Assembly: GCA_038528965.1 (NCBI GenBank)
Contig: JBCBEC010000022.1
Location: 4,640-68,639, forward strand
Length of the DNA: 64,000 nt
DNA from: Bacteroidota bacterium
Lineage (GTDB): Bacteria; Bacteroidota; Bacteroidia; Chitinophagales; Saprospiraceae
Direction: 5' to 3'
Below the pieces are notes generated by a model that did no database searches, had not been told where the DNA came from, and worked only from the letters and a program-made list of their open reading frames with translations. Both the position numbers and the translations under genes were made by a program. Below are positions 1-64,000 of this stretch, piece after piece (within the stretch, counting starts at the first letter, position 1; every line of letters begins with the position of its first letter).

Positions 1-1211
1 TTATCGATAATTTTGGCTGGACGTTTGATGTAGGTGGTGGCCACATGGAGTCCTTTTCTGAATGGCACCCTACGGTTACTTTCCCAGGCGTGGGCACTTA
101 CGAAGGGCAGTTGATTCTCAACGAGAATACAGATTGTGGGGATACCGCTCGCATCTTCGTGAATATTTTCCCGTCGATTGATGCTAATTTTTCTTTCGCT
201 TACGACACTTGCGTGGCGGGCCCGGTGGCCTTCACGGATTTGTCTACGACTGGCTCTTGTTGCCTAACGGATTGGTCCTGGCAATTTGGGGATGGTAGTT
301 CCTCTATCACGCAAAATCCCGAACACATCTACCAACAGCCAGGAGATATACCCGTAACCTTAACAGTAGAGGACATTAACTCCTGCGAGAGCAGCCTGAC
401 GCAAATTGTACCTTATTATCCGGTACCGTCATTGATCGTTATTGCGCCCAGTGAAGAGACTTCCTGCCAACCCGCCGAAATATTTTTTGATAATCTCTCT
501 TTTCCTATTGATACCACCTACGATATCTTCTGGGACCTGGGAGATGGAGGAAGCAGTACGGAGATAAGCCCGACCTATATCTACGAGAATCCTGGTGTTT
601 ACACCGTGAGTGTAGATATCACTTCGCCGATTGGTTGCCAGACAGATACTGTATTTAATGACTTGATCACCGTTCTACCTTCGCCGGTAGCAGGGTTTTC
701 CTATAGTCCTGACCAGCCCAGTAATCTATTTCCTGAGGTACAGTTTACGGATGAATCCACAGGTGCGGTTCATTGGCGCTGGGATTTTGGTGCTCCGCCG
801 CCCAGTAATACACCAAGTCCTACCTTTGTTTTTCCGGATACGGGCCTGTATCTAGTATCACAAATAGTTACTCATCCGAGTGGCTGTACCGATACTTTGA
901 CAGCCCTGATCGATGTGATCCCTGAAATACGCTATTATCTGCCTAATGCCTTTAGCCCTAATGGAGACGGAGCGAATGATACCTTCAAAGGAAAAGGCTT
1001 TTTGAAAGGGATCAGTGAGTTTCAATTCCGCATCTGGAATCGTTGGGGGGAACCTGTTTTTACTACCACAGATCCAGATCTAGCTTGGAATGGTCAGAAG
1101 AACAATGTGGGTGCTTTAGCCCCGAATGGGGTGTACTTAGTGGTCGTGACATTTAAGGACCCACGTGGTCAGCCCATTGAGATGAAAGGTTACGCAACCT
1201 TAATTCGATAA
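1..1211 (+). CDS. Partial (5'-truncated at the window edge) secreted adhesin-like protein with PKD-like repeats and a gliding-motility/T9SS C-terminal sorting domain
   Basis: Frame is open from nt 3 with no upstream stop, so the ATG at 45 is probably internal. Repeated FGDG/WDFGDG/VxLTV motifs are PKD-like. The C-terminus 'YYLPNAFSPNGDGANDTFKGKG...' matches the Bacteroidetes gliding-motility-associated C-terminal (CHU_C / T9SS type B) domain. Confidence 0.6.
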   Translation, partial: IDNFGWTFDVGGGHMESFSEWHPTVTFPGVGTYEGQLILNENTDCGDTARIFVNIFPSIDANFSFAYDTCVAGPVAFTDLSTTGSCCLTDWSWQFGDGSSSITQNPEHIYQQPGDIPVTLTVEDINSCESSLTQIVPYYPVPSLIVIAPSEETSCQPAEIFFDNLSFPIDTTYDIFWDLGDGGSSTEISPTYIYENPGVYTVSVDITSPIGCQTDTVFNDLITVLPSPVAGFSYSPDQPSNLFPEVQFTDESTGAVHWRWDFGAPPPSNTPSPTFVFPDTGLYLVSQIVTHPSGCTDTLTALIDVIPEIRYYLPNAFSPNGDGANDTFKGKGFLKGISEFQFRIWNRWGEPVFTTTDPDLAWNGQKNNVGALAPNGVYLVVVTFKDPRGQPIEMKGYATLIR

Positions 1212-1250
1212 AAAATAAAACATTATTGTTTGTTTTGTCCTGAAAAGCTT

Positions 1251-1258
1251 TACCTTTG
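1251..1258 (+). promoter_or_regulatory. Candidate Bacteroidetes -7 promoter element (TAnnTTTG) upstream of rplS
   Basis: 'tacctttg' sits 23 nt upstream of the rplS ATG. Bacteroidetes sigmaA promoters use a TAnnTTTG -7 box rather than TATAAT. Confidence 0.3.
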
Positions 1259-1280
1259 CACGGCTAAAAATAGGACAACG

Positions 1281-1631
1281 ATGGACGCCATTAAATTTGT
1301 ACACGAACAACTCACTCCCAAGCCGGAACATCCCTCGTTTCGCGCTGGTGATAACGTTATCGTAAGCTATAGAATCGTGGAAGGTGATAAGGAGCGTATC
1401 CAGGACTTCCGCGGTGATGTAATTCAAGTAAAAGGAGAGGGTGCTACCCGTACTTTCACTGTTCGCAAAATGTCGAACGGTGTAGGTGTAGAGCGTATTT
1501 TCCCGATCTCCTCGCCAAATATTGTAGGCCTCAAAGTGACGAAGCACGGTAAAGTGCGCCGTTCTCGCCTGTATTATCTACGTGACCGTGTAGGTAAGAA
1601 GGCTCGTATCAAAGAGCGTCGTCGTCTCTAA
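1281..1631 (+). CDS. rplS: 50S ribosomal protein L19
   Basis: Translation from the internal Met '[11 protein letters not shown]...[28 protein letters not shown]...[20 protein letters not shown]' has the length and conserved blocks of bL19. The ORF-track start at 1230 adds 17 atypical residues, so 1281 is preferred. Confidence 0.85.
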
Positions 1632-1666
1632 AGCCTAGTTTTCTATTCTAAATAGAAAATCCATTG

Positions 1667-1700
1667 ATCCCGAATACTGCTGGTGTAGTGTTCGGGATTA
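1667..1700 (+). terminator. Stem-loop downstream of rplS (likely intrinsic terminator)
   Basis: Perfect inverted repeat 'atcccgaa...ttcgggat' with a GT-rich loop, followed by a T-rich stretch. It is preceded by a second AT palindrome 'ttttctattctaaatagaaaa' at 1639-1660. Confidence 0.45.
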
Positions 1701-2116
1701 GTTGTTTATGCCCGTAACTTGAGCGAAGAATAAAGAGAAGTGCAGAGCTGAAATAATTTTTCCATTGCTGGTCCGTTAACATACTGCTACGAGAAAGCTA
1801 ATACAGCATCTAGTCAATTTTCATTGGTTACGGAAACCCCCTAAGTGCGTCGTACTGCATGTGCGTCGACGATTTTTCGTGCTAATCCGCCTACGGAGCA
1901 TTGCAGCATAAATTGCCTCCCATTCGTTTTACATTTGTGAAGCTTTGCAATTTTAGCATTTTCCTCAGCTGTGGCTTAGATGTTTTCCCATTCCCAGTTG
2001 GACATTCATCCCTGAAATTGCTTAAATTTCACAAATTATTGCCTAATCGCAACCTGAGGTAGGTCAAACCTGTAGCCTGGTTCAAGCCCTATCCGATTAG
2101 CCGAAACCACCATTAT

Positions 2117-5100
2117 ATGAGAATATCCATCGTCCTTGTCGCTTTAGTTTCGCTTTTTTCGTCCTCCCTTTCACTGCAGGCCCAGGCCTGTGATCAGCAT
2201 ATTGCTGATGACCGGATTATCGCCGGAACCCACATCCTGCGGTCTGTCCAAACTACGATGGTGGTCCGCGGAAACTATTCTTACGCCCTTGCCTTGATGT
2301 CAGATGACAAGGGAATTACTGCTCGGATGGAATCGAGTGGTGGTATTGAGTTCAACCAGGATGATGAAGTCATCTTTATGGACGCTAATCAAGTCCGTCG
2401 TAGTTATCGCTTCATTGGTATGGGAGAGATGGAACGCCAGGGTGGCATTCCCGTTCACACCAACTTGTTGCAATTGGATATGACGGCCTTGCAGTGGTTC
2501 TCTGATAATAATATCACCACTATCTACCTTAAGAACAATATCAGCAACGAGATGCGGAAGTTCACGCTAACTTCCAATCGCTTGCAGGCTTTCAATACGA
2601 TGGCTCGGTGTTTTTACCAGGTTTTAGATCCGAATAAGGTGGTAGACAGGGGAGAAGCTGGATTACTGATTCCGTCGGCGAACCCAGGAGCGAGGACCTC
2701 CTCGGCGGCTTCGTCGGGTAATAGTGGTGCCAATACCGGCAGTCGGCCCGCCGCACCCACCAGTGACGACGAGTTGGTGGATCTTCGTAGACAACTATCG
2801 GAAACCAAGGACCGACTTCGTAACGAGATTGACGCAGAACGCCGGAAGGCCGATCAGATTAAGAGCAATCTGCAAGAAGAAGTCGCCGCAGCTCGTGAGC
2901 AAGCCGCTCAACAAAAGCAGCAGTATGCAGATGAGGTATTAGAAGCTCGTCAGCAAGCACAAAAAGCGATACAAGAGGCACAAGCCTCTTCCGCTGAAGC
3001 GGTACAGGCAGCGCGCCAAAGGGCGGATGATGAAATGAGCGAAATCAATGAAGGGGTTGTCGCCGCTCGGCAAAGAGCTCAAGAGGCCATTCAAACGGCC
3101 CAAGTCGAATCGGCGGAGGCCGTAAAGCAGGCTCGTGACCAGGCTGCTCAGGAGATGGAGCAGGTGCGTCAACGTTTGGATGAGGCCAAGACGGCTTATG
3201 CGGATGAGGTAGCCAGTGCACGGGAAACATCCGATGCCGAGTTGAATCGAATTCGGGATGAGACTGCCGCTTCCATTCAGCGCGCTCGTGAGCAAGCCCA
3301 GGTAGAGCGGGAACGTACGACGGAGGAGGTGGTAGAATCGAAAGAAACCGCAGCTGAGCAAATTCTTCGTGTTCAGGAAGAGACTGCACAAGAGGTGGCT
3401 GCTGCCCGAGAGCGGGGTGTGCAGGAGAAAGAACAAGTAGCCTTTGATGTAGCAGAGGCGCGTCGAAAGGCAGCTGAGCAAAAGGCCTTGGTTGAGCAGC
3501 AAAATTCAGCTGAAATTGCCGAGCTGCGAGAGAACGTAGCCAAAGAAAAAGAAACGGCGACCGTGGCCATTGCTGAGGCCAGAGAACGTGCAGCTGAAGA
3601 AGTAGAAAAAATCAGGGCACAAGTAGAAGAAGAACGCAATAAAGCGGCAGGTGAAGTAAGTGCTACCCAGCAATCATCGGCTGATGCGATTGCGGCCAGT
3701 AGGCAAGCGGTAGCCGATGAGCAAGCTAGTGCCGCAGCCGAAGTACAAGCGGCACGCGAGAGAGCCAGCCAGTCTATTTCCAGTATCAACGAAGAGGAGG
3801 CCGCTGCGGTAGCAGATGCCCGCGAGCGTTCAGCGCAAGAAAAAGAAGAGATTGCAGCAGAGGTGGAAGCTGCAAGAACCCGTGCACGCGAAGAAATTGA
3901 GCGGATTCAGCAAGAAACCCAGGAGGAGTTAGCCGCTTCTCGTGCCCGACAGGAAGAGATCCAAAAAGCTGCGGCAGCTGAGGTTGAGGCGGCTCGCCAA
4001 AAAGCTGAACAAGAAATTGCAGCTGCCAGAACAGCCGCAGAGGAGCAGGTAACCGAAACACAGAGCCAGGCCCAAGCTGCTAAGGATCGCTATGCGGAAG
4101 AGGTAGCGAGTGCCCAACAACAAGCTGCTAAGCGGCAAGAATCCATTGCCGAGGAAGCCGCTGCGGCAATTGCTGAGGCAAAGAGCCGAGAAGAAGAAAT
4201 GCTGAATGCTTCTGCTTCTGAAATACAGGAGGCTCGGGAGCGTTCCGCAAAGGAACTCACTGCCGAACGGGAGCGTGTGGCACAAGAAATTGCTACTGCT
4301 CGCCAGCAAGCCGCTAAGGTGCAGGAAGAAACTGCCACCGAAGTAGCTACTGCTCGCCGGGATGCAGCCGAAGAAATTGCAACTATACGTCAGCAGGAGG
4401 CGGAGAAGGTAAAAGAAGCCAGCGAGCAGGCAGCCATTGAGTTACAAAAGCAAGCCAATAGTCTGGCCGCCGAGCGGGAACGTGTAGCCGCTGAGAAGGC
4501 CAAAATTCAGGAAGGCTTGGCCAATGAGGTGAAGCAAGCTCGCGAAAATGCAGCCCAGGAAAAAGAGCGCCTAGCACTGGATGTACTGGATGCTCGTCAG
4601 GCGTCCTCGGATAAGCTCCAAGAAACCCGTGAGCAGGAAGCAGAAGCAGTAGCAAAGGCCCAGCGGGACGCTAGTGAACGCATTCAACTATCACGGGATC
4701 AGGCGGATAAGGAAGAGAAAGCTTCTGCGGATCGTATTGCCAAGGCTCGCGAAAGAGCCGACCTGGAGATGCAAACGCTACGGGATCGGGTAAGAGCGGA
4801 ACTAGAGCGTACTAATGCCGAAACAGCAGAGAAAAAAGCGAGCTACGCTGCGGATGCAGAAGCCGAACGGGAGCGTTTGCAAGCGGAAGTAGCTGCGGTA
4901 CGTCAAGAAACATCTGAGACGATTTACGAGGCGCGCCGCCAGGCCACAGAGCAGATTACCAAGGTGAAAGAAGATAACGCTTCGGCTATTGCCGTCGAAC
5001 GAGCTAATGCTGAAGAAGCCAAGGAGAGAATCCGCCAACAAGTAACGAGCGGGGAAACTCGTTTGCGCGACTTACAGGAACAGATTAGAGTGGCCGAAGA

Positions 5101-5146
5101 ACGCCTGCGACAATTGGAAAAGCAGAACAATGGGAATGGTAATTAA
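2117..5146 (+). CDS. Secreted 1009-aa protein: signal peptide, ~230-aa globular N-domain, then ~780 aa of Ala/Glu/Gln/Arg-rich coiled coil
   Basis: The N-terminus 'MRISIVLVALVSLFSSSLSLQAQA' is signal-peptide-like. The remainder is low-complexity heptad-like 'AxEARxxAxQE' repeats ending in 'LRQLEKQNNGNGN'. The many antisense ORFs across this span are composition artefacts. Confidence 0.7.
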   Translation: MRISIVLVALVSLFSSSLSLQAQACDQHIADDRIIAGTHILRSVQTTMVVRGNYSYALALMSDDKGITARMESSGGIEFNQDDEVIFMDANQVRRSYRFIGMGEMERQGGIPVHTNLLQLDMTALQWFSDNNITTIYLKNNISNEMRKFTLTSNRLQAFNTMARCFYQVLDPNKVVDRGEAGLLIPSANPGARTSSAASSGNSGANTGSRPAAPTSDDELVDLRRQLSETKDRLRNEIDAERRKADQIKSNLQEEVAAAREQAAQQKQQYADEVLEARQQAQKAIQEAQASSAEAVQAARQRADDEMSEINEGVVAARQRAQEAIQTAQVESAEAVKQARDQAAQEMEQVRQRLDEAKTAYADEVASARETSDAELNRIRDETAASIQRAREQAQVERERTTEEVVESKETAAEQILRVQEETAQEVAAARERGVQEKEQVAFDVAEARRKAAEQKALVEQQNSAEIAELRENVAKEKETATVAIAEARERAAEEVEKIRAQVEEERNKAAGEVSATQQSSADAIAASRQAVADEQASAAAEVQAARERASQSISSINEEEAAAVADARERSAQEKEEIAAEVEAARTRAREEIERIQQETQEELAASRARQEEIQKAAAAEVEAARQKAEQEIAAARTAAEEQVTETQSQAQAAKDRYAEEVASAQQQAAKRQESIAEEAAAAIAEAKSREEEMLNASASEIQEARERSAKELTAERERVAQEIATARQQAAKVQEETATEVATARRDAAEEIATIRQQEAEKVKEASEQAAIELQKQANSLAAERERVAAEKAKIQEGLANEVKQARENAAQEKERLALDVLDARQASSDKLQETREQEAEAVAKAQRDASERIQLSRDQADKEEKASADRIAKARERADLEMQTLRDRVRAELERTNAETAEKKASYAADAEAERERLQAEVAAVRQETSETIYEARRQATEQITKVKEDNASAIAVERANAEEAKERIRQQVTSGETRLRDLQEQIRVAEERLRQLEKQNNGNGN

Positions 5147-5179
5147 TTGGCCATGATCAAGGTTGTTTTGCTAGAGAAG

Positions 5180-5220
5180 AGACCTCCATCGAATTTTTTC
5201 GATGGAGGTCTGTTGTTTTT
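5180..5220 (+). terminator. Rho-independent terminator after the coiled-coil gene
   Basis: A 14-bp perfect stem 'agacctccatcgaa/ttcgatggaggtct' with a tttt loop, followed by 'gttgttttt'. Confidence 0.6.
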
Positions 5221-5397
5221 AAGAGATTGATAGTTAATTGGTTGTGTTTGTTTTAGCCGCTTGAGATTGTAAACAAAAATCGAGTTATTTAATTTTTTCG
5301 ATGAGGATTTTTCAACAGTTAGTGGCATCCAAATTTCTAATACACTACACTTTCTTAAACATGACTTAGGCATGAAACGGCACCGCTCTGATAATCG

Positions 5398-5405
5398 TAT
5401 CTTTG
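5398..5405 (+). promoter_or_regulatory. Candidate -7 promoter element (TAnnTTTG) upstream of the sensor kinase gene
   Basis: 'tatctttg' lies 25 nt upstream of the ATG at 5430. Confidence 0.25.
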
Positions 5406-5429
5406 TAGCCAATATTTGAGCAAAGCCGT

Positions 5430-6437
5430 ATGCGAAATCGCAGATTACAGTTACTGACTTATTTCGTGCTGGGTTATATGACCTTAGCTTTCGTTTGGTG
5501 GTCGGTACTGTTGTGGACAAAGAATCAAGATGCCTACCGGGCCAAAATTGAGTTACAGCAACTTGGAATGGCTGCGGAGGGTGCCATTTCCAGTCCAATG
5601 GATTTTTATACCTCTGAGCGCTATCAGGAGCTGAAGAAGGCTTATCGCCGTCAGGAACGCATGATCTTGGGCGAGACCATCTTTCTGTCGATCAGCTTAT
5701 TAGCCGGTATGTATGTTATTTATTTGGGGTATCGTAGAGAAGTCAAGGCCTCGAGGCAGCAGCGCAATTTCTTGTTATCTATAACCCACGAGCTCAAAAG
5801 CCCAATTGCTGGGATACGACTGGCTCTGGAGACAATTGCTAAACGTGGAGATCAATTGCCAGTGGACAAACGGCAGCAGCTGAGTGAACGTGGTATTAAA
5901 GAAGCAGATCGTTTGAATAAACTAGTTGAGGATTTGCTGCTATCTGCTCGTCTGGAAAACGCCTATCAGTTTCAACAGGAACCTTTGGACTTGACGCAGA
6001 TGGCTAAACGGATTGTCGGGCGGATGAAGCAACAGCGTCCGGATGCGCACATACAACTCGATATTGCACCTGATGTGCCCCAGATTCAGGGTGATCGTCA
6101 GGCGCTTACCTCTGTGTTAATCAATTTGGTGGAAAATGCCTTGAAGTATTCAGGTGGTCAACCTGACGTAAATGTAAAATTGCACACTGCAGCGAACCAA
6201 GAAGTCGTACTGGAAGTAGAAGATCATGGCATTGGCATATCGAATTTAGATAAGGAACGCATCTTTGAAAAGTTCTACCGGGTTGGTAGTGAGGATACTC
6301 GCAGAACAAAAGGTACTGGTTTGGGGTTGTTCATCGTGAAAGAACTGGTTCGTGCCCATCAAGGGCACATCAGTGTGAGTGATAATGAGCCCCAAGGAAC
6401 AATTTTTAAGGTTACCTTACCGGCACTTGCTGCCTGA
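5430..6437 (+). CDS. Two-component sensor histidine kinase (2 TM, HisKA + HATPase_c)
   Basis: Two N-terminal hydrophobic helices. H-box 'SITHELKSPIAGIRLALE'. N/G boxes 'NLVENALKYS...DHGIGI...GTGLGLFIVKELVRAHQGHISV'. Confidence 0.8.
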   Translation: MRNRRLQLLTYFVLGYMTLAFVWWSVLLWTKNQDAYRAKIELQQLGMAAEGAISSPMDFYTSERYQELKKAYRRQERMILGETIFLSISLLAGMYVIYLGYRREVKASRQQRNFLLSITHELKSPIAGIRLALETIAKRGDQLPVDKRQQLSERGIKEADRLNKLVEDLLLSARLENAYQFQQEPLDLTQMAKRIVGRMKQQRPDAHIQLDIAPDVPQIQGDRQALTSVLINLVENALKYSGGQPDVNVKLHTAANQEVVLEVEDHGIGISNLDKERIFEKFYRVGSEDTRRTKGTGLGLFIVKELVRAHQGHISVSDNEPQGTIFKVTLPALAA

Positions 6438-6475
6438 TTTACCCAAGCTGTTCCAGAAAATTTGATCGTAAAACT

Positions 6476-7159
6476 ATGCTAAGAATACTTTTAGTAGAAG
6501 ACGAAGAAAACATCCGCGAGACCGTCAAACTCAACCTAGAGTTGGAAGACTATGAAGTAGTGACTACTGACGATGGTAGACAAGCACTAAAGTATACCCG
6601 CGAACAACACTTCGACCTCCTGATTTTGGATGTGATGCTTCCAGAGGTAGACGGATTCCAAATCTGTGAGCAAGTTCGCTTAACCAATCGTGATGTGCCA
6701 ATTATCTTCCTTACGGCAAAAGATACGGCTCAAGATCGAATCACCGGTTTACGCAAAGGTGCCGATGATTACCTGGTCAAGCCTTTCAATTTGGAAGAAT
6801 TGCTGCTGCGGGTAGAAAAACTGATCCAGCGCACGAGCAAAGCGCCAGAAGTGACCCCTGATATCTACAATTTCGGAGAGAATACGATCAATTTTGCGAC
6901 TTACGAGGCAAATGGAAACCCCGGCACCTTTACGCTTACTAAGAAGGAGGCTATGCTGCTCAAGTTGCTCATTGACCGCAAGGGAGAGGTCGTAAGCCGT
7001 CAGCAGATTTTGCAATCTGTTTGGGGGTATGATGTGTATCCGAGTACACGCACAATTGACAACTTTATCCTTTCCTTCCGCAAATATTTTGAGCAGGAAC
7101 CACGTGATCCTCAGTTCTTCCTTTCGGTACGTGGGGTCGGCTATAAATTTGTTGGGTAG
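6476..7159 (+). CDS. OmpR/PhoB-family response regulator
   Basis: REC domain 'ILLVEDEENI...DLLILDVMLPEVDGF...LTAKD' plus a C-terminal winged-helix 'ILQSVWGYDV...TIDNFILSFRKYF...VRGVGYKF'. Follows the kinase gene after 38 nt. Confidence 0.85.
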   Translation: MLRILLVEDEENIRETVKLNLELEDYEVVTTDDGRQALKYTREQHFDLLILDVMLPEVDGFQICEQVRLTNRDVPIIFLTAKDTAQDRITGLRKGADDYLVKPFNLEELLLRVEKLIQRTSKAPEVTPDIYNFGENTINFATYEANGNPGTFTLTKKEAMLLKLLIDRKGEVVSRQQILQSVWGYDVYPSTRTIDNFILSFRKYFEQEPRDPQFFLSVRGVGYKFVG

Positions 7160-7167
7160 TAGCCGCG

Positions 7168-8292
7168 TTGCTTTTCCGGCAACTTCCCTATCTTAACGGG
7201 GTAAAGTTGGACGATATGCAGCAGGAGTTAAGCAAATACCTGGAAGAGTTATTGTTTTATCATGATCGCTTAAGCGTACCAGGCTTAGGTACGTTTGAGT
7301 TGAGTCATGCACCCGCCTTGATTGATCAGGTGCAGGGCCAGGTAAGTGCGCCCGCCAAGAATATCCAGTTCAACCCTAATTTGGTCATGGACGACGGACT
7401 GTTGACGGATTTTATCCAGCAGCGGTTGGGGTGGTCCCTATCGGAAACCAAGCAGTGGCTGGCCGGGCAAGTGGCGGAAATGAATGCTGCCTTGGATCGC
7501 AAGGAAATTGTGGAGTTGCCAGGAGTAGGTCGCTTTTTCCGAAATTTCGAAAATCAGCTTCAGTTTGTAGCGGAGAACGTGAACTTTAACTTGGATAGCT
7601 ACGGCTTACAAAAAGTGGCTGGTCAGTTAGTCCCTCGCGCTGAGGCCGAAAAGATTCCTGCCTTAAAGAAGAAACTGCCCAACACTCCGCCCACAAAGAG
7701 TGCGACTACTGCTCCTAAACAGGATCTAACTTCTATCATAGCTGCTAATTTGACTTGGGTTCTAGCCGGAGTACTGGTCCTGGTTTTGGTTATGGTATAT
7801 ACTTTCTATCCAAGGAAAGCAGCGGAGGCTCCCAATAATGAGAATATTGCCAATTTACCACAGGAGCGACTCAATGCTAGTCCTTCCAGAGTACCGGAGG
7901 AAGAAACTGCTCCAGCGCCTTCCGGTGAGGATGGTGCTACTAATCCATTAACCGGTACGCCAGAGCGTCCAGTAGATCAAGAAGGCCAGGACGCTACCGA
8001 GAATACGGAAACAGATACAGAAGCTCCAACCTTAGCACCCGAGGAACACTCAGCGGTAATTGCAGTGGGCTTATTTGGTAACCCTGATAATGTTCAGCGA
8101 CTACTAGAACAACTTTCTAAAGAAGGCTACGCACCGATCTCTCGACCAGAGAATGGCAATACTCGGGTTGGAGTAAGCGTACGCTATCAGCAGGAGCGAG
8201 AACTGCAAAATTTCCTACAGGAAATCAGAGACAAATACGCCTCTAGCGCGTTTATCCTAACTCGTGATGGGGAGGAAGTGAATGAGCGCTAG
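7168..8292 (+). CDS. HU-like DNA-binding-domain / SPOR-domain protein with central TM segment
   Basis: The N-terminal 'ELSKYLEELLFYHDRLSVPGLGTFEL' resembles the HU-CCDC81-type domain found in Bacteroidetes. A TM helix sits near residue 190. The C-terminal 'AVIAVGLFGNPDNVQRLLEQLSKEGYAP...GVSVRYQ' is a SPOR-like fold. The true start may be the internal Met at 7216. Confidence 0.55.
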   Translation: MLFRQLPYLNGVKLDDMQQELSKYLEELLFYHDRLSVPGLGTFELSHAPALIDQVQGQVSAPAKNIQFNPNLVMDDGLLTDFIQQRLGWSLSETKQWLAGQVAEMNAALDRKEIVELPGVGRFFRNFENQLQFVAENVNFNLDSYGLQKVAGQLVPRAEAEKIPALKKKLPNTPPTKSATTAPKQDLTSIIAANLTWVLAGVLVLVLVMVYTFYPRKAAEAPNNENIANLPQERLNASPSRVPEEETAPAPSGEDGATNPLTGTPERPVDQEGQDATENTETDTEAPTLAPEEHSAVIAVGLFGNPDNVQRLLEQLSKEGYAPISRPENGNTRVGVSVRYQQERELQNFLQEIRDKYASSAFILTRDGEEVNER

Positions 8293-8324
8293 GTTCCATT
8301 CGTATTAGGAAGGTGTAGAGAGAA

Positions 8325-8370
8325 GTTCTCGGAGACCTCAAGGATCTCCGAGAACCCTATTGTTATTTTT
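8325..8370. terminator. Bidirectional terminator between convergent genes
   Basis: An 11-bp perfect stem 'gttctcggaga/tctccgagaac' with a 9-nt loop, followed by 'cctattgttattttt'. It lies between the HU/SPOR stop (8292) and the pullulanase stop (8363). Confidence 0.55.
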
Positions 8371-10381
8371 CAACGAGTAATAAAGCAGAATTTCGACCTA
8401 CCACCATATCTGTAGCACTGGAATCTCCCATGCCGTCTAGATTAATCTTACCGGCATCAATAATTTTGGTCCAATTACCTGCAGGTACTTCAATCCCTTG
8501 CGCTTCATCAGCACCGTTGAAGGCTACAAAAATACGCTTCCACTCATCACCTACGGCCGCTCCGTTGAGCGTATAGGCTATTAGGAGTTCGCTTTCGGTA
8601 TCCATGAACTGCAGATTTTCCTGAATATCTTCTGTGCTAGTCATTCGGAACGCAGGGTGCGCCTTTCGTAGCGCGATAAGGTCGCGATAGTATTCAAACA
8701 CGTCTTTATATTCCGTCTTGCGGTTCCAGTCAATCTGGTTAATCGCATCCGGGGAGTTAAAGGAGTTTTCTACGCCATCTTTGGTTCGTAACATATCAAC
8801 TCCGGCGTGTAGAAAACTGACACCTTGGCTAGTCAGTACCATGGTTCCGGCCAATTTGTGCATTAGAATACGTTCGGTATCGCTAGCACCTGGGCGAGAG
8901 ATGTTTAGGCGATCCCACAGGGTGTGATTATCATGACAACTCATATAAGTCATGCACTGATCGGGCTTAGGAGCCCAGGCCGCATCCGAGTAATTTATGT
9001 TGCCATAATCTACTTGCGGATGCTGCGTAGCAGCAACGATGCCAAATTTGACACTTTCCTTAAGATCCTTATTTCCACTAATGAATCCAGTAGCATCATG
9101 GGTAAATACGTGTCCTTTAATACCATCCCGAATATCATCGCTAAAAGCCGCTACTCCTTTTAGTTGTGGGGTGTTGGCTTTGAGCGCCAATTGATCATCG
9201 GCTACCGGGCTATCGCCGGCTTTCCAACCTTCACCGTAGATAAAGATGGTAGGGTCAATGCTATGGAGGTCCTCGGCCACTGCGTTCATGGTTTCGATAT
9301 CGTGAATACCCATGAGGTCTACTCGGAAGCCATCCATATGGTATTCTTCTGCCCAATAGCGCATGGATTCCACCATGTACTTGCGGAACATTGCACGCTC
9401 AGAGGCCGTCTCATTGCCACAAGCACTAGCATCAGAGAAGGTGCCATCTCCGCGCTGGCGATAATAGTAACCAGGAACCAGTTGGTTAAAGATGGACTCT
9501 TGCGTTTGTCCAGTATGGTTATATACTACATCCAGAATCACGCGAATACCATTGTCATGGAAAGTCTTCATCATCTGCTTGAATTCACTGATGCGCATTT
9601 GCCCATCGTAAGGATCAGAAGAGAAACTGCCCTCTGGAACATTGTAATTCAGTGGATCGTAGCCCCAATTGTACTGCGGTACATCCAGTTTAGTCTCGTC
9701 GATAGAGCGGTGATCAAATACCGGAATTAAATGTACGTGGGTGATTCCCAACTCCTTCAGGTGATCTAAGCCCGTAGCTTCTCCTTCCGGAGATTTCGTG
9801 CCGGACTCCAACAGCCCATAGTATTCGCCAGGGTATCCGGAGCCAGAAGAGGCGTGAATAGTCATGTCACGTACGTGCAACTCGTAGATGATAACTTCAT
9901 TGAAGTTGTTGAGTGCTGGTCGTGTATCGTCATCCCAAGCTTTGGGGTTAGTTCTATTCATGTCCACTACCTGCCCACGTAAACCATTGACACCTACGGC
10001 CTTCACATAAGGGTCGGTTACTTCTGCGTTCCATGTTCCATTGTACTTGGCCTGGAAAGCGTAATAGCGACCTTCAATATTTCCCTGAACCGTAGTTTCC
10101 CAAACACCCTGTTCACCACGGTCGAGTGCGATAGTTTGGAGAGGATCTCCACCGATACCTTTTTCATAAAGGTGCATTTGCAATGCTTCGGCAGCGGGCG
10201 CCCAAACTTTGAACGTGGATTGTGAGAGACTAAAGGTTAGCCCCAGATCGGTGCCATTGTAGACCGGATAGTCATCGTAAGAGGCGTATTCAGGCACAGT
10301 AGCTTCATTTTGACAGCTTACAAAAGTACTACCCAGGAAAACCATGAGTAGTAAACAGACAGCGGTGGTTTGCAGTTTCAT
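8363..10381 (-). CDS. pulA: Type I pullulanase (GH13) lipoprotein
   Basis: Lipoprotein signal 'MKLQTTAVCLLLMVFLGSTFVSC'. GH13 catalytic blocks 'YELHVRD', 'GYDPLNYNVPEGS', 'GFRVDLMG' and 'YGEGW', plus a pullulanase-type N-terminal region. Confidence 0.8.
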   Translation of the reverse strand: MKLQTTAVCLLLMVFLGSTFVSCQNEATVPEYASYDDYPVYNGTDLGLTFSLSQSTFKVWAPAAEALQMHLYEKGIGGDPLQTIALDRGEQGVWETTVQGNIEGRYYAFQAKYNGTWNAEVTDPYVKAVGVNGLRGQVVDMNRTNPKAWDDDTRPALNNFNEVIIYELHVRDMTIHASSGSGYPGEYYGLLESGTKSPEGEATGLDHLKELGITHVHLIPVFDHRSIDETKLDVPQYNWGYDPLNYNVPEGSFSSDPYDGQMRISEFKQMMKTFHDNGIRVILDVVYNHTGQTQESIFNQLVPGYYYRQRGDGTFSDASACGNETASERAMFRKYMVESMRYWAEEYHMDGFRVDLMGIHDIETMNAVAEDLHSIDPTIFIYGEGWKAGDSPVADDQLALKANTPQLKGVAAFSDDIRDGIKGHVFTHDATGFISGNKDLKESVKFGIVAATQHPQVDYGNINYSDAAWAPKPDQCMTYMSCHDNHTLWDRLNISRPGASDTERILMHKLAGTMVLTSQGVSFLHAGVDMLRTKDGVENSFNSPDAINQIDWNRKTEYKDVFEYYRDLIALRKAHPAFRMTSTEDIQENLQFMDTESELLIAYTLNGAAVGDEWKRIFVAFNGADEAQGIEVPAGNWTKIIDAGKINLDGMGDSSATDMVVGRNSALLLVEK

Positions 10382-11931
10382 ACACGTTTATTATTAATAA
10401 ATTCATGGTACCAATGACCAATCATCTCATTGACCGATTTGGTGAGATCAATTTCTGGCCAAGCCAACTGATTCTGGATGAGTGGAATCAGTTGCTGTAA
10501 GCCGTTAACATCCGTTGTTTCCTGCGCCGGAAGATAGTTTTTGAGCCGTTTTTTCCACTGGGGAGGGAGCCAATTTGTAGGCGATATAGTATTGCCAGTA
10601 GCAGTTTCATCCTCCGGAAATGCAATGTTATGGGGTTTGAACCAATTTTCTCTCAAAACCTGGCGGTAAAGTTCCATGCCCTGGCGTAATTCATTGGGAA
10701 CTTGCTGCCAAAACTGAATAAACTCCAAATCCCATAATGGTAGGTGCCAATGACAGCCAAACCACTCGTAGGCTCTGACTCCATTGACAATGTACTTACT
10801 TACATACTCCCGTAGTACCCAATGCTCAAGTTCACTGATGTATTGTTCTTCATCTTGAATCTCCTTCTTCGGCAATAGTGGAAGCCAGTTCTGGCGGGTA
10901 GTTGGATCAAGTTCCCGTACAAAGCGACTAAGCAGCTGCTCCTGCAAGCGACGAACTCGACTAGGCGGCCAAGGAATTAGAGCATTGGGTAGATAACTTC
11001 CGGCTTGAAAGTCACCGCAATACCCAGGGCAGATGATCTCGCCACCTTTTAGCCAGCCCTTTTTCTTGAGTGCCAGCAGCGAAAAATAGTCTTGCTCTTG
11101 CGGTAATGCCGATCCCTTGCTGGCAAATTCCGCATAGTTGAACCATTCGTTGTCACCAAATTGACCTATTAAGTCAGCAGCGTAGGGTACAAAAGACCAT
11201 TCTATCTGTAATTGCTCCGTGATCTCGCGGGCAATCCGTACTTCCGTGCTATCTGGTAGACCGTAGGTGAAAGCCTTAAGGTTGGCAAATCCTTTATGGT
11301 GTAGAGCAGCCAATAAGACCCTAGAATCATAACCACCACTAAGTGGAATAATGATCGTCCGCTCACCCGCGAAACTAATGAGTCGATCGATACTGTTCTC
11401 TAAAACCTGATGGAAGCTTTCGGCCCATTGCTGGCTGGTGCGCTGTGGGCTAGGGGGCCGCCGATGTGGGAAATAGTTGTGCAGATAGCACAAACTGCCC
11501 TTTACTTCCAGTATTTCCCCGGCTTGAATTTGCTGCCATCCGTACCAAAGGGTGGCATGACCGGGAATAAATTCTGCATTAGCCAGGGCTTTACTGGCCT
11601 GCCATACATTTGCGACTCCAGGGTCAAGAATAGGTTGATCGCTTAGAGTGACTTGTTCTGGTTCTACCCGCCAAAATAGCGGAATAGACCGCGCAATATC
11701 CGTAGCTGCTAGGTGGAGGTCACCATTAGACCACAATAAAGCAAAATGTCCATTCCAGTGTTTAAGCAGGCTTGCTAGATCGGTAGCAGACTGTACAGTT
11801 TGGAGCACTTGGTCGATCTCCTCGGTATCAAGCCAATGTCCATCAGTGAAGACCTGCCCAGTCCACCAACCTGCAGATAGGGGCTGCCAAGAGCGGGGTG
11901 ACTCTTGCTGTACTTGTAGCTGTACTTGCAT
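10378..11931 (-). CDS. Asparagine-synthase-family (PP-loop) amidotransferase-like protein, lacking N-terminal Cys glutaminase start
   Basis: PP-loop 'IIIPLSGGYDSRVLLAALH' typical of AsnB-like ATP pyrophosphatases. The stop overlaps the pulA start by 4 nt. The ORF-track start at 12111 adds 60 implausible residues, so the internal Met 'MQVQLQ' at 11931 is preferred. Confidence 0.55.
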   Translation of the reverse strand: MQVQLQVQQESPRSWQPLSAGWWTGQVFTDGHWLDTEEIDQVLQTVQSATDLASLLKHWNGHFALLWSNGDLHLAATDIARSIPLFWRVEPEQVTLSDQPILDPGVANVWQASKALANAEFIPGHATLWYGWQQIQAGEILEVKGSLCYLHNYFPHRRPPSPQRTSQQWAESFHQVLENSIDRLISFAGERTIIIPLSGGYDSRVLLAALHHKGFANLKAFTYGLPDSTEVRIAREITEQLQIEWSFVPYAADLIGQFGDNEWFNYAEFASKGSALPQEQDYFSLLALKKKGWLKGGEIICPGYCGDFQAGSYLPNALIPWPPSRVRRLQEQLLSRFVRELDPTTRQNWLPLLPKKEIQDEEQYISELEHWVLREYVSKYIVNGVRAYEWFGCHWHLPLWDLEFIQFWQQVPNELRQGMELYRQVLRENWFKPHNIAFPEDETATGNTISPTNWLPPQWKKRLKNYLPAQETTDVNGLQQLIPLIQNQLAWPEIDLTKSVNEMIGHWYHEFINNKRV

Positions 11932-12299
11932 AGAGGAGGTAAAATACGATGTATTGGGAAAAGGGGGAGGGCCGATGTATAGAATTATACTAATTAGGAG
12001 TGTATACGGGAGTGTTTTGAGCACGGCCCGCACGGCGGGACCCACCCTAATCGCCAGGTCCAGCAACCACCCATTCTGTCTGAGAACAGGCAGCAGGATC
12101 ACACCCCTCACAATGTAACTACATTGTAAGGGCCAACAACATCCTAAGCAAAACAGAAAAACTGGGAATAAATAACGCTGACTAGTTTACCACCTGAGCT
12201 CAGTAATGGTAAGGGAATACGGAAACTCTGATTGAGCGCTTTTCTGTAATTATAAAACAAAAATAATAAAAATATTTTAAAAATAAAATTTAAGTGTCA

Positions 12300-12884
12300 T
12301 TAAGCTCTTGGGCACCAACGGAGTGGTGTAAGATTATCCAACAGTATATTGCCACTGTAGCGGAATTGCCCCTCCTGGTGAAAAGCCTCCAAAATGAGGT
12401 AGCGGATAGGGCGTTCGGCTTTTACCTCCACTCGGTACGACTGCCAATAGGTATGTTCGATCAAGGGCGACTCATAGAGCAGTTGGTCTTTGCTACAGCG
12501 GTCTGTACTGCCCCAGACGCGGAGCTTGAGTGGGCTGTTGTAACCACTGTAGGTAGGGCCACGGGCCAGGTCAATCTGAAAAACGTAGCAGTCCTCTATT
12601 TCGATGGTGCGCTCCAGGCGTTGCGTAATGCTTTCCCAGGTGCCATTGGCTCTAGTAATGAGGCCAACGAAGGTATCGCCATCGCTGGGTTCTTGATAAA
12701 TGCCCCAGAAACCAGGGAGAATATCAGGGGTAGTGAGGGGTTCGCAGCCAATCCAGCCAATGGGAACGGTTGCATCAGCAGGCTCGCCTTCAAAAGAGGG
12801 GTTTTGCCAGAATATCGGTGGCGGGATGTCTTGGGTGGCGGCGAAGAAAGGTAAAAAGAAAAGGAATAAAGCTAGTCGGTACAT
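12300..12884 (-). CDS. Secreted hypothetical protein
   Basis: Start taken at internal 'MYRLALFLFFLPFFAATQ', a signal peptide. Preferred over the overlapping + strand ORF 12294..12854, which has no recognisable features. Confidence 0.4.
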   Translation of the reverse strand: MYRLALFLFFLPFFAATQDIPPPIFWQNPSFEGEPADATVPIGWIGCEPLTTPDILPGFWGIYQEPSDGDTFVGLITRANGTWESITQRLERTIEIEDCYVFQIDLARGPTYSGYNSPLKLRVWGSTDRCSKDQLLYESPLIEHTYWQSYRVEVKAERPIRYLILEAFHQEGQFRYSGNILLDNLTPLRWCPRA

Positions 12885-13165
12885 TGGGGTGATGTTGTCG
12901 AAGTTGAAAAAAGAAAAGCACTCTAAGCGCAAATCGGCTGAAGGTTTACATTAATGTTAACTCTTCAAAGTTATAGAATTTGTTGGCGCCGAGGGGAGGA
13001 TTTGGGAGGTATATTGTATGCCATTGGCAGGCGAGGACGTAGCGCCACGCCTCCGGCGTGGAGTCCGCACGAGAATTGTATACATGTCATCCTACCAGAA
13101 GCCAATTTTTTGATCTGCCAGAAATTAGTGATGTTTACACTTGGTAAAAATAGCCGCAAAAGCAA

Positions 13166-14638
13166 ATGGGAGTAATCCAACGGCAGAGTATCAAACGCTC
13201 GCTGGTGTCGTACATTGGGGTAGGGGTGGGCATGATCAGCACACTCTTTATTTATCCGCTGGAGAGTACTTTGTACGGCCGGATTCAGTTTGTGTTGAGT
13301 GTGGCCTTGCTGCTGTCGCCGGTTTTTTCCCTGGGGGTGAAAAGTTTGGCGGTACGGTTTTATCCGGAGTTTTCTGAACAAGCCGAGCATGATCGTGGGC
13401 TGTTTCGGTTACTGCTCCTCCTTACGGTTGCCATATACCTGATAGTTGGTGGCGGACTTTACCTGAGTCAGGATTGGTGGTTGGATGTGCTGAGTATTTC
13501 CAGGCAATCGAAATTCTACCAGTACGCTGATGTGATTTGGCCATTGGCCTTGCTATACAGCCTGGTAGATCTATCTACCCTCTATACCTCTAATTATCAG
13601 CGGATAACGGTTCCGGAGATTTTTACGAATCTGTTCTTGAAGCTAGCGGTGCCTACTCTGATTTTGGGCTACCATTTTCAATACTGGACGAGCACCATTG
13701 CACTGTATGCTTTGTGGCTGGTCTATGCCATTATTCTGCTAAGTTTGCTGGTGTACTTACATCAGCAAGGGCAGCGGTTTGTGAAGGTCGACTGGAGCTT
13801 CCTGACGGCGGAGCGGAGGAAAGGTATGCTTTCGTATGCCCTTTTTGGAGTTTTAGCCTCGTTGGGTACCCACCTGGCCTTTCGATTGGATAACATCATG
13901 ACCACCGAGTATCTTGGGGAAACCGCCAATGGGTTTTACAACATAGCCCTGTTTATTTCCAATACGATTGCGATTCCATACAACGCGTTGATTGCGATCG
14001 TTTCGCCCTTTATATCCGGTTACTGGCAAAAAAATGATCTGGCCAATATCCAGGATGTGTACCGACGGTCTAGCTTAAATTTGCTGATGGCAGGGTTGTT
14101 CTTATTCGGTCTGATATTCTTGTTGTTGGACGATATCATCAGTGTTTCTACCGATTCTGCGGGGATGGAAACGGTGCGGAATGTGATTATCATCCTGGGC
14201 ATCGCGAAGGTGATTGATGTGACGGCGGGGGTGAATTCGGCCATTATCTCCTTTAGTAAAGCTTACCGCTTCAATTTTGTGGTGATCTCCATTCTCGGCC
14301 TGCTTAATATTGGTTTGAATCTGTGGTTGATCCCTATTTTCCAAGTAACAGGTGTTGCTTTGGCGACACTGATTTCGCTGGTGTTATTCAACCTCATTAA
14401 GCTGGTTTTTATCTACTGGAGGTTCGGCATTCACCTCTTCACCTGGCGCTTGCTGTGGGCGTTCTTGTTGGGAAGTGGCCTGATATTTCTGGTGAATTTA
14501 CTGCCGCGCTTTGCCGACTGGTGGTGGAATGTACCAGTCATTGGTGGCGTCTTTACTTTAGTTCTGGGAGGTGCCTTTGTTTTGACTGGACTGGTGCCTA
14601 AGCCTCACGAATTATGGGAGATGCTCCGCAATCGTTAA
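13166..14638 (+). CDS. Polysaccharide biosynthesis protein / Wzx-like flippase (MOP superfamily, multi-TM)
   Basis: 490 aa and hydrophobic throughout, with roughly 12-14 predicted helices, which is the Wzx/MATE-like topology. It sits in a glycan-modification neighbourhood. Confidence 0.65.
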   Translation: MGVIQRQSIKRSLVSYIGVGVGMISTLFIYPLESTLYGRIQFVLSVALLLSPVFSLGVKSLAVRFYPEFSEQAEHDRGLFRLLLLLTVAIYLIVGGGLYLSQDWWLDVLSISRQSKFYQYADVIWPLALLYSLVDLSTLYTSNYQRITVPEIFTNLFLKLAVPTLILGYHFQYWTSTIALYALWLVYAIILLSLLVYLHQQGQRFVKVDWSFLTAERRKGMLSYALFGVLASLGTHLAFRLDNIMTTEYLGETANGFYNIALFISNTIAIPYNALIAIVSPFISGYWQKNDLANIQDVYRRSSLNLLMAGLFLFGLIFLLLDDIISVSTDSAGMETVRNVIIILGIAKVIDVTAGVNSAIISFSKAYRFNFVVISILGLLNIGLNLWLIPIFQVTGVALATLISLVLFNLIKLVFIYWRFGIHLFTWRLLWAFLLGSGLIFLVNLLPRFADWWWNVPVIGGVFTLVLGGAFVLTGLVPKPHELWEMLRNR

Positions 14639-14679
14639 GCCAGGCTTTGTACCTTTGCCACACAATAGAATAGACTGAA

Positions 14680-15321
14680 ATGAGGGTATTTATATTGGGA
14701 ACCGGCCGGAACGGCTCAAGTACCATTATTAAGGCTTGTCAGCATATTACCAATTTTACCAGCAGCCATGAATCGCGCACCAAGCGCATCGGGCCGGAGC
14801 GGTTGGCGTACCCCGATGACCATATTGAAGCGGATAATCGCTTGAGCTGGCACACCGGTGAATTGGACCAGTTGTATGGGCAGGCGGCCTTCTATGTGTA
14901 CCTGAAGCGGGAGCGGAAGAAAGTGGCAGCAAGCAGCATGCGCCGCTATTATCAACCTATTAGCATCATCGACAGCTACTGTGGTGGGATTAAGATGATT
15001 CCGCCAGAAAAGCTGAATCGTGAAGAGCGGTTACAAGCTTGTTATGACTATGTAGACACCGTGAATGCGAATATCGAGCTCTTTCTCAAAGATAAACCCC
15101 ACCAGTTTATCGTCAATCTGGAAACCATCAGCGCCGATTTTGAGCAACTCTGGGAGCGGATCGGAGCAGCAGGGGATAAAGCTGCTGCACTGGCAGAGTT
15201 TGAGCATGCTTACAATGCCTCCGCTAAGCGTCGGCCGCTTAACCTGTTCTATCGACTTAAATTACTCGTTATTCGTGAAGTACGTCATTGGTCAATGGTC
15301 TTGGGCTTAGATGTGAACTAA
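14680..15321 (+). CDS. Sulfotransferase-family-like protein
   Basis: N-terminal 'VFILGTGRNGSSTI' resembles the PAPS 5'-phosphosulfate-binding loop of bacterial sulfotransferases. Confidence 0.4.
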   Translation: MRVFILGTGRNGSSTIIKACQHITNFTSSHESRTKRIGPERLAYPDDHIEADNRLSWHTGELDQLYGQAAFYVYLKRERKKVAASSMRRYYQPISIIDSYCGGIKMIPPEKLNREERLQACYDYVDTVNANIELFLKDKPHQFIVNLETISADFEQLWERIGAAGDKAAALAEFEHAYNASAKRRPLNLFYRLKLLVIREVRHWSMVLGLDVN

Positions 15322-15573
15322 GCACTACCAAGTATCCATCTCTTAGACCTGTGGCCTTGCGTTACATAACGTACTACCCGATTTATGCAACAACACATGT
15401 CAATGTCAACAATTTATTAGATTTGCAGAACATTTTTGCAAGCTAGTTTTTTGCCAAATAACGAAAGCTGTAGTGTACGGGAATTAACATTAACGATACC
15501 GAAAAAGTACACTGAGGCAAAATGACATCATTATCCCGATTCTTGAGATGGAAAGGAGGTAAAAAAAGGAAGC

Positions 15574-16434
15574 ATGATTCATGTCATGACAGTACACTGG
15601 TTGGATAGTCGTTGGATTGATATTCAACTGTCCTATCTAAAGAAAAATATTGATCGCCCTTATCTAACCTATGCTTTTCTGAATGGAATAAGTACAGAGC
15701 ATTACGACAAATTCCACTATGTTTCTGATGAAAACATTAAACAGCACGCAGTTAAGTTGAATCTGTTGGCAGATATGGCCTGTTTTAATGCCGAATCGGA
15801 TGATGACTGGCTATTCTTTATTGATGGTGATGCTTTTCCAATTGCTTCTGTGGATCAATACGCACAGCCAAAATTGGAGAAGAACCCCCTGATTGCTGTT
15901 CAAAGAAAGGAGAATTTCGCTGATATTCAGCCGCACCCATCCTTTTGTATCACCACTGTTGGTTTTTGGAAGCAAATAAGGGGCGACTGGAAAAGTGGCT
16001 ATACCTGGAATAATGCAAGAGGAGAAAGTGTGACAGATGTCGGAGGGAATTTGTTGGGAATACTGAATGAAAAAGGCTTTGATTGGTATCCTGTCTTACG
16101 CTCCAATATTATCGACTTGCATCCTTTGTCCTTCGGTTTGTACGGCGATGTGCTGTATCATCATGGTGCGGGCTTTCGAGAACACATTTCCCGAGTGGAT
16201 TTAGAGGGAAAAGGCATCCGGATGAACTCACTCTACTTTAAGGTATTGAGTAGTTTGCCAAAAAAGCTCAACAGATTGTGGAATCCTGCCCGAATTATTG
16301 CCCGTAAAAATGAACGCCTGAGCGAAAAGATATTTCAGTGGATATTAAAAGATGAAACTTTTTTTGCAGCCTTGAACTCTTCGACTAAAAGCTGGCCAGA
16401 AGACATCCGGGCTTTACTTTCTACAGATAAGTAG
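15574..16434 (+). CDS. Hypothetical protein (possible DxD-type transferase)
   Basis: Long ORF with a 'FFIDGDAFP' acidic motif. No confident family. Confidence 0.4.
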   Translation: MIHVMTVHWLDSRWIDIQLSYLKKNIDRPYLTYAFLNGISTEHYDKFHYVSDENIKQHAVKLNLLADMACFNAESDDDWLFFIDGDAFPIASVDQYAQPKLEKNPLIAVQRKENFADIQPHPSFCITTVGFWKQIRGDWKSGYTWNNARGESVTDVGGNLLGILNEKGFDWYPVLRSNIIDLHPLSFGLYGDVLYHHGAGFREHISRVDLEGKGIRMNSLYFKVLSSLPKKLNRLWNPARIIARKNERLSEKIFQWILKDETFFAALNSSTKSWPEDIRALLSTDK

Positions 16435-16504
16435 CTTCTTAGGTTAGTTGAGACCGATGTTTTGACAACATTCGAAGAACAAGTATAAAATGTTGTAGGT
16501 ACTC

Positions 16505-17299
16505 TTACTTTCTTGTCCTATTCTTTAAGGTCTGAAAATCAATTAGATTCAAAAGTTTCTCTCTGTTTTCAGCTAACATATAGAATTCAAAAAAAGGATT
16601 AAGTTCAGCAATATGATTCCCAATTTGATGCTTTTTTGCCAATATGCCCACCCCCCAATCAGAGTCAACACAGCAAGAGTAAACAGAAGCATTACAGCGC
16701 CATTTTAGAAATGCCTTCCAAGTTGTTCCATTCCAAAAACTACGCGCTGGAGTATACCGGTAATTATGTTGTTCTCTTGCATGCCATTCACTAGGCGGGT
16801 TACAATCGTGAAGAACTATGAAGCCGTCTTCTTTAACATATTTTAGTGCATTCTCAATATCTCTATCTACTTGTTCAGCAAGGTGCAGTCCATCGATAAA
16901 GATCACATCGAATTTGATGTCATTAGATAAAACTTCGTTTTTGGATAATTTTTGAAAAAAGACATCACTCGTCATTGTGAAATCTACGGGATTCGCTTTA
17001 AACGCAATGCCAGGGTCAACACTGTATTTTTTGTCTGCTATGATATGGTTGAAATTATGGTCAGGGTTCCGAACTCCTATTTCCAAATAGGATGTGTCAC
17101 CTTTGGTAAGCGATAGTAAAAAATTAATAATTTCAGTTCGTGACGGGCTTTTAGAATACTCTGAATTGCTTTTCTTTTGGATGTCTACATAATGAGGATC
17201 ATTTAAGAACTCCTTTCCTGTAACATAGTATTTGATCGGTGTTATTTTTAGTAACAGCTCTTTAATTTTCATATTCTTCAATGTAAAAGGGGTAATCAA
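16505..17299 (-). CDS. Class I SAM-dependent methyltransferase-like protein
   Basis: 'YLEIGVRNPDHNF' is a motif I-like segment and 'FDVIFIDGLH' resembles the post-II motif of TylF/CmcI-type methyltransferases. Confidence 0.5.
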   Translation of the reverse strand: MITPFTLKNMKIKELLLKITPIKYYVTGKEFLNDPHYVDIQKKSNSEYSKSPSRTEIINFLLSLTKGDTSYLEIGVRNPDHNFNHIIADKKYSVDPGIAFKANPVDFTMTSDVFFQKLSKNEVLSNDIKFDVIFIDGLHLAEQVDRDIENALKYVKEDGFIVLHDCNPPSEWHAREQHNYRYTPARSFWNGTTWKAFLKWRCNASVYSCCVDSDWGVGILAKKHQIGNHIAELNPFFEFYMLAENREKLLNLIDFQTLKNRTRK

Positions 17300-17562
17300 A
17301 TAGCATTCGCTTTACTAAGGCTGGTCACCAAGCTAGCACACCAGGGAAGTTGTATCCCAAGCCTCCCACAGCGCCTTACGTGATAGTCTCCCATCAGATG
17401 CGGACGCTGTAGCCTCAGCATAAGCGTTACGGCCCCTCCTTTTCTGAAGAATCAGGCCGTTTAGTCGCCTTTGCTCCAACGGTAAAATAACTTAAGTCTT
17501 TCCTCCGGCAATTTACACAAAAAAACCACCGCTTGTCACTGTGATTTACCATATCGCTTAAG

Positions 17563-17631
17563 CGGCTTGCTTCCGCTAAAGCCACACTATGCCTCCTGTG
17601 GAAGGTTCGCAAAGATAGCGGAAGCAAGCCG
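17563..17631. terminator. Long inverted repeat immediately downstream of the minus-strand kinase gene
   Basis: A 16-bp perfect inverted repeat 'cggcttgcttccgcta ... tagcggaagcaagccg' separated by 37 nt. It ends 5 nt from the kinase stop at 17636. Confidence 0.4.
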
Positions 17632-17635
17632 AACC

Positions 17636-20635
17636 TTACAGCGTCAATTCTACTGTTGTGCCGATTACCATGCCCATTTCGTTTTTGGGTTCAAAAATTC
17701 GCACGCTACAAGCGGGACTAGAAAGCAGTTCGAGTCTTTTCTGGGTGATGGTCATACCCGCAGAGCGGTGCTTGAATTTACTCTTACTAGCGGCTTTGAG
17801 TGCTTTGGTGTAGGAAATACCGGGGCCGTTGTCCTCGATGGTAATTTTGAGTTGTTCCGCCAGTTGTTGATAGGTGATGGTGATTTTACCGTCTCCATCT
17901 TTGTGTTCCATTCCATGAAGGACCGCATTTTCAACGTAAGGTTGAACCAGCATAGGGGGAATTGTCTGCCAGTCCAGATCAATCGATGGATCAATGCTGA
18001 AGTGAAAGTCGAAGCGATTGCTGAAGCGTTGTTGCTCTAGTTGAAGATATCTTTTCAGTAGGTTGATTTCATCCTTTAGCACCACTTGATCCCGCCTTGA
18101 GGACTCTAATGCGTAACGTATCAGCTGAGAAAAACTGGCGATTAGACGCACTGCTTTGTCTTTATCGGCCTCCTCACCAATGATCATGCCCTGAATAGTA
18201 CCCAGACAATTGAAAATAAAGTGTGGGTTCATTTGTGCCCGGTAAGCTTGTTGTTTGAGTTGACCAATTTCCTCCTGTAGAGCTAGGTTTTCCTTTTGAC
18301 GTGAGAGGTTTCTTATCCGTTGACGAAAAATTAAATAAATAATTAATAAACCCGCGGTAAGCACCAAAAATATAAACCACAATCTCTTATGTAGAGGTGG
18401 GGTAACGCCCAATAAAATGCTCGTTGAAGCACTCCAGCTTGCACTATTTTGCAGGGTTTGAATTTCCAATTGGTAGTTGCCTGGCGTTAGGTCTACAAAG
18501 TTAAGTTCCGGATTATTGGTCTCAATCCAATGGTTCTTGGGGTTAAGTCGATACCGATACCTGTTTTTTTGATTCGCTACATAATTCTGGGCAGTAAGCA
18601 CAAGGCGAAGCTCATGGTTATGTGGAATATTTCTCAACTCCTCTACCGGCATTTCTTGACCATTAAGAGTAACGGTTTTGGTTTTAACTTGTGTAGAAGG
18701 CTTAGACTTATGAAAGTCCAGAGGAATGCCGATAATCTGCTTTGGAGTGCTGATCCAACATTGGTTCTGCCAAAATGTTAGATCATTAATCGTATTTGAT
18801 GGGAGTCCAGTGAGGCTAGAAAATGTACCTTCAATTACAAGCTCATTTTGAGTAGCTATTTTGTAAAGTCCGTTATTGGTTACGGCCCAAATAGTGCCAG
18901 TTTGATCAATTTTGACTTGAGTAACTATTAATTGGTCTAATATCGATTCCGTGGTACCCGTTTTATCAAAGTACCTTAAGAGCCCGCCTCCCTTTGTAGC
19001 AATGAGTAAAGACTGGTCTGGTAATAATGCTAGGTCATTAATCTGCAACTTCGTAAATGCCGTGTCTGAATGTACCGTATTTCCATACTTGTCTAACTCT
19101 GTCAGCACTGTTCCAGAGCGGGTACCAAACCAGTAGGTATTGGGCTTGAGCTGCAGTCCACAGAGGACGACTTTATTTTTTATTGCCTCGCTGACGTCCG
19201 TATGGAGTTTTAGGATAAAAGGTGGCTTGCTGGATAGCTTATACAATGCCCCTGTTCTTAAAAAGAAAAGGGTTGAATCAGGATCTGTCCCTTTAAGAAT
19301 TCCATTTATCAATACTGTGTTGTAGCGTTTACCATTGGCGTGGTTCTGGGCGGCATTTTCCCAATTGTTTCCGTTTAGAAACGCCACTGGATTGTAGGCG
19401 ACTACTTGGTTTCGGGCAGAAACGTACCCCAACCCAAGTATCTCATAAAGCTGATCATTATTGAGGATTTCCCGAACCGTTTCATCAGCACCAACTTGGA
19501 GGAGTCGACCACTGCGTGTACTGATCCACAATTCATCATTTAAGCTTAACAATGATCCGTAGTCTCCTGTATTACCTAAGTCGACTAAGCTTCGATATTC
19601 TGGATGTGGTATGTAGTATATTCCATTTTCCGTACATGTGGCCCAAATGCCGCCACTCCGATCCTGTTTAATTTGGGATATGGTTCGCTTATAAAACAAT
19701 TGCTTGCTCGGAGCGCCGTATTGTAATTGTTCCAAATCATCAAACCAGAGCATTCCCCTCTTTTCGTGTAGACCCAATAGTATATTGCCATTGTCGAGTA
19801 TTTCAAAAGAGTTAATTGCTCCGTAAGAAAAGGTTCGGTGATGAGCCAGATTAAAGTCTTGGTCAAAAAAGAGTACGTAATTCCGTCGCTGGACTAGATA
19901 GTATTTACCGATATTGAAAACTGAGACATAGTCTTTGCCACTAATGCGCGTTAAATCACCAGTTAATTCTTGGGGCACTTCTATGACCTGAGTCTTTTGA
20001 GGCGCCCAATTTTGATAGACATCCAGCGTGAAGCCATTGTAGCTATCCAGGTCCGCATTGATTTTACTCACTCGTAACACCTCTTCCCCCAGGCAATAAA
20101 CGCCATTCTGAAAGCGATGCCGTCCGCTTAGATCCATAGCCTTTGAGACGTGGCCTCGGTCATTGACGGTAACTATTGCATAGCCTTCTAAGGATGCATG
20201 TAGTGTTCCCTGTTCATCAACGATGAACTCGTGGATAAGATCGAATTCTTCTCTAATTTGCTGAAAAGCGTGGTTGTAGGGAAAGGCGGCAATCGTATCT
20301 CCACGATAAATATAGAAATTGCCCTTCATGCTATTCATCCAGATCCACCCTCGATGATCTTCCTGTAAGCTAAAGATGGTTTTATCTTGTAGGCCTTGAG
20401 CTTCGCCAAAGTGTTCGAACTTGTGCCCATCATAGCGGGTAATTCCGTTATCGGTAGAGATCCAAATGTAGCCTTGTTGATCTTGTAGGACATCGTAGCA
20501 TTCTGAACTAGGCAGGCCATCATCAACGGTGTAATTAAAAGATAAGGGTTGTATCACTTGGGCTGCAACAGGCAGCGGTGGCGTAAGGATGAGCAAGAGA
20601 ATAAACGTAACTAGTAGAGAGGCCAAGTTTTTCAT
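17636..20635 (-). CDS. Sensor histidine kinase with periplasmic two-component-regulator propeller repeats, Y_Y_Y domain, TM, LytS/YehU-type His_kinase and HATPase_c
   Basis: Signal peptide, multiple beta-propeller-like repeats, then TM 'LWFIFLVLTAGLLIIYLIF'. H-box 'QMNPHFIFNCLGTIQGMI' is the LytS family. The C-terminal 'ITIEDNGPGI' is an ATPase. Confidence 0.8.
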   Translation of the reverse strand: MKNLASLLVTFILLLILTPPLPVAAQVIQPLSFNYTVDDGLPSSECYDVLQDQQGYIWISTDNGITRYDGHKFEHFGEAQGLQDKTIFSLQEDHRGWIWMNSMKGNFYIYRGDTIAAFPYNHAFQQIREEFDLIHEFIVDEQGTLHASLEGYAIVTVNDRGHVSKAMDLSGRHRFQNGVYCLGEEVLRVSKINADLDSYNGFTLDVYQNWAPQKTQVIEVPQELTGDLTRISGKDYVSVFNIGKYYLVQRRNYVLFFDQDFNLAHHRTFSYGAINSFEILDNGNILLGLHEKRGMLWFDDLEQLQYGAPSKQLFYKRTISQIKQDRSGGIWATCTENGIYYIPHPEYRSLVDLGNTGDYGSLLSLNDELWISTRSGRLLQVGADETVREILNNDQLYEILGLGYVSARNQVVAYNPVAFLNGNNWENAAQNHANGKRYNTVLINGILKGTDPDSTLFFLRTGALYKLSSKPPFILKLHTDVSEAIKNKVVLCGLQLKPNTYWFGTRSGTVLTELDKYGNTVHSDTAFTKLQINDLALLPDQSLLIATKGGGLLRYFDKTGTTESILDQLIVTQVKIDQTGTIWAVTNNGLYKIATQNELVIEGTFSSLTGLPSNTINDLTFWQNQCWISTPKQIIGIPLDFHKSKPSTQVKTKTVTLNGQEMPVEELRNIPHNHELRLVLTAQNYVANQKNRYRYRLNPKNHWIETNNPELNFVDLTPGNYQLEIQTLQNSASWSASTSILLGVTPPLHKRLWFIFLVLTAGLLIIYLIFRQRIRNLSRQKENLALQEEIGQLKQQAYRAQMNPHFIFNCLGTIQGMIIGEEADKDKAVRLIASFSQLIRYALESSRRDQVVLKDEINLLKRYLQLEQQRFSNRFDFHFSIDPSIDLDWQTIPPMLVQPYVENAVLHGMEHKDGDGKITITYQQLAEQLKITIEDNGPGISYTKALKAASKSKFKHRSAGMTITQKRLELLSSPACSVRIFEPKNEMGMVIGTTVELTL

Positions 20636-20979
20636 GAGTACCCTTAAAAGGAGTAGTTTGCAGAGGTTCTGAAGTTTAAGATAAGTAGAGTTTTTAGATT
20701 GAAAAACTACCTGTTTCGATATACCGCAAGGGTGTTTCCAAATTCAAGATGAAAACATCCAAATTCGGGATCAGAGCCCCCAAATTGCAGATGATAAAAA
20801 TTAAGATTTTTTTGGCAACTATATTTGAATTAATTCAATATGGAACTATGTAAAACTGGCATTTGCTTCCAATGGATTAAAAACGCGCTTTCTCTAAAAA
20901 TAGCAACACTTATTACCCGCTAAGGGTATCGAGCAAGAATCGGAATATTCCTTCCCGTTTCTTGCTTTTTTATTGAGAT

Positions 20980-21732
20980 TTATTGGGAATTCTTCAGTTT
21001 GGCCAGGAACAGGTCTTTGCGAGCACGAGCGAGTGGAATAGCTGCCTGGTCTTTTGTAATGATTGTCCCCCCATCTTGAAATAGATAGCTTGATATCCAG
21101 CTCATGTTGATAAGATGGGATTGGTGGCAACGGAAAAAGTTAGAGTCAGGGAGCAATTGAACATATTTACCCAGATTGCGCGCCACGGATATGTCTGCCT
21201 GACCATTGATGTGAAAGGTTGTGACCCCCTTATCAGAACTCAAACGAATGAGGTCTTTAATGGATATGAAGTGGTAGCCCTGATCATTATTGACCACAAT
21301 TACCTCTGGGTTCTTTTTTTGCCATTGTTGTTCTACATTTTGTAGACGATCTGCCAATTGTACGCTTTGTTCATTTTTACAACGATTAACCACTTCAAGA
21401 AGACGATCCGGGTCAATGGGTTTCAGCAGATAATCCAAAGCACTGTATTCAAAGGCTTGTAGAGCGTACTCATCGTAAGCAGTTACAAAGATGAGATGAA
21501 ACTGAGGATTAGGGAGCATTTCTAGCAGATCAAAGCCGGTATACTTTCCAATGCGAATATCCAGGAAAACGATATCCGGTTGGTTTTGTCCAATAAGTTT
21601 AGCTGCATTTACGACATTGTCAGCCTCTGCAATGATCTCAATTTCAGGGCAATACATTCCCAAGATTCGGCTAAGGGTTACACGCGCATTTTTTTCATCA
21701 TCCACTAGGATGGCCCTGAGGGAGTGGTCCAT
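20980..21732 (-). CDS. LytTR-family response regulator
   Basis: Internal start 'MDHSLRAILVDDE...' gives a REC domain, and the C-terminus has a LytTR-like DNA-binding region 'ISIKDLIRLSSDKGVTTFHI'. It is the cognate partner of the LytS-type kinase. Confidence 0.8.
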   Translation of the reverse strand: MDHSLRAILVDDEKNARVTLSRILGMYCPEIEIIAEADNVVNAAKLIGQNQPDIVFLDIRIGKYTGFDLLEMLPNPQFHLIFVTAYDEYALQAFEYSALDYLLKPIDPDRLLEVVNRCKNEQSVQLADRLQNVEQQWQKKNPEVIVVNNDQGYHFISIKDLIRLSSDKGVTTFHINGQADISVARNLGKYVQLLPDSNFFRCHQSHLINMSWISSYLFQDGGTIITKDQAAIPLARARKDLFLAKLKNSQ

Positions 21733-21840
21733 AAAATAAAACGTAAGTGTTTTTGTGTGTAGTAGTATTTGTTCTAGTAACGATATAATCACCATAGGGA
21801 TTCACCGAGCGGAGAAATATAGGCGATTTTCGGAAAAGAG

Positions 21841-22539
21841 TCAACCGTTGTCTGAGAAGGAGAGAAGCTCACAATAACCAAAGAAACGGCCACGGCGATC
21901 AAATACCTCGCGGCGAACAATTCCTACCCCAGGCGAGAACCAATCTCGTAAGCGGAATCGTTTGCGAACCACTTGTGTTACCCATAGTTCGTAGGCCATT
22001 GCCACACAACCAAAGCCACCAGCTGGTGTAGAAAGGTCTTCCTGGTCCAGTATTAGTACGGGGCCAATGGCTAGGTCCAGGTCAATGATTTTGCTATCGC
22101 CGCTATAGCCACTAATGTGAGAATAAGACTGTGGAATACTATCCCCCGGCTGTAAGCCAGTAGGCAGGAGCCAGCCGCTTTCATCGGTGCGCAAGTCCAG
22201 GCCTGTCAGGGATTGTAGCATATCCGGCGTGAGCTTCGATAGCAGATCTTGTTGTAGCCCGTCGGTGGTACACTGTACTTCATACTGCCCTTGGTAGACG
22301 GTATCCTGGAAACTATTTACAATGGTGAGTTCAACCATTCGCTCAGCTCCTGTTGACGATTGTACAGGGACGTAATGCTTAGTCGTGAACGAGGGCTTTT
22401 GGTTAGCTCCGTACCATTGATAAATCCATTGTCGACCAGCAGGATACTCTAGCACATCTCCACAGGAAATTTCCTCCTGTGCTAATGCTTGGAAGGCAAG
22501 CAAAAAGACTAAAGGAAGTGTAAGGATGACTTTGTGCAC
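21841..22539 (-). CDS. Secreted hypothetical protein
   Basis: Signal peptide 'MHKVILTLPLVFLLAFQALAQ'. No recognisable motifs. Confidence 0.45.
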   Translation of the reverse strand: MHKVILTLPLVFLLAFQALAQEEISCGDVLEYPAGRQWIYQWYGANQKPSFTTKHYVPVQSSTGAERMVELTIVNSFQDTVYQGQYEVQCTTDGLQQDLLSKLTPDMLQSLTGLDLRTDESGWLLPTGLQPGDSIPQSYSHISGYSGDSKIIDLDLAIGPVLILDQEDLSTPAGGFGCVAMAYELWVTQVVRKRFRLRDWFSPGVGIVRREVFDRRGRFFGYCELLSFSDNG

Positions 22540-22872
22540 GTGATCAGATATTTACTGCTGCAAAAGTAAGGATTCAGCGCCAATGTATTTTGCATGACAT
22601 ATTCCATCACTTACCGCGATTGCAAAGCACGCCATCTGTCCACCCTTGAAGTGCAATTAATAAGGTAGGGTAGGGCTATTTTCGTAAAGTCAATATTTTT
22701 TAACAAGGAGCGATTCCATTCTTTCAAATCCCCAAACTAAAGCCTATCTTTGCGTCCGCCGCAATTGGAACTAAGTTTGCGGCACGGGTGTTAGAAATCA
22801 ACAAAGATGATAGCTTACGCCAATGCGGCAACTTTCACTATCGTTTTTACTTCTAACTTTCACCCAATCCCC

Positions 22873-22944
22873 GGTCCCGTAGTACAACGGATAGTATGTA
22901 GGTTTCCGGAGCCTGAGATGGAGGTTCGATTCCTCCCGGGACCA
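22873..22944 (+). tRNA. tRNA-Arg (anticodon CCG)
   Basis: Manual fold: acceptor GGTCCCG/CGGGACC, D-arm GTAC-AACGGATA-GTAT, anticodon stem TAGGT/GCCTG with loop TTCCGGA (anticodon CCG), T-arm GGAGG-TTCGATT-CCTCC. CCA is not encoded. Confidence 0.85.
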
Positions 22945-23683
22945 CTTCTCTTATTTCAGCCTTGCTGATAATCAGTGGATTAGAACAACAAAAATCCGCG
23001 AGTTGTCGGCAGCGTTGACGCTTTACATGAGGAAGATACGAAAAGGTCAGATTTCTTTGGAGGTCTGGCCTTTTGCGATTTTAGACCCTATGAAGAAGAA
23101 AAACGATAGCTGTTAAGTGGGTGTAAGGAAAGCCAGTCAAGTTTGTTCTTGACTGACTTTTCGTTTTATACCAGTTTGTGATATACTGAAATTAATCTTG
23201 CTTATAGAATAGATGTTTTTTCCCAAGAGGCCTGCTTTGTTCAATATCCTTCAATTGTATTGAGTTTATTTATGTGGTATGATTACATGTGTTCTGCGTA
23301 CATCAAAACTTTTAGATTTTGATTAGGGATATACCTTATAGATTTACGAAAGCCTAAGCAAACATAGTGATAGTTGAAATTCACATAGAGGATTCAGTAG
23401 TCTACTATGGTTCCTATGCTTTCTTGTTTTTCAAAAAATGATAGAATCATAATTTTTACCGATTTAACCTCCCTAAAAATGACTAAGTATGCTATCTTAA
23501 AACTCTATTGTTTTGTCTGAAAGCAGATAGATAGTTTAATGATTTCATAATCATGTAACTAAAAACGGTTCCTAAAAAGTTGATTTGGTTCTCGCTCTGC
23601 AATTATTGTAGTATAGGACTACAACTATCATTTTACTTCTAATTAGAGCATTTGGTGATGCTGGAAACACACGTGCTATTCAT

Positions 23684-25615
23684 ATGAATTTTTTTGTTTT
23701 ACTAGTTGCAATTGATACCTATTCGGACCCTTCCATGTCATTAGCTGGTTGTGTCAATGATTTGAATGCAATGCACAGCTTTTTAATCACTCACCTTGAT
23801 CAATCAAAAAACAAAGTTTTTATTAAAACCCTTATTAATGAGCAAGCAACTCGGAAAAATCTAATTAGCACCTTTGTAGAACATTTTGACCAAGCCAGTA
23901 ATGAGGATTGCTGCTTATTTTACTTTGCTGGTCACGGTTCTAGAATCCCAGCCCCAAGAGGGTTCTATCATCTTTCAAATAATACGAAATTACAATCTAT
24001 TGTTTGCTACGATAGTCGCGCGCATAATGGTTACGATTTAGCGGATAAAGAAATATCTTATTTGATTTGGCAAGTCGTTAAGGATAAGAATATTCATTTT
24101 TTAAACATAATGGATTGTTGTTATTCACATACAAATACACGCAGCGTCGAAAAAATTAGAATGCAAAATCCTGAAAAAAGGTCTCGTCCTAAAGATCTTT
24201 TTATTGGCCATTCATCTTATTATCAAGATGACGCTGGTCATATTAAGGCTCCAGTCGGACGACATATTTCTATATCTGCGTGCAATATTGATGAAACCGC
24301 TAAAGAAATCTCCTGTGCTAATGATCAAACTCGAGGAGCCTTTACCTTTACTTTGCTAAAAACTCTTAGAGAACATGGGCTTCGACATTCCTATTCTAAC
24401 CTAGTACAACGTGTGCGACTCAATTTAAGACTACTAAATATACATCAATCACCACAACTAATGGTTGTTGATAATGCTGATGCTAATAGCTCTTTTTTGT
24501 TGCTAGATGATATAATTGGACACAAGCCTTATTACGTTTACTTTGATCAATGGGAAAAAGAGTGGATGATCAACTGTGGTGAAATTAATGGCATCACTAT
24601 GGGAGAAGCCTCATTTCCGACCCTGTTTACAGTTTTAGAAGGGAAGGTTAAGTTGGAAGTGAAATATATATATCCTGATAGGAGTATTGTAACATCAATG
24701 CCTAAGGGAATCGATAAAGATCGTGTATACACAGCTCATTTACTTCAACAATACTCAGGTAAGCTATCCATAGCTATTGATGAACGTACTAAAGAACCAT
24801 TCAAACAGCAACTAATTGATTTTTTAAGCAAGAGATCTTCAGATTGCTTTCAACTATTCATAGAAGGGAAACTGACTAAATATAAAATTTACCCGACTAC
24901 AAAGGGACTGAATTTAACCAGTGGTAACCGTCATCGAGAATTAATGCAGATCGATAGAAGCTGGGATAAAAGAGGAATTGCCGATCTTATCAATCGCTTA
25001 AATCAAATAGCTATTTGGGAGCAACTCTACAAATTAGAGCGACCGACTAGTACTATTACTCGGCAGCATTATCAAATAAGCATGAACCGAGTGGTTGCTA
25101 TCGACAGTCAGCGCGATAATGCTATGACTGAATTATTGGATATCGATTTCCCGATTGATTTGTCTTATTACCTGCATAACGACCAATGGCAGGAACCTGC
25201 TTTTCAGTTAGAACTCAAAAATACAAGTGACCAACCCTTGTGGTTTGCCGTTATATATCTAGATGACCGGTACGGAATAACTACTCTGAGAGCGAGTGAA
25301 TTAATTGGAGAAGGCGAAGCATCCTACCTGATTAATAGATACAGTGACTTTGACTTTATTACTCACCATGTTTGTGTGGAAGATAGCTATCTGGAGGTTG
25401 GAGTGAACAAGATTAGCGACTATCTGAAAGTAATTATCAGTACTCACCAAATTTCACAAATTATCGAATTTGATCAAACTCCAATGAAGTTTGACACTTA
25501 TATTGAAACATATAAGTCTTCACCGAATCGCCCGCGCATCAAAAGTGATGATTTTACCACTGAGCTGATAGAGCTTCGTATTACACGCCCTTTAACGTCA
25601 TTCCCGACTTCCTGA
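23684..25615 (+). CDS. Caspase-like (peptidase C14) protein with ~400-aa uncharacterised C-terminal domain
   Basis: The N-terminal ~170 aa carry the caspase catalytic dyad in its canonical context: 'CLFYFAGHGS' (His) then 'LNIMDCCYSH' (Cys) about 60 aa later. The rest has no recognisable motifs. Confidence 0.6.
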   Translation: MNFFVLLVAIDTYSDPSMSLAGCVNDLNAMHSFLITHLDQSKNKVFIKTLINEQATRKNLISTFVEHFDQASNEDCCLFYFAGHGSRIPAPRGFYHLSNNTKLQSIVCYDSRAHNGYDLADKEISYLIWQVVKDKNIHFLNIMDCCYSHTNTRSVEKIRMQNPEKRSRPKDLFIGHSSYYQDDAGHIKAPVGRHISISACNIDETAKEISCANDQTRGAFTFTLLKTLREHGLRHSYSNLVQRVRLNLRLLNIHQSPQLMVVDNADANSSFLLLDDIIGHKPYYVYFDQWEKEWMINCGEINGITMGEASFPTLFTVLEGKVKLEVKYIYPDRSIVTSMPKGIDKDRVYTAHLLQQYSGKLSIAIDERTKEPFKQQLIDFLSKRSSDCFQLFIEGKLTKYKIYPTTKGLNLTSGNRHRELMQIDRSWDKRGIADLINRLNQIAIWEQLYKLERPTSTITRQHYQISMNRVVAIDSQRDNAMTELLDIDFPIDLSYYLHNDQWQEPAFQLELKNTSDQPLWFAVIYLDDRYGITTLRASELIGEGEASYLINRYSDFDFITHHVCVEDSYLEVGVNKISDYLKVIISTHQISQIIEFDQTPMKFDTYIETYKSSPNRPRIKSDDFTTELIELRITRPLTSFPTS

Positions 25616-25847
25616 CAGTAAGAGTGCTTATTTCTCAAGATTGTTTTACTCATTTTTTAGTAGGTAGACTTCCTTTATTGTAAGGAATAGACCGAAGCTC
25701 AAAGAACTGAACTTTGCATTATCAATACTTCATAACTCCATGAAATTGGGTTGTTCAAGCCAATCTTTTTGTAAGGATAGTCCCACTGGTGTTAGAAAAT
25801 TGACTACAACAATTCTATCAATACATAAAGCCCTTTACGGCTAAAAA

Positions 25848-26246
25848 TTGACACTTATGACAATCGGTAAACCAATCGTGCATTTGAAAAAAAGAACGAA
25901 ATATGATGGTACTAAAATCTATTTCCTGCATTGCATAACCTATTTTTATAAGACAAATATCATAGCAGATGGACATTTGCCCATCAGTACAGAACTAGAT
26001 GATAACCAAATAATGACGGTCGTTCTAAGGGTGAGAGAAGATGCAACACTCCCTATGTTAAATCGAGTGCTGACGCCTGTTGTACACACTATAGAATTAG
26101 GAGTATTACCCTTCGCAGATGAATATAGTGGTCTTATTAGAGTTGTAGTTCAACAAGATGGACGCTCATCTGATAAACCAAATGAAAGCAGTGTAAGTCC
26201 TGCTGATGGCGATGAGGATGATCGTCCGATAGGAGAAGGGCGTTGA
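25848..26246 (+). CDS. Hypothetical small protein
   Basis: ORF only. Acidic C-terminal tail. Confidence 0.3.
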   Translation: MTLMTIGKPIVHLKKRTKYDGTKIYFLHCITYFYKTNIIADGHLPISTELDDNQIMTVVLRVREDATLPMLNRVLTPVVHTIELGVLPFADEYSGLIRVVVQQDGRSSDKPNESSVSPADGDEDDRPIGEGR

Positions 26247-26289
26247 TCAAATCATCAGCGAGCTACTCTTCAAAACTACGCACATTATA

Positions 26290-28455
26290 ATGAAGTTTCT
26301 ACTGTGTTCTTTGTTATCAATTATAGTTATTGGTAATCCTCTTCTTGGTCAGAGCAATCCCAATGCTGAATTTCTGCAAAAATTATCGGTGGATAGTTTG
26401 GAGAAACGTTTAGCATTTGTGCGAGGCGAAGAAGAAAAAGTTAATATTCTAAACGAATTGGCTTTCAGGTTGCGTTATCGCGAACGAACACAAGCCTTGG
26501 AATACGCCAAGACTGCTTATGGTATAGCTGTGCAGCACGGTTTCATTGAGGGAGAAGGAGATAGTCACATGCGCTTAGGCGTCATTTATAAAAATTTAGG
26601 TCAGCACCAACTGTCTTTAGACCACTATCAGCGGGCAGCTACTATCCGAGTAGAATTAGGAAATGTTGCCGGAGCGGCTCTGGCTTACAGCCAAATGGGA
26701 AAGGCCTCTAAGACACAGGGCAAGATAGAAGAGGCAAAGATGTACTACCAAAGGGGGCTGGACCTATTGGAGCCACCAGATGGATACCTTAAAGAGAAAG
26801 GGAGAATATTGCTTGGCCTTTCTAATCTGTATAGAGACGAGAAAAATTACCGCAAGGCTCTGGAGTTGCTAGAGTCGAGACGAATGATTTCCGAGAAGCT
26901 CGCTGACAAAAAAGGGTTGGCTACCGTTTACTTGCAACAAGGTATTCTCTATGATTACTTGGAAAACCACGGATTGAGTAAGGAGAGCTTTGAAGAAAGT
27001 CTTCAGCTATACGAAGGTTTGAAGGATAGTACTGGGATCGCCAATTGCAACGTCAATTTAGGAAATAATGCTTTTCACCGAGAAAACTACGACGAGGCCC
27101 ATGAATTCTTCCTAACGGCTTTTTCATTATTGCAGTTTCTGAATAAAGATAATCAAGGAGTTTTATTGACCAATTTGGGAGCTACATGCTCAAAGCAAAA
27201 TAATTATGACAAGGCCTTAAGCTATTACGATCAGGCTCTTACTTATTTTGAAGACGGAGAAAATCAGTCACAGCTGGCTTCTATCTACCATCAATTAGGT
27301 GAATTATTCAATGTCCAGGAGAATCACGAACGAGCTATCAGCTACTTAAATAAAGGATTGACAATTGTTGAGCAAATTGATCGTAAAGGGCTAGAGTTAA
27401 AGTTGCGGTTTCAACTCTTTCAAGCCTACACAAAGAGTGGGCAATCGGCTGCTGCAACCTCAGTAATGCAAGGTTATCACCAATTGAGAGACAGTATTGT
27501 CAAAGGCTATGAAGAAGCAACCAACTACAAATTAGATTTAGAAAGGGAAAGAGTTGAGCAAGTGCAAGCCAAGGCAGAGTTCGAACTAGCTACCGCTAGC
27601 TTGAAGAATCGCAATATCACTTATCTATCCGCTTTTTTGATATTGCTACTAGTTTCTTTAAGTGTGGGCATTTATTCTTTTATCAATCAGCAGCGTAAAC
27701 GTGCCGAAATGAGACACCTAGAGACGGAGCAAAAAATAGATCAACTACTGCAAAATCAGGAATTACAGTTTACATATGCTAAGCTCGCTGGTCAAGATAT
27801 GGAAAGGAAAAGAGTTGCACAGGATCTTCATGATCGAGTGGGGAGTACTCTAGCTGCTGTAAAGCTGCATCTCGATAAGATTGAAAAAAGTATAAGTGCT
27901 ATTGAATTTCAAGGCAGACCCATTGAGACAGCTAATCAACTCTTAGACCATGCTTGTAATGAAGTACGAAGTATTTCTCAAAACTTGCAATCTAGTACAA
28001 TCTTAAAGTTTGGACTCTTGTCGCAAGTGAGAAACTTGGTAGACTCTATTAATGCGGCGGACCAACTACAGGTAAAGTTGAATGTTTTTGGTTTCGGAGA
28101 AGAGCGATTGGCTCTCAATAAAGAGATTGAAATCTACCGAATTCTACAGGAACTTTCTAGTAATACTATGAAACATGCCCAGGCCAAAATACTTACAATT
28201 CAGTTAAATAAATTCAAAGATGTACTGAATGTAATCGTAGAAGATGATGGGATAGGATTTATGAAAAGCGAAATCAAAGATAAATCTGGCATGGGACTTC
28301 ATAACGTTCAATCAAGAGTTATTAACCTAAAAGGGAAAATTCTTATTGACTCTGTTAAAGGGAGGGGAACCTCTGTAAGCATTGATCTTCCGTTGTCTGG
28401 TCAGCTATTATCAGATGAAACACAGAGCGAAGATTTGGAAGAAATAATTAACTAA
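26290..28455 (+). CDS. Sensor histidine kinase with signal peptide, periplasmic TPR repeats, one TM, HisKA_3 dimerisation and HATPase_c (NarL-partner type)
   Basis: Signal 'MKFLLCSLLSIIVIGNPLLG'. Numerous TPR-like 'A..Y...G..Y...G.Y..A...Y..AL' repeats. TM 'ITYLSAFLILLLVSLSVGIYSF'. H-box 'AQDLHDRVGSTLAAVKLHL' is HisKA_3. 'IVEDDGIGF...GMGLHNVQSRV' is the ATPase. Confidence 0.75.
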   Translation: MKFLLCSLLSIIVIGNPLLGQSNPNAEFLQKLSVDSLEKRLAFVRGEEEKVNILNELAFRLRYRERTQALEYAKTAYGIAVQHGFIEGEGDSHMRLGVIYKNLGQHQLSLDHYQRAATIRVELGNVAGAALAYSQMGKASKTQGKIEEAKMYYQRGLDLLEPPDGYLKEKGRILLGLSNLYRDEKNYRKALELLESRRMISEKLADKKGLATVYLQQGILYDYLENHGLSKESFEESLQLYEGLKDSTGIANCNVNLGNNAFHRENYDEAHEFFLTAFSLLQFLNKDNQGVLLTNLGATCSKQNNYDKALSYYDQALTYFEDGENQSQLASIYHQLGELFNVQENHERAISYLNKGLTIVEQIDRKGLELKLRFQLFQAYTKSGQSAAATSVMQGYHQLRDSIVKGYEEATNYKLDLERERVEQVQAKAEFELATASLKNRNITYLSAFLILLLVSLSVGIYSFINQQRKRAEMRHLETEQKIDQLLQNQELQFTYAKLAGQDMERKRVAQDLHDRVGSTLAAVKLHLDKIEKSISAIEFQGRPIETANQLLDHACNEVRSISQNLQSSTILKFGLLSQVRNLVDSINAADQLQVKLNVFGFGEERLALNKEIEIYRILQELSSNTMKHAQAKILTIQLNKFKDVLNVIVEDDGIGFMKSEIKDKSGMGLHNVQSRVINLKGKILIDSVKGRGTSVSIDLPLSGQLLSDETQSEDLEEIIN

Positions 28456-28511
28456 GGGCTGCTTGAATGTACTCTATCGTACAAAGAAGCTAACTACAAT
28501 AATTAACAGGC

Positions 28512-29141
28512 ATGATTAGGGTTCTGATAGCAGATGATCATCAAATGTTCCTAGATGGGATAGAATCTTTTTTGGATGAAGATCCTAACATTGAGGTCGT
28601 GGCACAAGCGAATAATGGGAATGAAGTTATAGCGAAGTTGAAACAGGTTAAAGTCGATGTGTTGGTTCTTGATATCGACATGGGAACGCCTAATGGTGTT
28701 GATACTGCAGCTATCATTAGGAAGCAGTATCCATCTATAAAAATTCTCATGCTTAGCATGTATAATAGGAGAGAATACCTATTGGAAATAATGAAAATTG
28801 GTGCAATGGGTTATGTGCTTAAGGATAAAAGTAAAGAACAACTTATTCACGCTATCCATCAAGTATATAGAGGTACCGTGTACTATGGGCTGGAGATTCT
28901 AAATGAATTGCAAACAGCCAGACTGGTCAAAGCAACCGATGAGCCAGAGCTAACAGATAGAGAAAAAGACGTGTTAACCGAAATTGGTAATGGCTTATCG
29001 ACTAAACAGATTTCTAAAAAACTTGAAATTGAAGAAACAACTGTGAATACGCACAAACGTAACTTAAGACACAAATTGGAGGCAGATAACGAAAAGCACT
29101 TAGTACGGTACGCAATCAAGCATGGGTATTCGAAGCTTTGA
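28512..29141 (+). CDS. NarL/FixJ (LuxR)-family response regulator
   Basis: REC 'MIRVLIADDHQMF...VLVLDIDMG' plus C-terminal LuxR HTH 'LTDREKDVLTEIGNGLSTKQISKKLEIEETTVNTHKRNLRHKL'. Confidence 0.85.
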   Translation: MIRVLIADDHQMFLDGIESFLDEDPNIEVVAQANNGNEVIAKLKQVKVDVLVLDIDMGTPNGVDTAAIIRKQYPSIKILMLSMYNRREYLLEIMKIGAMGYVLKDKSKEQLIHAIHQVYRGTVYYGLEILNELQTARLVKATDEPELTDREKDVLTEIGNGLSTKQISKKLEIEETTVNTHKRNLRHKLEADNEKHLVRYAIKHGYSKL

Positions 29142-29199
29142 TTAGGTGATTTACTGTTACTATTCTAGGATACCTAACATATCGTTAAAATGTGATTAA

Positions 29200-30729
29200 A
29201 TGCCAGATTTTGCCAACGGAAGATCTCGTGGTATTTCTCAGCAGTTTGCTGAAAAATATACTAGAGTGTCAAAAAGTAAGAACTATATATTGGGAATAGG
29301 TATCGATAACTATCAATATCTCAGGAGACTCCACAATGCTGTATTGGATGTGGACAGTATTTTGTCTGTATTGGTCAAGCAGTATCAATTTCAAAATGCA
29401 GAGATCACTAAAATTTACAATGAAAAATGCACCCGGAGTAATATTCTCCGTCAGTTGAGATATTTAGTTCAGCGGGTAAAAGAAACTGACAATCTCATCA
29501 TTTATTATTCGGGACATGGCATATTTGATGAACAACTAATGGAGGGTTATTGGGTGCCAGTTGATGCTCGATCTAAGGAAGAAACTATCGGTGAGTATAT
29601 AAGTAACGCTGACATCCAAAAACACCTTAGCCGTATAAAAAGTCGGCATACAATCCTATTTAATGATAGTTGTTTTTCAGGATCGATCTTTGGCGTTGAT
29701 AGAAATATTCAACAAGAGAAGCAGGAGGTATTACCATCAAGGTGGGCCTTTACTTCTGGCCGTAAGGAAGTTGTACAAGATGGTGTCCCTGGAGAGCACA
29801 GTCCGTTTGCTAAGAGTATCCTTAGAGTTTTGGAAGAGAACCGAAGGGAAAAACTATTCTTATCAGAACTTGTGAATTTGGTAACACTGGATGTAGATCG
29901 AAATACCAATCAAACCCCGAGGGGTAGTTACTTACAGAACACGGGCGACCGTGGAGGAAATTTCGCCTTTTACTCACGAGATCAAGAAGAAAGGTTTTGG
30001 AAAAAGCAATTGAGTCAGCCATCTCCTGAAGGACTCATTGCTTATCAACGCTATTATCCGTTGGGAAGCTATATAAATGAATCTGTTGACCGAATAAAAC
30101 GCTTGGTTCCTCCCGGAAAAGGATTAAATCCACTAGGACGCCCAGTATATACCCAAAGTGAAGTCACTGAAGTGTCTTCCAATCAAGATTGGCAGTGGTT
30201 AGTCCCGATTCAAAAAACAAGCTCAGCCACATCGTGGTCGCTGACGCAACTAGAAACATTTCTGAATAGCTCGGACTATCGAAAAGCCGACATAGAAACC
30301 TCTGCTATTATATTGAAATATAGTGGTTTGAAGTCGAGTGATTGGATGGGTGAGTCAGATGTTGCCTTGTTACCAAAGCTCCTTGTTGAAGAGTTGAGTA
30401 TGCTATGGGAGAATTATTCTGATGGGCGTTTTGGCTTCCGAAAACAGTATAGCATTTGGAAATATCTCGAAGAGACGGGAGGCAAAAATGCTAATAAGTC
30501 TTTACTCTTTGAAGAGTTCTCTCAACGGGTGGGATGGGCTACCACTACAAATGCAGAACTTATTTACGACTATGAGCAATTGCAATTCTCGCTGGATGCA
30601 CCAGAAGGGCATTTTCCGACGCTCCGGTTCGCTCACGCTACAAGCGATTTAGGTATTGGCTGGGGTAAGTATTGGGAGTCAATATTTTATAGTCTGATTA
30701 ACCGAATTGAAGCACTCATAAAAAAATAA
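29200..30729 (+). CDS. Caspase-like (peptidase C14) domain fused to a C-terminal GUN4-like domain
   Basis: Dyad 'LIIYYSGHGI' and 'ILFNDSCFSGS'. The C-terminal region 'SDGRFGFRKQYSIWK...FSQRVGWA' resembles the conserved GUN4 core (GRFGFS..Q..IW....F...VGW). Confidence 0.55.
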   Translation: MPDFANGRSRGISQQFAEKYTRVSKSKNYILGIGIDNYQYLRRLHNAVLDVDSILSVLVKQYQFQNAEITKIYNEKCTRSNILRQLRYLVQRVKETDNLIIYYSGHGIFDEQLMEGYWVPVDARSKEETIGEYISNADIQKHLSRIKSRHTILFNDSCFSGSIFGVDRNIQQEKQEVLPSRWAFTSGRKEVVQDGVPGEHSPFAKSILRVLEENRREKLFLSELVNLVTLDVDRNTNQTPRGSYLQNTGDRGGNFAFYSRDQEERFWKKQLSQPSPEGLIAYQRYYPLGSYINESVDRIKRLVPPGKGLNPLGRPVYTQSEVTEVSSNQDWQWLVPIQKTSSATSWSLTQLETFLNSSDYRKADIETSAIILKYSGLKSSDWMGESDVALLPKLLVEELSMLWENYSDGRFGFRKQYSIWKYLEETGGKNANKSLLFEEFSQRVGWATTTNAELIYDYEQLQFSLDAPEGHFPTLRFAHATSDLGIGWGKYWESIFYSLINRIEALIKK

Positions 30730-30734
30730 AACAA

Positions 30735-33266
30735 ATGGTAACTTATCTGGTTTCATTGGCAGTCGTTCTAGCTTCCTTATATATAGTCTATCGCTTACTA
30801 TTTACTGTAGTAAGAGTTCCTTATGATCACGTGATTGTTCTTGAGCGCAAGGCACTTGGAGTATCTCCTGTCAATCAGCCATCACCTGAAATGCACGGTG
30901 TGGCTGTTAAAGAAAATCAGCCCGGAATATTGCCGGAAGTTATGATTTATGGTGAAAAGCGAAAAATCTTGTTTAAACCGCTGTGGAAAATTAATCCTCC
31001 TACGAAAGTCATAAAGGTGAAGGAGGGAAATATTGGCCTAGTAACTGCACTGAAGGGAAATAACAGGGCAGATCACAATACTCCTGAACCTATATCGAGT
31101 GATTTGTTTTCATATGCTCAAGCCTTCTTACTTCAAGGCGGGGAAGCAGGTATCCAGTGTGAATTCCTGACACCTAACGAGTATCCCAAAATAAATCCCC
31201 ACGTTTTTGATGTCAAAATGATTGATGTAATTGATGTGCCAAAAGGGAAAATAGGCCTTGTCTACGCAAAAAAGGGGCGCTTCAATGCGAATAGTTTTCC
31301 CCCAAAGGTAGTACCATGCAAAAATTATAGTAGTGCATCCCTATTTATTGAAAATGGCGGATACATGGGCTTACAACGAGACTATCTAACTCCTGGACAA
31401 CATGCTATTAATACAGAATTCTTCGAAATTAAGTTGGAAGATCAGACCGTTGTTCCGGACGGAGAGATTGCCATTGTCTTTTCAAAGTATGGTCGGGTTC
31501 TTGATCAAGGTCAAAGACTTGGGAGAAAAATAGAATGTGAATCCTTTGAAAAGGCTGATTTGTTCCTTAATAATGGGGGGCAAAGAGGTCCGCAAAGGTC
31601 CCATCTTACAGGAGGTGTTTACTTCATCAACACCGAAATATTCACGATTGTTACATCGAGAGAGTTGGAAAGTGATGAGCTTCAGTCCAAGATTAAAAAC
31701 GAGTACGGATTTCAGTTGCATCCGATACAGTTGAGGCCCATCGTTATTCAAAACGACGAAGTAGGTATCGTAACAACTCGAATTGGGAAGCCTCTTTTAG
31801 ATGATGACATAGCAGCACCAAAACTAAAAGACCTCAGCACGGATATTACTGTATTTCAAGATGCAGAAATGTTTGTTGAAGTTGGAGGATACAGTGGACT
31901 TCAACTGGAGCTACTCATGGCTGGCACATATTATATTAACCCCTTGTTTGCCACGGTAGAAAAAGCAAAGTTTGAATATGTTCCTGAAGACAAAGTCGGA
32001 GTCTTAATATCAAGTTATGGCAAGAATTTAGGTAGCGAACTGGAAAAGGAAGTAGCTCTAAATGAAGGCAGTTTTTCGACCAAAGTAATTAATGATCTAG
32101 AAGATGAGGTCGTGGGCCTACAAACTGATGAACAAGCTACAAAACAACGACAACTAGCCCTAGATAATCTCGGCAAAATGAGAAATAAATTAGTGCAACT
32201 GGGCTCTAGGGGCGTACTAAGCAATACGCTACCGACGGGTTATCACCCCATTAACACGAAGGTATTCAAAGTAGAAACAGTTCCTACCAATGAAATCATT
32301 TTGGAGTGGACAAACAAAGAAAAACCTCCTACCAATTATGATGCAGGACTAAATGCAATTGAGATATTTACCAAAGACAAATATAAGCTACAAGTCGAGG
32401 TTACACAGTCTATTAAGATTAATGAAGAAAATGCACCGGTAATGGTGGTCATGGTTGGAGCACAGGGAGAAGAAGATGCCACAGACGGTAGTATAAATAA
32501 TAAGTCTAAATCGATTAAAAGTCTAGTCTCAAAAGTCTTGGCAAGTTCCGTCCAACAGTTTTTTGTAAATGCAGCTGCGGCGTTCACTGCTTATGAATTT
32601 ATTGAAGCTGAGCAGGAAAAAATTCGGCACATTATTGCTCGCGATATCAAGACAGCCCTAATTGCTAGAGGGGTTACAGCCCTTAATACAACCTTTTCAG
32701 TTCTTGGTGATAGTATTCCCGAAGCTTTACAAGAACGGATAGCAGCTGAACAGGAGAATATTAATGAGATTGAAAATCTCAAATTAGAGTCCATAAAAAT
32801 TAAGCAAGAAGAAGAAACAGAAGTAGAACGACATCGCCTACAACGTCTTAAAGATCGTAATGAGTTGGAGGCCAAGAAAGACCAACAGAAAAAAACTGAT
32901 TTCATTATCGAAAGCGAGCTAAAAGAAAAACGGATTCGCGAAGAGTTAAGAATAGCTCTTGAGAAAGAAGACATTCAATTGGAAATGAATAAACTCAAAA
33001 CGGAAATAGAATTAAAAGGCGGCCCTGCACTCATGTCTCTGCCTGATATACTTAAGAATTTTCCCAAACAGCTAGAACATGTGCAAAATTTAGTGATTAG
33101 TGGAAGTGAGCTAAAGGGGATTACTGAGTTTTCAAATAATTTTGGCTTGCTACAAATGCTTCTACAGCAATTTAACATTCCTTATCAGTTTAACAACGAT
33201 TCATTGTCTGCACGGGAGACTATCAGTGATAGTAGTTCTGCTTCCACAGGTCCTAAAGATGCCTGA
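30735..33266 (+). CDS. Membrane-anchored protein with ~6 tandem SPFH-like repeat units and a Glu/Lys-rich flotillin-like coiled-coil C-terminus
   Basis: N-terminal TM 'VTYLVSLAVVLASLYIVYRLLF'. A repeated module 'F...GG..G.Q...LTPG.Y.IN...F.......V..G.IG.V.S.YG' occurs about 6 times. The motifs 'VVPDGEIAIVFSKYGRV' and 'L.PG.H.IN' echo the SPFH/band-7 N-terminal motifs. The C-terminus is E/K-rich coiled coil. Confidence 0.55.
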   Translation: MVTYLVSLAVVLASLYIVYRLLFTVVRVPYDHVIVLERKALGVSPVNQPSPEMHGVAVKENQPGILPEVMIYGEKRKILFKPLWKINPPTKVIKVKEGNIGLVTALKGNNRADHNTPEPISSDLFSYAQAFLLQGGEAGIQCEFLTPNEYPKINPHVFDVKMIDVIDVPKGKIGLVYAKKGRFNANSFPPKVVPCKNYSSASLFIENGGYMGLQRDYLTPGQHAINTEFFEIKLEDQTVVPDGEIAIVFSKYGRVLDQGQRLGRKIECESFEKADLFLNNGGQRGPQRSHLTGGVYFINTEIFTIVTSRELESDELQSKIKNEYGFQLHPIQLRPIVIQNDEVGIVTTRIGKPLLDDDIAAPKLKDLSTDITVFQDAEMFVEVGGYSGLQLELLMAGTYYINPLFATVEKAKFEYVPEDKVGVLISSYGKNLGSELEKEVALNEGSFSTKVINDLEDEVVGLQTDEQATKQRQLALDNLGKMRNKLVQLGSRGVLSNTLPTGYHPINTKVFKVETVPTNEIILEWTNKEKPPTNYDAGLNAIEIFTKDKYKLQVEVTQSIKINEENAPVMVVMVGAQGEEDATDGSINNKSKSIKSLVSKVLASSVQQFFVNAAAAFTAYEFIEAEQEKIRHIIARDIKTALIARGVTALNTTFSVLGDSIPEALQERIAAEQENINEIENLKLESIKIKQEEETEVERHRLQRLKDRNELEAKKDQQKKTDFIIESELKEKRIREELRIALEKEDIQLEMNKLKTEIELKGGPALMSLPDILKNFPKQLEHVQNLVISGSELKGITEFSNNFGLLQMLLQQFNIPYQFNNDSLSARETISDSSSASTGPKDA

Positions 33267-33547
33267 CTTAGCAAACTGAGGAGAAGAATCAGAAAGCACC
33301 ACTTCATCTAATGATTCACACGGGCGGCTGACTAGTAAATAATTCCATTTACAGTATTTAGAAAGATCACAACTATACTCTCTGCTGGTACGCATTGTTA
33401 TTTGTGTCGTTCCAGTATGCCAGGTTACTTGAGGTGTTTCCCGATGGCAAACTAACTATGTGGGACCGTTATTTATTTCGTCCTGTTAACTCTTACATGA
33501 TGGAATCAATAGGTTTCTGAATTTTAAAAATATCTAAAATAATAACT

Positions 33548-34918
33548 GTGTTTTCCAGAGTAATTAAGATCGATGATATCATTGCTGTTTCGGTGATTCT
33601 TGGCGGAGTCGTATTTCTCGTTTTTCGGGAAATGAGTCTTGGTATTCTCTCTTCTGGCCTTTTTATGGGAATCAGTCTCCTTATTAAATTCAGTGCTCGT
33701 AGGAAGAGCCTAGTCTTGGATTCAAATGCTGATTTTGCCGACGTTGAAGCAAGAGATATTTCAAGCTTTACAAGTTTTGTTTGTGAACTTGCAGGCGTAG
33801 ATCCATTACCCTTGAAGCAATACTTTCCGTATGAAATATCTAAGTACTTTGCTCTTGGGATGACAATCGTATTCACGGGAATTCTTGCTGCGGTTTCGGG
33901 AGGATATGCGATTTACAAAATATTTGATAACATCTATGCTAGTCTTTTGGTAGGGGTGCTTTGGGGGGCTTTAGTTGCTAATATTGATAGGGTAATGGTG
34001 ATGTCTATATCGAAATATCATTCACTTTTGGGGCAATTTATTCGTGCAATTCCTAGGATTCTGTTAGCTATCATCATTGCACTAGTGATCTCTAAGCCGA
34101 TTGAAGTTCGTTTTTTTGAAAACCGACTTCGAGCTGATCTAACTAAAATGAAAAGCCTTATTGATAGTACTAATATTAATAAGGCAACTAGTACTTTCAG
34201 GGTGGATGAAACTAGTCGTAGTCGTTCAATAGCACTGCAGGAAGTAAATGACATTAGGCAACAGCAACCCGATATTCCTGCTTTATTAAGCGATGAATTA
34301 GCCTTACAGCAAGGGGAATATAACCGGATAAGTCGAGATGTGCGATTTATCAGAAGCGAGCTACTCAAGCTACGAGGGGCTGATTCTCTTGGAAGGCAAC
34401 AGTATTCTAAAGTTCAAAATGAAATAGCCGACTATCAAGAGAGGTTAGGCCGTGAAGAGATAAGGCTTGGTAAGATAAATGATAGAATACTACAGATTCA
34501 AACCGAAGTTAAAGACATAATAAGCGCATTTAGAATTGATAATGAAAAAAAACTGACTGAAGCATCGCGTAGATTAGATTATTATGAAAAGGAAAAGTTC
34601 CGAATAGATTCTCTATTGAGCGGAGAAATAGGAACCATAAAAGCCAATAGTGCAGCTTTGTTTTCTAAAGGGACTTTTATGCTGGAGTTATTACTTTTAG
34701 AAGATTTAAAAAGGGAGGATAAATCGATTTTCTGGGTAAGTCTAGCTATATCACTATTGATGATCGCTGTAGAGACTATGCCAATTTTTGCTAAGCTATT
34801 GGCCCCAGCTGGGAGTTATGATTATTACCAAAAGTTTTTAACTGATCGTGTTAAAGCAGAAGCCAAAAGGCGCATCGAAGAATCTTGGCAACCACGACCC
34901 GACGAGGAGGAAGAATGA
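33548..34918 (+). CDS. Multi-TM membrane protein with long coiled-coil (DUF4407-like)
   Basis: Four N-terminal hydrophobic helices including 'LLVGVLWGALVANIDRVMVM', then ~250 aa of coiled coil and a C-terminal TM. Confidence 0.5.
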   Translation: MFSRVIKIDDIIAVSVILGGVVFLVFREMSLGILSSGLFMGISLLIKFSARRKSLVLDSNADFADVEARDISSFTSFVCELAGVDPLPLKQYFPYEISKYFALGMTIVFTGILAAVSGGYAIYKIFDNIYASLLVGVLWGALVANIDRVMVMSISKYHSLLGQFIRAIPRILLAIIIALVISKPIEVRFFENRLRADLTKMKSLIDSTNINKATSTFRVDETSRSRSIALQEVNDIRQQQPDIPALLSDELALQQGEYNRISRDVRFIRSELLKLRGADSLGRQQYSKVQNEIADYQERLGREEIRLGKINDRILQIQTEVKDIISAFRIDNEKKLTEASRRLDYYEKEKFRIDSLLSGEIGTIKANSAALFSKGTFMLELLLLEDLKREDKSIFWVSLAISLLMIAVETMPIFAKLLAPAGSYDYYQKFLTDRVKAEAKRRIEESWQPRPDEEEE

Positions 34919-35069
34919 ACAATGGACATTGTTAGCCTTGATGGTAAGTAGGTAAGGGCTGCCTCATCATTTTTAGTGAAGCATCTACATATAAATGACT
35001 AGAGACCGGTGCCTGGAACCCTCCTAAATTGCATTCCATAAATCACTCATTAATCTAAAATTTGATTTA

Positions 35070-37196
35070 ATGGAAGGTAATGGTCAATTGGAGAAGGGAT
35101 TTTTAGCGGATGCCGCTATGCTCCACGATAAATTTAATCGGCTAGAACGTTGTTTTGAGGTTGCTGCTGATTACATTGAAAATAGCGAGGATATAGCATT
35201 ACTTTTTGCCAGTAGCGATAATCGGGCTTTGATCAATTCACTAGCAGAACCTGAATTTCAGGTAGGGATTGCGGGCTGGTATTCTGCTGGGAAATCGACG
35301 CTTATAAATGCAATTTTCAAAAAGAAGAAATTCTTGCCAGAAGGGACTGCTCCAACTACAGCTTTTCCAACCTTTATCAGGAAATCTACTAATGGGAAGG
35401 AGCGTGCAAAAGTGACCTATCTTAGTGAATCAGATCGTAATAACTTAAAGCGAGAGTACGTCACTAATATTTTTGAAACATTAGCCTTGCCTAAAAATCA
35501 TCTAGAGCAACTGCTAGCATTACCGAATAAAGAAATGTTAGCAGGACTGGAAAAAATGATCGCTAGTAAAGGGGGAGAAAAGGCCCACAATAATTCTTTA
35601 CAGTGTCTGAAAGTACTCATCAAGCACTATGAGTCCGAACTTGACACGAACCCTGATCCTGTACCTATCGATAAGGCGTTACAAATTGATGAGAGTCATG
35701 ACAATAGTACAATCATTAAGCAAGTAGACATCTACCTAAATGATTTGCCCTATGATGACTATGTTGTTTTAGTAGATCTGCCGGGATTAGGCTCTAACAA
35801 CATTCGTCATGAACAGATTACTCGAGATATTGCTTTTCAGAGTGCTACTAAGTCTTTTGTTTTTGTATTTGCTGCCACGGGTACGGCTAACGGGGAATTA
35901 GAGGATTTTATTATAAGTTTAAACAATGAAAAGCTACCAATAAGCGATTCTTTTTGGGTGATTAATAAATGGACTGAGCAAGCTGCTAGTGAGCAAGTTC
36001 AAGAAAATTTTTTCCGGGATTGGCGTAAACGACAAGTAAAGATTCAGTCGGACCGCTTTTTTACTATCCCATACAGTGAACAGTTATTGGAAGATCCCAA
36101 TTTTGTGCGAAAGGTAGAGCTTTTCAAAGAACAGCTCTTTAGTTTTCTAATGCGGCAGGCCCAACGTGAATTTCTGGGTAAAGCAGAAAATCTGTACCAG
36201 CGCATTTCCAGTAAGATCGGTACAGCTTTGGTAAAAACAGAGCTACCAAAGAATGTGGACGATGATGTCTATATTTTCAACGAGAGTTCAAAATATTTTG
36301 ACCACTGGATCTCATTATTAGAATTCACCATTGATAGCGCATTAAAAAAGGCTTTCAAGAATGCAGATCTACCGGCATTCGACTTGCTCAAAACACCTGA
36401 TATAGAACAAATTGGAGTAGAAATTGAGCAGCAGTTTGACCTAGACGAGGCGGCGGAATTGGTTTTACTATCACGGCTGGTCAAACAAAGTGTTAATACT
36501 CCAGATTTTGTCAATATCTTGAGGGAAGTGCTGAATAAAGTAGACCCTGCCCAACTAGTGCGGGAACATTTGCAAAGTGATACTGCGCAAGCACTCATTC
36601 ACGAACTGTTCCAGCCTTTTACCGCTCTGACCAACCAAACCATAGCCATTGGTAGTAAGCAGCTTCCATTGTCAGACTTTATTCACAGAAGACTAGAAGA
36701 AATCATTAATGTGAATAGTATCCTATTCCGTATTGACGGAGTTGTGGACGCAGTGTACGTTCAGGTAGTCGATGAACTCATTGTTTTCTTAGCAGAGAAA
36801 TTCTTAACGGAGTTTATTAATGGTTCTACAACAGAAGCAACTGACAATACAAATACGACTCCGGCCATTTCCTCTGGGGTATATGAAGAGCGTACTAAGG
36901 CTATACTACAGGAAATACCTCGTTACATTGTTCGCTACCTTAAAGACAAACAGACTAATGTTAATCTACAACTCCGTAATACCCAACAAACCCACTTTAA
37001 ATACGTCAAATCACGCTTAGATCAACTTCTGAGAGAAGAAAGTTTTCGATCTACTGTTCGTATGATGATCATGGAAATCGTTAGGGCTGATGCCGCCCAT
37101 TATCTTGATTTAGACGATGCCAAGAAAAAAATTGATGCCATCCACGAACTCCAAAGCCTGGTGGCAAAGCGGGAACCTAACTTATCTCACACCTAA
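35070..37196 (+). CDS. Bacterial dynamin-like GTPase
   Basis: G1 'GIAGWYSAGKSTLINAIF', G2 region 'TAPTTAFPT', G3 'VLVDLPGLGS' (the dynamin DLPG), G4-like 'VINKWTE'. The 708-aa length with a long helical stalk is typical of BDLP/DynA-type proteins. Confidence 0.7.
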   Translation: MEGNGQLEKGFLADAAMLHDKFNRLERCFEVAADYIENSEDIALLFASSDNRALINSLAEPEFQVGIAGWYSAGKSTLINAIFKKKKFLPEGTAPTTAFPTFIRKSTNGKERAKVTYLSESDRNNLKREYVTNIFETLALPKNHLEQLLALPNKEMLAGLEKMIASKGGEKAHNNSLQCLKVLIKHYESELDTNPDPVPIDKALQIDESHDNSTIIKQVDIYLNDLPYDDYVVLVDLPGLGSNNIRHEQITRDIAFQSATKSFVFVFAATGTANGELEDFIISLNNEKLPISDSFWVINKWTEQAASEQVQENFFRDWRKRQVKIQSDRFFTIPYSEQLLEDPNFVRKVELFKEQLFSFLMRQAQREFLGKAENLYQRISSKIGTALVKTELPKNVDDDVYIFNESSKYFDHWISLLEFTIDSALKKAFKNADLPAFDLLKTPDIEQIGVEIEQQFDLDEAAELVLLSRLVKQSVNTPDFVNILREVLNKVDPAQLVREHLQSDTAQALIHELFQPFTALTNQTIAIGSKQLPLSDFIHRRLEEIINVNSILFRIDGVVDAVYVQVVDELIVFLAEKFLTEFINGSTTEATDNTNTTPAISSGVYEERTKAILQEIPRYIVRYLKDKQTNVNLQLRNTQQTHFKYVKSRLDQLLREESFRSTVRMMIMEIVRADAAHYLDLDDAKKKIDAIHELQSLVAKREPNLSHT

Positions 37197-37209
37197 AAAA
37201 ATAACACTT

Positions 37210-38106
37210 ATGTGGGTATGCAGTAATGATGCCACTCATCAGTTTCCAGAACGGACTGAAGATGGGTTTTGTCCGCATTGCAGTTTTCGGGGTACGCTAA
37301 TTCCCGAAGCCATCGACAAATTAGATGATCAACCGCAAGGAACAGTACCCAAAGGAGAGCAGGGGGAACAAAGAGATGTAGGCCTTTGCATTTTGTTGAT
37401 GGATGCTTCAGGTTCTATGTCAGAAAAACCATTTTCCAATGCTGAGTCTACTAAGGCAGAGTTGATTGCACGCTCAGCAGCTCGCGGCATCTTTGATCTA
37501 GAAAGCATGACCATGACTCAGAATGCTTACCTCTGTATTATCATGTTCGATGCTAACGTGAAGCAGATTGCTTTCGACACTGTATCTAATCTACTCAGAA
37601 AACACCACCGGGATCCTATTCGCTTTGAGCAGTTTTTACTGTCTAAACTGAAAGAAATGGGAGGAATGACTGATTTAAACAAGGCTTTACTAGCCGCCGA
37701 AGCACTAGCGAATAAGTTCTTGAACAAGTCTATTCCCTCTTTTCAGGACTACACAGTCATGAAGCATCGTATTATGAAAAAGGATGCGAAAACCATCAGT
37801 GTGCCCAATGTCCGTGTACTCCTCTACACAGATGGACATCACAATGCCACTGGAGAGGTTGTGGTAAACCCATTTCAGGGACAATCACCAGACTTACTAA
37901 TGGGAGCCTATTTTGGAGCAGCCTCAGATAAGGGCAATCAGCAATTAACGGCTATCCTAAGTGAATGCCCAGTACACGAAGGTGTTTTGCAACATTTCTT
38001 GTTTGATGACCCGACCAATGTGGGCTCCTTGCGTCATTTATTTAGGATGGCCTCTAACACTTCCGGTTTTTGTCCCAAGTGTATGAATATATCGGCAAGT
38101 GTATGA
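37210..38106 (+). CDS. von Willebrand factor A (vWA) domain protein with N-terminal zinc-ribbon
   Basis: N-terminal 'WVCSNDATHQ...FCPHCSF' is a Cys4-like ribbon. The MIDAS motif 'ILLMDASGSMSE' plus downstream 'LYTDGHHN' make up the vWA fold. It starts 14 nt after the dynamin-like gene. The ORF-track start at 37117 lies inside that gene and is rejected. Confidence 0.65.
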   Translation: MWVCSNDATHQFPERTEDGFCPHCSFRGTLIPEAIDKLDDQPQGTVPKGEQGEQRDVGLCILLMDASGSMSEKPFSNAESTKAELIARSAARGIFDLESMTMTQNAYLCIIMFDANVKQIAFDTVSNLLRKHHRDPIRFEQFLLSKLKEMGGMTDLNKALLAAEALANKFLNKSIPSFQDYTVMKHRIMKKDAKTISVPNVRVLLYTDGHHNATGEVVVNPFQGQSPDLLMGAYFGAASDKGNQQLTAILSECPVHEGVLQHFLFDDPTNVGSLRHLFRMASNTSGFCPKCMNISASV

Positions 38107-39791
38107 GAAAGCTATTATTTTTCCTCCCGCTGTGTATAAGCACAATTGGTACTGTGACGGCTCAAGCATACTACCAACTCCAATTGGATTATCAGACTGA
38201 TGTTTGGGTATATGAATACCTAGTGGGTAAGGATACCATTTATCTTCATCACAACGAGATCTTTTTAGCAAAAGAAGAAGAGCAAAGACAGGATACTATC
38301 TGCCTGCAATTTGCTCAAGAGTTTATCTGTATACCCGATAGCCTACTGAAGGAAATACACCCGAGATTATCGGCTACTGAATTTCGTGTTGACATAGATA
38401 CAATACAAGTTGGTGATGAAATTCATTTAGACTTCAGCGACATCCTCAGTGAAAGAACTCCTACCATCTGGATTTTACCTTACGGCGAGAGAAGTGCCTG
38501 GAAACGGTCATATAATGGCAGTAAAAGCTGCAATCTGACCAATACTCCATCTTGTAGAATATGGGCAAGGGGACTACCCTCTCTGTTCTATGAAAATGAC
38601 TCCCTTTTTATTCCGAAGACGGAAACAGTAAGCGTAGATTCAAATAGCCTAATTGAGCAGGAGCACCTTGAGCATCAATTGAACGCAACTCAGATTATCG
38701 TAAGCGACCTAGAAAAAGCATTGGAACAGAAAGAAAATCAGAGTAAAAAAGAACATCTTTTCTTCGTCTTACTTCTAGCGACCTCACTGTTTGGCTGTTA
38801 TTTTTTGTTTCAAAAAGTGGATCAACTCCGTATAGTCAATCGTGACCTACAGGCAGTAATAGCGGGGGTAAAGACTAATTATAGTAAAGAAATCCTTAAA
38901 CCGATAGCATTAACAGAACAAGTAACTTCAAAACGAACTTTCGGTATGGAAATACTTGTTTCGGCAGGCCCCCGAAAAATGTTCAGTACCGAGGATAATG
39001 ATCTTGACTTGGGAGAAGATATTGGGGGGTGCCTGCAGTTAGGCGATAGGCTATATTTCTGGGTGTTAGATGGGACGAGTCAGAGTGCTATTTTGCGCAA
39101 TTCCAAGCAAGAAGATCTGTTTTCGAGCCGCTATCTAGCGCAAAGTATTGCGGCTTTTCTTCAACAATCACTCCGACGTACTAATGGCCAATTACCAGTA
39201 CGTACTGCCTTGCTGGAGAGTATTGAAGGGGTTCGTCAGGAGTGGGAAAAAAACATCAACGCCTTGACGGAAGAGCGCAAAACAAAGATTCTCAATTTCT
39301 TAATTGACAATATTCACGCAACCTGTTCAACAACCGTACTGGTGGGGTGCCTAACTCTGGAGGGAGAACTGAAGTGCTGCCGTATTGGCGATTCCTTCCT
39401 GTTTGCCTACGACAAAAATGATGGTCTCGTACCCTCTGCTCTCTCCACCAAACCTGGAACCGAGCGCTATGATCGCCAATTTTTCCGATTACAGCGCACA
39501 ATTGGGGAAGACCAGGTAAAAGTTGTTAGCAATGAAATACAGCCTGAGTTTTGGTCCATTACGGATATTCAAAGGGTAGTTGTTGTTTCCGATGGAGTGG
39601 GAATATCAACCCGTACTTGGTTGAAGCATCTAGACGCCCTAAATAATCCGCAGAACTACCGATCAATTGTCGGTAAGATCCCGCAAGCAACCCAGGATGA
39701 CAAAACCTTTTTAATAGTGGAGATTATAGAACAACCCAACGAATCAGAATCGCTAAAGGTAGAACCTAATCATGAAAGTCAGGATATTTGA
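38103..39791 (+). CDS. Membrane-associated PP2C/SpoIIE-like serine/threonine phosphatase-domain protein
   Basis: Start taken at 'MRKLLFFLPLCISTIGTVTAQA' (signal). Its ATG overlaps the vWA stop (ATGA). There is a mid-protein TM 'LFFVLLLATSLFGCYFLF'. The C-terminal 'YFWVLDGTSQSA...VVVVSDGVG' resembles the PP2C metal-binding DG/SDG motifs. Confidence 0.5.
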   Translation: MRKLLFFLPLCISTIGTVTAQAYYQLQLDYQTDVWVYEYLVGKDTIYLHHNEIFLAKEEEQRQDTICLQFAQEFICIPDSLLKEIHPRLSATEFRVDIDTIQVGDEIHLDFSDILSERTPTIWILPYGERSAWKRSYNGSKSCNLTNTPSCRIWARGLPSLFYENDSLFIPKTETVSVDSNSLIEQEHLEHQLNATQIIVSDLEKALEQKENQSKKEHLFFVLLLATSLFGCYFLFQKVDQLRIVNRDLQAVIAGVKTNYSKEILKPIALTEQVTSKRTFGMEILVSAGPRKMFSTEDNDLDLGEDIGGCLQLGDRLYFWVLDGTSQSAILRNSKQEDLFSSRYLAQSIAAFLQQSLRRTNGQLPVRTALLESIEGVRQEWEKNINALTEERKTKILNFLIDNIHATCSTTVLVGCLTLEGELKCCRIGDSFLFAYDKNDGLVPSALSTKPGTERYDRQFFRLQRTIGEDQVKVVSNEIQPEFWSITDIQRVVVVSDGVGISTRTWLKHLDALNNPQNYRSIVGKIPQATQDDKTFLIVEIIEQPNESESLKVEPNHESQDI

Positions 39792-41007
39792 TAAAGAATA
39801 CAACTACACTTCTGATTACACTACGAATAGCGATAATTGGAAATTTCAGAACCGCGATGATTTTACGATTACGCCTGTCAAAATTGGCGGATACCCCTGC
39901 TTTATCAAGCGCTTTGAGCAGGAGCCACCGGGTATTAGCGGATTAAAACTATTAAGAGGTAAGTTTATCGAGAACCTGCCCATTGTGCATGATGTAGTGA
40001 CGGATCAGGAAGATAATAGGCCAGTCACCTATTTGTTTTTAGAATATCATCCTGGAAGGACCTTGACGGAACAGTTGCGAGAAGGCCTAGAAATTAGGCC
40101 ACAGGTTTTAGTAGAAGATTTGTATCAGGCACTCGCTGACTTGCACGAACTGGGTTTCTGGCATACTGATTTTTGCGAAAAAAATATCTACTATTCTTCG
40201 CGTGCCAAGCGATTCATAATCATTGACCTGGATAGTATAGAACACGTTTCTAATCTGCCAACACCTATTCCCCATGAGCCAGGTGGTTTACTAAATCAGG
40301 ATTTCGCCATCGTAGCTAGAAGTTTTCTCAACGAGTACATAGGCACCGACCACAAGTTGAACAAAGATCTATCTGGAGTGACGTTAAATTACTTTCAATT
40401 ACTCGTGCTGATCGCTAAACTTGGCTTTTATATCGAGCAAAAGCAATTGAATACAACCTTTAAGTATACTCTTAGTAATTTCGATGATTTGCACCATTAC
40501 ATGCACCATAAAGTATCAAAACCTGGCCAAGCCATTTTTAAAGCGGGAATCGCTCGGGAAGGAGGGAAACTGAGACGCAAAGAAGTGTTAGCTTTTGCGG
40601 ATGAAATACTTCCGTTAGGTACAGTATACATTCTATCAACGCGTAATCGGAAGGAAGTGATCTCCTCTCCTCAGATTCTATCTTTTTTAGCCAATGGTCA
40701 AAGCGGTAGAGTTAAGGTTCGGAGAGGTAAAAAAATACGAATATCCTGGAGTGTAAAATACGCTGATGAAGTACAATTCAATGAACAGGCTTATCACCAA
40801 TTGTGTCATCACATTAATATACCCGTACAACAGAATATGGAGCTGAATCTAATGGTAACGGGGACTGTAAATGGTGAATCCATTACGAATAAACAAACGA
40901 TTGTCGTGGAGATCAAACTTCCCTCAACTGGTACTTACTTATTGATCTTTTGTACCGTATTCATCCTGTTATTAATACTTTGGCTAGTTTTTTCTCCAAT
41001 AATTTAG
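39772..41007 (+). CDS. Ser/Thr protein-kinase-like protein with C-terminal TM anchor
   Basis: Catalytic-loop-like 'HTDFCEKNIYY' (HxDxxxxN) followed by 'IIIDLDS' (a DFG-equivalent). C-terminal hydrophobic 'LLIFCTVFILLLILWLVF'. Overlaps the upstream gene by 20 nt. Confidence 0.5.
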   Translation: MKVRIFDKEYNYTSDYTTNSDNWKFQNRDDFTITPVKIGGYPCFIKRFEQEPPGISGLKLLRGKFIENLPIVHDVVTDQEDNRPVTYLFLEYHPGRTLTEQLREGLEIRPQVLVEDLYQALADLHELGFWHTDFCEKNIYYSSRAKRFIIIDLDSIEHVSNLPTPIPHEPGGLLNQDFAIVARSFLNEYIGTDHKLNKDLSGVTLNYFQLLVLIAKLGFYIEQKQLNTTFKYTLSNFDDLHHYMHHKVSKPGQAIFKAGIAREGGKLRRKEVLAFADEILPLGTVYILSTRNRKEVISSPQILSFLANGQSGRVKVRRGKKIRISWSVKYADEVQFNEQAYHQLCHHINIPVQQNMELNLMVTGTVNGESITNKQTIVVEIKLPSTGTYLLIFCTVFILLLILWLVFSPII

Positions 41008-41014
41008 TCCGTAG

Positions 41015-44000
41015 ATGTCCAATCAACTTCTACAACCTTATTTTTCCAGGCACCTTGCTTTTTTGATTGGTGTTCAGGAGTATCAATATCTGAATGACTT
41101 GGAAACGCCGCTTAATGACGTGCACGATTTAGCGGAAGTGCTGAAAAAAGAGCATGGATTTCAAGTAGAAAATCCCTTACTTAACCCTGATAAAGCGAGC
41201 TTAGAAGCATATATCCGAGATTATATTCCCCAAAAGGTAAAAGAGGAAAAAAATGATCGAGTCGTAATTTATTTTGCGGGTCACGGAGAAGCGGATATAA
41301 ATGAGGAGGGTTCGCCACAAGGCTACCTCCTACCCTCTGATGCGCTCTCTGGTAATACAAGTAGTTCTGTTCCCATGTCGCTGCTGCACAGTGTAGTAGA
41401 AGCTTTACCATGCCAACACCTACTACTTATTCTTGACTGTTGCTTTGCTGGTGCTTTCCAGTGGGATGTCAAGAAACGTGGATATTCTAAATCTCAAATG
41501 GGGAATAGATTATTTCGCGCTTATTTTGCTAGGAATGCTGAGAAAAAAGCCCGACAGGTCATTGTGTCCACCGGTGATGACCAGAAAGCAGTAGACATTT
41601 TGGACCGCCGTTTAGATCGGAATTCCCCCTTTGCTGCTGGTCTTATCAAGGGTCTACAGGGACTGGCTGATAATCCCAAAAATGGTTTTATATCGATAAG
41701 TAAGCTGGTAGGCTATGTGGATACATCATTGGAGGTAACGCTTTCAGGTAATGGTGAAGTAATCAGGCAAAAAGCTTTTGCGTATACGCTAAATAATCAT
41801 GAGCACGGAGAATTTTTCTTCTGCTCTCCATATACTAAAATCAGCCTTTGGGATGATGATTATCGTATTAATCCTTTTAAGGGCTGGGCGGCTTATGAAG
41901 AGGCTGACGCCTATCGTTTCTATGGAAGAGACGAAGACATGGAGCAGTTACTGGATACACTAGAGCAACATAAATATACCTTTCTACATGGTAGTACTTA
42001 CACTGGGAAAAAATCTGTAGTTACAGCGGGACTATTACCGGAGCTCAAGAGTCGTAATCTATCAGTATGCCGATTAATAGTAGGACAAATTGATCAGGTG
42101 GAGTTCGTTAAGCAGATCGAGAGGTATCATCGTGTTATAGTTATTTGCCCATCAGATGTTCATCTGCAAGTCGCTCGGGAAAACATTAAAACGGTGTTGG
42201 AGGCAACAGCCAAGCGTAGTGATATCCATGTTTTGTGCTGTGCAGATACGCATTTGTACGAGCAATTGCCTATAGGCGATTGGGCTAAGTTTGGCCCTAT
42301 TGAAAGCCTGAAACTAAAATCACTCACGCGCCTATCACTGCGAGATATGATTGAAAACCCACTGGTTTTCAGGGGCTTTGGCTTTGAACCGGCTAAACTA
42401 CCCGAGATTATACTGGAGGAGTTACGACCTACTCTAGCACCGCTACCCCTTTTATCTGCGACGATGCACGCTACGTTCCAAGACTTTATTGCAGAAGGCC
42501 GGCCCACCCGCATGATTACCCTGCAAAATTTCCAGCGAACAGGCGGTGTACAAGGGGTTTTTATTAAACAGTTTAAGACGGCGCTAGAGCAGCTAGACTC
42601 AGATGCCAGGCAGTGGGTAATGCTACTTTTAAGTCGTTTCATACAGCAAAGTGACCATCTTGTGCTAAGCCGGGACGTACAATTGCAGGAGCTAGAGTAT
42701 GAAGACCCAACAATTACAACACACATACTCGCCCTACTGGACCATCTACACAAGGCGGGTGTACTATTTCGGAAGAGGAATACTTACCAATTTGCCTATC
42801 CGCTTCCTATCAGTAGCTGGCCACCCTTGCAGACCTGGTTGCTGTCTATTGGTCAGGATAAAATTGATCTGCAACGCGAATTGTGGCTTGCTACTACTAA
42901 ATATGAGCGTTCAAAGCAAAATGAAGTTCGGATAGTAGGAAAGGAGAATAGCGAAACCGCTGAAGGCCTTTGGGGGTCACACTTAGAGCTTGCTAAGGCG
43001 CTTACACTTATGCATAGTCAACCGTACTTTTTCAATTCACAGGAAAAAGCATTTTTGACAGAGAGCCAAGCACAAAGAGAGAGCATATTAGTAGAAAAAT
43101 CTCTAGTCGGAGCAAAAAGTATAGCAAAGCATAGTCCAAATTTTGCTTTGCGGCTGTTGGAAAACTTGCACCGTAAACACCCTAAGAAAAAGTCTATCCT
43201 GAACGCTCTGGAAGAGTTGCTTTCTAACAGTTTGTTCTATGGGGTATTTGCTAACCCGCCAGTCACAAGTGAAGCCAAGCAATTTTGTTTTCATCCCTCG
43301 GGAAAATATCTTTTCCTGCTTAAAGATCAATTCTTAGAAGTAGTCAATTGGATCACGGGTCAGAAAAATACCCTTTCGCTATCTACTGCTCCCATCCAGA
43401 TGCAAGCTTATCGAGAAGCCGAAGCAATCTTGCTCTTGCTACCTGGGAAGTTACACTGTTTAGATGCAATGCTGGCTACCGAATGGACTAAGGAAATACC
43501 AGAAGATATTACGAGCTTCGCAATCGGTGAGACTACTGGTCATGTATATTTAATGAGTCAATTGGGGGTAGTATCTTGGATAACTACTGAAGGAGGAGTT
43601 TATGGGCAACAGACTATCGAGGCCCTCAAAGTAGGAAAGTTTCTTCAGGTAGACCCGAAGGAAGAATACTTGCTTATGGGAGGGCAAGTAGGAGCAAGCG
43701 TAGCCCATGGTCAGCTGGGGTTATTCCTAATTAAGGACGGACATTCTAGATGGGCACTTCAGCAGAAAAAAAAGATAAACCTCTTGCAAAAGTTATCTAC
43801 TCGAAATATTGGTTTACAGGCTATTGCCTTTTCACCTGATAGCCAAATAATTGCCGTAGGGCTAGGTAGTGAACAGATCATTTTTTCACGTACTAAGAAA
43901 AAATACGGAGAAGTCGTTTTGTATGATCTCTCTGGCCAACAATTAGCACTTTTAGAAGGATTTAAGGGAAATGTTTTAGCGCTAGCCTGGAGTTCTCACG

Positions 44001-45229
44001 AACAATGGCTGGCCACATCTAGTGATACCCGAGTTATCATCTGGAATATAAAAGGGGAACAATTACTTACGATACAGTGTAAGCATCCGGTATTGCAATT
44101 GGCCTTTATTCCCAATCGAGACGATTTCCTCTACTGCCTGGATCAGACAGGAACATTATTCTATGTTAAATTGACCCGTTTACAGTTACCCAATCTGTCT
44201 GCTGGTGTTATTAAAGAAGGGCTGCGTTCGATTGTTTCGAATGGGGAATACCAAGGAAATTATCACTTTGTGGGTGTAGAAATGCCACACCGACAGCAGC
44301 GACTCTACTATTGGGTAGCAGATCATACCAGGATTGTTCAAACTAGAGAATGGACAGTTCCCATGCCGATGAATGCTATCATTCCGCTGTCAAAATTAGG
44401 TATGTTAGCAGCGGCGGGTACAGATGGGAATATCTACTTCCTTAATTTGACAGACAAAGATAACTTCACAATAACTCCTCGGGCCCCACAATTAGCTCCC
44501 ATCTCTACTCTAGTTACGGATCAGCAACAGGACTGGTTAGCGTGGGCCTCAGCTCCAAAAACTGATTTACGCTTCAAGACCAGTGACCCAACTATCAACT
44601 TCATGCGATTCAACAATAAGACAGCAAAGAGTTGTCCCGTGGTATTGTATCATCTCGATACCAGAAAAAGTAGAGTGTTAGCCAGTTTCCCTGAAAATGT
44701 TATCCAATTACTATTCCACCCCAAGGAAGAACAAATTCTTATTGCATTAGAAAATGGCCTGATACAGCTCGTTGATTTTCAAGGTGTAATTCACTGGGAT
44801 TCAAAAAAGGATGGTTACCAATTCGGGCAGATCGATAAGATAGCGATCAGCAAAGATGGTAGGCGGTTGCTGATCGGAGGTGAGAAGTTGATTCTCATAA
44901 ACGATTTCAAAGACTTGGATCAACTCACAGCGGCAAAAGAAGGTGTAACCGCTATCGCACATGATCCCACCGGTGGGTATTTCGCCACTGGTTCAAAAGA
45001 TGGTTACCTACAAATATGGGCTGTCGATGGTACGCTATTAATCACATTTTTGAATGGAGAAAGCAACCGCCCAGTAACCTGCCTATCCTTTACTCCAGAT
45101 GGTAAATATCTAGTGGCCAGCCAAGATTATCAAGGGAGCTTTAAATGCTGGCATTCTCTAAAAGGAATGTTTGACACAGTGTTCATTCCTAAGCTTCCTA
45201 TTAGTAATAACAGTAATGCAAATATTTGA
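41015..45229 (+). CDS. Tripartite caspase-like protease / STAND-type NTPase / WD40-repeat protein (1404 aa)
   Basis: Caspase dyad 'VVIYFAGHGE' and 'LILDCCFAGAF'. P-loop 'FLHGSTYTGKKSV' in a ~350-aa NACHT/NB-ARC-like module. The C-terminal ~600 aa has WD40-like units ('FSPDGKYLVASQDYQGSFKCW', 'IAHDPTGGYFATGSKDGYLQIWAVDG', 'LAWSSHEQWLATSSDTRVIIWN'). Starts 8 nt after the kinase-like gene. Confidence 0.75.
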   Translation: MSNQLLQPYFSRHLAFLIGVQEYQYLNDLETPLNDVHDLAEVLKKEHGFQVENPLLNPDKASLEAYIRDYIPQKVKEEKNDRVVIYFAGHGEADINEEGSPQGYLLPSDALSGNTSSSVPMSLLHSVVEALPCQHLLLILDCCFAGAFQWDVKKRGYSKSQMGNRLFRAYFARNAEKKARQVIVSTGDDQKAVDILDRRLDRNSPFAAGLIKGLQGLADNPKNGFISISKLVGYVDTSLEVTLSGNGEVIRQKAFAYTLNNHEHGEFFFCSPYTKISLWDDDYRINPFKGWAAYEEADAYRFYGRDEDMEQLLDTLEQHKYTFLHGSTYTGKKSVVTAGLLPELKSRNLSVCRLIVGQIDQVEFVKQIERYHRVIVICPSDVHLQVARENIKTVLEATAKRSDIHVLCCADTHLYEQLPIGDWAKFGPIESLKLKSLTRLSLRDMIENPLVFRGFGFEPAKLPEIILEELRPTLAPLPLLSATMHATFQDFIAEGRPTRMITLQNFQRTGGVQGVFIKQFKTALEQLDSDARQWVMLLLSRFIQQSDHLVLSRDVQLQELEYEDPTITTHILALLDHLHKAGVLFRKRNTYQFAYPLPISSWPPLQTWLLSIGQDKIDLQRELWLATTKYERSKQNEVRIVGKENSETAEGLWGSHLELAKALTLMHSQPYFFNSQEKAFLTESQAQRESILVEKSLVGAKSIAKHSPNFALRLLENLHRKHPKKKSILNALEELLSNSLFYGVFANPPVTSEAKQFCFHPSGKYLFLLKDQFLEVVNWITGQKNTLSLSTAPIQMQAYREAEAILLLLPGKLHCLDAMLATEWTKEIPEDITSFAIGETTGHVYLMSQLGVVSWITTEGGVYGQQTIEALKVGKFLQVDPKEEYLLMGGQVGASVAHGQLGLFLIKDGHSRWALQQKKKINLLQKLSTRNIGLQAIAFSPDSQIIAVGLGSEQIIFSRTKKKYGEVVLYDLSGQQLALLEGFKGNVLALAWSSHEQWLATSSDTRVIIWNIKGEQLLTIQCKHPVLQLAFIPNRDDFLYCLDQTGTLFYVKLTRLQLPNLSAGVIKEGLRSIVSNGEYQGNYHFVGVEMPHRQQRLYYWVADHTRIVQTREWTVPMPMNAIIPLSKLGMLAAAGTDGNIYFLNLTDKDNFTITPRAPQLAPISTLVTDQQQDWLAWASAPKTDLRFKTSDPTINFMRFNNKTAKSCPVVLYHLDTRKSRVLASFPENVIQLLFHPKEEQILIALENGLIQLVDFQGVIHWDSKKDGYQFGQIDKIAISKDGRRLLIGGEKLILINDFKDLDQLTAAKEGVTAIAHDPTGGYFATGSKDGYLQIWAVDGTLLITFLNGESNRPVTCLSFTPDGKYLVASQDYQGSFKCWHSLKGMFDTVFIPKLPISNNSNANI

Positions 45230-45342
45230 TAACCGTATGTCGGCTCCTATTTACTCCTCATAACGTTACTTCCCGAATAGAGGTAGGCTTTTCTCAGATT
45301 GCTTTTTGTTATCTTTGTTCGCGAGTTTATATACAATTAAAA

Positions 45343-45627
45343 ATGGCAGACCAATCGGCAAAACTTCTGGAAATTTGTTTAGAAAATCCTTTGCTACAGA
45401 ACCTAGTTAAGGCTTTGGCAGAGGAGCTTAAAACAAGTAGTAATGATGAAGATGATTGGATTACAGCTGGGGAGGCAATGACAATACTTCAAATTTCATC
45501 TGCAACAACATTGAAGAAGTACAGAGAACAGAACGAGATCAAGTATAGCAAGCCTTCTGGTATGAAGCGTATCTTCTACAGTAGAAGTTCCATTCTCAAA
45601 TTCTTAGAAAAAAAATCTAATCATTAA
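45343..45627 (+). CDS. Small helix-turn-helix DNA-binding protein (excisionase/HTH_17-like, common on Bacteroidetes mobile elements)
   Basis: Internal start 'MADQSAKLLE...'. HTH-like 'WITAGEAMTILQISSATTLKKYREQNEIKYSK'. Lies at the cargo/backbone junction. Confidence 0.45.
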   Translation: MADQSAKLLEICLENPLLQNLVKALAEELKTSSNDEDDWITAGEAMTILQISSATTLKKYREQNEIKYSKPSGMKRIFYSRSSILKFLEKKSNH

Positions 45628-45631
45628 GATC

Positions 45632-45904
45632 ATGACTTATTCTGGTGACGCTGTATTAGAAGGTTTCAATTCTGGTTATGCTATTGAAAAATATAGGCCT
45701 GATATTGCATCTCAGATAAACAATTCTATTGGAGAAAGTCAGATTGATTTTTTTCGGGGCTTCGTCGCTGGAAGTCAACAGTACATCAAAGAACGTACCC
45801 AATCTAAAACTATCGGTAAGCTTCGTGATATTACCCGGCAAATACCTCGTCCCACTCAGAAGGGTAAGGACAGGCCCGATAAGGGCTTTGAGATAGATCG
45901 TTAA
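45632..45904 (+). CDS. Hypothetical protein
   Basis: ORF only. Confidence 0.3.
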   Translation: MTYSGDAVLEGFNSGYAIEKYRPDIASQINNSIGESQIDFFRGFVAGSQQYIKERTQSKTIGKLRDITRQIPRPTQKGKDRPDKGFEIDR

Positions 45905-45905
45905 C

Positions 45906-46952
45906 CTATGGCCTTTCTCGTAGTTTCTTTTTCACAAAGTTGACGAAAGCCCCATCTGCCTTTTCTGGGTTAAATCCATTCATAAGCTCATATGAAAACT
46001 GCGTGTGTAAGTTATCAAAGGACCAAGCCGTTCCTGATTGTTCGACCATCTGTCTCACCTTTTGTAGGGTTTCTGGCTTGATACTTGGAAGGTCCTTTAG
46101 CTTCATGACCGGTCTAAGTAAGCCAAATTCTACCTTGTCCTGTTCGTTTAATCGTAGCCAATAATCGGGTAAATGATCGTCCTTCTCGATCTGGCGAATG
46201 AAGTAGCGGAACTTCTTCAGCGAAGAAGTAGAACCAGTCTTTTCTTTGAGCTTTGTTAGCGAAATACTCCAGCTTTCCTGTTTGCCACAGTGCTTTCGAG
46301 CAATCTCATACAAGCGTCGCTCTAGCGCTTTTCCGAGCCAAAAATAACGACGACTTATAGTGAGTACCTCTTTACCGATGATAGAATTGAAGAACCATTC
46401 GGATAGGGTGATTTCCAAGCGGAGCATCCGGTTTTTTACCCTACTGCTTTCAATGATTTCGTAACTATCAATCAGACCAAAAGCGGAAGTGATTTCTCGT
46501 TTATCGGTCTTAATATTCGTTTTGATACTTACCCCTTGTAAGCGATCTAATGCCTTTTTGAGGAGGCCGTAGCCTTTGCCATTGGTTGGGCGGTTTGTAG
46601 CTACTAGGAGATCGTGACTGGATATTCTTAGTGTTCGTTTTGGTGTATTTCCTCTATTGATTGCATCCATAAGTAAAGACGCACAGTAGAGCAATACGTC
46701 TTTATCGAAAATAGTGGGTAGGCCCAATACGCTAGGAGCTATTCGTAAGGTGCTAGTACCATTGGTGTATTCCAATGTCCTAACATCCCGATTTTTGGAT
46801 AGCGAGAAAATGGGATGTTCCATTGAAGCAATGTCATCCTTAAGCGGCAGATTGTCAAAAATATCGGCGATGAAGAAGTCCTTGGTGGGGTGCCTTTCTG
46901 GAGCGAGTGTTGGCTTTACGGGCTTTAATTCTAGTGATTGCTGCATAGTCAT
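45906..46952 (-). CDS. repA: Replication initiator protein (RepA-family of Bacteroidetes plasmids/mobilisable elements)
   Basis: N-terminal 'FFIADIFDNLPLKDDIASMEHPIFSLSK' is characteristic of the replication-initiator-A family. Iteron-like direct repeats lie immediately upstream. Confidence 0.55.
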   Translation of the reverse strand: MTMQQSLELKPVKPTLAPERHPTKDFFIADIFDNLPLKDDIASMEHPIFSLSKNRDVRTLEYTNGTSTLRIAPSVLGLPTIFDKDVLLYCASLLMDAINRGNTPKRTLRISSHDLLVATNRPTNGKGYGLLKKALDRLQGVSIKTNIKTDKREITSAFGLIDSYEIIESSRVKNRMLRLEITLSEWFFNSIIGKEVLTISRRYFWLGKALERRLYEIARKHCGKQESWSISLTKLKEKTGSTSSLKKFRYFIRQIEKDDHLPDYWLRLNEQDKVEFGLLRPVMKLKDLPSIKPETLQKVRQMVEQSGTAWSFDNLHTQFSYELMNGFNPEKADGAFVNFVKKKLRERP

Positions 46953-46954
46953 TC

Positions 46955-47125
46955 TTCGTAACTTCGAGAACTAGCATAGCAGCTAGAATATCTTTGGCAA
47001 TATCAATTCGCAACTTCGAGAACCATCCCCAAAAGCGTTCGGAACTCTAGGAACCGATGTACGGAACTTCGGGAACTTTGGTTCGATACTTTAAGAACCT
47101 TCGTACGGAACTTTAGGAACCGCCC
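46955..47125. repeat. Iteron-like direct repeats upstream of repA (candidate origin)
   Basis: 'aacttcgagaac' appears twice (46960, 47012). 'ggaactctaggaacc', 'cggaacttcgggaac' and 'cggaactttaggaacc' (47041-47121) are variants of GGAACTNNNGGAAC. Confidence 0.5.
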
Positions 47126-47312
47126 AGTTGCGAAAAGTCAGGCTGAGCCTGGGTTTTAACGGGTGATTTCGTGCCGTAACACTACACTAACACACTATAT
47201 AACGTAAGTTATAACACTAGCAAAAGTGGCGGGTGCTTCGCACTGATTTAATAAGGAATTCGCTGACGCGAATCAGTTTTGGTATTTGCTATTGAAAGGA
47301 AAAAAGAAGAGG

Positions 47313-47912
47313 TTAGCCAAAGAAGTAGACAATGCCTATGATGAGCGTCACCATAATAACTGCAACAGCAAAGAATTTCAAAACATCGCCGATTTCCTTG
47401 ATTAGTGATGATCGGGAACCCTTCGTTTTTTCTTTTGGGCTGCGATGATCTTCCAGGAGTCGAGTATGTTGCGAAATGCTTTTGGTCAGTTCACCTACCT
47501 GTTGCTGCATAAGATGTTCACGCGCCTCTGCTTTACTGTCTCGATCTTGCGCCTCTAGTCGTTCTCGTATGCGTTCAGATTTCTCTTGTTCCAGTTGGGA
47601 CTCCAAGGATTCGATTTTATGCTGAAGTAGGGCAGCATTCACCATGTTTTGAGTTGTGCGCGGCTGTATTTTTGTGCTAGTTTTAGCTATTGTATTTGCG
47701 GCATTGCTCTTGTTAGACAGTATTTCCTGCATACGATCTGGGAACACCCGCTGCAATTCTATCAGGCGAATAACCTTATTTCCATTCTCATCTTTTTCAA
47801 AAGAGATACCGTCATTTCCAGCCGTTTTAGTACGCTTGTTAAGGGTACTGCGTGACTTGAATCCAAGTAGCTGCGTAGCCTCTGAAATGGTATATTTTTC
47901 CTTCATTTCCAT
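47313..47912 (-). CDS. Hypothetical coiled-coil protein with C-terminal TM; possible N-terminal HTH
   Basis: Start 'MEMKEKYTISEATQLLGF' is preceded by AGGAGG on the minus strand. Basic and coiled-coil middle, TM 'FFAVAVIMVTLIIGIVYFF' at the end. Divergent from the primase gene. Confidence 0.45.
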   Translation of the reverse strand: MEMKEKYTISEATQLLGFKSRSTLNKRTKTAGNDGISFEKDENGNKVIRLIELQRVFPDRMQEILSNKSNAANTIAKTSTKIQPRTTQNMVNAALLQHKIESLESQLEQEKSERIRERLEAQDRDSKAEAREHLMQQQVGELTKSISQHTRLLEDHRSPKEKTKGSRSSLIKEIGDVLKFFAVAVIMVTLIIGIVYFFG

Positions 47913-48046
47913 CTGTATCCTCCTGTGCTTTGGCATTATGTATTGATACAGGCAGTGTATTCTTACACCTTGCAAAGCGCAAGCTCTTTTTGCTTGTATT
48001 GCTGTACTAGAAGGGATAAGTTGTACTATAAGGTTAAGGAAAGGAT

Positions 48047-49042
48047 ATGCCAGCAAAAGTCATCAATAATACACAGTGGGCAAAGGAGAATATTTCTATG
48101 CCAGAGTTGCTGAGTCGCTTTGGCCATGAACCAGTACAGGCAGCTAAGAGTGGAAATGAGCTATGGTATATTTCTCCGTTTCGCTACGAAAAAGAACCTA
48201 GCTTTCATACCTCCTATTTGGGAGGAAAATGGATATGGAATGATTTTGGCCGAGGTGATGTACAAGGGAAAGGGACGGTAATTGGGTTCTTGGAACTTCA
48301 TGAAAATGTAGACATCAGCGAAGCACTCCAAATTCTGAAGAATCTGTTTCCACATAGGGGGACACCCGCTTCGATGGATGTGCTTAAGCGATTACCACTT
48401 TTCAAAGACATCGTACTTCATCAGCCGATGGAAGAGAAAGAAAAGGACTCCCTCGCTCTAGAAGTTTTGGATGTCAAAGAACAGATTTGGGACAGGAATT
48501 TGATTGGTTACCTATCAGGGGAACGGTGCATCAATCATCAACTGGCCCTACCTTACTTGCAGTGCATTAAATACAGGAATGTACGGACTGACAAAACCTA
48601 CCAAACCCTAGGCTTTGTCAATCTTTCGGGAGATTATGAGTGTAGAGATAAGTATTTCAAGGGCATACTGAGAGCACCCGATGCACAAGGCAGAAATACA
48701 ATTAAAGACATCTCCTTTGTACAAGGAACAAGCCAAGATGAAGTAGCCGTATTTGAGGGCTTCATGGATTTTTTGACGGTATTGACAATCAAGGATGTTC
48801 CAGTGCTCCCAGTGGACGTGGTTGTTCTGAACATGGTAAATATGAGACAGAGAGCGATGGAGTTTATCCGCTCGCAGAAGTACAAAACCGTATACACCTT
48901 TTTTGATAACGATAATGCAGGAGAGAAAACGACTCAACTATTTCAAGACAAGTTAGGAGAAGTAGTGAAACCTCAGAACCATCTTTATCAAGGCTACAAG
49001 GATTACAACCAGTACTATCAGGAACAAAAGAGAACGAGCTAG
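48047..49042 (+). CDS. Toprim-domain DNA primase-like protein
   Basis: C-terminal 'VYTFFDNDNAGEKT' is the Toprim acidic motif. The N-terminal region resembles primases of Bacteroidetes conjugative transposons. Confidence 0.55.
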   Translation: MPAKVINNTQWAKENISMPELLSRFGHEPVQAAKSGNELWYISPFRYEKEPSFHTSYLGGKWIWNDFGRGDVQGKGTVIGFLELHENVDISEALQILKNLFPHRGTPASMDVLKRLPLFKDIVLHQPMEEKEKDSLALEVLDVKEQIWDRNLIGYLSGERCINHQLALPYLQCIKYRNVRTDKTYQTLGFVNLSGDYECRDKYFKGILRAPDAQGRNTIKDISFVQGTSQDEVAVFEGFMDFLTVLTIKDVPVLPVDVVVLNMVNMRQRAMEFIRSQKYKTVYTFFDNDNAGEKTTQLFQDKLGEVVKPQNHLYQGYKDYNQYYQEQKRTS

Positions 49043-49062
49043 TTTTTTCTTTTCAACAGCAC

Positions 49063-49530
49063 TTACTCGGTTACATACCAATCGGAATTCTCAAAAATAA
49101 CCTCTACGTCAGCTTTGAATGCTTCATGGTCGAACGAACTAGTGATATCGTGCTCACCAATTGTATCAATCCCTTCTAGTAGTGCCTTCTCCATCAGCTT
49201 AATGACAGTTTCTTCATCAGCTTCAACAACGTCCTGAAAAGGGATTCGTATGCCAATATCGACACTGGCTTTGTCTGGATAGTAGTCGCTACCCACCCAA
49301 TTAGAAAAGTTAGGAGTGATTTTTTCCAAGACAACGAAGGTGAAGTAGAACTTGGTAATTCCTTCGCCGTAGTTGCGCAAGTCAATTTGCTCACGAAGTA
49401 CCTTCAAAAACAGACCAGGGTCTACTTTTGGGTACAACTCATGCCAGATACGACCAGAAATGAACAGTTGTTGTTCACCAGCCAAATCCTGAATGGGCGC
49501 AGTTTGTATTTGATCCTGATTAACTGTCAT
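49063..49530 (-). CDS. Hypothetical acidic protein
   Basis: ORF. Overlaps the upstream minus-strand gene by 11 nt. Confidence 0.4.
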   Translation of the reverse strand: MTVNQDQIQTAPIQDLAGEQQLFISGRIWHELYPKVDPGLFLKVLREQIDLRNYGEGITKFYFTFVVLEKITPNFSNWVGSDYYPDKASVDIGIRIPFQDVVEADEETVIKLMEKALLEGIDTIGEHDITSSFDHEAFKADVEVIFENSDWYVTE

Positions 49531-50161
49531 ATTTATTTCCTGGTGGTCGTGCTAAAATAACTTCTCGTGCTGTCGCTTCGGGCAGTAAGGGGTAATTATA
49601 GATCAACCGTTTCTCTTCCTTTAGGCATTCGCTGTACGTTCCATAGAACATTGGAAGGAATAACAAATTCTCGGCTCCATAGTTCCCTCCTGGGTATCGC
49701 TCGGCTTCTCCCTTGCGCGTTATTCCGTACTTCCAGACATTGCCTTTGTATAAATATATGGTCTTCAGCCCAAAAGGGCAAGATAAGCAAGGGTATTCAC
49801 CATTATACGAAGCGATCAGGGCATATTGGGTAGCATTATCTATCTCTTCCAGTTCTCGATCTAGTTTTGCTTGCCTTTCAGGAGAAAGGGTAATCTCGCC
49901 ATCAGGTGTTTCTATGATGCCAGGAGCAACCTTCTTACTGCTATTCAAAAAATGATAACCGGATAGAATTAAGGCGAACAAGAGTAACATGGCGATCCAC
50001 TTATGCCCTCTGGGGGCATTACCACTGTTTTTGTTGGAAACCACTCTTAGCCTTGTACGAGATAAAGTCCCGCTTTTTTTAGCGGGAGATGAGCTAGCCA
50101 TGACGCTATTTGGTTGGTGGATAGCATTCAAAGCTACGGCAAAGTGTTGATACTCACCCAA
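49520..50161 (-). CDS. Hypothetical membrane-anchored protein
   Basis: TM 'WIAMLLLFALILSGYHFL' and a Cys-containing C-domain. No family assignable. Confidence 0.4.
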   Translation of the reverse strand: MGEYQHFAVALNAIHQPNSVMASSSPAKKSGTLSRTRLRVVSNKNSGNAPRGHKWIAMLLLFALILSGYHFLNSSKKVAPGIIETPDGEITLSPERQAKLDRELEEIDNATQYALIASYNGEYPCLSCPFGLKTIYLYKGNVWKYGITRKGEAERYPGGNYGAENLLFLPMFYGTYSECLKEEKRLIYNYPLLPEATAREVILARPPGNKYDS

Positions 50162-50369
50162 GGATTTAGGTTAAAAAATAAGGTTTTATGCTAAGGGTTT
50201 CACCCTCGCGCCCAGCAATAAAAATAGGCTGCGACCGTGTGGTACGCCTTTAGCGTACTGCCCGCACCACTCTCGCCGATTTTTCTTTGTAGTTGCTACC
50301 CAATCCTCGCCGGAGGGCAGAAGGGTATAGCAGATAGCTATAGCCCTTCAGTAACTAAGGAGAAAAAAG

Positions 50370-50588
50370 ATGGACATGAAAACCTGTCGTGATTTAATCT
50401 GGGAACAGCTTGACTTGGAAAATTCGGCCTGTCTCATATTTCTTGATGGAGAAAAGCATTCAATCTGGAATAATCCAGCAGATGTACTCCGTCAAGTACG
50501 CATGTTAGAGGAGCAGTATGATCCTTCGTGCATTTCAATAGAAGTACTTCCCAATGTGAATTGCATCGATGGAGGATACTTCTTCTAA
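50370..50588 (+). CDS. Hypothetical small protein
   Basis: ORF preceded by 'taaggag'. Confidence 0.3.
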   Translation: MDMKTCRDLIWEQLDLENSACLIFLDGEKHSIWNNPADVLRQVRMLEEQYDPSCISIEVLPNVNCIDGGYFF

Positions 50589-50649
50589 AGGCACTTGCCT
50601 TTTTCCTCAATTTGAGGATGATTAACAACAACCAATTAAGGAGAATAAA

Positions 50650-51009
50650 ATGGCTTATAACAATAACGTAAAACTAACTGGCAACCTTGGAGGAGAAGCT
50701 AAGATCATCGAAGGCGAAAACAAAACCTTTGCTGCTCTACGCCTTGCCACAACTGATACCTATAAAGACAAAGAAACGGATGAGTGGAAAGACAAGGCGA
50801 CTATTTGGCATGATGTCATTGTCTTCAACCCTGCTCTGATCGAGGAAGTAAAAGCCTACAAGAAAGGTGTACGATTAGAGATTGACGGTAGCCTTTCTTA
50901 TCGTGAATTTCTAGTTAGTATAAACGGTAAGGAGGTCACTAAAAGGGAAGCATCTATTCTTGCTCACAAGATTGAACAAGCCCCTTTAGTGAAAAAAGAT
51001 AAAGCATAG
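50650..51009 (+). CDS. Single-stranded DNA-binding (SSB-like, OB-fold) protein
   Basis: 'VKLTGNLGGEAKI...FAALRLATTDTYKDKETDEWKDKATIWHDVIVFN...LEIDGSL' follows the SSB OB-fold pattern. Preceded by 'aaggagaat'. Confidence 0.5.
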   Translation: MAYNNNVKLTGNLGGEAKIIEGENKTFAALRLATTDTYKDKETDEWKDKATIWHDVIVFNPALIEEVKAYKKGVRLEIDGSLSYREFLVSINGKEVTKREASILAHKIEQAPLVKKDKA

Positions 51010-51103
51010 TAGGCTTGGATTCGAGGGCTTTTCCGGTCCTCGATTTCCATATACAAGCCCGATAATCTATGATAGGATAATTAAGCAATTAAGGAGAATT
51101 GTA

Positions 51104-51304
51104 ATGTCTTTAATGATGGGAAGTTTATACAATGCTTTAGTCCAAGCTGGAGTAGGACAAGACGAAGCGGCAAAGGCTGCCGAAGAAGTAGCCTCCTACG
51201 AAAATCGCATTGCGAAAATTGAGGTTGATCTGGCGGTACTTAAGTGGATGGTCGGCTTCAATATTGCGACAACAGTAACCATTCTGGTGCGTAGTTTCTT
51301 CTAG
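51104..51304 (+). CDS. Hypothetical small membrane-associated protein
   Basis: ORF with SD 'aaggagaat'. C-terminal hydrophobic segment. Confidence 0.3.
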   Translation: MSLMMGSLYNALVQAGVGQDEAAKAAEEVASYENRIAKIEVDLAVLKWMVGFNIATTVTILVRSFF

Positions 51305-51305
51305 C

Positions 51306-51698
51306 CTACTGTGTAGTCTCAAATCGAATAGAAGTGATTTCTACTTCTCCCTTTTTAACTTCAGTGAAAGAAGCCTCGGGCTCTTTGATCCAGAGAACGC
51401 GATGATGGATGATGTTATCGAAGAGAGATTGTAAGTTCTTGCCAATGATAGTGACCTGTATTCTCGTTGTACATAATTGTATTTCGGTGTCTCCATCGTA
51501 GTCCATTGGGGATACAAGGTCGTGGTAGTGGATTGCCCGTTGCTCTCCCAAAGCAGTTGTGAACTTAACGGCTACCGCCATACCATCCCGTTCGTGAGCC
51601 AGGCCAAAGAAAGGGTTGTTCCCAAGTCCTTTGAACGCAGAGGAACCTTGCTTGTAGCGGATGAACTCTGGAATACTACTTTGTTCGGACTGGGACAT
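51306..51698 (-). CDS. Hypothetical protein
   Basis: ORF directly downstream of the relaxase gene on the same strand. Confidence 0.35.
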   Translation of the reverse strand: MSQSEQSSIPEFIRYKQGSSAFKGLGNNPFFGLAHERDGMAVAVKFTTALGEQRAIHYHDLVSPMDYDGDTEIQLCTTRIQVTIIGKNLQSLFDNIIHHRVLWIKEPEASFTEVKKGEVEITSIRFETTQ

Positions 51699-54501
51699 GC
51701 TTTACGGGTTGTGGAGGTTTCGAAACAATACTGATAATGTCGTCTTTCTTTTTTTGCCACTTTTCGCCCAGGTTTGCAACCTTAGATTTACCGGTGCGGT
51801 AGATGGCACCAATCACCTTGAGCTTTGCCTTTATACCTTGTTCTTGCTGTTCTACGGATGAAGCTAGCTCGGAAGCAGTCATGCGTTGGCTAGAACGCTG
51901 TACGGCTTCCATCAACCCTTGCTTATCATCGGTGTGAATGGAGATCGAGAACTTCCCCCGTGAGACAGAAACATAGAACTGTTCCTTACTCGCCGCCCGC
52001 CCCGTCATAGCCGATTGCATCACAATGACACGGTTGACAGACTTTCCCTGCGAAGCGGGAGAGGTCGTGTAATAACCATGTGTCAGATTCCCGAAATGAC
52101 GACCTAGAGTAACCTCATTGCGTCCAGTAGAAGCACGGATATTTCCCTTTTTGTCAAAACCAGTTACCGTCAGGATATTACCGTTGTTAAGGCGTTTTTT
52201 TTCGTTTGAAAAACCATTATCGGTGATACGAACTTGATCACCTACAGCTAAAGAAGTTTGCGTTGTCCGATAGACCGAAAAATGCTTGGCTGCGCCAAGG
52301 GGCAATGTTCTTTCTTCTGTTTTACCTACTGTCGCAATACGTATTTCACCGTTTTCGGTTTTACCCAAAACCTGGTACTTAGTGCCACGTTTTAAGCCAC
52401 CCTTCAAATTTTGGGTAAATTGCACGACCATTCCCTCTTGATAGCGAGTTGGGTCTTGCTTTTCGGCATCGGTGAAAGAAAGGTTTTGCTGGGTTTTGAA
52501 AATGCGCTCTTTACCACGAATTATACCTTCTTCCCGAAGCTTTTCGCGAATGGTTTCAGTTACTGCTTTCCCTTGCTTGTGCGTGGTGGCTACAATGAGT
52601 ACATTTTCCTTTTGCTGTATTGCAGATGTGTATTCAGCTGCTACTCGTTCGCGGGCTTCGTCAAAGCTATCCGCTTCTTTGACAGCCCCCATTTGATCCA
52701 GCGTTTCCAAACCACTTTCTAGGTTTCCACTGGAAATGGATTTGACAACACTTCGATAAGCATCGTTTTTCTGGCGTTGTATCTTCGTTATGGTAGCAGC
52801 TTTGATACCACCAAACTGTTCAATAATGCGTAGTGCATCCCCTCGTTCTACGGAGCCATGCTGCTTAATATCCCCCGTCAGCAGAATACGAGCATTTTGT
52901 TCTTCGGCTACTTTGATAATCCGATTCATAGTTGGATTGCCAACCATCCCCGCTTCATCAATCCAGATAACGCCATCTTTGACACTAGCTTGCAGCTTAT
53001 CACTTTGCAGTAGTTCGGCAATGGTAGTGGCATTTTCAAAGCCATCGCCTCGCTGTACTTCACGAGAAGCAGCTGAGGATGGTGCAAAGGCACCAAAAGC
53101 GATGCCTTGTTCACGTACACCTTCGGCTACTTCTTTGATCGACCAAGTTTTTCCGGTACCTGCCCCGCCTGCTACGACTGTGATGAAATCGCGCGAGTTG
53201 AGTACATGCTGTACAGCTCCCGCTTGTTCTCGGGTTAGCTGTGGGTTTTTAATCTCATAGCCTGGATTCAACGGCTGAAATGCACCTCTGCCTTGACGTG
53301 CCTTATCACGTAAAAGCTTTTCTTCTCTAACCGAATCGCGAGTGGTATAGATGGTTTCTTGAGTTCTATTATCGGTGCCTTTGAGTAAATCATCACGACT
53401 CTCCAGCGATACCCGGATGGTTTCGGGAGTAGTTGACCCTATGCTCCGCTTAAGAGCTAGGATCATCAGCTCTTTATCGGTAGCTACAGACTTTCTTTCT
53501 AGCGCATGATTGAGCGCATAGCTGACGGCCTCATCGGGGGGCATCTCTTTTTTCTTTTCAATAGCATTCGCCCTTTCGGGCGTAATTGCACTTCCACTAG
53601 AGGTATCTTGCTTAGCGTTGTGTATTAAATCCAGTTCAGACTCATTGAGTCGACTGGTCCATTCCTGGTGTAGCTCTTCACGATTATATCCGGTGCGCTT
53701 TCCTGCTCTGGTTTTGGCACCAAGCTCTGCTTTATCCTCCTCGTAGGTCAGGCCTAGTTCAGCAGCTTTCTCATTAATCAGGCGCGTTCGATTGGAAAAT
53801 TTGTCAATGGTGGAACGACCAAACCCAGCCAGTTCAAAGTCTCGTTCATTGCGTTCAACCTGGTATCCCATAGCCTGCAAATTGGCCGCTAATCGGGAGT
53901 TGAAAACTGTCTCGAAATAGGACGCATTACGTTTGATGTCACCAAATTGAGCAGCCTTGATTCGTCTTTCTTTTTCATCATAAGTAGCATTGAATACAAA
54001 TACATGTTGATGTAGATGTGGGTCAGGAATGCCACCAACTGGCCGTGCATCTGTGTGCGTGAATGTACCCCAGAGTAGATTTTCTGTGCTCCGATTTGTA
54101 TTCTTTCCTCCTGCTCTTACCCGTGTAGCGGCGTTTTGCTCGATTTCCAGCATAGTTGTATTCACCGCAGTATCAAATGCACGGAGAATGTCATTATCTT
54201 TAGTTTGCGCATAAACAATTGAGACGGATTTGGGTACTGAGAAAGTGAAGTCATAGCCCACCCGTCGCGAGCTGGAATGCCGTGCAGTAAGTTGTTCGCC
54301 AGAGACCGGATTTTGGTTCTGAGCGATAGCTGCAAAGTCGTCTCTTTCTACGTCCCCACTCAGGCCGATTCGCTCTGCTAATCGACCATGCCACTGGCCG
54401 ATTATTTCGCCCTTTTCGGCGTAATAATCCGATTTGGTCAAACCTTCGCTAAAGTACTTGGTAGCACCAGATGCTGACTTACTAACGGTAATTCTAAGCA
54501 T
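51676..54501 (-). CDS. MobF-family conjugative relaxase fused to TraA/TrwC-type helicase
   Basis: N-terminal 'MLRITVSKSASGATKYFSEG...YYAEKGEIIGQWHGRLAERIGL' is the TrwC relaxase start. The metal-binding 'HTDARPVGGIPDPHLHQHVFVFN' is the 3-His motif. Helicase Walker A 'VVAGGAGTGKT' is followed by C-terminal AAA_30/UvrD-like blocks. Confidence 0.8.
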   Translation of the reverse strand: MLRITVSKSASGATKYFSEGLTKSDYYAEKGEIIGQWHGRLAERIGLSGDVERDDFAAIAQNQNPVSGEQLTARHSSSRRVGYDFTFSVPKSVSIVYAQTKDNDILRAFDTAVNTTMLEIEQNAATRVRAGGKNTNRSTENLLWGTFTHTDARPVGGIPDPHLHQHVFVFNATYDEKERRIKAAQFGDIKRNASYFETVFNSRLAANLQAMGYQVERNERDFELAGFGRSTIDKFSNRTRLINEKAAELGLTYEEDKAELGAKTRAGKRTGYNREELHQEWTSRLNESELDLIHNAKQDTSSGSAITPERANAIEKKKEMPPDEAVSYALNHALERKSVATDKELMILALKRSIGSTTPETIRVSLESRDDLLKGTDNRTQETIYTTRDSVREEKLLRDKARQGRGAFQPLNPGYEIKNPQLTREQAGAVQHVLNSRDFITVVAGGAGTGKTWSIKEVAEGVREQGIAFGAFAPSSAASREVQRGDGFENATTIAELLQSDKLQASVKDGVIWIDEAGMVGNPTMNRIIKVAEEQNARILLTGDIKQHGSVERGDALRIIEQFGGIKAATITKIQRQKNDAYRSVVKSISSGNLESGLETLDQMGAVKEADSFDEARERVAAEYTSAIQQKENVLIVATTHKQGKAVTETIREKLREEGIIRGKERIFKTQQNLSFTDAEKQDPTRYQEGMVVQFTQNLKGGLKRGTKYQVLGKTENGEIRIATVGKTEERTLPLGAAKHFSVYRTTQTSLAVGDQVRITDNGFSNEKKRLNNGNILTVTGFDKKGNIRASTGRNEVTLGRHFGNLTHGYYTTSPASQGKSVNRVIVMQSAMTGRAASKEQFYVSVSRGKFSISIHTDDKQGLMEAVQRSSQRMTASELASSVEQQEQGIKAKLKVIGAIYRTGKSKVANLGEKWQKKKDDIISIVSKPPQPVKHVPVRTK

Positions 54502-54729
54502 GTTTTAGCTCGTTTTGACTGGTTTAATTATAGTTACAGGCGTCTCCCCTTAGCACAGCTAGAGGACTTATAGGCAAGGTAGCAGCGATTGGAAATCAAT
54601 GCAATAGGAGGTTTTTGGAAAACCCGGGAAAACTGAAATGGTGCCGGTTAGATCGTGCCATTTCAAACACTGTAAAGAGTAGATTTGGCACTGGGCATTT
54701 GCTATTGAAAAGAAAAAGCGTTAGAAAAA

Positions 54730-56217
54730 ATGAATAGTAGTATCGGTAAAAAGGTTACCAACCTTGATCATCCATTAATCAGTTTTTCGAATCATCCGGA
54801 TGACACTTGGACTGTTCGCGATGCAGTTCGAGGAGTACAAATCTTTGGTGGTATTGGATCAGGTAAAACTTCAGGCAGTGGGCGAGCGCTTGCAATGGCT
54901 TTTTTACGGTCTGGTTTTGGTGGAATTATTCTCACTGGTAAAGTTGACGAGACGAAGCTTTGGATAGAATATGCAAAGAAAACGGGACGAAGTAAAGACC
55001 TGTTGGTTTTCAGTGAGAATAGCAAGTACCGATTTAATCCTTTAGAATACGAATTAACTAGGGAGGGTGAAGGAGCAGGTCAGACTGAAAATATTGTAGC
55101 TCTCTTTACGTCCCTTGCAAAAATGGGTAATCGCCTTAGCGGATCGGGAGGTGGAAGTGGTGATGATCCATTTTGGGACATGGCTCTTCAACGCTGTATC
55201 AAAGCAGCGGTTGATTTGCTGAAATTATCGAAGCAAGATATTACCGTTGCTAATATGGCTCGCTTGATACGAGAGGCACCAACTGGCGAGAACTACCTCT
55301 ATCAGTATTATGAACTTAGTCGCCTTGCCAATGAAGGCAATGAAGAAGCTTACCAGGAACTCAATAAATGGGCACAACAGAGTTTTGCAGTTCACTGCAT
55401 GGTCTGGGCCGAGTCTTATGAATTAAAAGGTCAGGATTTAAAGGCATTTGAAGTAGTTTCTAGCTATTTCTTAAGCGACTTTGCAACCTTGGCTGAAAAG
55501 ACAAGAAGTTCCATAGCAGAATACTTCTACGCTTTTGCTAATCCATTTCGTTCAGGTCTACTAGCAGAGTTCTTTGCTGGCGGCACGACTAAGGACATAT
55601 TGCCAGAAGTAACCTTCAAAGGGAAAATTATCATTTTGGATTTCCCCGTCAAGAAGTATTTACAATTAGGTATCTACGCTCAAGCGATTTACAAGCGTAT
55701 ATGGCAGCAAGCAGTGGAAGTACGAGATGTCAAGCGAAATCCAGTACCCGTTTTTATGTGGGTAGATGAAGCACAATATTTCCTAAATGAAGAGGATATG
55801 ATGTTTCAGACTACAGCCAGGAGTTCCAAAGCTTGTACAGTGATGCTATCGCAAAACATTTCTAATTACTACGCTACTATTGGTGGTAAGAATCCAAAGG
55901 AGCGCGTTAATTCACTACTCGGTAATCTAGCTACAAAAATATTCCACGCGAATAATGATTACGTAACCAATGAGTGGGCTGCCAATACTATTGGAAAGAC
56001 CTTTCAATCAAGAACATCCTCTAGTGTCGGTAAGTATGACTCTGTTTCGGTTTCCGAATCATTGAACTATCAGGTAGAGCCACAAGAATTTACGGTCCTT
56101 TTATCCGGTTCGGTGATCAATGATTTTGACGTGGAAGGAGTTGTAACTGTTGCAGGGAAGAAGTGGAGTAATGGGAAGAACTTTATCAAAGTAGCCTTTA
56201 ATCAAAAAGCAATATGA
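54730..56217 (+). CDS. VirD4/TraG/TraD-family type IV coupling-protein-like ATPase (no N-terminal TM)
   Basis: Walker A 'IFGGIGSGKTSGSG' and Walker B 'VFMWVDEAQYF'. Length and order match T4CP/MobC-like ATPases. Divergent from the relaxase gene. Confidence 0.55.
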   Translation: MNSSIGKKVTNLDHPLISFSNHPDDTWTVRDAVRGVQIFGGIGSGKTSGSGRALAMAFLRSGFGGIILTGKVDETKLWIEYAKKTGRSKDLLVFSENSKYRFNPLEYELTREGEGAGQTENIVALFTSLAKMGNRLSGSGGGSGDDPFWDMALQRCIKAAVDLLKLSKQDITVANMARLIREAPTGENYLYQYYELSRLANEGNEEAYQELNKWAQQSFAVHCMVWAESYELKGQDLKAFEVVSSYFLSDFATLAEKTRSSIAEYFYAFANPFRSGLLAEFFAGGTTKDILPEVTFKGKIIILDFPVKKYLQLGIYAQAIYKRIWQQAVEVRDVKRNPVPVFMWVDEAQYFLNEEDMMFQTTARSSKACTVMLSQNISNYYATIGGKNPKERVNSLLGNLATKIFHANNDYVTNEWAANTIGKTFQSRTSSSVGKYDSVSVSESLNYQVEPQEFTVLLSGSVINDFDVEGVVTVAGKKWSNGKNFIKVAFNQKAI

Positions 56218-57173
56218 AGTACAGAACTAGGACGGGTAAAGTACTATCCGATCAAAGTTTATTGTCTGATCTTGGACAAACAGGTAAGGGGTTACTTCAG
56301 AGTACCCCATCTAGTATAAGTAATTTTTTTTCCGCTCTTCTCCAGTATTTCATAGGAGCACTCGCATTCTTAAGCCGGGGAGTTCTGCGTTCGAACCTTG
56401 GGGAAAGAACGTTTGGTGTCTTAACCCTGATTTCGATAATTTTCTTTGTTGGTCTTACACTTGTCTTTCCGTCCGCTTATAAAGTTACATATTCTTGGAT
56501 GTGGGGAGATGGGGGAAATATGAATGGATATTTGGATGAGATATATACCTTCTTTCTAACGTTCCTTTATCCTTTCTTTATAGTGCTGATTGGTAGCCTT
56601 GATAAAGAGTTGACCTTAGCGGAATATTTCAAGGAATTGAGTTTTGTTCCGTCAATTCCGTTACTATGTTTCATCGCTTTTACCTTAATAATTACTCTTG
56701 GGCATCTTGCAGAGGTGCACAATAGAAGATCCCAAAAAGTGGTTGTGCATTCGTTTTATCGAGGTGATAGTCTCTTGTTTAAATGGTTAGAAGGTAAAAG
56801 TATATTGGGTGTACAGTTTTCAAAACTCCGTATTTGGATGCTTCTTGAACCTCTCTTTGTTTTAATCGTAGCATTTCTATTCGACAATATCCTCAACTAT
56901 GAACAAGTGGCGCTTTTACTGACAGTAAGTGCGTGTTGTCTATTTGTTGAGGAATTTCGTGTGTATCAGGAGAATAGACGTTTTGAACTGGATATGCTCG
57001 ATGGACAATTAGATGCAGTCTATGCTTCCGAACTGCAAAGGGAATACCAGGCAAGTCTAGATGAAGCTAAAGACGAAAGCCCAAAGACTTTTCAGTCAGT
57101 CTTCGGGCAATCAGGGGTAAGTCAAAGAGAGAATAAGGGAAGCTCAACAACCTTTAGAGCTAAAATCCATTAA
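56214..57173 (+). CDS. Multi-TM membrane protein (hypothetical)
   Basis: ATGA overlap with the upstream T4CP-like gene. About 6 hydrophobic helices. Confidence 0.5.
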   Translation: MKYRTRTGKVLSDQSLLSDLGQTGKGLLQSTPSSISNFFSALLQYFIGALAFLSRGVLRSNLGERTFGVLTLISIIFFVGLTLVFPSAYKVTYSWMWGDGGNMNGYLDEIYTFFLTFLYPFFIVLIGSLDKELTLAEYFKELSFVPSIPLLCFIAFTLIITLGHLAEVHNRRSQKVVVHSFYRGDSLLFKWLEGKSILGVQFSKLRIWMLLEPLFVLIVAFLFDNILNYEQVALLLTVSACCLFVEEFRVYQENRRFELDMLDGQLDAVYASELQREYQASLDEAKDESPKTFQSVFGQSGVSQRENKGSSTTFRAKIH

Positions 57174-57603
57174 CGGATTAGATCTCTTGAGTCTCTACTG
57201 CTAACTCGCCCTCGTTGATTTTGAGAGGGAGTCGGAACTCGGGATTGTTGTACTTTTTGTACCATACTTTGAGCTTTACCTCTTGCCAGAGTTGTTACTT
57301 GAGGTTTACTTGGTCCTCGATTAACAATTGCTTTCACTGTCTTCCCAATATTCCGACGTGGGGGAATAACGACTCTTCCTTTTGCCATAATGGATGGTAT
57401 TTAATGAACGATATATTGTCCAAATATCCATCCTTTGTGGCTTAACATCAGAGGCGTTAACCATTGGCTTTCCAGTATTCCTGCGTTTTCCCAAAATCAA
57501 TACATGGAAATTCAGCAAATTACCGTTACTCGATATTTTTAATTTTTATTAACCATTTCTTTACCATTCTATGCTAGAATGTACTCAACTAAGGAGAATA
57601 AAA

Positions 57604-58140
57604 GTGGAACGAACACAGGAAGAATTACGGCAGATTTATGAAGACCTACTTGCTTTAAAGGAAGTTCAGAATCAACTCCATGATATAGGTCAACTACTCC
57701 CGATTCCTTTAAATGGAAAGAGTTGGGAGGAAGAAAAGGCGGAATATTATGATAAAGGGGTTAGCCTTTATGATGGATTATTGTCGTCCCAAGTCAAGTC
57801 TTGTGAGATAAAAACACAATGTGAAGAGAATTATAACTGGATAAGATCAAAAAGGGAAGAAAGCGGATTTTGGAATCATGTTAATTATCGTTTTTTCAAC
57901 TCTTCAGAATACATAATTACCAGTGGAGGTATTTCACTCGAAGACATGATAACACTAACGAATCAAATTATAAAAGGGAAGGCTACAACTGAATCAATAG
58001 AATATTTCGACCAAATTCTCAATGGAATTGGTACATCTGCTTGTAATCCACGAGCTAGTCTTGATCTAGACTCCATAGAATGGAATCCTAATAATAATTC
58101 ATTATACAACGCTCATAATCCGAGTAATTCTAGAGGATAA
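57604..58140 (+). CDS. Hypothetical protein (GTG start)
   Basis: 'ctaaggagaataaaaGTG' gives a strong SD plus GTG. Preferred over the ATG at 57571, which has no SD. Confidence 0.35.
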   Translation: MERTQEELRQIYEDLLALKEVQNQLHDIGQLLPIPLNGKSWEEEKAEYYDKGVSLYDGLLSSQVKSCEIKTQCEENYNWIRSKREESGFWNHVNYRFFNSSEYIITSGGISLEDMITLTNQIIKGKATTESIEYFDQILNGIGTSACNPRASLDLDSIEWNPNNNSLYNAHNPSNSRG

Positions 58141-58166
58141 ATTGTTCTCTAAAAAAAACACCATAT

Positions 58167-59867
58167 ATGCTTCTCTTAGATACTTTGGGAGGTCACGATA
58201 GGACAACCTCAATTCTCTTTATGCTTGTACTATTATTCGTTGTCTGGCGAATAACTGTTGCTGTTGTCAGAGCATTCAAAAATTCAAATCCAGATCCCAA
58301 AACTATTCAGTCAAATAAAAAGTACAGTTGGCGAATATCAAGAAGGAGCATTCTCCGATTTTTTGGACTAATACACTATCCTAATATCCGGTACACTTCT
58401 AAGGAGTCTACAAGTACTTTTTGGGCGGGAATTAGAAATAGTTTTGCTGGAGATACTGGTATCAGTGGGATTACTTTTTTTATGGTATTCATCAGTATTG
58501 TATTTGTTCTAGTTAAATGGCTATGGCACGGTTGGAGAAGCGCATTTCCTCTGAAAACGCTCCTTGTATTTTTAATTGTAACTCTAGGATTAATATTAGG
58601 CTACGTTCTACTCTATTGCCTCACATTTGTGATTCTCAAGGATTTTCGTTTTCTGCTTGAAGCGCAGTTGTTGCATACGGCCTTAGAGGATTATTGGGCG
58701 AAAAGAACTGCTCTTCAAAAAGCAGTTAAGATTTACCCTTCAGAATTCGCATTTACCAAGCTAGGAGAAGTTCAAAAGGAAATCACTTCTAGTGAGGAAA
58801 GAAGAGATAGTCGGTTTTATTATGAGCGTGACTATTCCAAAAGTCACCAATATTTTGACGAAGCGATACAGATTGACAAAAACGAAAAAGCTCCATATCT
58901 CGCTAAAGCCAAACTATATAGATACACAAAAGATTACGCAAATGCGCTCGACTCCTACCGTGAAATTCAAGAACTTGAAGCAGAATCTAAGCCACCAAAA
59001 AATAGGACTATTGGCGATTTTTCTTTTGCTAGAGTTTATGCAGATTGGGGAAAAGACTTATTGATAGCGGGTGAATATCATGAATCCATAGATAGATTGG
59101 ATCATGCAATTGAATTGTATAGTGGCGAAGATAGCTGTCATCTCCGATGGGCATACTGGGATCGTTCTAAGGCATATTTGGCAATGGGAGAACTAGAGCG
59201 TGCGAAAGACGATTTATTGGCTACTTTTAGAATGACAGTTCAATGCTATACAACATCTTTAAAGAGGAATTATTCCCAAGGTGAAATACAACATTTTTTT
59301 AAGCGAAATAACTGGCCAAAAGCCTTTGATGATTTAATTGATTATGCTTTTTGGGTCTTCAAGGCCCTAGAGGACCAAGTTAGTGCTGAACTACTATTAA
59401 AAGAATATCTTGAAGATAACTCGAGCTTACATTTTCCTGTTTTTCTAAAGCGTCTTATCCTTCTTTTGGTTTCTTCGGGTAGAACAGACGAGGCAAAAAC
59501 ATATTATGATAGACACAGGGCATACCTGCTAGATGCAGAAGAAATTAAAAAGAAATTTGACCCTGCTAAGGGATATCGTGATAAATCAGAATTTGAAGAT
59601 ATCTCAATTGAGCAGTTAAATCAAATTGGAAATCTCTTAAAGGTCATCAATTCAGCCCTGGATATAGGCTATTTTGATATGGCTCTTAAATATCTGAAGC
59701 GTCTCGAAGAACGAGCACAGGCATCAGTTCATTATAGAATCTTGTACTGTTCTTATATGGGGAGATTATTAGAACAAGAATGGCGTTTTACAGATGCTTT
59801 AAAGTACTACGTCGAACTATTCCAAATTAGTGACGAGCAAGAGACTGATGAACTCGTTATTGCTTAA
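58167..59867 (+). CDS. Membrane-anchored TPR-like repeat protein, apparently interrupted by an in-frame TAA
   Basis: Three N-terminal TMs then TPR-like helical repeats. The frame stays open for 82 more TPR-like codons after the TAA at 59865-59867, ending at 60114. Confidence 0.5.
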   Translation: MLLLDTLGGHDRTTSILFMLVLLFVVWRITVAVVRAFKNSNPDPKTIQSNKKYSWRISRRSILRFFGLIHYPNIRYTSKESTSTFWAGIRNSFAGDTGISGITFFMVFISIVFVLVKWLWHGWRSAFPLKTLLVFLIVTLGLILGYVLLYCLTFVILKDFRFLLEAQLLHTALEDYWAKRTALQKAVKIYPSEFAFTKLGEVQKEITSSEERRDSRFYYERDYSKSHQYFDEAIQIDKNEKAPYLAKAKLYRYTKDYANALDSYREIQELEAESKPPKNRTIGDFSFARVYADWGKDLLIAGEYHESIDRLDHAIELYSGEDSCHLRWAYWDRSKAYLAMGELERAKDDLLATFRMTVQCYTTSLKRNYSQGEIQHFFKRNNWPKAFDDLIDYAFWVFKALEDQVSAELLLKEYLEDNSSLHFPVFLKRLILLLVSSGRTDEAKTYYDRHRAYLLDAEEIKKKFDPAKGYRDKSEFEDISIEQLNQIGNLLKVINSALDIGYFDMALKYLKRLEERAQASVHYRILYCSYMGRLLEQEWRFTDALKYYVELFQISDEQETDELVIA

Positions 59868-60415
59868 ATTAAATTCTTCCAACGAGATTTTGAGCAAGCT
59901 ACTGACGCGTACGAAGGGTATTTCTCCGCACTAAAGAATGCGGGTAAACCAGTTCCTCATCAACACATTATTGACTATGCTTACCTAAAAGAGTTGGCAA
60001 GTGATTATTCGGGTGCAATGGAAATTTTGTCATGTGAATCACAGAACACTAATAGGTGTTTTGAGTTGAGAAAAAAGCAAGGTATTAAGCGGCATATGCT
60101 TAGGTTTCATTGATCGGAGAGCATTATTATTGTTCTCCTCATCTACGAGATATTGCATATCAATTTGTACGGAGTTTTACTGTTTCTGACGATGGTTGTC
60201 CCTCAAGTTTCTATTGGGTCAATCCTCCCTTTTTCAGCTACACCAAGATACAGCTTGTCTCACCCTCTGCAAGTCACGCTTCGACTTAGATCAACAATTT
60301 TTTGAGACAAGCCGCAATAAATGGCTGCTCTAGACTGGCACAGGTCTCTCCTGCACTGAATACAGGTTCCGCAAAAAGGGCAGATGCCCAATTAACAACT
60401 TTAAGAAAAGGAACC

Positions 60416-60952
60416 ATGACTAAGCAGAAAAATACATCCACCGACACTTACCAAATATATGTAGCCTCTCTCTCCGATTACAATGCAGGCATCCTTCACG
60501 GCGAATGGATAGAACTTGAAGGCCTCAACACAGATGAAATCCAGGAAGAGATTAACCAAATTCTCCAATCCAGCCCATACGCCAAGCAGTACGGCGAAGC
60601 AGCCGAAGAATGGGCGATACACGACTTTGAACTTGGCGGTATCCGCATCTCTGAATATGAAAGTCTAGACACGATTGTCAGCATAGTAGAAGCACTCACC
60701 GAGCACGGTGAAGCCTTTGCGATCTATTACAACAATGTAGATGACCTGGAATTTGCCAATACCCACTTTGCAGATGCCTACGCAGGTGAATACGATTCTT
60801 TTCTAGACTATGCTACCGAGACCTTTGACGAACTCTACGCCCACTCCATTCCAGAAGGCTTACGTATTTACATTGACTATGCTGCCTTTGCCCGCGACCT
60901 GGATGCTGAAGGGTACTTCCTTGAAGATGGTTATGTCTTCCGTCCTGTTTAG
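60416..60952 (+). CDS. ardA: Antirestriction protein ArdA
   Basis: 'YQIYVASLSDYNAGILHGEWIEL...EEWAIHDFELGG' matches the ArdA signature (YVasLadYNnG.lhG.Wi.l ... EEw.ihDyE). Highly acidic. The internal Met at 60416 is taken as the start. Confidence 0.7.
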   Translation: MTKQKNTSTDTYQIYVASLSDYNAGILHGEWIELEGLNTDEIQEEINQILQSSPYAKQYGEAAEEWAIHDFELGGIRISEYESLDTIVSIVEALTEHGEAFAIYYNNVDDLEFANTHFADAYAGEYDSFLDYATETFDELYAHSIPEGLRIYIDYAAFARDLDAEGYFLEDGYVFRPV

Positions 60953-60990
60953 GGCGGTTATTCCTTCTGAGTCGTAACTTCTACAGAAAA

Positions 60991-61023
60991 TCGTTCGCCT
61001 TCTGATGACCAGAAGGCGAACGA
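60991..61023. repeat. 14-bp perfect-stem hairpin (copy 1 of a repeated hairpin element); bidirectional terminator candidate
   Basis: 'tcgttcgccttctg-atgac-cagaaggcgaacga', between the convergent ardA and ORF 61093..61833. A degenerate second copy lies at 61884-61912. Confidence 0.5.
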
Positions 61024-61092
61024 AAGCCAAAAGGTCAGCTTTCTTAGCAGTGGAAAGAGGCAGCCCATCGATAATGATTTGAATGGGGAGTG

Positions 61093-61833
61093 TTATCGAA
61101 TTACCTCTAATGTTTCCTCTAACATTTGTTTTTCACCTGTAACCTTACGGATTGCATATTTCCAGCCTATTTCAGTTGTTTTTTTATAAACTGTTGTTGA
61201 TCTGTACTGCATGGGATATTCAAGTTCTCCGTAGTCTCTATTGACCTCTCTTAAATCATCAAATCTATCATCACGATACTGATCTTCTTTGACAGTTTCC
61301 CAGGATAATAGCTTGTACGGCCCCTCTCTACTTATACCCTCTTTAAGGCTGTAAGCTAACGATGAGAGGTATGCGTTTTTATACTTTTCAAATTCCTCAA
61401 GAGATTTTTTCTTCCACCGTGATGCGTTTACAGTTTCATCGAAAGAGTAGTAAATCAGTGCAATTAAAGCTGAAGTCTCAATAGCTTTTAGCCATGCAGA
61501 ATCTGAAAACTTGACTCTTTTTTCATCCGAGAATATTAGCCAGCCTTCAACATATTTCTTTTCTTTATATGCAAGAAGTATGTTATGCGCATCTCTCAGA
61601 TGTCCTAGTCCGCTCCTTAGTTCGTGGTTCGGGCTTCTACTATTTAGTACGGCTTCAAAAGCTTGTTCGGCAGATTTAAGATGGGATTTTGCTATGTCAT
61701 AGTAAACTTGCTCTATTTCGTCCTTTAAATTACGAGTAAATGTGAAGAGTACTTTGTAAAGAGTTACTCCCCCTTTGAGCATGCTGTATGTTTCAACTAG
61801 AGGCATTTTTTTCTTTAAAAGAACGTAGAACAA
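61093..61833 (-). CDS. Hypothetical protein
   Basis: ORF flanked by the two hairpin repeat copies. No family assignable. Confidence 0.4.
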   Translation of the reverse strand: MFYVLLKKKMPLVETYSMLKGGVTLYKVLFTFTRNLKDEIEQVYYDIAKSHLKSAEQAFEAVLNSRSPNHELRSGLGHLRDAHNILLAYKEKKYVEGWLIFSDEKRVKFSDSAWLKAIETSALIALIYYSFDETVNASRWKKKSLEEFEKYKNAYLSSLAYSLKEGISREGPYKLLSWETVKEDQYRDDRFDDLREVNRDYGELEYPMQYRSTTVYKKTTEIGWKYAIRKVTGEKQMLEETLEVIR

Positions 61834-61883
61834 ACCAATTCACATGGGGAATTCGATAGAACTTTGGTATACGTAGACTAACT

Positions 61884-61912
61884 GTTCGCCTTCCGGTGGC
61901 CAGAAAGCGAAC
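61884..61912. repeat. Hairpin element copy 2 (degenerate)
   Basis: 'gttcgccttccgg-tgg-ccagaaagcgaac', pairing 11 of 13 stem positions (C:A mismatches at 61890:61906 and 61894:61902), and followed by 'gaaaacac'. Compare 'gaaagcc' after copy 1. Same orientation as copy 1. Confidence 0.4.
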
Positions 61913-62170
61913 GAAAACACACTAAATCCTTCAATTCGCTAGAACTTCAAATCGATTTCACTCAGATTCCTTCGTATTACATACGAAATGCGAACAGTCA
62001 TTATGCGTGTGGTAAATGGGTTTTCTGCGTCCACCAAAACGACCGTTTTCTCGAACACTATCTCCCCAACCTCCATTTTCCACTTTTTCTTTCAATAGCC
62101 GTACAAAAAACTGGTCTACTAAATCAAAGTATGATAAAGCCGATAGTGAACCCTTTTAGGAGACGCTATA

Positions 62171-62728
62171 GTGAAAATCGGATATGCAAGAGTAAGTACC
62201 AAAGACCAAAACCTCTCTTTACAGAAAGATGCGCTCCAAAAAGAAGGCTGCGAACTCATCTTTGAAGAAAAAGCGAGTGGGACCAAATCCGACCGACCGG
62301 AATTGCGCCGAATGATCGACCAACTCCGCAAAGGTGATCTGATTATTATTTGGAAACTGGATAGACTTGGGAGGTCACTTCGTGATTTAGTCAACCTCGT
62401 GACCGAAATACAAGATAAAGGAGCAGGGCTAAAATCGCTCAATGACTCCATTGATACCACTACGCCACAAGGCAAGCTGACCTTTCATCTATTCGCGGCA
62501 CTAGCCGAATTCGAGCGAGATATTATCAGTGAGCGGACCAAGGCAGGATTAGAAGCGGCTCGTGCCCGTGGGCGAAAAGGTGGTCGTCCAAAAGGGCTTT
62601 CAAAGGAGGCACAGGATAAGGTGATCATTGCTAAATCACTCTACGCACAGCAAGAAATGTCTGTGACGGAGATTTGTCGGTATTTAGGTATTGTACGGAG
62701 CACATTTTATAAATACCTACGCAGCTAG
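62171..62728 (+). CDS. Small serine recombinase (resolvase/invertase, Hin/Gin-like)
   Basis: GTG start after 'taggag'. 'KIGYARVSTKDQNLSLQ' carries the catalytic Ser. 'LIIWKLDRLGRSLRDL' and a C-terminal HTH 'VTEICRYLGIVRSTFYKYL' complete the pattern. Confidence 0.85.
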   Translation: MKIGYARVSTKDQNLSLQKDALQKEGCELIFEEKASGTKSDRPELRRMIDQLRKGDLIIIWKLDRLGRSLRDLVNLVTEIQDKGAGLKSLNDSIDTTTPQGKLTFHLFAALAEFERDIISERTKAGLEAARARGRKGGRPKGLSKEAQDKVIIAKSLYAQQEMSVTEICRYLGIVRSTFYKYLRS

Positions 62729-62789
62729 ACTTACTTCCAATTTTACAGTTGATTCGGTTAATCGGTAGTACTTCTCTGCTGGGCATGCA

Positions 62790-63632
62790 TCATGCATCAG
62801 TTTTCGCGCATTCCTCAAACTGAGCCATCTGCTCTCTGAATACATCCACTAATAATACGTTGACTACTAAGTAAAATTTCGCAATCGCATCCAGATCATT
62901 CGCAACGCGTCGTTGCTGCCGTTTGATCTTGTCAGAAACATCGCCTTCCAGGTGCTCACGATATACTTCCGTTTTTGCTTCTTCTGATGGTAGGTAGTCA
63001 AGTATTTCCAATTGGGCTTTAACACTAAGCAGGTCTTCATCTACGAAATCTCCTTTATGCGCAATCGCATTTCGTACCGTACGAGCCTTGCTTAGCCTTT
63101 CATAAAAGTCGGCTAGTAAGTCTAATATTTTGGTGCCTTCTAACACTGGTGACCTCTTGACTTGATTATAAAACACCTTGTCTCCTGGTTCAGCGATGCG
63201 GTGGACAAGTTGAACCAAATCCACAACCTGGTCAAATAAAAGCGTGAGTCGTAAGAAATGATTTTCGATATGATATTGTAAGTAGTCTGGATAGTGGATG
63301 TCCGTACGTTCCCGATAACTAGGGTCTGGGACTTCTTCTAGGAATTTTCCTACTAACTCAAATTGGCGCAGGGTCTTCATAATAGCGTCATGCCGGCGGA
63401 ATAGAGCAAGTACGTACTGGTCCTTTTCAGATAGGGGTTCCCGTGTAGTGAAGCCTTTACCTTTGGACCTCGGTTGAATCCCACGGGCAGCAAACACCTG
63501 GCCTAGTTCTTTTTGAACTACTTTATGAAGTAAATCTGAGTCGAGAGGCGTGGATTCGCTATTCATGGTTGGTGTTGTCTTGTCTGATGGTTGTAACTTT
63601 TTCCACTTATGAAAAGGCTTAGCGCCACCCAT
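62790..63632 (-). CDS. HEPN-motif (Rx4H) Abi-like hypothetical protein adjacent to type I R-M
   Basis: 'TVRNAIAHKGDF' contains the R-x4-H HEPN signature. Abi/HEPN genes are commonly embedded in hsd loci. The start could be the internal Met at 63566. Confidence 0.4.
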   Translation of the reverse strand: MGGAKPFHKWKKLQPSDKTTPTMNSESTPLDSDLLHKVVQKELGQVFAARGIQPRSKGKGFTTREPLSEKDQYVLALFRRHDAIMKTLRQFELVGKFLEEVPDPSYRERTDIHYPDYLQYHIENHFLRLTLLFDQVVDLVQLVHRIAEPGDKVFYNQVKRSPVLEGTKILDLLADFYERLSKARTVRNAIAHKGDFVDEDLLSVKAQLEILDYLPSEEAKTEVYREHLEGDVSDKIKRQQRRVANDLDAIAKFYLVVNVLLVDVFREQMAQFEECAKTDA

Positions 63633-63764
63633 TAGTTCCCATTCAAGTATTTATCATCAATCAAGGTGGAAGTTGAGCATAAATTCCTAACTTTCCATTC
63701 ACCGCTTCGTAAAAGGAAGCATTAGCTTTAATTTTCATAGTCGCTCAAATAGCTCAACCAACAT

Positions 63765-64000
63765 ATGGATCACAGCCAGCATAACCAGATTGTCAACTTT
63801 ATCTGGTCAATTGCCGATGATGTTTTACGGGATGTCTACACGCGGGGCAAATACCGCGATATTATTCTGCCCTTTACCGTCTTGCGTAGGCTAGACGCGC
63901 TACTCGAAGACACCAAAGACAAGGTACTTGAGACGAATGAGAAGCTCGAAGAGCTGAACATTGACAATCGCGGCCCACAATTGCGCCGGGCTTCAGGCTA
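63765..64000 (+). CDS. hsdM: Type I restriction-modification methyltransferase subunit (HsdM), 3'-truncated by window end
   Basis: 'NQIVNFIWSIADDVLRDVYTRGKYRDIILPFTVLRRLDALLE' is the HsdM N-terminal domain signature. Confidence 0.7.
   Translation, partial: MDHSQHNQIVNFIWSIADDVLRDVYTRGKYRDIILPFTVLRRLDALLEDTKDKVLETNEKLEELNIDNRGPQLRRASG

Follow-up and report, generated by a model that had tools for sequence, protein, structure and literature searches.

Three genes on the same strand make up the locus described here, which lies in a window (the whole stretch of 64,000 nucleotides of DNA that was analysed) from a Bacteroidota metagenome-assembled genome (MAG). Gene 1 encodes a caspase-like domain fused to a GUN4-like domain, gene 2 a putative SPFH/Band_7 protein and gene 3 a DUF4407 protein (Table 1). 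The fusion had been proposed in the initial annotation, with exact coordinates of the open reading frame, and it is borne out by the Pfam profiles, with matches to Peptidase_C14 (PF00656, residues 31-240, E=4.3e-19, 69.6 bits against a gathering cut-off of 21.4) and to GUN4 (PF05419, residues 343-476, E=2.3e-24, 86.6 bits against a gathering cut-off of 29.2).

Table 1. Genes and features of the locus, with positions in the window.
Feature	Position	Strand	Remarks
Gene 1	29200..30729	+	509 aa, ATG start; predicted cytoplasmic caspase-GUN4-like protein, no TM segment
Caspase/metacaspase-fold domain	29281..29973	+	residues ~28-258; Pfam, dyad, Foldseek
Catalytic His106	29515-29517	+	SGHG motif
Catalytic Cys158	29671-29673	+	DSCFSG motif
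Three-helix module	29977..30105	+	residues ~260-302; common to Bacteroidota caspases with other C-terminal domains
Disordered linker, protease to GUN4-like domain	30154..30231	+	residues ~319-344; pLDDT <50 in both models
GUN4-like domain	30232..30726	+	residues ~345-509; Pfam, PDB phmmer, Foldseek
Subgroup signature G470-H-F-P-T-L-R476	30607..30627	+	stands in place of the LxNxLR ligand motif
Gene 2	30735..33266	+	843 aa; begins 5 bp after gene 1
Gene 3	33548..34918	+	DUF4407 multi-pass membrane protein with coiled coil; tentative GTG start at 33548

The N-terminal half of gene 1 shows the marks of Peptidase C14, i.e., the profile match, the caspase-hemoglobinase fold and an intact His-Cys dyad. 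His106 and Cys158 are conserved in 121 of 121 homologues, and gene 1 also keeps every position that is at least 95% conserved across the caspase family. The full-length AF2 model has a pLDDT of 85.6, the best Foldseek matches of the N-terminal half in the PDB are metacaspase 9, MALT1 and Yca1 (prob 1.0), and there is no hydrophobic segment along the product. From its sequence, the effector is predicted to be a catalytically competent orthocaspase-type cysteine protease. Its D-S-C-x-S-G motif resembles that of the metacaspases, which are Arg/Lys-specific, and a similar specificity may be predicted for it. Behind the protease domain follows the three-helix module, whose helices (260-272, 276-285 and 292-302) are modelled with a pLDDT of ~90; BLAST of residues 246-345 matched 47 caspase homologues over ~57 aa.

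The caspase half is 45-48% identical to Bacteroidota caspases with WD40, FGE-sulfatase or TPR tails and only ~26% identical to the other caspase-GUN4 proteins (P0149/P0165/P0169), which by this comparison of identities places it outside the clade of the cyanobacterial caspase-GUN4 fusions. The caspase-GUN4 alignment that was used includes bridging two-domain proteins. The Bacteroidota-type caspase half together with its low identity to the other fusions suggests that the fusion arose here by independent assembly or by effector replacement. Only one other protein, P0129, was found to have the same caspase subtype together with GUN4, and no relative among 1.84 billion representatives exceeds 40% identity.

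The C-terminal half belongs to PF05419 both by its HMM score and by its helical fold. Neither of the two outcomes that the initial annotation had named as speaking against a GUN4 domain, i.e., the lack of a Pfam hit and an unrelated predicted fold, was found. The AF2 model of the C-region has a pLDDT of 83 (core >90), and its significant Foldseek matches in the PDB are 14 GUN4 structures only (prob 1.00, TM on target up to 0.78), the next match having E>1, while phmmer against the PDB gives 4ykb, 7e2r and 1y6i. The motif quoted beforehand for this domain is found as GRFGFRKQYSIW (residues 409-420) and FSQRVGW (residues 440-446), with the exception that the spacing from IW to F is not literally four residues. 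In common with GUN4/Ycf53, which binds tetrapyrroles and bilins and is the Mg-chelatase cofactor (SynGUN4 1y6i/4xkb, CrGUN4 4ykb, AtGUN4 7e2r), the domain has the all-helical "cupped hand" fold (TM on target 0.75-0.78), the core motifs ADxET, LW..S..FGF..Q, VGW and AP.GH.P and all near-invariant GUN4 positions. It differs from GUN4/Ycf53 in an aligned identity of only ~20-22%, in its fusion to a protease, in its occurrence outside a chlorophyll-synthesis context (no chlorophyll-synthesis genes were seen in the 64-kb window) and in an additional long C-terminal helix (residues 482-508), which reaches past the Pfam core.

When only the C-domain was taken as the query, a word-indexed search for homologues gave no match, and an exhaustive HMMER search was used instead. 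The named matches of the GUN4 profile are cyanobacterial without exception, and the domain was called cyanobacteria-specific by Kaur et al. 2020 (PMC7159879). GUN4 is unusual beyond cyanobacteria and plastids, which agrees with the earlier remark that it is unusual for a non-photosynthetic Bacteroidetes. No phage record with the domain occurs among the 50,697 searched. It is noted that the caspase-GUN4 fusion as such is already known, the cyanobacterial metacaspases with GUN4 having been catalogued since 2010 (Jiang et al. 2010, PMC2853523; Asplund-Samuelsson et al. 2012, PMC3501461), and what is unusual is the Bacteroidota host. The cyanobacterial orthocaspases or metacaspases with C-terminal GUN4 (PMC2853523, PMC3501461; Klemencic & Funk 2017, PMC5756287) have the same two-domain layout and a p20-type Peptidase_C14 with the His-Cys dyad, whereas the protein in the window differs from them in its host and in the Bacteroidota clade of its caspase half.

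The product of gene 2 has one N-terminal TM helix (residues 1-19), about five tandem repeats with the consensus "IGxV...GGxxGxQ...LxxGxYxIN", a putative, divergent SPFH/Band_7 region and a coiled coil. The protein has no match in Pfam even at E<=10, and its homologues (30-47% identity) lie above the Band_7 cut-off; the aligned region coincides with their Band_7 region, with E=2e-52 and E=6e-39 to the Band_7-positive partners at L007 and L090. With the partners at L003, L004 and L002 the values are E=1e-64 to 1e-112, and with cyanobacterial partners as low as 5e-195. We thus assign gene 2 to the SPFH/Band_7 proteins by transitive homology only. Gene 3 matches DUF4407 in Pfam with E=1.7e-48 and has 5-6 hydrophobic segments. 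Genes 1 and 2 are 5 bp apart, and there is no terminator-like site on the + strand. The scan for sigma-70 promoters was uninformative, since its consensus differs from Bacteroidota promoters and matches were fewer than in shuffles.

The arrangement of these genes recurs at other loci. The cassette is defined by a GUN4-like gene with the subgroup signature, followed on the same strand by a gene 2 homologue and then by DUF4407, and the window genes show all three. A signature GUN4-like gene lies directly upstream of a repeat-SPFH/Band_7 gene in 20 loci. These are mainly cyanobacterial, and the others come from metagenomes, a megaplasmid of Streptomyces and the present Bacteroidota MAG. Where the nearest GUN4 relatives have usable downstream sequence, a gene 2 homologue follows immediately at L002, L003, L004, L007, L009, L114 and L115, the only exception being L005. 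On the megaplasmid of Streptomyces clavuligerus, a TIR-GUN4 gene is followed, after a gap of 33 bp, by an annotated SPFH protein. The third gene, DUF4407, often follows where the sequence allows, as in the window, L003 (E=3e-47 to gene 3), L100, L102 and L107. In the GTDB cyanobacterial genomes, where the loci were recovered with a hand-made degenerate DNA pattern of the signature, the SPFH partner is present in 11 of 18 and is absent within 8 kb at the other 7; two further, non-cyanobacterial matches of the pattern have no GUN4 domain and were set aside as chance matches. A transposase of IS66 is found near the L003 cassette.

The partner is also absent at the control loci, i.e., three loci on cyanobacterial plasmids and the TIR-GUN4 of Calothrix (L008). 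When GTDB genomes were scanned with the SPFH alignment, no relatives turned up. In the converse comparison, none of 80 distantly related SPFH-repeat loci from soil metagenomes had a GUN4, DUF4407 or caspase neighbour. These have a small conserved upstream partner that is not GUN4-like (hhalign probability 0.1%), and since their small partner is a different one, the SPFH protein is not an exclusive companion of GUN4-like proteins.

Across the cassettes, the GUN4-like domain of gene 1 stays constant and the N-terminus is exchanged. The latter is a caspase in the window, L002, L104 and L114, CHAT in L007 and L112, Trypsin_2 in L004 and L105, TIR_2 in L090 and L115, EAD1 in L009 and L094, a GxSxG hydrolase-like (lipase-like) module in L095 and a short coiled coil in other loci. 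Such swapping of caspase, CHAT, trypsin, TIR, lipase-like, EAD1 and coiled-coil modules is the typical pattern of conflict (immunity or cell-death) systems. At least one cyanobacterial caspase-GUN4 protein, that of Symploca (L104), is likewise encoded in this SPFH cassette.

The cassette is comparable to the vWA-MoxR (VMAP) ternary systems and related, NTP-dependent conflict systems known from multicellular bacteria (Kaur, Burroughs, Iyer, Aravind 2020/2021; PMC7159879, PMC8195603), which likewise swap their effectors (caspase, trypsin, TIR, EAD adaptors) and in which GUN4 and Band7-like domains are both among the components. The likeness extends to a VWA at the C-terminus of the SPFH partner in some cassette relatives and to EAD1 on some gene 1 proteins. 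By contrast, the three cassette genes of the window are without VWA, MoxR or STAND NTPase, and the genes between 23.6 and 45.2 kb of the window encode no VWA or MoxR domain. Moreover, in PMC7159879 and PMC8195603 GUN4 is taken to be cyanobacteria-specific, Band7 is mentioned once and no GUN4-SPFH(-DUF4407) gene pair is given; the SPFH/DUF4407 linkage is not described in PMC2853523, PMC3501461 or PMC5756287 either. In PADLOC v2, no model of a known or candidate defence system fits the SPFH or DUF4407 partners, and the cassette genes match only the generic "caspase" model and the kinase-GUN4 sub-model PDLC04062. The match of the C-domain to the latter (E=4e-20) had hinted at a GUN4-like tail on PD-T4-6, a validated defence kinase of E. 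coli, and was rejected as a sign of such kinship: PDLC04062 is a cyanobacterial kinase+GUN4 sub-model among ~25 PD-T4-6 sub-models, matched over its full length by P0127 (2.5e-130). PD-T4-6 of Vassallo et al. 2022 is a Ser/Thr kinase only, and the "PD-T4-6" matches of S. thermophilus are PASTA-type kinases. The cassette of GUN4-like, repeat-SPFH and DUF4407 genes is apparently undescribed so far.

We propose a model in which gene 1 is the effector gene of this three-gene cassette and its GUN4-like domain couples the protease effector to the membrane module of SPFH and DUF4407, with cell suicide or an immunity-type response as the outcome; we would put the chances of this reading at about even. 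In the model, gene 1 consists of a swappable N-terminal effector or adaptor and the GUN4-like domain, with gene 2 supplying a membrane-anchored repeat-SPFH/Band_7 protein and gene 3 the DUF4407 membrane protein. The caspase and the GUN4-like domain are connected by a flexible linker of ~25 residues, and the GUN4-like domain would either regulate the effector or dock it on the oligomeric SPFH/DUF4407 membrane assembly. A signal linked to the membrane or to infection may act as the trigger, or a hydrophobic ligand may do so by occupying the "greasy palm" pocket that the domain retains; either would release or activate the protease and so start the response. The genomic context, which the initial annotation had missed, points to such a multi-gene membrane-associated system rather than to a stand-alone metabolite-gated protease.

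Porphyrin binding by SynGUN4 requires Arg214 (PMC1084334), bilin binding requires Asn211 within LxNxLR (PMC10156173), and GUN4 paralogues without these residues were predicted by the authors not to bind canonically (PMC1084334, PMC10156173). In the HMMER alignment to 1y6i, T474, R476, A478 and H479 of gene 1 align with L209, N211, L213 and R214 of SynGUN4, so that LxNxLR is kept at 0 of 4 positions, R476 standing at the position of Asn211 and H479 at that of Arg214. The positions of Ser125/Gln126 and Val162 are likewise changed, the replacement of Val162 by Lys being unique to the gene 1 domain. The subgroup signature G-H-x-P-[ST]-[LF]-R...W is present as GHFPTLR at residues 470-476 together with W492, and the Arg at the N211 column occurs in 17/18 SPFH-coupled domains and in 8/8 of a smaller domain set. 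The hydrophobic positions of the "greasy palm" are largely kept (W150 and W183 in 18/18; F158, F160 and W167 mostly). Note that the palm positions are also those of the fold core, and thus their conservation weighs neither for nor against ligand binding.

An alternative is that a tetrapyrrole (porphyrin, heme or bilin) bound by the GUN4 domain gates the fused caspase allosterically, gene 1 being a stand-alone metabolite-sensing protease. This was suggested in the initial annotation as porphyrin-like sensing and has published precedent (PMC7159879; bioRxiv 2022.07.19.500537), tetrapyrrole gating having been proposed by Kaur et al. for cyanobacterial GUN4 fusions. In its favour, the fold is truly that of GUN4, the palm positions are kept, the conserved R476 beside the ligand site could bind a carboxylate, and non-phototrophs have heme. 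However, with none of the LxNxLR residues kept, including those at Arg214 and Asn211, with Ser125/Gln126 and Val162 also changed and with the domain found in non-phototrophs (this MAG and Streptomyces), the porphyrin-sensor reading is weakly supported and was overstated. Moreover, a soluble metabolite sensor leaves the linkage with SPFH and DUF4407 unexplained. We therefore consider tetrapyrrole gating unlikely.

SPFH assemblies cage or regulate proteases, as in HflK/C-FtsH and stomatin-NfeD. As in these partnerships (with the STOPP operons of stomatin-NfeD), the cassette has the gene of a membrane-anchored SPFH oligomer beside that of a protease which it presumably controls. The cassette differs from them in that its protease is of the soluble caspase type and joined via the GUN4-like domain, in the long N-terminal tandem repeats of its SPFH protein and in the exchange of the catalytic module with non-protease effectors. 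It could thus be argued that the locus serves housekeeping membrane proteostasis, with an SPFH scaffold and a dedicated protease for the quality control of membrane proteins, the GUN4-like domain being a scaffold-binding module with no role in conflict. Such SPFH-protease pairs are a classical arrangement, proteases make up three of the N-terminal modules (caspase, CHAT, trypsin), and the products of genes 2 and 3 are predicted membrane proteins. The swaps to TIR, EAD1 adaptor, lipase-like and coiled-coil modules fit conflict systems instead. Together with the patchy distribution, often on plasmids or near transposases (the IS66 of L003, the Streptomyces megaplasmid), and the position of the window copy in a low-GC caspase/STAND island beside a conjugative element, they make a purely housekeeping role quite improbable. 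That the fusion is a fortuitous or decaying product of horizontal transfer with no present function, as the sole companion P0129, the lack of relatives above 40% identity and the Val162-to-Lys change seen in the window domain alone might suggest, is very improbable in view of the unbroken 509-codon frame, the conserved caspase and GUN4 positions that are all kept, the confident models and the three-gene order with its 5-bp spacing.

Returning to the coupling of the effector to the membrane module, we tentatively put forward a wider version, which we regard as possible and clearly less probable than the coupling itself. The signature GUN4-like domain would be an adaptor and not a tetrapyrrole sensor, tethering exchangeable death effectors (caspase, CHAT, trypsin, TIR, lipase-like or EAD-recruited) to an SPFH cage and the DUF4407 protein, and the cassettes would form an unrecognised family of membrane-surveillance immunity or suicide systems, which would have passed from cyanobacteria into Bacteroidota and Actinomycetota. 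For 15 years, caspase-, kinase- and TIR-fused GUN4 domains have been read as cyanobacteria-restricted sensors of chlorophyll precursors. The locus alters that view, since it belongs to a defined GUN4-like subgroup that is without the tetrapyrrole- and bilin-binding residues, is present in non-phototrophs and is held in a conserved operon with SPFH and DUF4407 while the effector module is exchanged freely. As a candidate for a new conflict system associated with the membrane, the cassette is concrete and testable, and, if true, this would give a first function to DUF4407 and to the giant repeat-SPFH protein family. It also counsels caution in transferring the annotation "tetrapyrrole-binding" to all members of PF05419.

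Finally, we note the surroundings of the window copy, which lies in a low-GC island adjoining conjugation genes. The island also encodes two more caspase genes, a STAND NTPase, a PP2C and a dynamin-like GTPase. The dynamin-like GTPase, the PP2C, a kinase-like gene, a two-component system and both further caspase genes were excluded as candidate parts of the cassette because they do not recur beside it at other loci. The window contains a T9SS CHU_C cargo protein, which, like the NCBI label of the MAG and the 45-48% identity of the caspase half to Bacteroidota caspases, agrees with a Bacteroidota host.

Pfam models match the 509-aa product of gene 1 twice, Peptidase_C14 over residues 31-240 (E=4.3e-19, far over the gathering threshold) and GUN4 over residues 343-476 (E=2.3e-24, 86.6 bits versus a gathering threshold of 29.2), and the GUN4-core motif quoted in the initial annotation is present as GRFGFRKQYSIW at residues 409-420 and FSQRVGW at residues 440-446. 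The caspase dyad is complete, with His106 (SGHG) and Cys158 (DSCFSG) both invariant across 121 homologues. No hydrophobic segment was found in the protein, and it is predicted to be cytoplasmic. In the AF2 model of residues 301-509, which is based on 77 GUN4-domain homologues (pLDDT 83, core >90, residues 301-340 disordered), the predicted fold is that of GUN4, as all 14 significant Foldseek matches in the PDB are GUN4 structures with prob 1.00 (4xkb, 7e2r, 7e2t, 4xkc, 1y6i, 4ykb, 1z3x/y; TM on target <=0.78), the first non-GUN4 match having E>1. The full-length model (pLDDT 85.6), whose input alignment was checked as right in both halves, has metacaspase 9, MALT1 and Yca1 as its top PDB matches. 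Since the HMM score is significant and the fold is related to GUN4, the caspase-GUN4 fusion noticed at the outset is confirmed.

It was also suggested in the initial annotation that the fusion serves porphyrin-like sensing. In SynGUN4, a true GUN4, Arg214 is 'absolutely essential' to porphyrin binding (PMC1084334), and Asn211 in the LxNxLR motif is essential to bilin binding, with motif-less paralogues predicted to be non-binding (PMC10156173). In the HMMER alignment, R476 of the window protein lies opposite N211 and the similarity ends beyond; the LxNxLR positions are T474, R476, A478 and H479, none of the four being kept, and the Mg-porphyrin-specific Ser125/Gln126 and Val162 are changed to K, S and K. 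Because of these changes, the domain is read from its sequence as a GUN4-fold paralogue without the canonical ligand contacts. The hydrophobic 'palm' positions are kept, yet the same positions form the fold core. Tetrapyrrole binding, though conceivable, is not supported at the sequence level, and the early interpretation is supported in part, in its domains and not in its porphyrin sensing. The rival reading of a stand-alone protease gated by a tetrapyrrole would have the GUN4 fold and the palm on its side and the lost motif against it.

The architecture is not new, since cyanobacterial caspase+GUN4 proteins were catalogued in 2010 (PMC2853523) and 2012 (PMC3501461), and Kaur et al. 2020 (PMC7159879), who regarded GUN4 as having 'originated in the cyanobacteria' and as probably a tetrapyrrole sensor, described fusions there with kinases, caspases, trypsin and TIR. 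All named matches in our GUN4 profile search are cyanobacterial, and when 1.84 billion cluster representatives were searched exhaustively with HMMER, a related domain was found in 2,797 proteins, none exceeding ~40% identity to that of the window. The 95 nearest relatives carry caspase (13), protein kinase (13), TIR_2 (9), Macro (3), CHAT (2) and trypsin (2) domains, and EAD1/EAD8 too. The window is Bacteroidota DNA, and an identical partial protein occurs in a MAG labelled 'Bacteroidota bacterium' by NCBI (GCA_038526485.1). The caspase half shares 45-48% identity with caspases of Bacteroidota that bear WD40, FGE-sulfatase or TPR tails, against just ~26% with the remaining caspase-GUN4 proteins, with the sole exception of the metagenomic P0129 (37% and 36% in the two halves). 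Since the caspase half is nearer to the former, the fusion seems to have arisen in that lineage from a Bacteroidota caspase module and an imported GUN4-like module.

Features of the caspase-GUN4 region and of two related loci
Feature	Position	Strand	Remarks
PKD-repeat protein	45-1211	+	CHU_C type IX secretion signal (T9SS cargo; Bacteroidota marker)
1,009-aa ORF	2117-5146	+	no Pfam match; adjoins PKD-repeat gene
Second caspase-family protein, 643 aa	23684-25615	+	Peptidase_C14 residues 5-260, E=8e-19; no Pfam match in ~380-aa C-terminal region
TPR-HisKA_3 histidine kinase	26290-28455	+
LuxR/GerE response regulator	28512-29141	+
Gene 1, caspase-GUN4-like, 509 aa	29200-30729	+	ORF
Caspase domain	residues 28-258		full-length model of gene 1 product
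Three-helix module	residues 260-302		same model
Disordered linker	residues 319-344		same model
GUN4-like domain			same model; ends in long terminal helix 482-508
Gene 2, 843 aa	30735-33266		5 bp after gene 1; one N-terminal TM helix, ~5 tandem repeats, coiled coil
Gene 3, DUF4407 membrane protein	33548-34918		after gene 2
Dynamin-family GTPase, 708 aa	35070-37196	+	Dynamin_N E=2e-16; weak LeoA/DynA-like matches; directly after gene 3
329-aa protein	37117-38106		no family match; downstream of the GTPase
PP2C phosphatase	38070-39791		upstream of third caspase gene
Kinase-like protein	39772-41007		upstream of third caspase gene
Third caspase, 1,404-aa caspase-nSTAND1 NTPase-WD40	41015-45229	+
RepA-like initiator	45906-46952	-	PF10134
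Toprim primase-like	48047-49042
TrwC relaxase-helicase	51676-54501	-
TraG/TraD coupling protein	54730-56217
Gene 1 variant, GxSxG alpha/beta-hydrolase-like N-terminus	L095:1619-2992		Caldora sp. SIO3E6; PADLOC DUF626_VIII, E=2e-25
Third gene, 604-aa TM + coiled-coil protein	L115:9201-11015		TIR-GUN4/SPFH locus, 57% GC

The 843-aa protein of gene 2 is called SPFH by purely transitive homology. On the contigs of the nearest GUN4 relatives a neighbour of this kind recurs wherever the downstream sequence could be used, with L005 as the one exception. Downstream of P0125, whose N-terminus is of unknown type, come an 859-aa Band_7 protein and DUF4407, in that order, and homologues of the 843-aa protein (E=1e-44 to 1e-126) lie downstream of P0129 and P0187 (caspase-GUN4), P0156 (Trypsin_2-GUN4), P0176 (CHAT-GUN4), P0276 (EAD1-GUN4) and P0171 (TIR-GUN4). 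By plasmid tblastn, a TIR_2-GUN4 gene was found on a Streptomyces clavuligerus megaplasmid, 33 bp ahead of a gene annotated as 'SPFH domain-containing protein', whose product is a homologue of the 843-aa protein (E=6e-39). The SPFH-coupled GUN4-like domains have in common the signature G-H-x-P-[ST]-[LF]-R...W-x3-W, and searching GTDB genomes with its degenerate DNA pattern gave 18 cyanobacterial GUN4 loci. In 11 of them the next gene downstream encodes an SPFH homologue (E as low as 5e-195), and in 3 of these 11 DUF4407 comes next. All partners tested pass the Band_7 threshold, some with a C-terminal VWA or zinc ribbon added. The gene pair is thus present in 20 loci in total, with caspase, CHAT, trypsin, TIR, EAD1, a GxSxG hydrolase-like module or short coiled coils at the N-terminus of gene 1. 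Among the gene-1 variants of L097/L100/L101/L102/L106/L107, several Nostocales versions have just a ~100-aa coiled coil there, possibly a new adaptor module. DUF4407 is not detectable in the third gene of L115, whose product may be an analogous replacement for that of gene 3; the 57% GC of L114 and L115 and a Planctomycetota-like neighbour gene give only a hint of Planctomycetota origin.

The SPFH partner is absent from a Calothrix TIR-GUN4 locus and three cyanobacterial plasmid loci, where AAA/NACHT-type genes adjoin instead, and in 80 remoter SPFH-repeat relatives from soil the partner is another small membrane protein without resemblance to GUN4. The coupling is thus confined to one branch. 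On the soil contigs (L010-L089), repeat-SPFH proteins of 640-770 aa form a large family with 25-28% identity to the 843-aa protein; in 70/72 cases a conserved ~200-aa protein with a helical domain and a single TM helix lies upstream, an arrangement that looks like a separate two-gene module, likewise undescribed. No published account of a GUN4-SPFH or DUF4407 system was found in the literature, Kaur et al. 2020 (PMC7159879) naming Band7-like domains once, apart from GUN4, and PADLOC has no model for the SPFH or DUF4407 partners; a PD-T4-6 lead was rejected as an artefact of PADLOC sub-models. The three-gene cassette is apparently undescribed so far, the window copy being its caspase-armed Bacteroidota member.

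This copy sits in a low-GC island, GC falling from ~0.47-0.53 (1-14 kb) to 0.37-0.42 (16-46 kb), together with two more caspase genes, a PP2C phosphatase and the dynamin-like GTPase, and beside RepA, TrwC and TraG genes in a conjugative stretch spanning 45906-56217. The GC fall and the conjugative-element genes suggest that the island belongs to, or abuts, an integrated mobile element. The third caspase has the caspase-STAND-WD40 arrangement, a classic apoptosis-like STAND architecture. The 643-aa caspase gene lies upstream of the two-component pair, which ends 58 bp ahead of gene 1 on the same strand and could control the cassette. At other loci this pair is not conserved beside the cassette, the GTPase and the 329-aa protein were not found there, and no other island gene is conserved with it.

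Conflict systems are marked by a constant domain with swappable toxic or adaptor modules, patchy spread across phyla and a plasmid or transposase setting. Based on the module swapping, patchy distribution, plasmid/transposase location and island setting, we infer that the cassette is probably such a system. Since SPFH oligomers cage or regulate proteases (HflK/C-FtsH; stomatin-NfeD), the GUN4-like domain may dock the caspase to an SPFH/DUF4407 membrane assembly, or regulate it there, and proteolysis would be set free by a cue from the membrane or from infection, perhaps a hydrophobic ligand bound in the kept pocket; the flexible 25-residue linker would be compatible with a tethered effector. 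Housekeeping membrane proteostasis, the rival that shares the SPFH precedent, is to be weighed against the module swapping and patchy distribution, and a fusion without function against the intact ORF and the kept three-gene order with its 5-bp gap.

Finally, we note that the 1,009-aa ORF sits in the part of the window that has the highest GC and a strong AT skew.

Follow-up and report, generated by a model that had tools for sequence, protein, structure and literature searches.

The product of the ORF at 30735-33266 is a single-pass, membrane-anchored protein of the SPFH superfamily in which the SPFH1 module is tandemly duplicated; there are six modules in this protein and 1-14 across its family, with a strict period of 73 aa. 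The gene lies in the window (the whole 64,000-nt stretch of Bacteroidota DNA that was analyzed) between genes for a caspase with a GUN4 domain and for a DUF4407 protein (Table 1). With moderate confidence, the three are considered parts of a conflict or cell-death system for which the repeat protein probably provides a membrane-bound, half-vault-like scaffold.

Table 1. Positions in the window of the repeat protein gene, its parts, and neighboring genes.
Feature	Position	Strand	Remarks
Caspase (Peptidase_C14) protein with C-terminal GUN4 domain	29200..30729	+	Pfam C14 69.6 bits, GUN4 86.6 bits
SPFH-superfamily protein with tandem SPFH1 modules, domain plan resembling major vault protein (MVP)	30735..33266	+	ATG start, 843 aa
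N-terminal transmembrane (TM) helix	30756..30812	+	aa 8-26, hydropathy score 2.23; modeled helix aa 2-22
Partial unit, V.EG.IGLV..KG strand, closing the degenerate first module	31005..31061	+	aa 91-109
Repeat unit 1	31107..31283	+	aa 125-183
Repeat unit 2	31326..31496	+	aa 198-254
Repeat unit 3, with 25-aa helical insertion	31545..31790	+	aa 271-352
Repeat unit 4, followed by helical-hairpin insertion at aa 433-485	31854..32027	+	aa 374-431
Partial unit, SPFH1 part of the canonical SPFH domain	32202..32282	+	aa 490-516
SPFH2 alpha/beta core, the "shoulder"	32283..32714	+	aa 517-660
Long E/K-rich helix, counterpart of CC1 of SPFH proteins and of the MVP cap helix	32721..33014	+	aa 663-760; from DSSP of the model and composition
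C-terminal tail, low confidence, probably disordered	33015..33263	+	aa 761-843; pLDDT 30-50
DUF4407 polytopic membrane protein with 214-aa charged coiled-coil loop	33548..34918	+	GTG start, 456 aa; PF14362 E = 1.7e-48
Dynamin-family GTPase, neighbor in this window only	35070..37196	+	Dynamin_N 61.2 bits, cutoff 27
PP2C_2 phosphatase	38070..39791	+	PP2C_2 34.6 bits, passes cutoff
Weak kinase-like ORF	39772..41007	+	Below Pfam cutoffs
Caspase-nSTAND1-WD40 protein, same island	41015..45229	+	1404 aa

The four full units are 31-40% identical in pairwise comparison, with Smith-Waterman z-scores of 12-21 (versus 500 shuffles), and each omitted unit was recovered by a leave-one-out HMM (E = 2e-13, 2.3e-21, 2.2e-11, and 3.4e-14), which upholds the tandem units proposed in the initial annotation. 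The two partial units gave independent E values of ∼1e-4; that at aa 91-109 was found by three of the four leave-one-out models with E between 1e-4 and 3e-3, and by the fourth with 0.19. Together with a degenerate first module at aa 24-95, the four full units and the partial ones at both ends make up six SPFH1-like modules in the predicted structure, and the "about 6 copies" counted initially was a fair estimate. The initial unit length of ∼55 aa, in contrast, is correct for the conserved core (55-58 residues) but not for the period; the 73-aa unit has a helix-loop motif, FQDA..F..NGG..G.Q. The N-terminal TM helix noted at the outset coincides with the hydropathy peak and with a modeled helix, and 110 of 121 family members have a hydrophobic segment at the N terminus. 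In the repeat protein, this segment is followed by basic residues, which predicts that the bulk of the protein is cytoplasmic. The E/K-rich helical segment after the repeats was also recognized correctly (28 D+E and 21 K+R in 98 residues); model confidence for this helix drops to pLDDT <60 beyond ∼aa 700.

The repeat protein itself matched no Pfam or NCBIfam model, and Band_7 (PF01145) was absent even at E ≤ 10. Its closest relative (P0002) likewise had no Band_7 match when rescanned at E ≤ 10, and a weak one in its precomputed record. Homologues at 27-33% identity, however, passed the gathering cutoff of 23.6 bits (P0016, 89.4; P0010, 78.7; P0006, 66.5 bits), so that homology to the superfamily is transitive. 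Their Band_7 matches begin at the last unit, equivalent to aa 490-516 of the repeat protein. The modeled fold of the repeat protein has the order of SPFH proteins: a beta-rich SPFH1, then an SPFH2 alpha/beta domain, then a long helix. The family profile A1 matched HflC (1.1e-4), QmcA (1.3e-4), flotillin-2 (1.3e-3), erlin-2 (4e-3), and prohibitin-2 (6e-3). The proposed "SPFH-like/flotillin-like" nature thus stands in the sense of the superfamily, but not in that of FloT. An orthologue of FloT/YqiK was rejected: the NCBIfam model for FloT (NF058507) did not match the repeat protein, and the relative P0016 reached 26.9 bits versus a cutoff of 700, via its coiled coil only. Furthermore, bacterial flotillins share their operon with an NfeD-type protein (YuaF/YqiJ; Hinderhofer 2009, PMC2636767); here, the neighbors are caspase-GUN4 and DUF4407, and no NfeD-type protein was found among the first 25 of 33 neighbor families per set. 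Nor is the family novel, as had been assumed: clustering at 50% identity gives ∼1,050 clusters, which bear SPFH or flotillin family annotations.

In AlphaFold2 models, the repeats were predicted with pLDDT >90 and each unit folded as an SPFH1-type beta module. When the whole chain was submitted to Foldseek, the top 12 matches were all vault (E down to 1e-12); the R1-R7 fragment of MVP alone was matched with E = 1e-6, and the best structural match of a two-unit fragment was eukaryotic MVP. The agreement with MVP extended to how a single unit folds and to the succession of repeats, shoulder, and cap helix. Irrespective of this, neither Vault nor MVP_shoulder was matched at E ≤ 10 by the repeat protein or six relatives, both were absent from the precomputed domains of the 120 homologues listed, and the unit profile found nothing significant among PDB sequences; the similarity to MVP is therefore structural only. 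The repeat architecture had been thought undescribed, yet it has a counterpart in MVP, which is described as carrying multiple SPFH1 modules (PMC11348225).

The GUN4 domain of the upstream caspase also matched the PDB structure 4ykb (E = 1.3e-6), and in 22 of 37 related loci the gene directly upstream encodes a GUN4 protein, its head being C14, CHAT, Trypsin_2, Pkinase, EAD1, or TRADD-N. Since the host belongs to the Bacteroidota, this suggests that GUN4 is a docking or sensing handle here and not a regulator of chlorophyll synthesis. Long relatives of the repeat protein are themselves fused to VWA (13 of 36), nSTAND1, CHAT, PP2C, or EAD11, which, together with the GUN4 effectors, bears out the suspected tie of the module to caspase and signaling genes. 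The gene that follows after a 281-nt gap, initially called DUF4407-like, encodes a true DUF4407 protein (PF14362, 165.9 bits versus a cutoff of 31.3; aa 94-426, covering model positions 8-291 of 297). Instead of the four TM segments assumed, it has five to six hydrophobic ones (aa 8-26, 101-119, 125-143, 164-182, and 397-415, and a probable sixth at ∼aa 29-47 that exceeds the cut-off only in the homologue from locus L001, with which the N-terminal extension is shared). DUF4407 is found downstream of the SPFH-repeat gene in 7 of 26 loci and is fused to it in six Moorena loci; many related loci are without it.

The common (modal) form of the family in Bacteroidota has three units and adjoins DUF4140/DUF4139, FKBP, and polysaccharide-synthesis genes. 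These neighborhoods being unrelated, the scaffold is not intrinsically a conflict-system protein. That distribution, a host that is a Bacteroidota MAG, and the annotation of relatives just as flotillin or SPFH family would also fit a housekeeping scaffold of membrane microdomains, flotillin- or stomatin-like, which is a passenger of the island without functional tie to caspase, GUN4, or DUF4407. This appears unlikely because the closest relatives (51% and ∼33% identity) keep the order GUN4 effector, SPFH repeat, and DUF4407 across many genera, because only 5 nt separate the stop codon of the caspase-GUN4 gene from the start of the SPFH-repeat gene, because of the direct fusions to DUF4407 and to the signaling domains listed above, and because the gene resides in a low-GC mobile island as opposed to the chromosomal backbone. 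Three caspases and a STAND-WD40 protein are encoded on this island, which also has mobility genes beside tRNA-Arg. As for a vWA-PP2C-kinase triad in the window, PP2C_2 passes its cutoff and the kinase-like ORF does not (Table 1); ORF 37117-38106 had no domain match. In L004, the vWA-fused relative is followed by a comparable, full triad; L017 and L019 have a gene set that is colinear by size and ends with a GUN4 protein.

In the initial proposal, the SPFH-repeat protein, DUF4407, and dynamin form a membrane surveillance or repair arm, which senses or repairs damage and signals to the death operon. In its favor, the three genes are adjacent and co-directional in the window, the dynamin gene weakly matches the LeoA and DynA models, and membrane integrity is a process in which flotillins as well as bacterial dynamins are implicated. 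The proposal is quite improbable, since a dynamin adjoins the module in 1 of ∼50 loci, namely this window, and in none of the other loci examined, and since 151 nt lie between DUF4407 and dynamin. Okeania neighbors of 707 aa, considered as dynamins, were rejected; they are glycogen-debranching (amylase-family) enzymes. Highly implausible is an extracytoplasmic beta-repeat stalk or adhesin instead of a cage wall: some relatives have faint CshA_repeat matches and some cyanobacterial ones a signal-peptide-like segment before the TM, but of the former only that of the 14-unit protein reaches the gathering score, fragment and full models match MVP and SPFH1 only, the basic residues after the TM predict a cytoplasmic bulk, and the VWA, STAND, CHAT, and PP2C fusion partners and caspase-GUN4 are enzyme and signaling domains of generally cytoplasmic kinds.

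The SPFH complexes solved so far all form cages (PMC12624060). As these rings or cages are built via SPFH domains and a long helix, we infer that the repeat protein may form a homo-oligomeric "half-vault" dome that sits on the inner membrane on its cytoplasmic side, the height of its wall being set, presumably, by the number of SPFH1 modules. Applying the published regression (subunit number = 0.1782 x CC1 length + 10.22; PMC12624060) to the long helix gives, by extrapolation, 27.7, i.e., ∼28 subunits. At a patch of membrane, such a cage could scaffold or sequester both DUF4407 and the enzyme tagged with GUN4, the latter domain being the putative common docking or sensing handle, until a trigger would release or activate both within the mobile conflict or programmed-cell-death island; dynamin would be a lineage-specific addition. 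A membrane-bound compartment holding or launching cell-death or defense effectors is suggested by the linkage to GUN4-tagged caspase, CHAT, trypsin, and kinase proteins and by the vWA, STAND, PP2C, and EAD fusions. If so, the range of 1-14 modules should make cage height a simple and testable read-out, and DUF4407 gains a first functional context.

Conflict systems of multicellular prokaryotes include "Band7-like domains" as superstructure-forming effectors (Kaur, Burroughs, Iyer, Aravind 2020, PMC7159879). In the part of that paper considered here, caspase, CHAT, trypsin, EADs, TRADD-N, vWA, STAND NTPases, and PP2C with kinase are shared with the island or the family, as are fusions of GUN4 to caspases, kinases, and trypsin. 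The Band 7 context given in that part, a vWA-MoxR (VMAP) architecture that has cNMP cyclase-Band7-HAD, is unlike that of the repeat protein, and the part contains no description of a TM/SPFH1-array/SPFH2 protein preceded by a GUN4 effector and followed by DUF4407. Compared with the known membrane-bound SPFH cages, the partners (GUN4-tagged caspase, CHAT, trypsin, and kinase proteins and DUF4407) are likewise different, and HflK/C, prohibitin, erlin, stomatin, QmcA, and flotillin have one SPFH1 module each versus six here. Bacterial "MVP homologues" with a predicted MVP-like fold have been reported in lineages that glide or form filaments (cyanobacteria, Bacteroidota, Myxococcales, and Chloroflexi; Daly et al. 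2013, PMC3762200; Sokolskyi 2019, bioRxiv 10.1101/872010), among them Herpetosiphon A9AUD4, which carries a band 7 annotation. Those proteins came from BLAST or PSI-BLAST searches started with MVP, and InterPro labels some of them MVP, whereas the seven rescanned members of the present family lack Vault and MVP_shoulder; a TM anchor, a variable number of units, and linkage to GUN4 and DUF4407 are not described in either study.

The vault has been viewed as the odd one out among SPFH assemblies, with many SPFH1 modules, soluble, and of unknown function (PMC12624060, PMC11348225). The present bacterial family joins tandem SPFH1 modules, the defining feature of the vault, to the membrane anchor that ordinary SPFH cages have. 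That it is a prokaryotic, membrane-anchored counterpart, possibly even a relative, of the eukaryotic vault, with a cage housing or gating immune and cell-death effectors, is an unlikely extension of the scaffold reading. Among the vault partners, PARP4 has a vWA domain, and TEP1 consists of NACHT, WD40, and a TIR-like NADase; the vWA fusions, STAND NTPase/WD40 proteins, and proteases or NTP-dependent effectors of the family parallel them. Were the extension true, a tractable bacterial conflict system would become available for work on the function and origin of the vault. MVP (PDB 4V60, 9MXJ, 3GF5) and the repeat protein share the domain plan of repeats, shoulder, and cap helix, but the unit comprises 73 aa in the family versus ∼55 aa in MVP, the number of units varies in the family (1-14), and the TM-anchored members stand opposite a soluble vault that is a closed 78-mer.

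Self-BLASTP of the 843-aa SPFH-repeat protein yielded zero off-diagonal HSPs; the tandem repeats noticed in the initial annotation were instead confirmed by HMM and shuffle tests. The four units share 31-40% pairwise identity, with alignment z-scores of 12-21 versus shuffles, and each was recovered by a leave-one-out HMM built from the other three (E = 2e-13, 2.3e-21, 2.2e-11, and 3.4e-14). The unit length of ~55 aa proposed earlier holds for the conserved core but not for the period, which is 73 aa, and the AlphaFold model comprises six modules, counting a degenerate first one. The N-terminal TM had also been recognized correctly (hydrophobic helix, aa 8-26). Following the array is a 98-residue E/K-rich helix with 28 acidic and 21 basic residues.

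Features of the SPFH-repeat protein (aa) and of its surroundings in the window (nt)
Feature	Position	Strand	Remark
Tandem unit 1	aa 125-183		
Tandem unit 2	aa 198-254		
Tandem unit 3	aa 271-352		25-aa insertion
Tandem unit 4	aa 374-431		
Half-units flanking array	aa 91-109 and 490-516		
tRNA-Arg(CCG)	22873-22945		
Peptidase_C14 + GUN4 protein	29200-30729		co-directional with target
SPFH-repeat protein, 843 aa	30735-33266	+	target; co-directional run
DUF4407 protein	33548-34918		co-directional run
Dynamin_N gene	35070-37196		co-directional run
PP2C_2 phosphatase, then weak kinase-like ORF	3' of Dynamin_N gene		
Caspase-nSTAND1-WD40 protein, 1404 aa	41015-45229	+	Peptidase_C14, nSTAND1 NTPase, WD40 propellers
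HTH_17	45226-45627		
RepA PF10134	45906-46952	minus	
Toprim primase	48047-49042		
MobF/TrwC relaxase	51676-54501	minus	

No Pfam, NCBIfam, or PADLOC model matched the SPFH-repeat protein itself, and a phmmer search of the query against PDB sequences returned noise only (e.g., TCP-1). A search of 5.8 billion proteins retrieved 274 relatives; among the matches listed, PF01145 (Band_7/SPFH) was present in 120/120, and the names were SPFH domain-containing, flotillin family, band 7, and YqiK, the fusions being called VWA or DUF4407 domain-containing. Relatives at 27-33% identity exceeded the Band_7 gathering score on rescan, with the match starting in the last repeat unit, and a profile of 82 family members matched the solved structures of HflC, QmcA, flotillin-2, erlin-2, and prohibitin-2. 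When the AlphaFold2 model built from the family alignment (mean pLDDT 81; >90 across the repeats) was submitted to Foldseek as a whole chain, the top twelve matches were entries of the vault (major vault protein, MVP), with E down to 1e-12; the R1-R7 fragment of MVP, from which the shoulder is missing, was matched at E = 1e-6. For the repeat fold in isolation (aa 88-258 modelled alone; pLDDT 90.6), MVP was again the best structural match, and the SPFH1 regions of erlin, HflC, HflK, stomatin, and QmcA ranked next. By these matches, the unit is an SPFH1-type module, in line with the SPFH-like character suspected in the initial annotation, and the chain has the plan of MVP (repeats, shoulder, and cap helix). 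The likeness to MVP is structural only. Neither the Vault nor the MVP_shoulder Pfam model was found at E ≤ 10, and a 65-unit profile of the repeats detected no MVP or SPFH among PDB sequences, only sub-threshold dUTPase matches; used as a homologue query, it returned 11 short fragments only and was uninformative. "Flotillin-like" does not apply in the narrow sense of a FloT/YqiK orthologue, a reading that was rejected because the NCBIfam FloT model is unmatched by the query. An adhesin or beta-solenoid reading of the repeats was likewise rejected, the models matching MVP and SPFH1 only.

Searched exhaustively with HMMER, 1.84 billion representatives yielded 1,053 clusters with E ≤ 1e-30 (2,767 with E ≤ 1e-10), and NCBI already labels the protein of the window "SPFH domain-containing protein" (MEL6834923.1). 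Because these clusters are already present in the databases, the sequence family is known, and its initial designation as novel is not supported. In the literature, a Herpetosiphon band 7 protein was reported to thread onto MVP (Daly et al, 2013, PMC3762200), bacterial MVP homologues were obtained by BLAST from MVP (Sokolskyi preprint), and a passage of Kaur et al (2020) mentions "Band7-like" domains in vWA-MoxR systems; no description was found of how the repeats are arranged, how their number varies, or in which gene context they occur. Most of the ~630-aa forms have three units (92/121), and the number ranges from 0-1 to 14 at a strict spacing of 73 aa, as in an 1802-aa Symploca protein. 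Three relatives (P0162, equivalent to L034:3528-8936, P0163, and P0164) carry 12-14 perfectly spaced 73-aa units in up to 1802 aa, and P0162 ends C-terminally in a VWA domain. Of 121 members, 110 have a hydrophobic anchor at the N-terminus; the others are truncated records or DUF4407 fusions. Three-unit relatives were also observed on 108 IMG/VR viral contigs, many of them >100 kb (L061-L140). One in a 642-kb uncultured huge phage (LR756502.1:343892-345547) is 63% identical to P0016, a relative passing Band_7, and ~160-kb Vibrio phages (MG592609.1, MW824375.1) encode relatives, one of them under the name "SPFH domain / band 7 family protein."

For gene context, 51 genome loci and three contigs from the database were compared. 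Filamentous cyanobacteria supply most of them (Moorena, Okeania, Nostoc, Calothrix, Trichodesmium, and Microseira); Chloroflexota, Myxococcota, and Planctomycetota are also represented. Directly upstream, the gene encodes a GUN4 domain in 22/37 cases, with a varying enzymatic head (Peptidase_C14, 5; Pkinase, 4; CHAT, 3; Trypsin_2, 2; also EAD1 and TRADD-N). GUN4 lies ≤2 genes away in about 26/29 cyanobacterial non-fusion loci with readable flanks, and the genes are often close together (5 nt apart in the window; overlapping in locus L004). The true conserved partner is the upstream GUN4 effector. Dynamin adjoins the SPFH-repeat gene in the window only, among the loci examined, so that the rationale first built on a dynamin-like neighbor is not supported; 707-aa genes near the Okeania relatives, considered as dynamins, were rejected as CBM_48/alpha-amylase enzymes. 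The next gene, correctly called DUF4407, has a counterpart downstream in 7/26 loci, and in six loci of Moorena (L005, L014, L016, L020, L024, and L036), it is the C-terminal part of a fusion with the SPFH-repeat protein. In these fusions (~1025 aa), DUF4407 directly follows the SPFH2 core, the N-terminal TM is gone, and no GUN4 neighbor is present; judged from this arrangement, the predicted membrane anchor has moved to the other end of the chain, from N-terminal to C-terminal. In a set of 36 long relatives, C-terminal fusions to VWA (13), nSTAND1/AAA_16 (2), PP2C_2, CHAT, and EAD11 were observed. In L004, a vWA-fused form is followed by vWA, PP2C, and kinase-GUN4 genes, which recalls the PP2C and kinase-like genes of the window, and in L017 and L019, the genes are colinear by size, the last one encoding a GUN4 protein. 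A sub-clade (L011, L022, L028, and L029) has kinase-GUN4 upstream and, in place of DUF4407, a ~470-aa FHA-Pkinase downstream. The neighborhoods of the common three-unit Bacteroidota forms are unrelated. The PADLOC models cover neither DUF4407 nor the SPFH-repeat protein, and the literature on DUF4407 yielded three incidental mentions only, none functional.

Several further observations concern the window itself. The GUN4 region of the caspase-GUN4 protein (aa 332-479) matches the PADLOC PD-T4-6 model PDLC04062 (E = 3.8e-20), which suggests that this anti-phage family was modelled with kinase-GUN4 proteins among its members. Because the 281-nt non-coding gap preceding the DUF4407 gene (33267-33547) holds a promoter-like site (33315-33343), that gene may have its own promoter; the site is not above chance, and promoters and terminators across the scanned 29.0-37.3 kb showed no excess over the shuffled expectation. 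ORF 37117-38106 (+; 329 aa), which shares 80 nt with the 3' end of the dynamin gene and has zero Pfam or PADLOC matches, occupies the slot that a standalone vWA would have in a vWA-PP2C-kinase triad, should the downstream genes constitute one. The 1404-aa protein is apoptosome-like in architecture, with sub-threshold matches to TEP1 beta-propeller models.

By exact sequence, the window matches a stretch of a 110,024-bp contig of its host, a Bacteroidota MAG (NCBI proteins including MEL6834922-25), and the left flank is of Bacteroidota type (Reg_prop/Y_Y_Y histidine kinase, pullulanase, and flippase). After the tRNA-Arg gene, GC falls to 0.37-0.42 across a caspase-rich signalling block. Because of this tRNA, the GC drop, and the HTH_17, RepA, primase, and relaxase genes, the module probably resides on an integrative mobilisable (or conjugative) element (22873-54501); the 3' end of the tRNA-Arg gene, searched for elsewhere in the window as a candidate att site, has no second copy there. 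The module, including its GUN4 domain, is otherwise typical of filamentous cyanobacteria, which in a Bacteroidota host implies horizontal transfer and a role of GUN4 apart from chlorophyll. Because this phylum is not known to synthesize chlorophyll, GUN4 would in this host be a handle for docking or ligand sensing rather than a Mg-chelatase cofactor. The origin of GUN4 is placed in cyanobacteria in a passage of Kaur et al (2020).

The domain plan, the family, the fusions, and the conserved cassette of GUN4 effector, SPFH-repeat protein, and DUF4407 are shown; from established SPFH biology, an assembly can be proposed. Every SPFH assembly solved to date is a ring or cage in which the SPFH domains and the CC1 helices that follow them hold the structure together (PMC12624060), and for this reason, the SPFH-repeat protein would be expected to assemble into a dome at the cytoplasmic side of the membrane. 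The bulk of the protein is predicted to be cytoplasmic, since the TM is followed by basic residues and the same orientation is predicted for relatives in which a leader-like segment precedes the TM. Extrapolation of the published CC1-length regression would give ~28 subunits, and the number of SPFH1 modules would set the height of the wall. More tentatively, the cage might enclose or scaffold DUF4407 and the GUN4-tagged enzymes, with GUN4 as the common adaptor, and a trigger might release or activate the enzymes. The protein would be a cage-forming SPFH protein whose SPFH1 array is vault-like and which is linked to a cassette for conflict or cell death; it matters because vault-type architecture would become accessible in a tractable bacterial system and DUF4407 would gain a first functional context. 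HflK/C-FtsH is an analogue of the proposed cage around DUF4407 and the GUN4-tagged enzymes. A second analogue, for a cage that would house effectors, is the vault holding TEP1 and PARP4, the latter also with a vWA domain. Of these two vault residents, TEP1 is an NADase with NACHT and WD40 domains, and PARP4 is an ADP-ribosyltransferase (bioRxiv 10.64898/2026.05.01.722283).

Follow-up and report, generated by a model that had tools for sequence, protein, structure and literature searches.

A dynamin-like GTPase, a TerY-P-like vWA–phosphatase–kinase triad and a caspase–nSTAND1–WD40 protein encoded in one tightly packed gene set of a Bacteroidota bacterium

We have identified five co-directional genes on a mobile element of a Bacteroidota bacterium, in which a triad specifying a vWA protein, a PP2C phosphatase and a Ser/Thr-kinase-like protein (G2, G3 and G4) is flanked by the genes for a dynamin-like GTPase (G1) and a caspase–nSTAND1–WD40 protein (G5). 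This type of switch (vWA, phosphatase, kinase) is already known, but its combination with a dynamin and a caspase is found nowhere else in the data searched. In a reading that we hold with moderate confidence, the triad would be a membrane-proximal phospho-switch gating a dynamin and caspase effector, probably in biological conflict or cell suicide, and the whole would be a mosaic operon carried as cargo by the mobile element.

Gene structure and mobile element context

The window (i.e., the whole stretch of DNA analysed, 64,000 nt) harbours the five genes between positions 35070 and 45229, all on the plus strand (Table 1). The junctions from G1/G2 to G4/G5 measure 13, −4 (ATGA), −20 and 7 nt, and the genes make up the one tightly packed set that a sequence-only reading had described. 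Of the junction lengths given there, −4 and −20 were right, while the 14 and 8 nt are really 13 and 7 nt, a trivial difference. The 13- and 7-nt junctions leave no room for separate promoters, and a search of the operon revealed neither a convincing internal terminator nor an excess of promoters. An independent gene call (identical public contig) has the same five genes, and all five open reading frames are intact, including the one for the 1404-aa protein.

Table 1. Positions of the five genes and of selected motifs, counted from the first nucleotide of the window.
Feature	Position	Strand	Description
G1	35070-37196	+	dynamin-like GTPase, 708 aa
G2	37210-38106	+	soluble Zn-ribbon vWA protein, 298 aa
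G2 MIDAS DASGS motif	37402-37416	+	invariant in 16 relatives; local motif also in E. coli YegL
G3	38103-39791	+	receptor-like PP2C phosphatase, 562 aa
G4	39772-41007	+	protein-kinase-like kinase, 411 aa, C-terminal TM anchor
G5	41015-45229	+	caspase + nSTAND1 NTPase-like module + WD40, 1404 aa
G5 caspase dyad H90 to C143	41282-41443	+	in 149/149 relatives, kept in G5
G5 degenerate Walker A (GSTYTGKKS, aa 326-334) / Walker B (IERYHR, aa 368-373)	41990-42133	+	from relatives' alignment

The five genes are part of a mobile element that adjoins a tRNA-Arg gene and encodes RepA, a primase, an SSB, a TrwC relaxase, a coupling protein, ArdA and a small resolvase (62171-62728), as well as further caspases and a HEPN protein. 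A tRNA-inserted mobile island had been proposed, and the mobile genes and the adjacency to tRNA-Arg agree with this; neither its boundaries nor an integrase could be located in the window. The window genes scanned include no tyrosine integrase, only the small resolvase, and no att repeat (a second copy of the 3′ end of tRNA-Arg) occurs in the window. Contractile injection system genes, T6SS families and FHA domains are absent from the window genes scanned (those outside 1-13 kb). An 843-aa protein (30735-33266) was considered as SPFH/flotillin-like and as kin of the giant Band_7-like protein whose gene lies upstream of that for the closest vWA homologue (L061), but the idea was dropped, having support from neither PDB search nor BLASTP.

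Domains and catalytic residues of the five proteins

G1 matches Pfam Dynamin_N with 61.2 bits (cut-off 27 bits; E = 1.6e-16) and aligns end to end with a clade of 700-730 aa dynamin-like proteins (DLPs). The top Foldseek match of its AF2 model (pLDDT 74) is SynDLP (7zw6; E = 2e-15), with further matches to BDLP, Cj-DLP and IniA, and the Dynamin_N and Foldseek matches together identify the full-length GTPase-plus-helical-stalk fold. The fold and the first three nucleotide motifs are shared with bacterial DLPs (SynDLP, BDLP, Cj-DLP1/2, IniA) and with LeoA of Eleos. Unlike in these, the fourth motif has no Asp and a second DLP is missing; the similarity to LeoA is moreover limited to the P-loop (aa 54-84, 23.5 bits), and there is no LeoBC partner. 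Of the complete set of GTPase motifs attributed to the protein earlier, the P-loop (GWYSAGKST), switch-I T97 and DLPG, that is, motifs one to three, stand, but the fourth, NKWT, is deviant: 13 relatives have N[KQ]WD there, with an Asp that G1 lacks.

For G2, Pfam VWA_2 scores 16.6 bits, under the 27-bit threshold, and the family profile has no match among PDB sequences; structure prediction settled the matter. The AF2 model (pLDDT 84.7) has 277 PDB matches at E ≤ 0.001 in Foldseek, vWA domains dominating those listed, and because of these matches the vWA identity of G2 holds despite the sub-threshold Pfam score. Its MIDAS is complete (D65/S67/S69/T154/D208) and, like the Zn ligands C253/H256/C288/C291, invariant in 16 relatives, in keeping with the MIDAS vWA with zinc ribbon initially suggested. 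No TM segment is predicted, and tblastn against plasmid and phage collections yielded no match.

The phosphatase G3 is recognised by PP2C_2 (34.6 bits against a cut-off of 24; E = 1.9e-8), and 44 relatives all keep its metal-ligand positions E305/D306, D323/G324, D497/G498 and D532/D533. A signal/TM segment (aa 4-22) precedes about 195 extracytoplasmic aa, a TM segment (aa 218-236) and the cytoplasmic PP2C domain (aa ~283-545); the domain therefore lies behind a signal/TM, as had been noticed. The TM topology is kept among Bacteroidota homologues, while the ectodomains of phosphatase and kinase vary.

The Pfam score of G4 is under threshold. Its family profile matches WbdD (E = 1.8e-11, the lowest), PknB, PknG and PpkA in the PDB, and 25 relatives keep K46, D133, N138, D152 and D154 without exception; with a C-terminus made up of a beta-rich stretch and a TM segment (aa ~381-408) and devoid of a Cys cluster, the protein has the kinase-like core and TM anchor ascribed to it. 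G4 is probably an active kinase. Its PADLOC and NCBIfam matches are weak and generic only. We have also considered the C-terminus as an EACC1 domain that would pair with an “EACC1-type” caspase in G5; Pfam did not support this, and the NCBIfam caspase match was under the cut-off, so that the idea was rejected.

G5 consists of a Peptidase_C14 domain (aa 12-219; 61 bits, E = 1.3e-16), an nSTAND1 module (aa ~290-690; 132 bits, E = 7e-38) and WD40 propellers (aa ~880-1385; E = 2.5e-24), all by Pfam. Caspase, NTPase and WD40 parts had been seen correctly, but the presumed P-loop is not canonical and both Walker motifs are degenerate. Walker A reads GKK in G5 against GK[ST] in 149 of 149 relatives, and Walker B reads ERYHR against DQxEE (D in 147, Q in 143 and the two E in 144 and 131 of the 149), leaving K, E, R, H and R at the conserved positions. 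G5 hence has the dyad, the nSTAND1 module and the C-terminal repeats of caspase–nSTAND1–repeat proteins, without functional Walker motifs. With the Ser/Thr of Walker A and the acidic residues of Walker B gone, a P-loop Lys-to-Ala mutant may be uninformative.

By these complementary means (Pfam, profile and AF2/Foldseek evidence, gene by gene), the domain calls for all five genes were borne out. The analysis directly shows the structure of the genes, the identity of their domains, the state of the catalytic residues, how the proteins span the membrane and what is conserved.

The triad in other genomes and in known systems

The order G2-G3-G4 (vWA, PP2C, kinase) is kept in some 45 of 49 loci in other genomes, where the stop codon of one gene often overlaps the start codon of the next, and the family occurs in at least 49 species, mostly of Bacteroidota and Nitrospinota. 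The idea that the order of all five genes is conserved across genomes was not upheld, since the middle three alone co-occur: in profile searches, some 50 other triad loci were without a dynamin, caspase or nSTAND1 gene at a distance of up to 10 kb, and the data searched contain no other instance of the five-gene arrangement. Elsewhere, the triad adjoins genes for contractile injection systems, a T6SS-like gene, or integrase and restriction genes; in Chitinophagaceae, it sometimes has an inserted GH25 muramidase gene.

The operon had been thought not to be a named defence system, but its middle three genes correspond to a named module, TerY-P (vWA, PP2C, Ser/Thr kinase). As summarised in PMC11090510 and PMC7699616, the TerY-P triad goes back to Anantharaman et al. 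(2012) and anti-phage TerY-P to Gao et al. (2020), with some versions proven to be anti-phage. In both, a vWA protein with complete MIDAS, a PP2C and a Ser/Thr kinase are encoded side by side in one direction, and both are mobile units that plug into differing effector contexts. In TerY-P, however, the Zn ribbon is on the kinase, while here it is on the vWA protein; the kinase G4 has a C-terminal TM segment instead of a C-terminal OB fold or Zn ribbon, the phosphatase G3 is membrane-bound with an ectodomain, and the flanks are dynamin and caspase-STAND genes. G2-G3-G4 is a conserved three-gene family of its own, a widespread and unnamed divergent subfamily of TerY-P. G2 and G3 have no match in PADLOC and NCBIfam, which is not discriminating, since Pfam-positive vWA/PP2C controls from other loci also lack a TerY match; for the five proteins and for the vWA family, neither PADLOC nor NCBIfam has a match at system level.

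The same order of vWA, PP2C and membrane Ser/Thr kinase genes occurs in yegL-pphC-yegI of Escherichia coli, the kinase and phosphatase of which are biochemically active (bioRxiv 10.1101/819920, 10.1101/303594). The local motifs CILLxDxSGSM and IDxDS are common to both, but the similarity is at motif level only (hhalign probability 81% and 72%), with no significant BLASTP match for the phosphatase; furthermore, YegL lacks a Zn ribbon, PphC is a soluble protein and an Hsp70, YegD, is encoded next door.

The suggested resemblance to NTP-dependent conflict systems is real. According to Kaur et al. (2020, PMC7159879), GTPase-centric conflict systems have links to genes for kinases, PP2Cs and stand-alone vWA proteins. 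The GTPase/iSTAND systems described there share with our operon an NTPase, a vWA and an inactive STAND with N-terminal caspase, as well as the membrane-proximal setting and matching phyla. Unlike in the iSTAND ternary system, the five genes and their neighbours encode no MoxR or AAA domain, and unlike in the GAP1/DO-GTPase systems, neither gene is among the window genes scanned; the GTPase here is dynamin-like, a kind absent from the text of that paper, and G5 descends from the active nSTAND1 family rather than from iSTAND.

Proposed function and alternatives

In the reading that we favour, the core G2-G3-G4 would act as a membrane-proximal phosphorylation switch of TerY-P type. The sensor-like ectodomain of G3 would read an envelope or infection cue, by which the balance between kinase and phosphatase would shift, and the phosphorylation state of the vWA protein G2 (the MIDAS of which is predicted to suit the binding of acidic or phosphorylated peptides), of the flanking proteins or of both would control their assembly. 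One output would be the dynamin-like G1 working on the membrane; the other would be the G5 caspase as a proteolytic effector, with its WD40 propellers binding a target or partner. Since the NTPase switch of G5 itself looks dead, we propose that G5 relies on the co-encoded switch to become active. The operon would probably serve in biological conflict, i.e., defence against phages or mobile elements or regulated suicide; substrates, sequence of events and role in defence are all inferred.

Support comes from the short junctions, from the conserved triad with its invariant catalytic residues and constant TM topology, from the vWA/PP2C/kinase genes that recur beside relatives of G1, from the retained dyad and lost Walker residues of G5, from the anti-phage TerY-P-like triads and the GTPase-linked kinase, PP2C and vWA genes in the literature, and from the mobile element context.

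Five observations speak against this reading. The five-gene arrangement is a singleton in the data searched; PADLOC and NCBIfam lend no support at system level; the operon encodes no FHA or other known phospho-reader; the G5-type family is large, yet none of its members occurs within 10 kb of other triads; and the NTPase modules of G1 and G5 both deviate at nucleotide-contact residues, for which decay is an equally possible cause.

A somewhat unlikely alternative is that three independent modules (a dynamin-like protein, a TerY-P-like triad and a caspase-STAND-WD40 sensor-effector) are juxtaposed and co-transcribed while functionally uncoupled. It is consistent with the triads of all other loci, e.g., in Hymenobacter and Dyadobacter, that lack either partner, with the size of the caspase–nSTAND1 family (926 representatives at E ≤ 1e-30) and with the common clustering of defence genes. 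The short junctions and the missing terminator argue against it, as does the degenerate NTPase of G5, which does not favour autonomous STAND-type activation. Moreover, vWA, PP2C and kinase genes recur beside relatives of G1: in five of five contexts looked up, non-orthologous vWA/FHA/PP2C/STK genes or DO-GTPase pairs adjoin them. Such neighbours are found also at L094, L099, L102 and L116, and DO-GTPase and GAP1 genes adjoin some G1 relatives elsewhere. Because these switch genes are not orthologous, the pairing of dynamin and phospho-switch recurs independently, and the neighbourhoods support a dynamin-plus-phospho-switch unit.

It is quite improbable that the triad is a general envelope-signal phospho-switch, comparable to PpkA/PppA/Fha1 for the T6SS, that regulates membrane maintenance or development via dynamin and caspase rather than defence. 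In the T6SS pathway, too, a contractile machine is controlled by a kinase in the membrane together with a PP2C and a vWA domain. The G4 profile matches PpkA, and both the phosphatase and the kinase sit in the membrane and bear ectodomains; at 16 loci the triad follows immediately 3′ of genes for contractile injection systems, and in Nitrospinota it adjoins a TssK-like gene. The vWA of PpkA is, however, fused to the kinase and periplasmic, and the pathway needs an FHA protein, a type not found, like contractile injection system genes, among the window genes scanned; the locus sits on a mobile element with ArdA, HEPN and further caspases, and other triads lie in restriction islands. In Hymenobacter and Dyadobacter, an integrase and restriction genes adjoin the triad.

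That the operon is a decaying, non-functional mosaic, its modules joined by recent recombination and its NTPase motifs eroding, is very improbable: although the arrangement is a singleton and nearly invariant residues are gone from the fourth motif of G1 and from the Walker motifs of G5, the five intact reading frames retain the caspase dyad and the kinase, PP2C and MIDAS residues, and the changes are confined to NTPase sites, more like selective rewiring than general decay.

As a speculative and rather unlikely extension of the gated dynamin and caspase, the triad may be a portable “decision-to-die” gate that fixes how much phosphorylation is needed before suicidal or lytic outputs follow; here it would control a switch-disabled caspase-STAND and work with the dynamin, and in Chitinophagaceae it would govern how extracellular contractile injection systems (eCIS) are produced or lytically released. 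Literature searches for eCIS with PP2C, kinase or vWA, and for dynamin-like proteins with FHA, PP2C or vWA, returned nothing relevant. If the reading we favour is true, a widespread, uncharacterised vWA-PP2C-kinase subfamily has been passed over by PADLOC and NCBIfam models, and its link to contractile injection systems, as well as the recurrent link of dynamin-like GTPases to vWA/PP2C/kinase signalling, would be undescribed in the literature searched. G5 would then be a natural STAND-caspase without nucleotide switch behind a kinase–phosphatase pair, by which one could test whether phosphorylation replaces NTP-driven oligomerisation in the activation of bacterial caspases. Current ideas would not be overturned by this; rather, the known “grammar” of bacterial conflict systems would be extended.

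The five-gene operon and its products

The five plus-strand genes G1 to G5 encode a dynamin-like GTPase, a Zn-ribbon vWA protein, a PP2C phosphatase, a kinase and a caspase-STAND-WD40 protein (708, 298, 562, 411 and 1404 aa, respectively). The close packing described in the sequence-only reading was confirmed: G1 and G2 are 13 nt apart, G2 overlaps G3 by 4 nt (ATGA), G3 overlaps G4 by 20 nt, and 7 nt separate G4 from G5; the same five genes were called on an identical public contig (Logan SRR22824309). The gap between the DUF4407 gene and G1 is 151 nt, and the likely start of the HTH_17 gene lies ~113 nt downstream of G5. A consensus scan of the operon revealed neither a convincing terminator within it nor an enrichment of promoter-like sites, which, together with the tight junctions, makes it plausible that G1–G5 are one transcription unit. 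The only copies of the operon found were identical ones; NCBI annotates the identical fragments (a “Bacteroidota bacterium” MAG) as hypothetical proteins.

Features of the window around the operon (blank cells: not given)
Feature	Position	Strand	Remarks
tRNA-Arg	22873-22945		
Caspase-domain gene	23684-25615	+	upstream of operon
TPR-histidine kinase / LuxR response regulator pair	26290-29141		
Caspase-domain gene fused to GUN4 domain	29200-30729	+	upstream of operon
843-aa protein	30735-33266		N-terminal TM segment
DUF4407 membrane protein	33548-34918	+	five predicted TM segments, coiled-coil region
G1–G5	35070-45229	+	
NKWT motif of G1	35964-35975		aa 299-302
Mobile-element backbone	45343-63632		
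HTH_17 (Xis-like)	start of backbone		downstream of G5
RepA	45906-46952	-	
Primase	48047-49042		
SSB	50650-51009		
TrwC relaxase	51676-54501	-	
Coupling protein	54730-56217		
ArdA	60302-60952		
Resolvase	62171-62728		
HEPN protein	62790-63632	-	

G1 scores 61 bits with Pfam Dynamin_N (cut-off, 27 bits), can be aligned from end to end with a dynamin-family clade of 700–730 aa, and its AF2 model is similar to SynDLP, BDLP, Cj-DLP and IniA. The proposed dynamin family stands, but the guanine-specificity (G4) motif deviates: it reads NKWT, as compared to N[KQ]WD in 13 of 13 aligned relatives, a difference that may alter nucleotide specificity.

G2 does not reach the Pfam vWA threshold, nor does its family profile match any sequence in the PDB. 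Its confident model (pLDDT 84.7, pTM 0.88) gave 277 PDB matches at E ≤ 0.001, with vWA domains dominating those listed, and neither the MIDAS residues nor two Cys/His clusters vary across 16 relatives. G3 exceeds the PP2C_2 threshold, with all four metal-ligand motifs unchanged across 44 relatives. G4 falls under the Pfam kinase thresholds; its 25-sequence profile matches the protein kinases WbdD (1.8e-11), PknB, PknG and PpkA in the PDB, and the catalytic Lys, Asp, Asn and DFG-equivalent Asp are all invariant in the family. By topology analysis, G2 is soluble, G3 starts with a signal/TM segment, exposes ~195 residues to the outside and crosses the membrane again ahead of its cytoplasmic PP2C domain, and G4 has its TM anchor at the extreme C-terminus.

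G5 carries Peptidase_C14, nSTAND1 and WD40 domains (Pfam). The caspase dyad of the sequence-only reading is intact (H90, C143), while its P-loop NTPase is degenerate: Walker A is GKK versus GK[ST] in all 149 closest relatives, and Walker B is E-R-Y-H-R, where these relatives have D-Q-x-E-E (D in 147, Q in 143, and the two Es in 144 and 131 of 149). The family is very large (27,274 representatives at E ≤ 0.001; 926 at E ≤ 1e-30), its members sharing a common caspase-STAND architecture with variable C-terminal repeats. The degenerate motifs, in a family where they are otherwise nearly invariant, fit two readings: control passed to the co-encoded switch, or a gene starting to decay.

The conserved vWA–PP2C–kinase triad and its neighbourhoods

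The G4 kinase has one detectable relative only in the indexed protein database, located in a vWA-PP2C-kinase trio without a dynamin or caspase gene; the G2 vWA family numbers 16 clusters. When the vWA alignment was used to scan a single genome of each species, 49 loci were obtained, distributed over Chitinophagaceae, Hymenobacter, Dyadobacter, Niastella, Bacteroidales, Nitrospinota (~10), one Microcoleaceae cyanobacterium and a few others. In ~45 of these, the vWA, PP2C and kinase-like genes follow one another in this order, frequently with overlapping stop and start codons. The kinase partner measures 265 to 1270 aa, is often tandem-duplicated and in most cases carries a single TM segment with 0–550 variable residues behind it; the phosphatases usually have a variable N-terminal ectodomain. 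Searches with phmmer and with profile HMMs of the dynamin clade and of 150 caspase-STAND sequences found a dynamin, caspase or nSTAND1 gene within 10 kb of a triad only at the window copy. The five-gene order, for which conservation in other genomes had been proposed as a check, was thus not found again: the conserved unit is the triad, and the five-gene arrangement is a singleton in the data searched.

In 16 loci, mostly of Chitinophagaceae (L007, L010-L013, L015, L019-L024, L027, L031, L032, L037; triad at ~10000-15000 in each), the triad is found immediately 3′ of genes of extracellular contractile injection systems (eCIS), which encode a CIS tape measure (CIS_TMP), an AAA ATPase and an eCIS_core-domain protein. 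In two of these loci, L007 and L032, a GH25 muramidase gene separates the vWA gene from the PP2C gene. Our literature search found no report linking eCIS to a vWA-PP2C-kinase triad. The Nitrospinota loci (L041-L048, ~2600-16000) contain two vWA/PP2C/kinase sets in tandem: a TssK/VasE-like gene precedes a canonical vWA / PP2C / beta-helix / Pkinase set, then the divergent triad, and finally a gene for a transglutaminase-TPR-FGE-sulfatase protein. Hymenobacter and Dyadobacter triads occur with integrase, GmrSD, DUF4011 helicase-nuclease and Dnd/Ssp-like genes. Such varied contexts agree with descriptions of the TerY-P triad: a mobile phospho-switch that associates with diverse effector systems and that, in some versions, is proven to act by itself as an anti-phage system (PMC11090510, PMC4978471, PMC7699616).

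The 843-aa protein encoded upstream of G1 is without a family match, and a homologue (4e-53) is encoded immediately after the triad of the Microcoleaceae cyanobacterium (L018 13270-15393), a hint that genes upstream of G1 may belong to the same functional neighbourhood.

The dynamin link

The nearer relatives of G1 (24–33% identity, best local alignment) adjoin non-orthologous signalling genes in all five contexts looked up. In Microcystis aeruginosa (L059/L060), the order is DLP (dynamin-like protein), vWA, vWA, FHA, PP2C, STK-TPR (STK, Ser/Thr kinase); in P0023, STK, PP2C, ZnR-FHA and vWA genes are divergent from the DLP gene; two STKs and FHA proteins surround the DLP in P0021; and P0024 and P0022 have DO-GTPase pairs with vWA fragments and an STK. 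The same themes neighbour the DLP in metagenome loci L094, L099, L102 and L116. The loci in which G1-related dynamins adjoin vWA, FHA, PP2C and Ser/Thr kinase genes or DO-GTPase pairs include L057, L058, L059/L060, L094, L143 and L144-L146. A longer DLP subgroup (770–830 aa) showed none of the vWA/FHA/PP2C/kinase/DO-GTPase themes at phmmer sensitivity. This dynamin clade is therefore repeatedly paired with vWA/PP2C/kinase modules, in differing versions of the module, which supports a functional unit made up of G1–G4. In the GTPase-centric conflict systems to which Kaur et al. 2020 linked kinase, PP2C and stand-alone vWA genes, the GTPases are DO-GTPases, not dynamins; our literature search found no report of dynamins associated with vWA/FHA/PP2C/kinase or DO-GTPase genes. 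That independent modules were juxtaposed in the island is unlikely in our judgement. G5 behind a triad has no parallel among the loci searched.

A possible conflict role

The locus is a divergent TerY-P-type triad with a dynamin-like GTPase and a caspase-STAND-WD40 protein whose nucleotide switch looks disabled, in a one-off combination. The observation is confirmed, and its interpretation as a conflict or abortive-infection operon is supported in part. We favour a conflict or suicide role because the operon lies on a mobile element (RepA, primase, SSB, TrwC, coupling protein, ArdA, resolvase, HEPN), because two more caspase genes lie upstream, and because of the TerY-P precedent. Between these caspase genes is the TPR-histidine kinase / LuxR response regulator pair. 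The island had been considered tRNA-inserted; searches of the window turned up neither a tyrosine integrase nor an att repeat of the tRNA-Arg.

The components, their catalytic competence, topology and co-occurrence patterns are established here; the steps from signal to effector are inferred as follows. The G3 phosphatase ectodomain would read an envelope or infection signal, and the G4 kinase/G3 phosphatase balance would determine how far the G2 vWA protein and/or G1 and G5 are phosphorylated. G2, with its MIDAS site, would nucleate a complex, the G1 dynamin would act on the membrane, and the G5 caspase would cleave targets brought in by its own WD40 propellers. vWA/kinase/PP2C operons have biochemical precedent in E. 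coli yegL-pphC-yegI and Deinococcus DRA0331-0334; the E. coli operon has the identical gene order, with similarity to the triad at motif level only. A general envelope-signal switch, PpkA/PppA-like and not serving defence, appears distinctly improbable. A decaying mosaic is the least credible explanation.

That phosphorylation may replace the STAND NTP switch in G5 is a testable idea. Other useful leads are an un-modelled triad family, the association of triads with contractile injection systems, and a recurrent link between dynamins and phospho-switches.

Follow-up and report, generated by a model that had tools for sequence, protein, structure and literature searches.

The window analysed here, a stretch of 64,000 nt of Bacteroidota DNA, carries on its plus strand, at 41015..45229, an uninterrupted open reading frame of 1404 codons (4.2 kb, 41% GC). 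The ORF list, the translation and Pfam searches confirm that this ORF is genuine and encodes a 1404-aa protein composed of a caspase, an nSTAND1-type STAND module with an eroded NTPase and WD40 beta-propellers. Because the DNA of this region is identical in two independent public assemblies, an assembly error is excluded. Pfam, AF2 models and Foldseek place the three modules in the order of Apaf-1, and the matches to Peptidase_C14, nSTAND1 and WD40 bear out the original prediction of a tripartite protease, STAND and repeat protein. The name proposed there, 'Caspase-NACHT-like-WD40', stands as far as the domain order goes but not in its NACHT-like part, for which the HMMs give nSTAND1.

The genes immediately upstream lie on the same strand. 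A block at 33548..37196 is headed by a DUF4407 membrane protein (33548-34918; E 1.7e-48) and includes a dynamin-like GTPase (35070-37196; Dynamin_N E 1.6e-16; P-loop GWYSAGKS), besides which the gene block has no intact P-loop NTPase; the canonical P-loops of the whole window are those of this GTPase, T4CP and the relaxase. Next comes a TerY-P-like triad (37210..41007) whose last gene stops 7 nt short of the caspase gene, with no terminator-like site found between the kinase and caspase genes. It consists of a Zn-ribbon-vWA protein (37210-38106; VWA_2 E 0.0098, with the MIDAS motif DASGSMS and a TDG motif), a membrane PP2C (38103-39791; PP2C_2 E 1.9e-8, above the cutoff) and a 411-aa kinase-like protein with a C-terminal TM helix (39772-41007; HTDFCEKN and DLD motifs, weak Pkinase and Kdo matches at E ~1e-3); Pfam support for the vWA and kinase members is sub-threshold. 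PADLOC returned no match for the vWA and PP2C proteins and matched the kinase to the MkoA and PD-T4-6 models only. TerY-P triads are described as vWA, PP2C and Ser/Thr kinase combinations in PMC11090510 and PMC7699616 (after Anantharaman 2012 and Gao 2020), and are known to attach to other defence modules. The genes described here share with them the order vWA, PP2C, kinase and the presence of a zinc ribbon; unlike in those systems, the zinc ribbon resides on the vWA protein rather than on the kinase, and TM helices occur in both the PP2C and the kinase.

The original prediction that the caspase gene terminates a signalling operon is correct in the physical sense, given the 7-nt spacing, but the linkage is conserved neither with the relative of the triad nor at homologues of the caspase gene. 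The one relative of the triad that could be detected (L008 and L009) keeps its three genes in an unchanged order and lacks the caspase-STAND protein, the dynamin-like GTPase and DUF4407, and the triad was found at none of the six surveyed caspase-nSTAND1 homologue loci. A close-relative scan of 185,579 genomes yielded no relatives of the dynamin-like GTPase.

On the other side, ~115 nt from the caspase gene, lies a replication and transfer backbone (45343..60952; Pfam and direct repeats) comprising HTH_17 (45343-45627), RepA (45906-46952, minus strand; E 1.5e-83, ~47% identical to plasmid replication initiators), iterons in the form of direct repeats (46955-47076), a primase (48047-49042), SSB (50650-51009), a TrwC relaxase (51676-54501, minus strand; E 2.7e-69), T4CP (54730-56217) and ArdA (60302-60952). 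The neighbourhood agrees with the original prediction of a signalling operon next to conjugation and anti-restriction genes: PP2C and kinase-like genes lie upstream on the same strand and the relaxase, T4CP and ArdA genes downstream, and the relaxase, coupling protein and replication functions of an integrative conjugative or mobilisable element are present. The further claim, that the caspase gene is encoded on a mobile element, is made plausible by the adjoining backbone; no att repeat or integrase was found in the 64,000-nt window, tetranucleotide composition does not separate cargo from chromosome, and two other assemblies stop at 45293-45298, in the gap that separates the caspase gene from the backbone. 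Membership of the element is accordingly plausible, yet unproven. The low-GC same-strand block to which the caspase gene belongs is bordered on its left by a tRNA-Arg(ccg) (ARAGORN; 22873..22945, plus strand), of whose 3' end no second copy is present in the window. Since the gene sits in this tRNA-Arg-flanked candidate conflict block beside a plasmid/ICE-type backbone, it may travel with the element.

The N-terminal module is a caspase of the Peptidase_C14 family (aa ~12-280, 41048..41854), identified by Pfam (PF00656 at aa 12-219; E 1.3e-16, 61 bits against a cutoff of 21.4), by invariant columns and by Foldseek, which pairs this part of the protein with MALT1 paracaspase and with metacaspases (E ~1e-9). 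It has the C14 fold with the His/Cys dyad that characterises caspase-nSTAND1-WD40 proteins: both catalytic residues, His90 (YFAGHG) and Cys143 (LDCCFAG), are retained, H90, D141, C142 and C143 are invariant columns in an alignment of 54 sequences, and 77% of the family-conserved columns of the domain are kept. The protease is therefore intact in its catalytic residues. An EACC1-type caspase is not indicated, as NCBIfam caspase_w_EACC1 scores 81 bits, under its cutoff of 140, and the EACC1-caspase two-gene system (Kaur 2020) does not apply, the 5' gene here encoding the 411-aa kinase-like protein and not a single-TM EACC1 domain.

The central NOD (aa ~285-695, 41867..43099), made up of an NTPase core, helical and winged-helix domains according to Pfam, AF2 and Foldseek, is homologous to nSTAND1 (PF20703; E 7e-38, 132-137 bits against a cutoff of 27.1), the clade named by Kaur et al. 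2021 (PMC8195603). The match falls into two separate stretches and reaches less than half the score of the homologues (294-297 bits in a single stretch), and a custom family HMM likewise aligns the NOD in two pieces, skipping the Walker B segment. HMM classification does not support a NACHT, NB-ARC (AP-ATPase) or SWACOS assignment: with the NOD fragment, Pfam at E<=1 gave nSTAND1 and a sub-threshold AAA_16 only, and the libraries showed no SWACOS model of its own. Of two AF2 models (pLDDT 81 and 72), the one at 81 gives values of 85-97 for the caspase and for most of the NOD. No sequence-level match to any PDB chain was found, and in the Foldseek comparison the NOD matches Apaf-1 and Dark, with full-length Apaf-1 (3shf, 3sfz, 5juy) the best match to the NOD and WD40 regions together (E down to 7e-26 over ~1250 columns). 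Among solved structures, full-length Apaf-1 lies closest to the model.

Within this fold, the nucleotide-switch motifs are eroded. The Walker A position (aa 326-334, 41990..42016) reads GSTYTGKKS in place of the family motif G[AV]SG[TS]GK[ST]S. G326, G331, K332 and S334, all invariant columns, are kept, but GK[ST] is replaced by GKK and a bulky Tyr occupies the P-loop Gly position, so that the functional GxxxxGK[ST] signature is missing; canonical Walker A motifs are found in 119/120 and 259/262 relatives, and in an hmmalign alignment of 261 relatives the columns are conserved at 98% (S) and 99% (SG). At Walker B (aa 373-381, 42131..42157), the family motif hhh[IV]DQxEE, with D at 100%, Q at 98% and the two E at 99% and 95% in the same alignment, is represented by RVIVICPSD: Cys378 stands in the place of the Asp, D381 falls in the column of the first Glu of DQxEE, the second Glu is also substituted, and the segment VIVICPSD does not conform to the motif. 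AF2 places strand beta3 at aa 373-377; because both models give this segment the lowest pLDDT of the NOD (<60 and <50, respectively), the exact register is uncertain, but no register restores hhhhD[DE], and neither the Pfam nSTAND1 profile nor the custom HMM aligns it. The sensor-1 position (IHVLCCAD, aa 405-412, 42227..42250; strand beta4 at aa 405-411 in AF2) lacks the Arg of the family motif hhhS[IV]RSDF, which is 100% conserved among the 261 relatives, and no Arg or Lys occurs at aa 405-416. The EPAHDAL motif of the relatives is lost as well. Both motifs whose state the original prediction left to be checked, Walker B and the sensor, are consequently degenerate here and nearly invariant in the relatives, and of the two absences that would count against that prediction, of Walker B and of STAND architecture, one is seen: the architecture is present, with a degenerate P-loop, Walker B and sensor-1. 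Only 40% of the conserved NTPase-core columns are kept, versus a homologue mean of 96% and a minimum of 68%, and 52% of the helical/WH columns; the loss is concentrated on the catalytic NTPase residues and not spread evenly.

The C-terminal region (aa ~754-1380, 43274..45154) forms tandem WD40 propellers of ~12-14 blades with two low-confidence inserts, as indicated by Pfam, a repeat HMM, AF2 and Foldseek. The tandem arrangement of the family is recognisable and the repeats have strongly diverged: Pfam detects WD40 at E 2.5e-24 (85 bits), although only 3 repeats pass, and with the family repeat HMM 4 repeats are significant (6 with weak ones), versus 13-15 in homologues. Many other beta-propeller models match at aa ~880-1050 and 1209-1380, the secondary structure of aa 754-1380 is all-beta in AF2, and PDB matches of the region include Apaf-1 and tandem propellers.

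The caspase-nSTAND1-WD40 architecture has already been described and is common in filamentous Bacteroidota and cyanobacteria, whose proteins carry the NCBI names 'caspase family protein' and 'nSTAND1 domain-containing NTPase'. The 473 homologues with identical architecture include proteins of Lewinella/Saprospiraceae, Nostoc, Scytonema and Leptolyngbya, in agreement with the expectation that such proteins are known mainly from multicellular or complex bacteria; for multicellular bacteria, Kaur et al. 2020 (PMC7159879) report an enrichment of related conflict systems. The protein shares with this family the domain order and lengths, the dyad motifs YFAGHG and LDCCFAG, a homology to nSTAND1 that extends across the winged-helix and helical domains, the C-terminal propellers and the presence of further caspase-domain genes nearby. 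It departs from the family in reaching an identity of ~30% at most, in lacking the Walker A Ser/Thr, DQxEE, the sensor-1 Arg and EPAHDAL, in having only ~4 of ~14 WD40 repeats recognisable, and in adjoining the RepA/relaxase backbone and the vWA/PP2C/kinase triad, both absent from all six surveyed homologue loci. Among 1.84 billion representative proteins searched, the nearest relative is ~28% identical and only the query itself scores better than 1e-30; its NOD forms the longest branch of 262 NODs (identity 23% on average and 27% at most, against a median of 43% among the relatives). By these sequence measures, the protein is an extreme outlier of its family. It has the marks of a sequence that is still a gene, namely the open frame, the confident fold and the retained invariant dyad residues.

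Apaf-1 orthologues with an N-terminal caspase have been described in bacteria (PMC13581612). The apoptosomes of Apaf-1 and Dark (PDB 3sfz, 3shf, 5juy, 8y6p) provide the best structural matches over nearly the whole NOD, WHD, helical and double-propeller region and share the logic of a propeller sensor controlling a caspase. They differ in recruiting the protease through CARD, in place of which the protease is here fused in cis, and Apaf-1 requires the nucleotide-binding motifs, for dATP/ATP exchange, that are eroded here. Precedents for inactive STAND proteins in conflict systems are iSTAND and iSTAND2 of vWA-MoxR ternary systems (PMC7159879, PMC8195603) and KpAvs8, a STAND protein with degenerate Walker motifs (PMC13581612). 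In common with these, an eroded STAND fold is kept inside a predicted conflict system with a vWA gene nearby; unlike them, the protein belongs to a different STAND clade, nSTAND1, and its erosion is a one-off in an otherwise strictly conserved active family. An iSTAND or iSTAND2 ternary system was rejected, as the window holds no MoxR partner or other AAA+ protein and no iSTAND Pfam match was obtained.

Since the STAND NTPase residues are all replaced and the caspase dyad is kept, we read the protein as a caspase on a pseudo-NTPase scaffold. With moderate confidence, we favour a very divergent, Apaf-1-like caspase-nSTAND1-WD40 protein in which a caspase with an intact His/Cys dyad is carried by a pseudo-NTPase, responds to what the propellers sense and acts in biological conflict. 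The NOD would not hydrolyse NTP and would probably not bind Mg-NTP; its part would be that of a folded scaffold or of a module for oligomerisation. The propellers would still sense a ligand, whose binding would release or cluster the caspase domains and activate them by proximity; the protease could then cut host proteins or another caspase-domain protein encoded nearby, and the invaded cell would arrest growth or die.

Selection might instead have been released, leaving a decaying relic that drifts to a pseudogene, its intact frame reflecting recent relaxation and its sensor-effector function gone. Such decay would account for the loss of conserved positions in every module (77% kept in the caspase, 40% in the NTPase core, 52% in the helical part), for the 4 of ~14 recognisable WD40 repeats (6 with weak ones) and for the long branch with no relative closer than ~28%. 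It is nonetheless rather unlikely, because more than 70% protein divergence with no stop or frameshift in 4.2 kb at 41% GC is unexpected under neutrality, when by our estimate ~6% of codons in random sequence of such composition would be stops; the invariant catalytic His and Cys and many structural glycines are also kept, the caspase and most of the NOD fold at pLDDT 85-97, and the loss is centred on catalytic NTPase residues. The opposite possibility, that the NOD has kept its NTPase activity by means of non-canonical motifs, K332 and S334 binding nucleotide and D381 serving as the Walker B acid, can appeal to the kept invariant residues and to the alignment of D381 with a Glu of DQxEE, and some residual nucleotide binding through G326, G331, K332, S334 and D381 is conceivable. 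We consider a working enzyme very improbable, given that three independent positions conserved at 98-100% are replaced together (Walker A S/T by K, Walker B D by C, and the sensor-1 R lost), that Tyr fills the P-loop Gly position and that no profile aligns the Walker B segment.

Alternatively, six genes (DUF4407, dynamin-like GTPase, Zn-ribbon-vWA, PP2C, kinase, caspase-pseudoSTAND-WD40) could form one module with the protein as its effector. The GTPase, a phosphorylation switch or both would then stand in, in trans, for the lost NTP switch; the propellers might, for example, recognise a phospho-epitope that the kinase adds and the PP2C removes. All six genes share a strand and either overlap or are spaced by <=150 nt, just 7 nt separate the stop codon of the kinase gene from the ATG of the caspase gene with no terminator-like site between, the GTPase is the block's only intact P-loop NTPase, TerY-P triads attach to varied effector systems (PMC11090510), and other NTPases can take the place of STAND modules (Kaur et al., PMC8195603). 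We nevertheless regard this arrangement as unlikely: the association is not conserved, either in L008/L009 or at the six homologue loci (0/6), no GTPase relative turned up in the close-relative scan of 185,579 genomes, and independent defence genes commonly adjoin.

Returning to the caspase on a pseudo-NTPase scaffold, nucleotide-switch motifs that are invariant in ~260 relatives are all lost here, which makes the protein an unusual variant of a known family. PADLOC assigns the gene to none of the named defence systems, matching generic caspase and HEAT-ARM models only; the window also holds two more caspase genes, the TerY-P-like triad, a HEPN gene and ArdA. From these neighbours and from family-level prediction, a role in defence or abortive infection can be inferred, and the candidate transferable abortive-infection effector of the original prediction is offered as a working hypothesis. 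A bolder proposal, which we judge quite improbable, is a mobile six-gene death module that has given up the STAND nucleotide switch, its fused caspase being gated in trans by the dynamin-like GTPase and the vWA/PP2C/kinase switch and its WD40 propellers reading phosphorylation state or a membrane-damage signal. If true, this would represent an apoptosome-like protease platform under phosphorylation or GTPase control and not ATP exchange.

The gene at 41015-45229 (+) is one ORF of 1404 aa, in which Pfam recognizes a caspase domain (Peptidase_C14, aa 12-219, E 1.3e-16), an nSTAND1 module (PF20703, E 7e-38) and WD40 repeats (E 2.5e-24), with numerous beta-propeller models at aa ~880-1050 and 1209-1380. 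Its DNA is base-for-base identical on 2 independent public contigs (one from the Logan assembly of SRR22824309, the other a Bacteroidota-labelled MAG contig), which rules out an assembly artefact as the source of the reading frame. These results confirm the tripartite protease-STAND-repeat protein of the original prediction, but not its description of the NTPase as NACHT-like. The nucleotide-binding and oligomerization region (NOD), scanned alone as aa 281-745 against Pfam at E<=1, scored 137 bits against nSTAND1 (cutoff, 27.1), with a sub-threshold match to AAA_16 and none to NACHT or NB-ARC. Kaur et al. (2021) defined nSTAND1 as a new STAND clade from systems predicted to act against invaders (PMC8195603).

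An AF2 model of aa 1-880 (pLDDT 81, pTM 0.69) shows a canonical ASCE core, with helical and winged-helix domains after it. In Foldseek searches, its N-terminus resembled the MALT1 paracaspase and metacaspases (E ~1e-9), and the remainder the Apaf-1 apoptosome and Dark. For a second model, covering aa 281-1404 (pLDDT 72), the top five PDB matches were full-length Apaf-1 structures (3shf, 3sfz, 5juy, 3j2t; E 2.4e-21 to 7e-26 over ~1250 columns), with tandem WD40 propellers next. The C-terminal-fragment-only alignment (A2), in which the first 170 residues were misaligned, was left out of folding. Only the fold search gave such matches, whereas sequence searches of the PDB with the caspase and the NOD as queries found nothing. 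Together, the Pfam modules and the structural matches indicate that the protein has the domain order of Apaf-1, with a caspase where Apaf-1 carries its CARD. The same caspase-for-CARD layout has been described for 'bacterial Apaf-1 orthologues' in a 2026 survey (PMC13581612). The invariant caspase residues H90, D141, C142 and C143 are all retained.

The central region has the predicted STAND architecture, but each of three motifs in it, the P-loop, Walker B and sensor-1, has degenerated. The Walker A pattern G[AV]SG[TS]GK[ST]S is present in 119 of the 120 best homologues, and the canonical FxGR...GxxxxGK[ST] in 259 of 262 relatives, including sequences from the exhaustive search; the protein studied here reads GSTYTGKKS. 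An HMM built from 119 homologue NODs matches it in 2 pieces (aa 285-353 and 385-695), skipping the Walker B segment. When the protein was force-aligned with 261 relatives, GSTYTGKKS fell opposite the family's GASGTGKSS (SG 99%, first Ser 98%, Lys 100%), and the Walker B consensus [IV]DQxEE (D 100%, Q 98%, E 99%, E 95%) opposite I-C-P-S-D-gap at aa 377-381; for sensor-1, where the family has RSDF (R 100%), aa 405-416 contain no basic residue. This motif register agrees with the strand positions of the AF2 model, in which strand beta1 (aa 321-326) leads into the P-loop, followed by helix alpha1 (aa 332-346), strand beta2 (aa 351-355), helix alpha2 (aa 361-368), strand beta3 (aa 373-377) and strand beta4 (aa 405-411). 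Within the NOD, both models have their lowest confidence in the Walker B segment, where pLDDT is ~56-60 in one model and drops below 50 in the second. An alternative Walker B, IDQVEF (aa 359-364), was rejected, being only 33 residues past the start of Walker A and within predicted helix alpha2, and also because hmmalign places strand beta3 at aa 373-377. A deletion of ~45 aa between Walker A and Walker B was likewise dismissed, the spacing being 46-125 in homologues versus 42 here.

The loss is uneven along the protein. Of the columns at least 85% conserved among 53 homologues, the protein keeps 77% in the caspase region (homologue mean 95%, minimum 40%, 5th percentile 77%), 40% in the NTPase core (mean 96%, minimum 68%) and 52% in the helical and winged-helix domains (mean 94%, minimum 59%). 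In P-loop NTPases, Mg2+ is held by the Ser/Thr of Walker A together with the Asp of Walker B, and the next acidic residue activates water. Judged by this mechanism, the missing Walker A and B residues predict that hydrolysis has been lost, and Mg-NTP binding has probably gone with it.

The sequence is also strikingly isolated. A full-length search returned 473 homologues, the best only ~30% identical, and when only the central 601 aa were used, a word-index search recovered just the protein itself and two weak matches. An exhaustive HMMER scan of 1.84 billion representatives yielded 9384 matches at E<=1e-3, of which the protein itself was the sole one below 1e-30 and the next was 28% identical. 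The NOD shares on average 23% (at most 27%) identity with 261 relatives, which have a mutual median of 43% and none of which has a nearest neighbour as distant. The propellers have diverged as well: a repeat HMM derived from homologues finds 4 significant WD40 repeats versus 13-15 in five homologues, and the Pfam WD40 score is 85 bits versus 292-374 bits for homologues.

Upstream lies a tightly packed, same-strand gene block (33548-41007), comprising a DUF4407 membrane protein (33548-34918, +), a dynamin-like GTPase (35070-37196, +), a 298-aa Zn-ribbon-vWA protein (37210-38106, +), a membrane PP2C (38103-39791, +) and a kinase-like protein with HTDFCEKN and DLD motifs and a C-terminal TM helix (39772-41007, +). 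The vWA assignment comes from direct reading of a zinc ribbon, the MIDAS motif DASGSMS and TDG, the Pfam VWA_2 match being only at E 0.0098. The GTPase, paired with the DUF4407 gene, weakly matches the PADLOC LeoA model (6e-6), and a close-relative scan of the genome collection found no relatives of it. Between a caspase-GUN4 gene and the DUF4407 gene, an 843-aa ORF (30735-33266) has a PHROG 'lipoprotein' as its sole match (1e-9) and no detectable Pfam domain. A sigma-70 promoter scan was uninformative, the host being a member of the Bacteroidota.

The vWA/PP2C/kinase set resembles the TerY-P triad, known both as a stand-alone defence cassette and as an attachment to other systems (PMC11090510, PMC7699616). 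The kinase-like protein has 1 detectable homologue among 5.8 billion proteins, and at its locus the three genes occur in unchanged order (vWA 41%, PP2C 33% and kinase 30% identical), with dynamin, DUF4407 and caspase-STAND genes all absent. The triad relatives (4938-8876 in locus L008 and 7805-11743 in L009) have flanking genes different from those in the window. Conversely, the triad is absent from all 6 surveyed loci of caspase-nSTAND1 homologues. Thus, linkage between triad and caspase gene is not conserved. The proposal that the gene terminates a signalling operon holds for the spacing, the kinase stop codon being 7 nt before the caspase ATG, but not for the association with the triad elsewhere.

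A different theme does recur. In 5 of the 6 homologue loci, further caspase-domain genes lie beside the homologue, including tandem caspase-nSTAND1 paralogues, caspase-DUF7379 (lipase/esterase-like) fusions and a stand-alone caspase of 643 aa. Two more are encoded in the window itself, a 643-aa stand-alone caspase (23684-25615) that shares 30% identity (E 1e-36) with the equally long caspase next to the canonical homologue P0003, and a fusion of a caspase to GUN4 (29200-30729), with a PADLOC PD-T4-6 match (4e-20) in the GUN4 part. This recurrence, seen in loci L003, L005-L007, L010 and L012, suggests that homologue neighbourhoods are multi-caspase cassettes, an arrangement compatible with a protease cascade. 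Between the window's two other caspase genes lie genes for a histidine kinase of TPR-HisKA_3 type (26290-28455) and a LuxR response regulator (28512-29141), and in Scytonema a caspase-nSTAND1-WD40 homologue adjoins an NB-ARC-WD40 protein.

The gene had also been placed on a mobile island, and a replication and transfer backbone does adjoin it. Immediately downstream is an HTH_17 gene; the version of its ORF that overlaps the caspase stop codon was discarded in favour of a likely start at the ATG at 45343. It is followed by RepA (45906-46952, minus strand; ~47% identical to plasmid replication initiators), with three iteron-like 17-mers (TTCGnAACTTCGAGAAC; 46955-47076, 52-53 nt apart) directly upstream of repA that probably constitute oriV, and then by primase, SSB, TrwC relaxase, T4CP and ArdA (60302-60952) genes. 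Beyond ArdA, near the right end of the window, lies a HEPN_Cthe2314-family protein (62790-63632, minus strand; E 1e-7). On the other side, tRNA-Arg(ccg) (22873-22945), followed by a 740-nt AT-rich gap, precisely marks the left boundary of the low-GC, same-strand block (23684-45904) that includes the caspase-STAND gene, but the window contains neither a second copy of the tRNA 3' end nor any other att-like repeat, and it has no integrase. Neither tetranucleotide signature (r 0.80-0.90) nor Shine-Dalgarno usage separates flank, cargo and backbone. Both identical public contigs (34801-45298 and 40559-45293 of the window) stop ~65 nt past the caspase stop codon and ~45 nt before HTH_17, and the last 30 nt of the longer one are the reverse complement of 45344-45373; a search for an inverted repeat at this point found none. 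The contigs probably break here because the assembly graph branches where cargo and backbone join. The shared breakpoint fits a common backbone with variable cargo and, equally well, a chromosomal, tRNA-linked island abutting an element. All 6 surveyed homologue loci look chromosomal, with no transfer genes within 10 kb. Megablast of the 35-50 kb region found no match among PLSDB plasmids, and a RepA scan returned only alphaproteobacterial plasmid-like loci (46-47% identity), uninformative on the cargo. Given the lack of att or integrase, the uninformative signature and the two contig ends at 45293-45298, location on a mobile element is only plausible.

On balance, we consider it fairly probable that this is a caspase mounted on a STAND scaffold that has become a pseudo-NTPase, with propellers as its sensor, and that it is activated independently of nucleotide exchange and arrests growth of the invaded cell. 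Architecture, caspase dyad, motif erosion and setting are the observed ground of this reading, to which sensing, activation and a role in defence would be added as follows. A ligand would bind the WD40 propellers, which may then lift autoinhibition or bring the caspase domains together, with no exchange of nucleotide; the activated protease would cut host or partner proteins, and growth of the invaded cell would stop. Inactive STANDs have precedents in iSTAND and iSTAND2 (PMC7159879, PMC8195603) and in KpAvs8 (PMC13581612).

Motif erosion could alternatively mark a decaying relic, which appears unlikely: the frame stays open over 4.2 kb at 41% GC, the fold is predicted with confidence, and the loss is concentrated on catalytic residues of the NTPase. 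That the protein is the effector arm of a six-gene block, in which the GTPase or the kinase stands in for the lost switch, gains appeal from the spacing of the genes, but their association is not conserved, and we hold this to be quite unlikely. Very improbable, finally, is a NOD that works as a non-canonical, still active NTPase.

The caspase-nSTAND1-WD40 family is already described and widely annotated. Three things are new here: a member of an otherwise strictly conserved family has lost its NTPase motifs wholesale, its sequence is an orphan, and its gene lies next to a TerY-P-like triad and a conjugative or replicative backbone. Within bacteria, the nearest equivalents of the animal apoptosome are caspase-STAND-WD40 proteins, and we know of almost no experimental study of them. 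A natural copy that has kept the protease and lost every catalytic NTPase residue is a ready-made system for asking whether assembly and protease activation in this family can do without the nucleotide switch, a question that parallels those posed by P-loop-independent plant NLRs and degenerate Avs proteins. Should it prove to be simply a fast-evolving orphan gene, the result is an ordinary one; if the gene does travel with the conjugative backbone, 'multicellular-type' death modules would be horizontally exchangeable.
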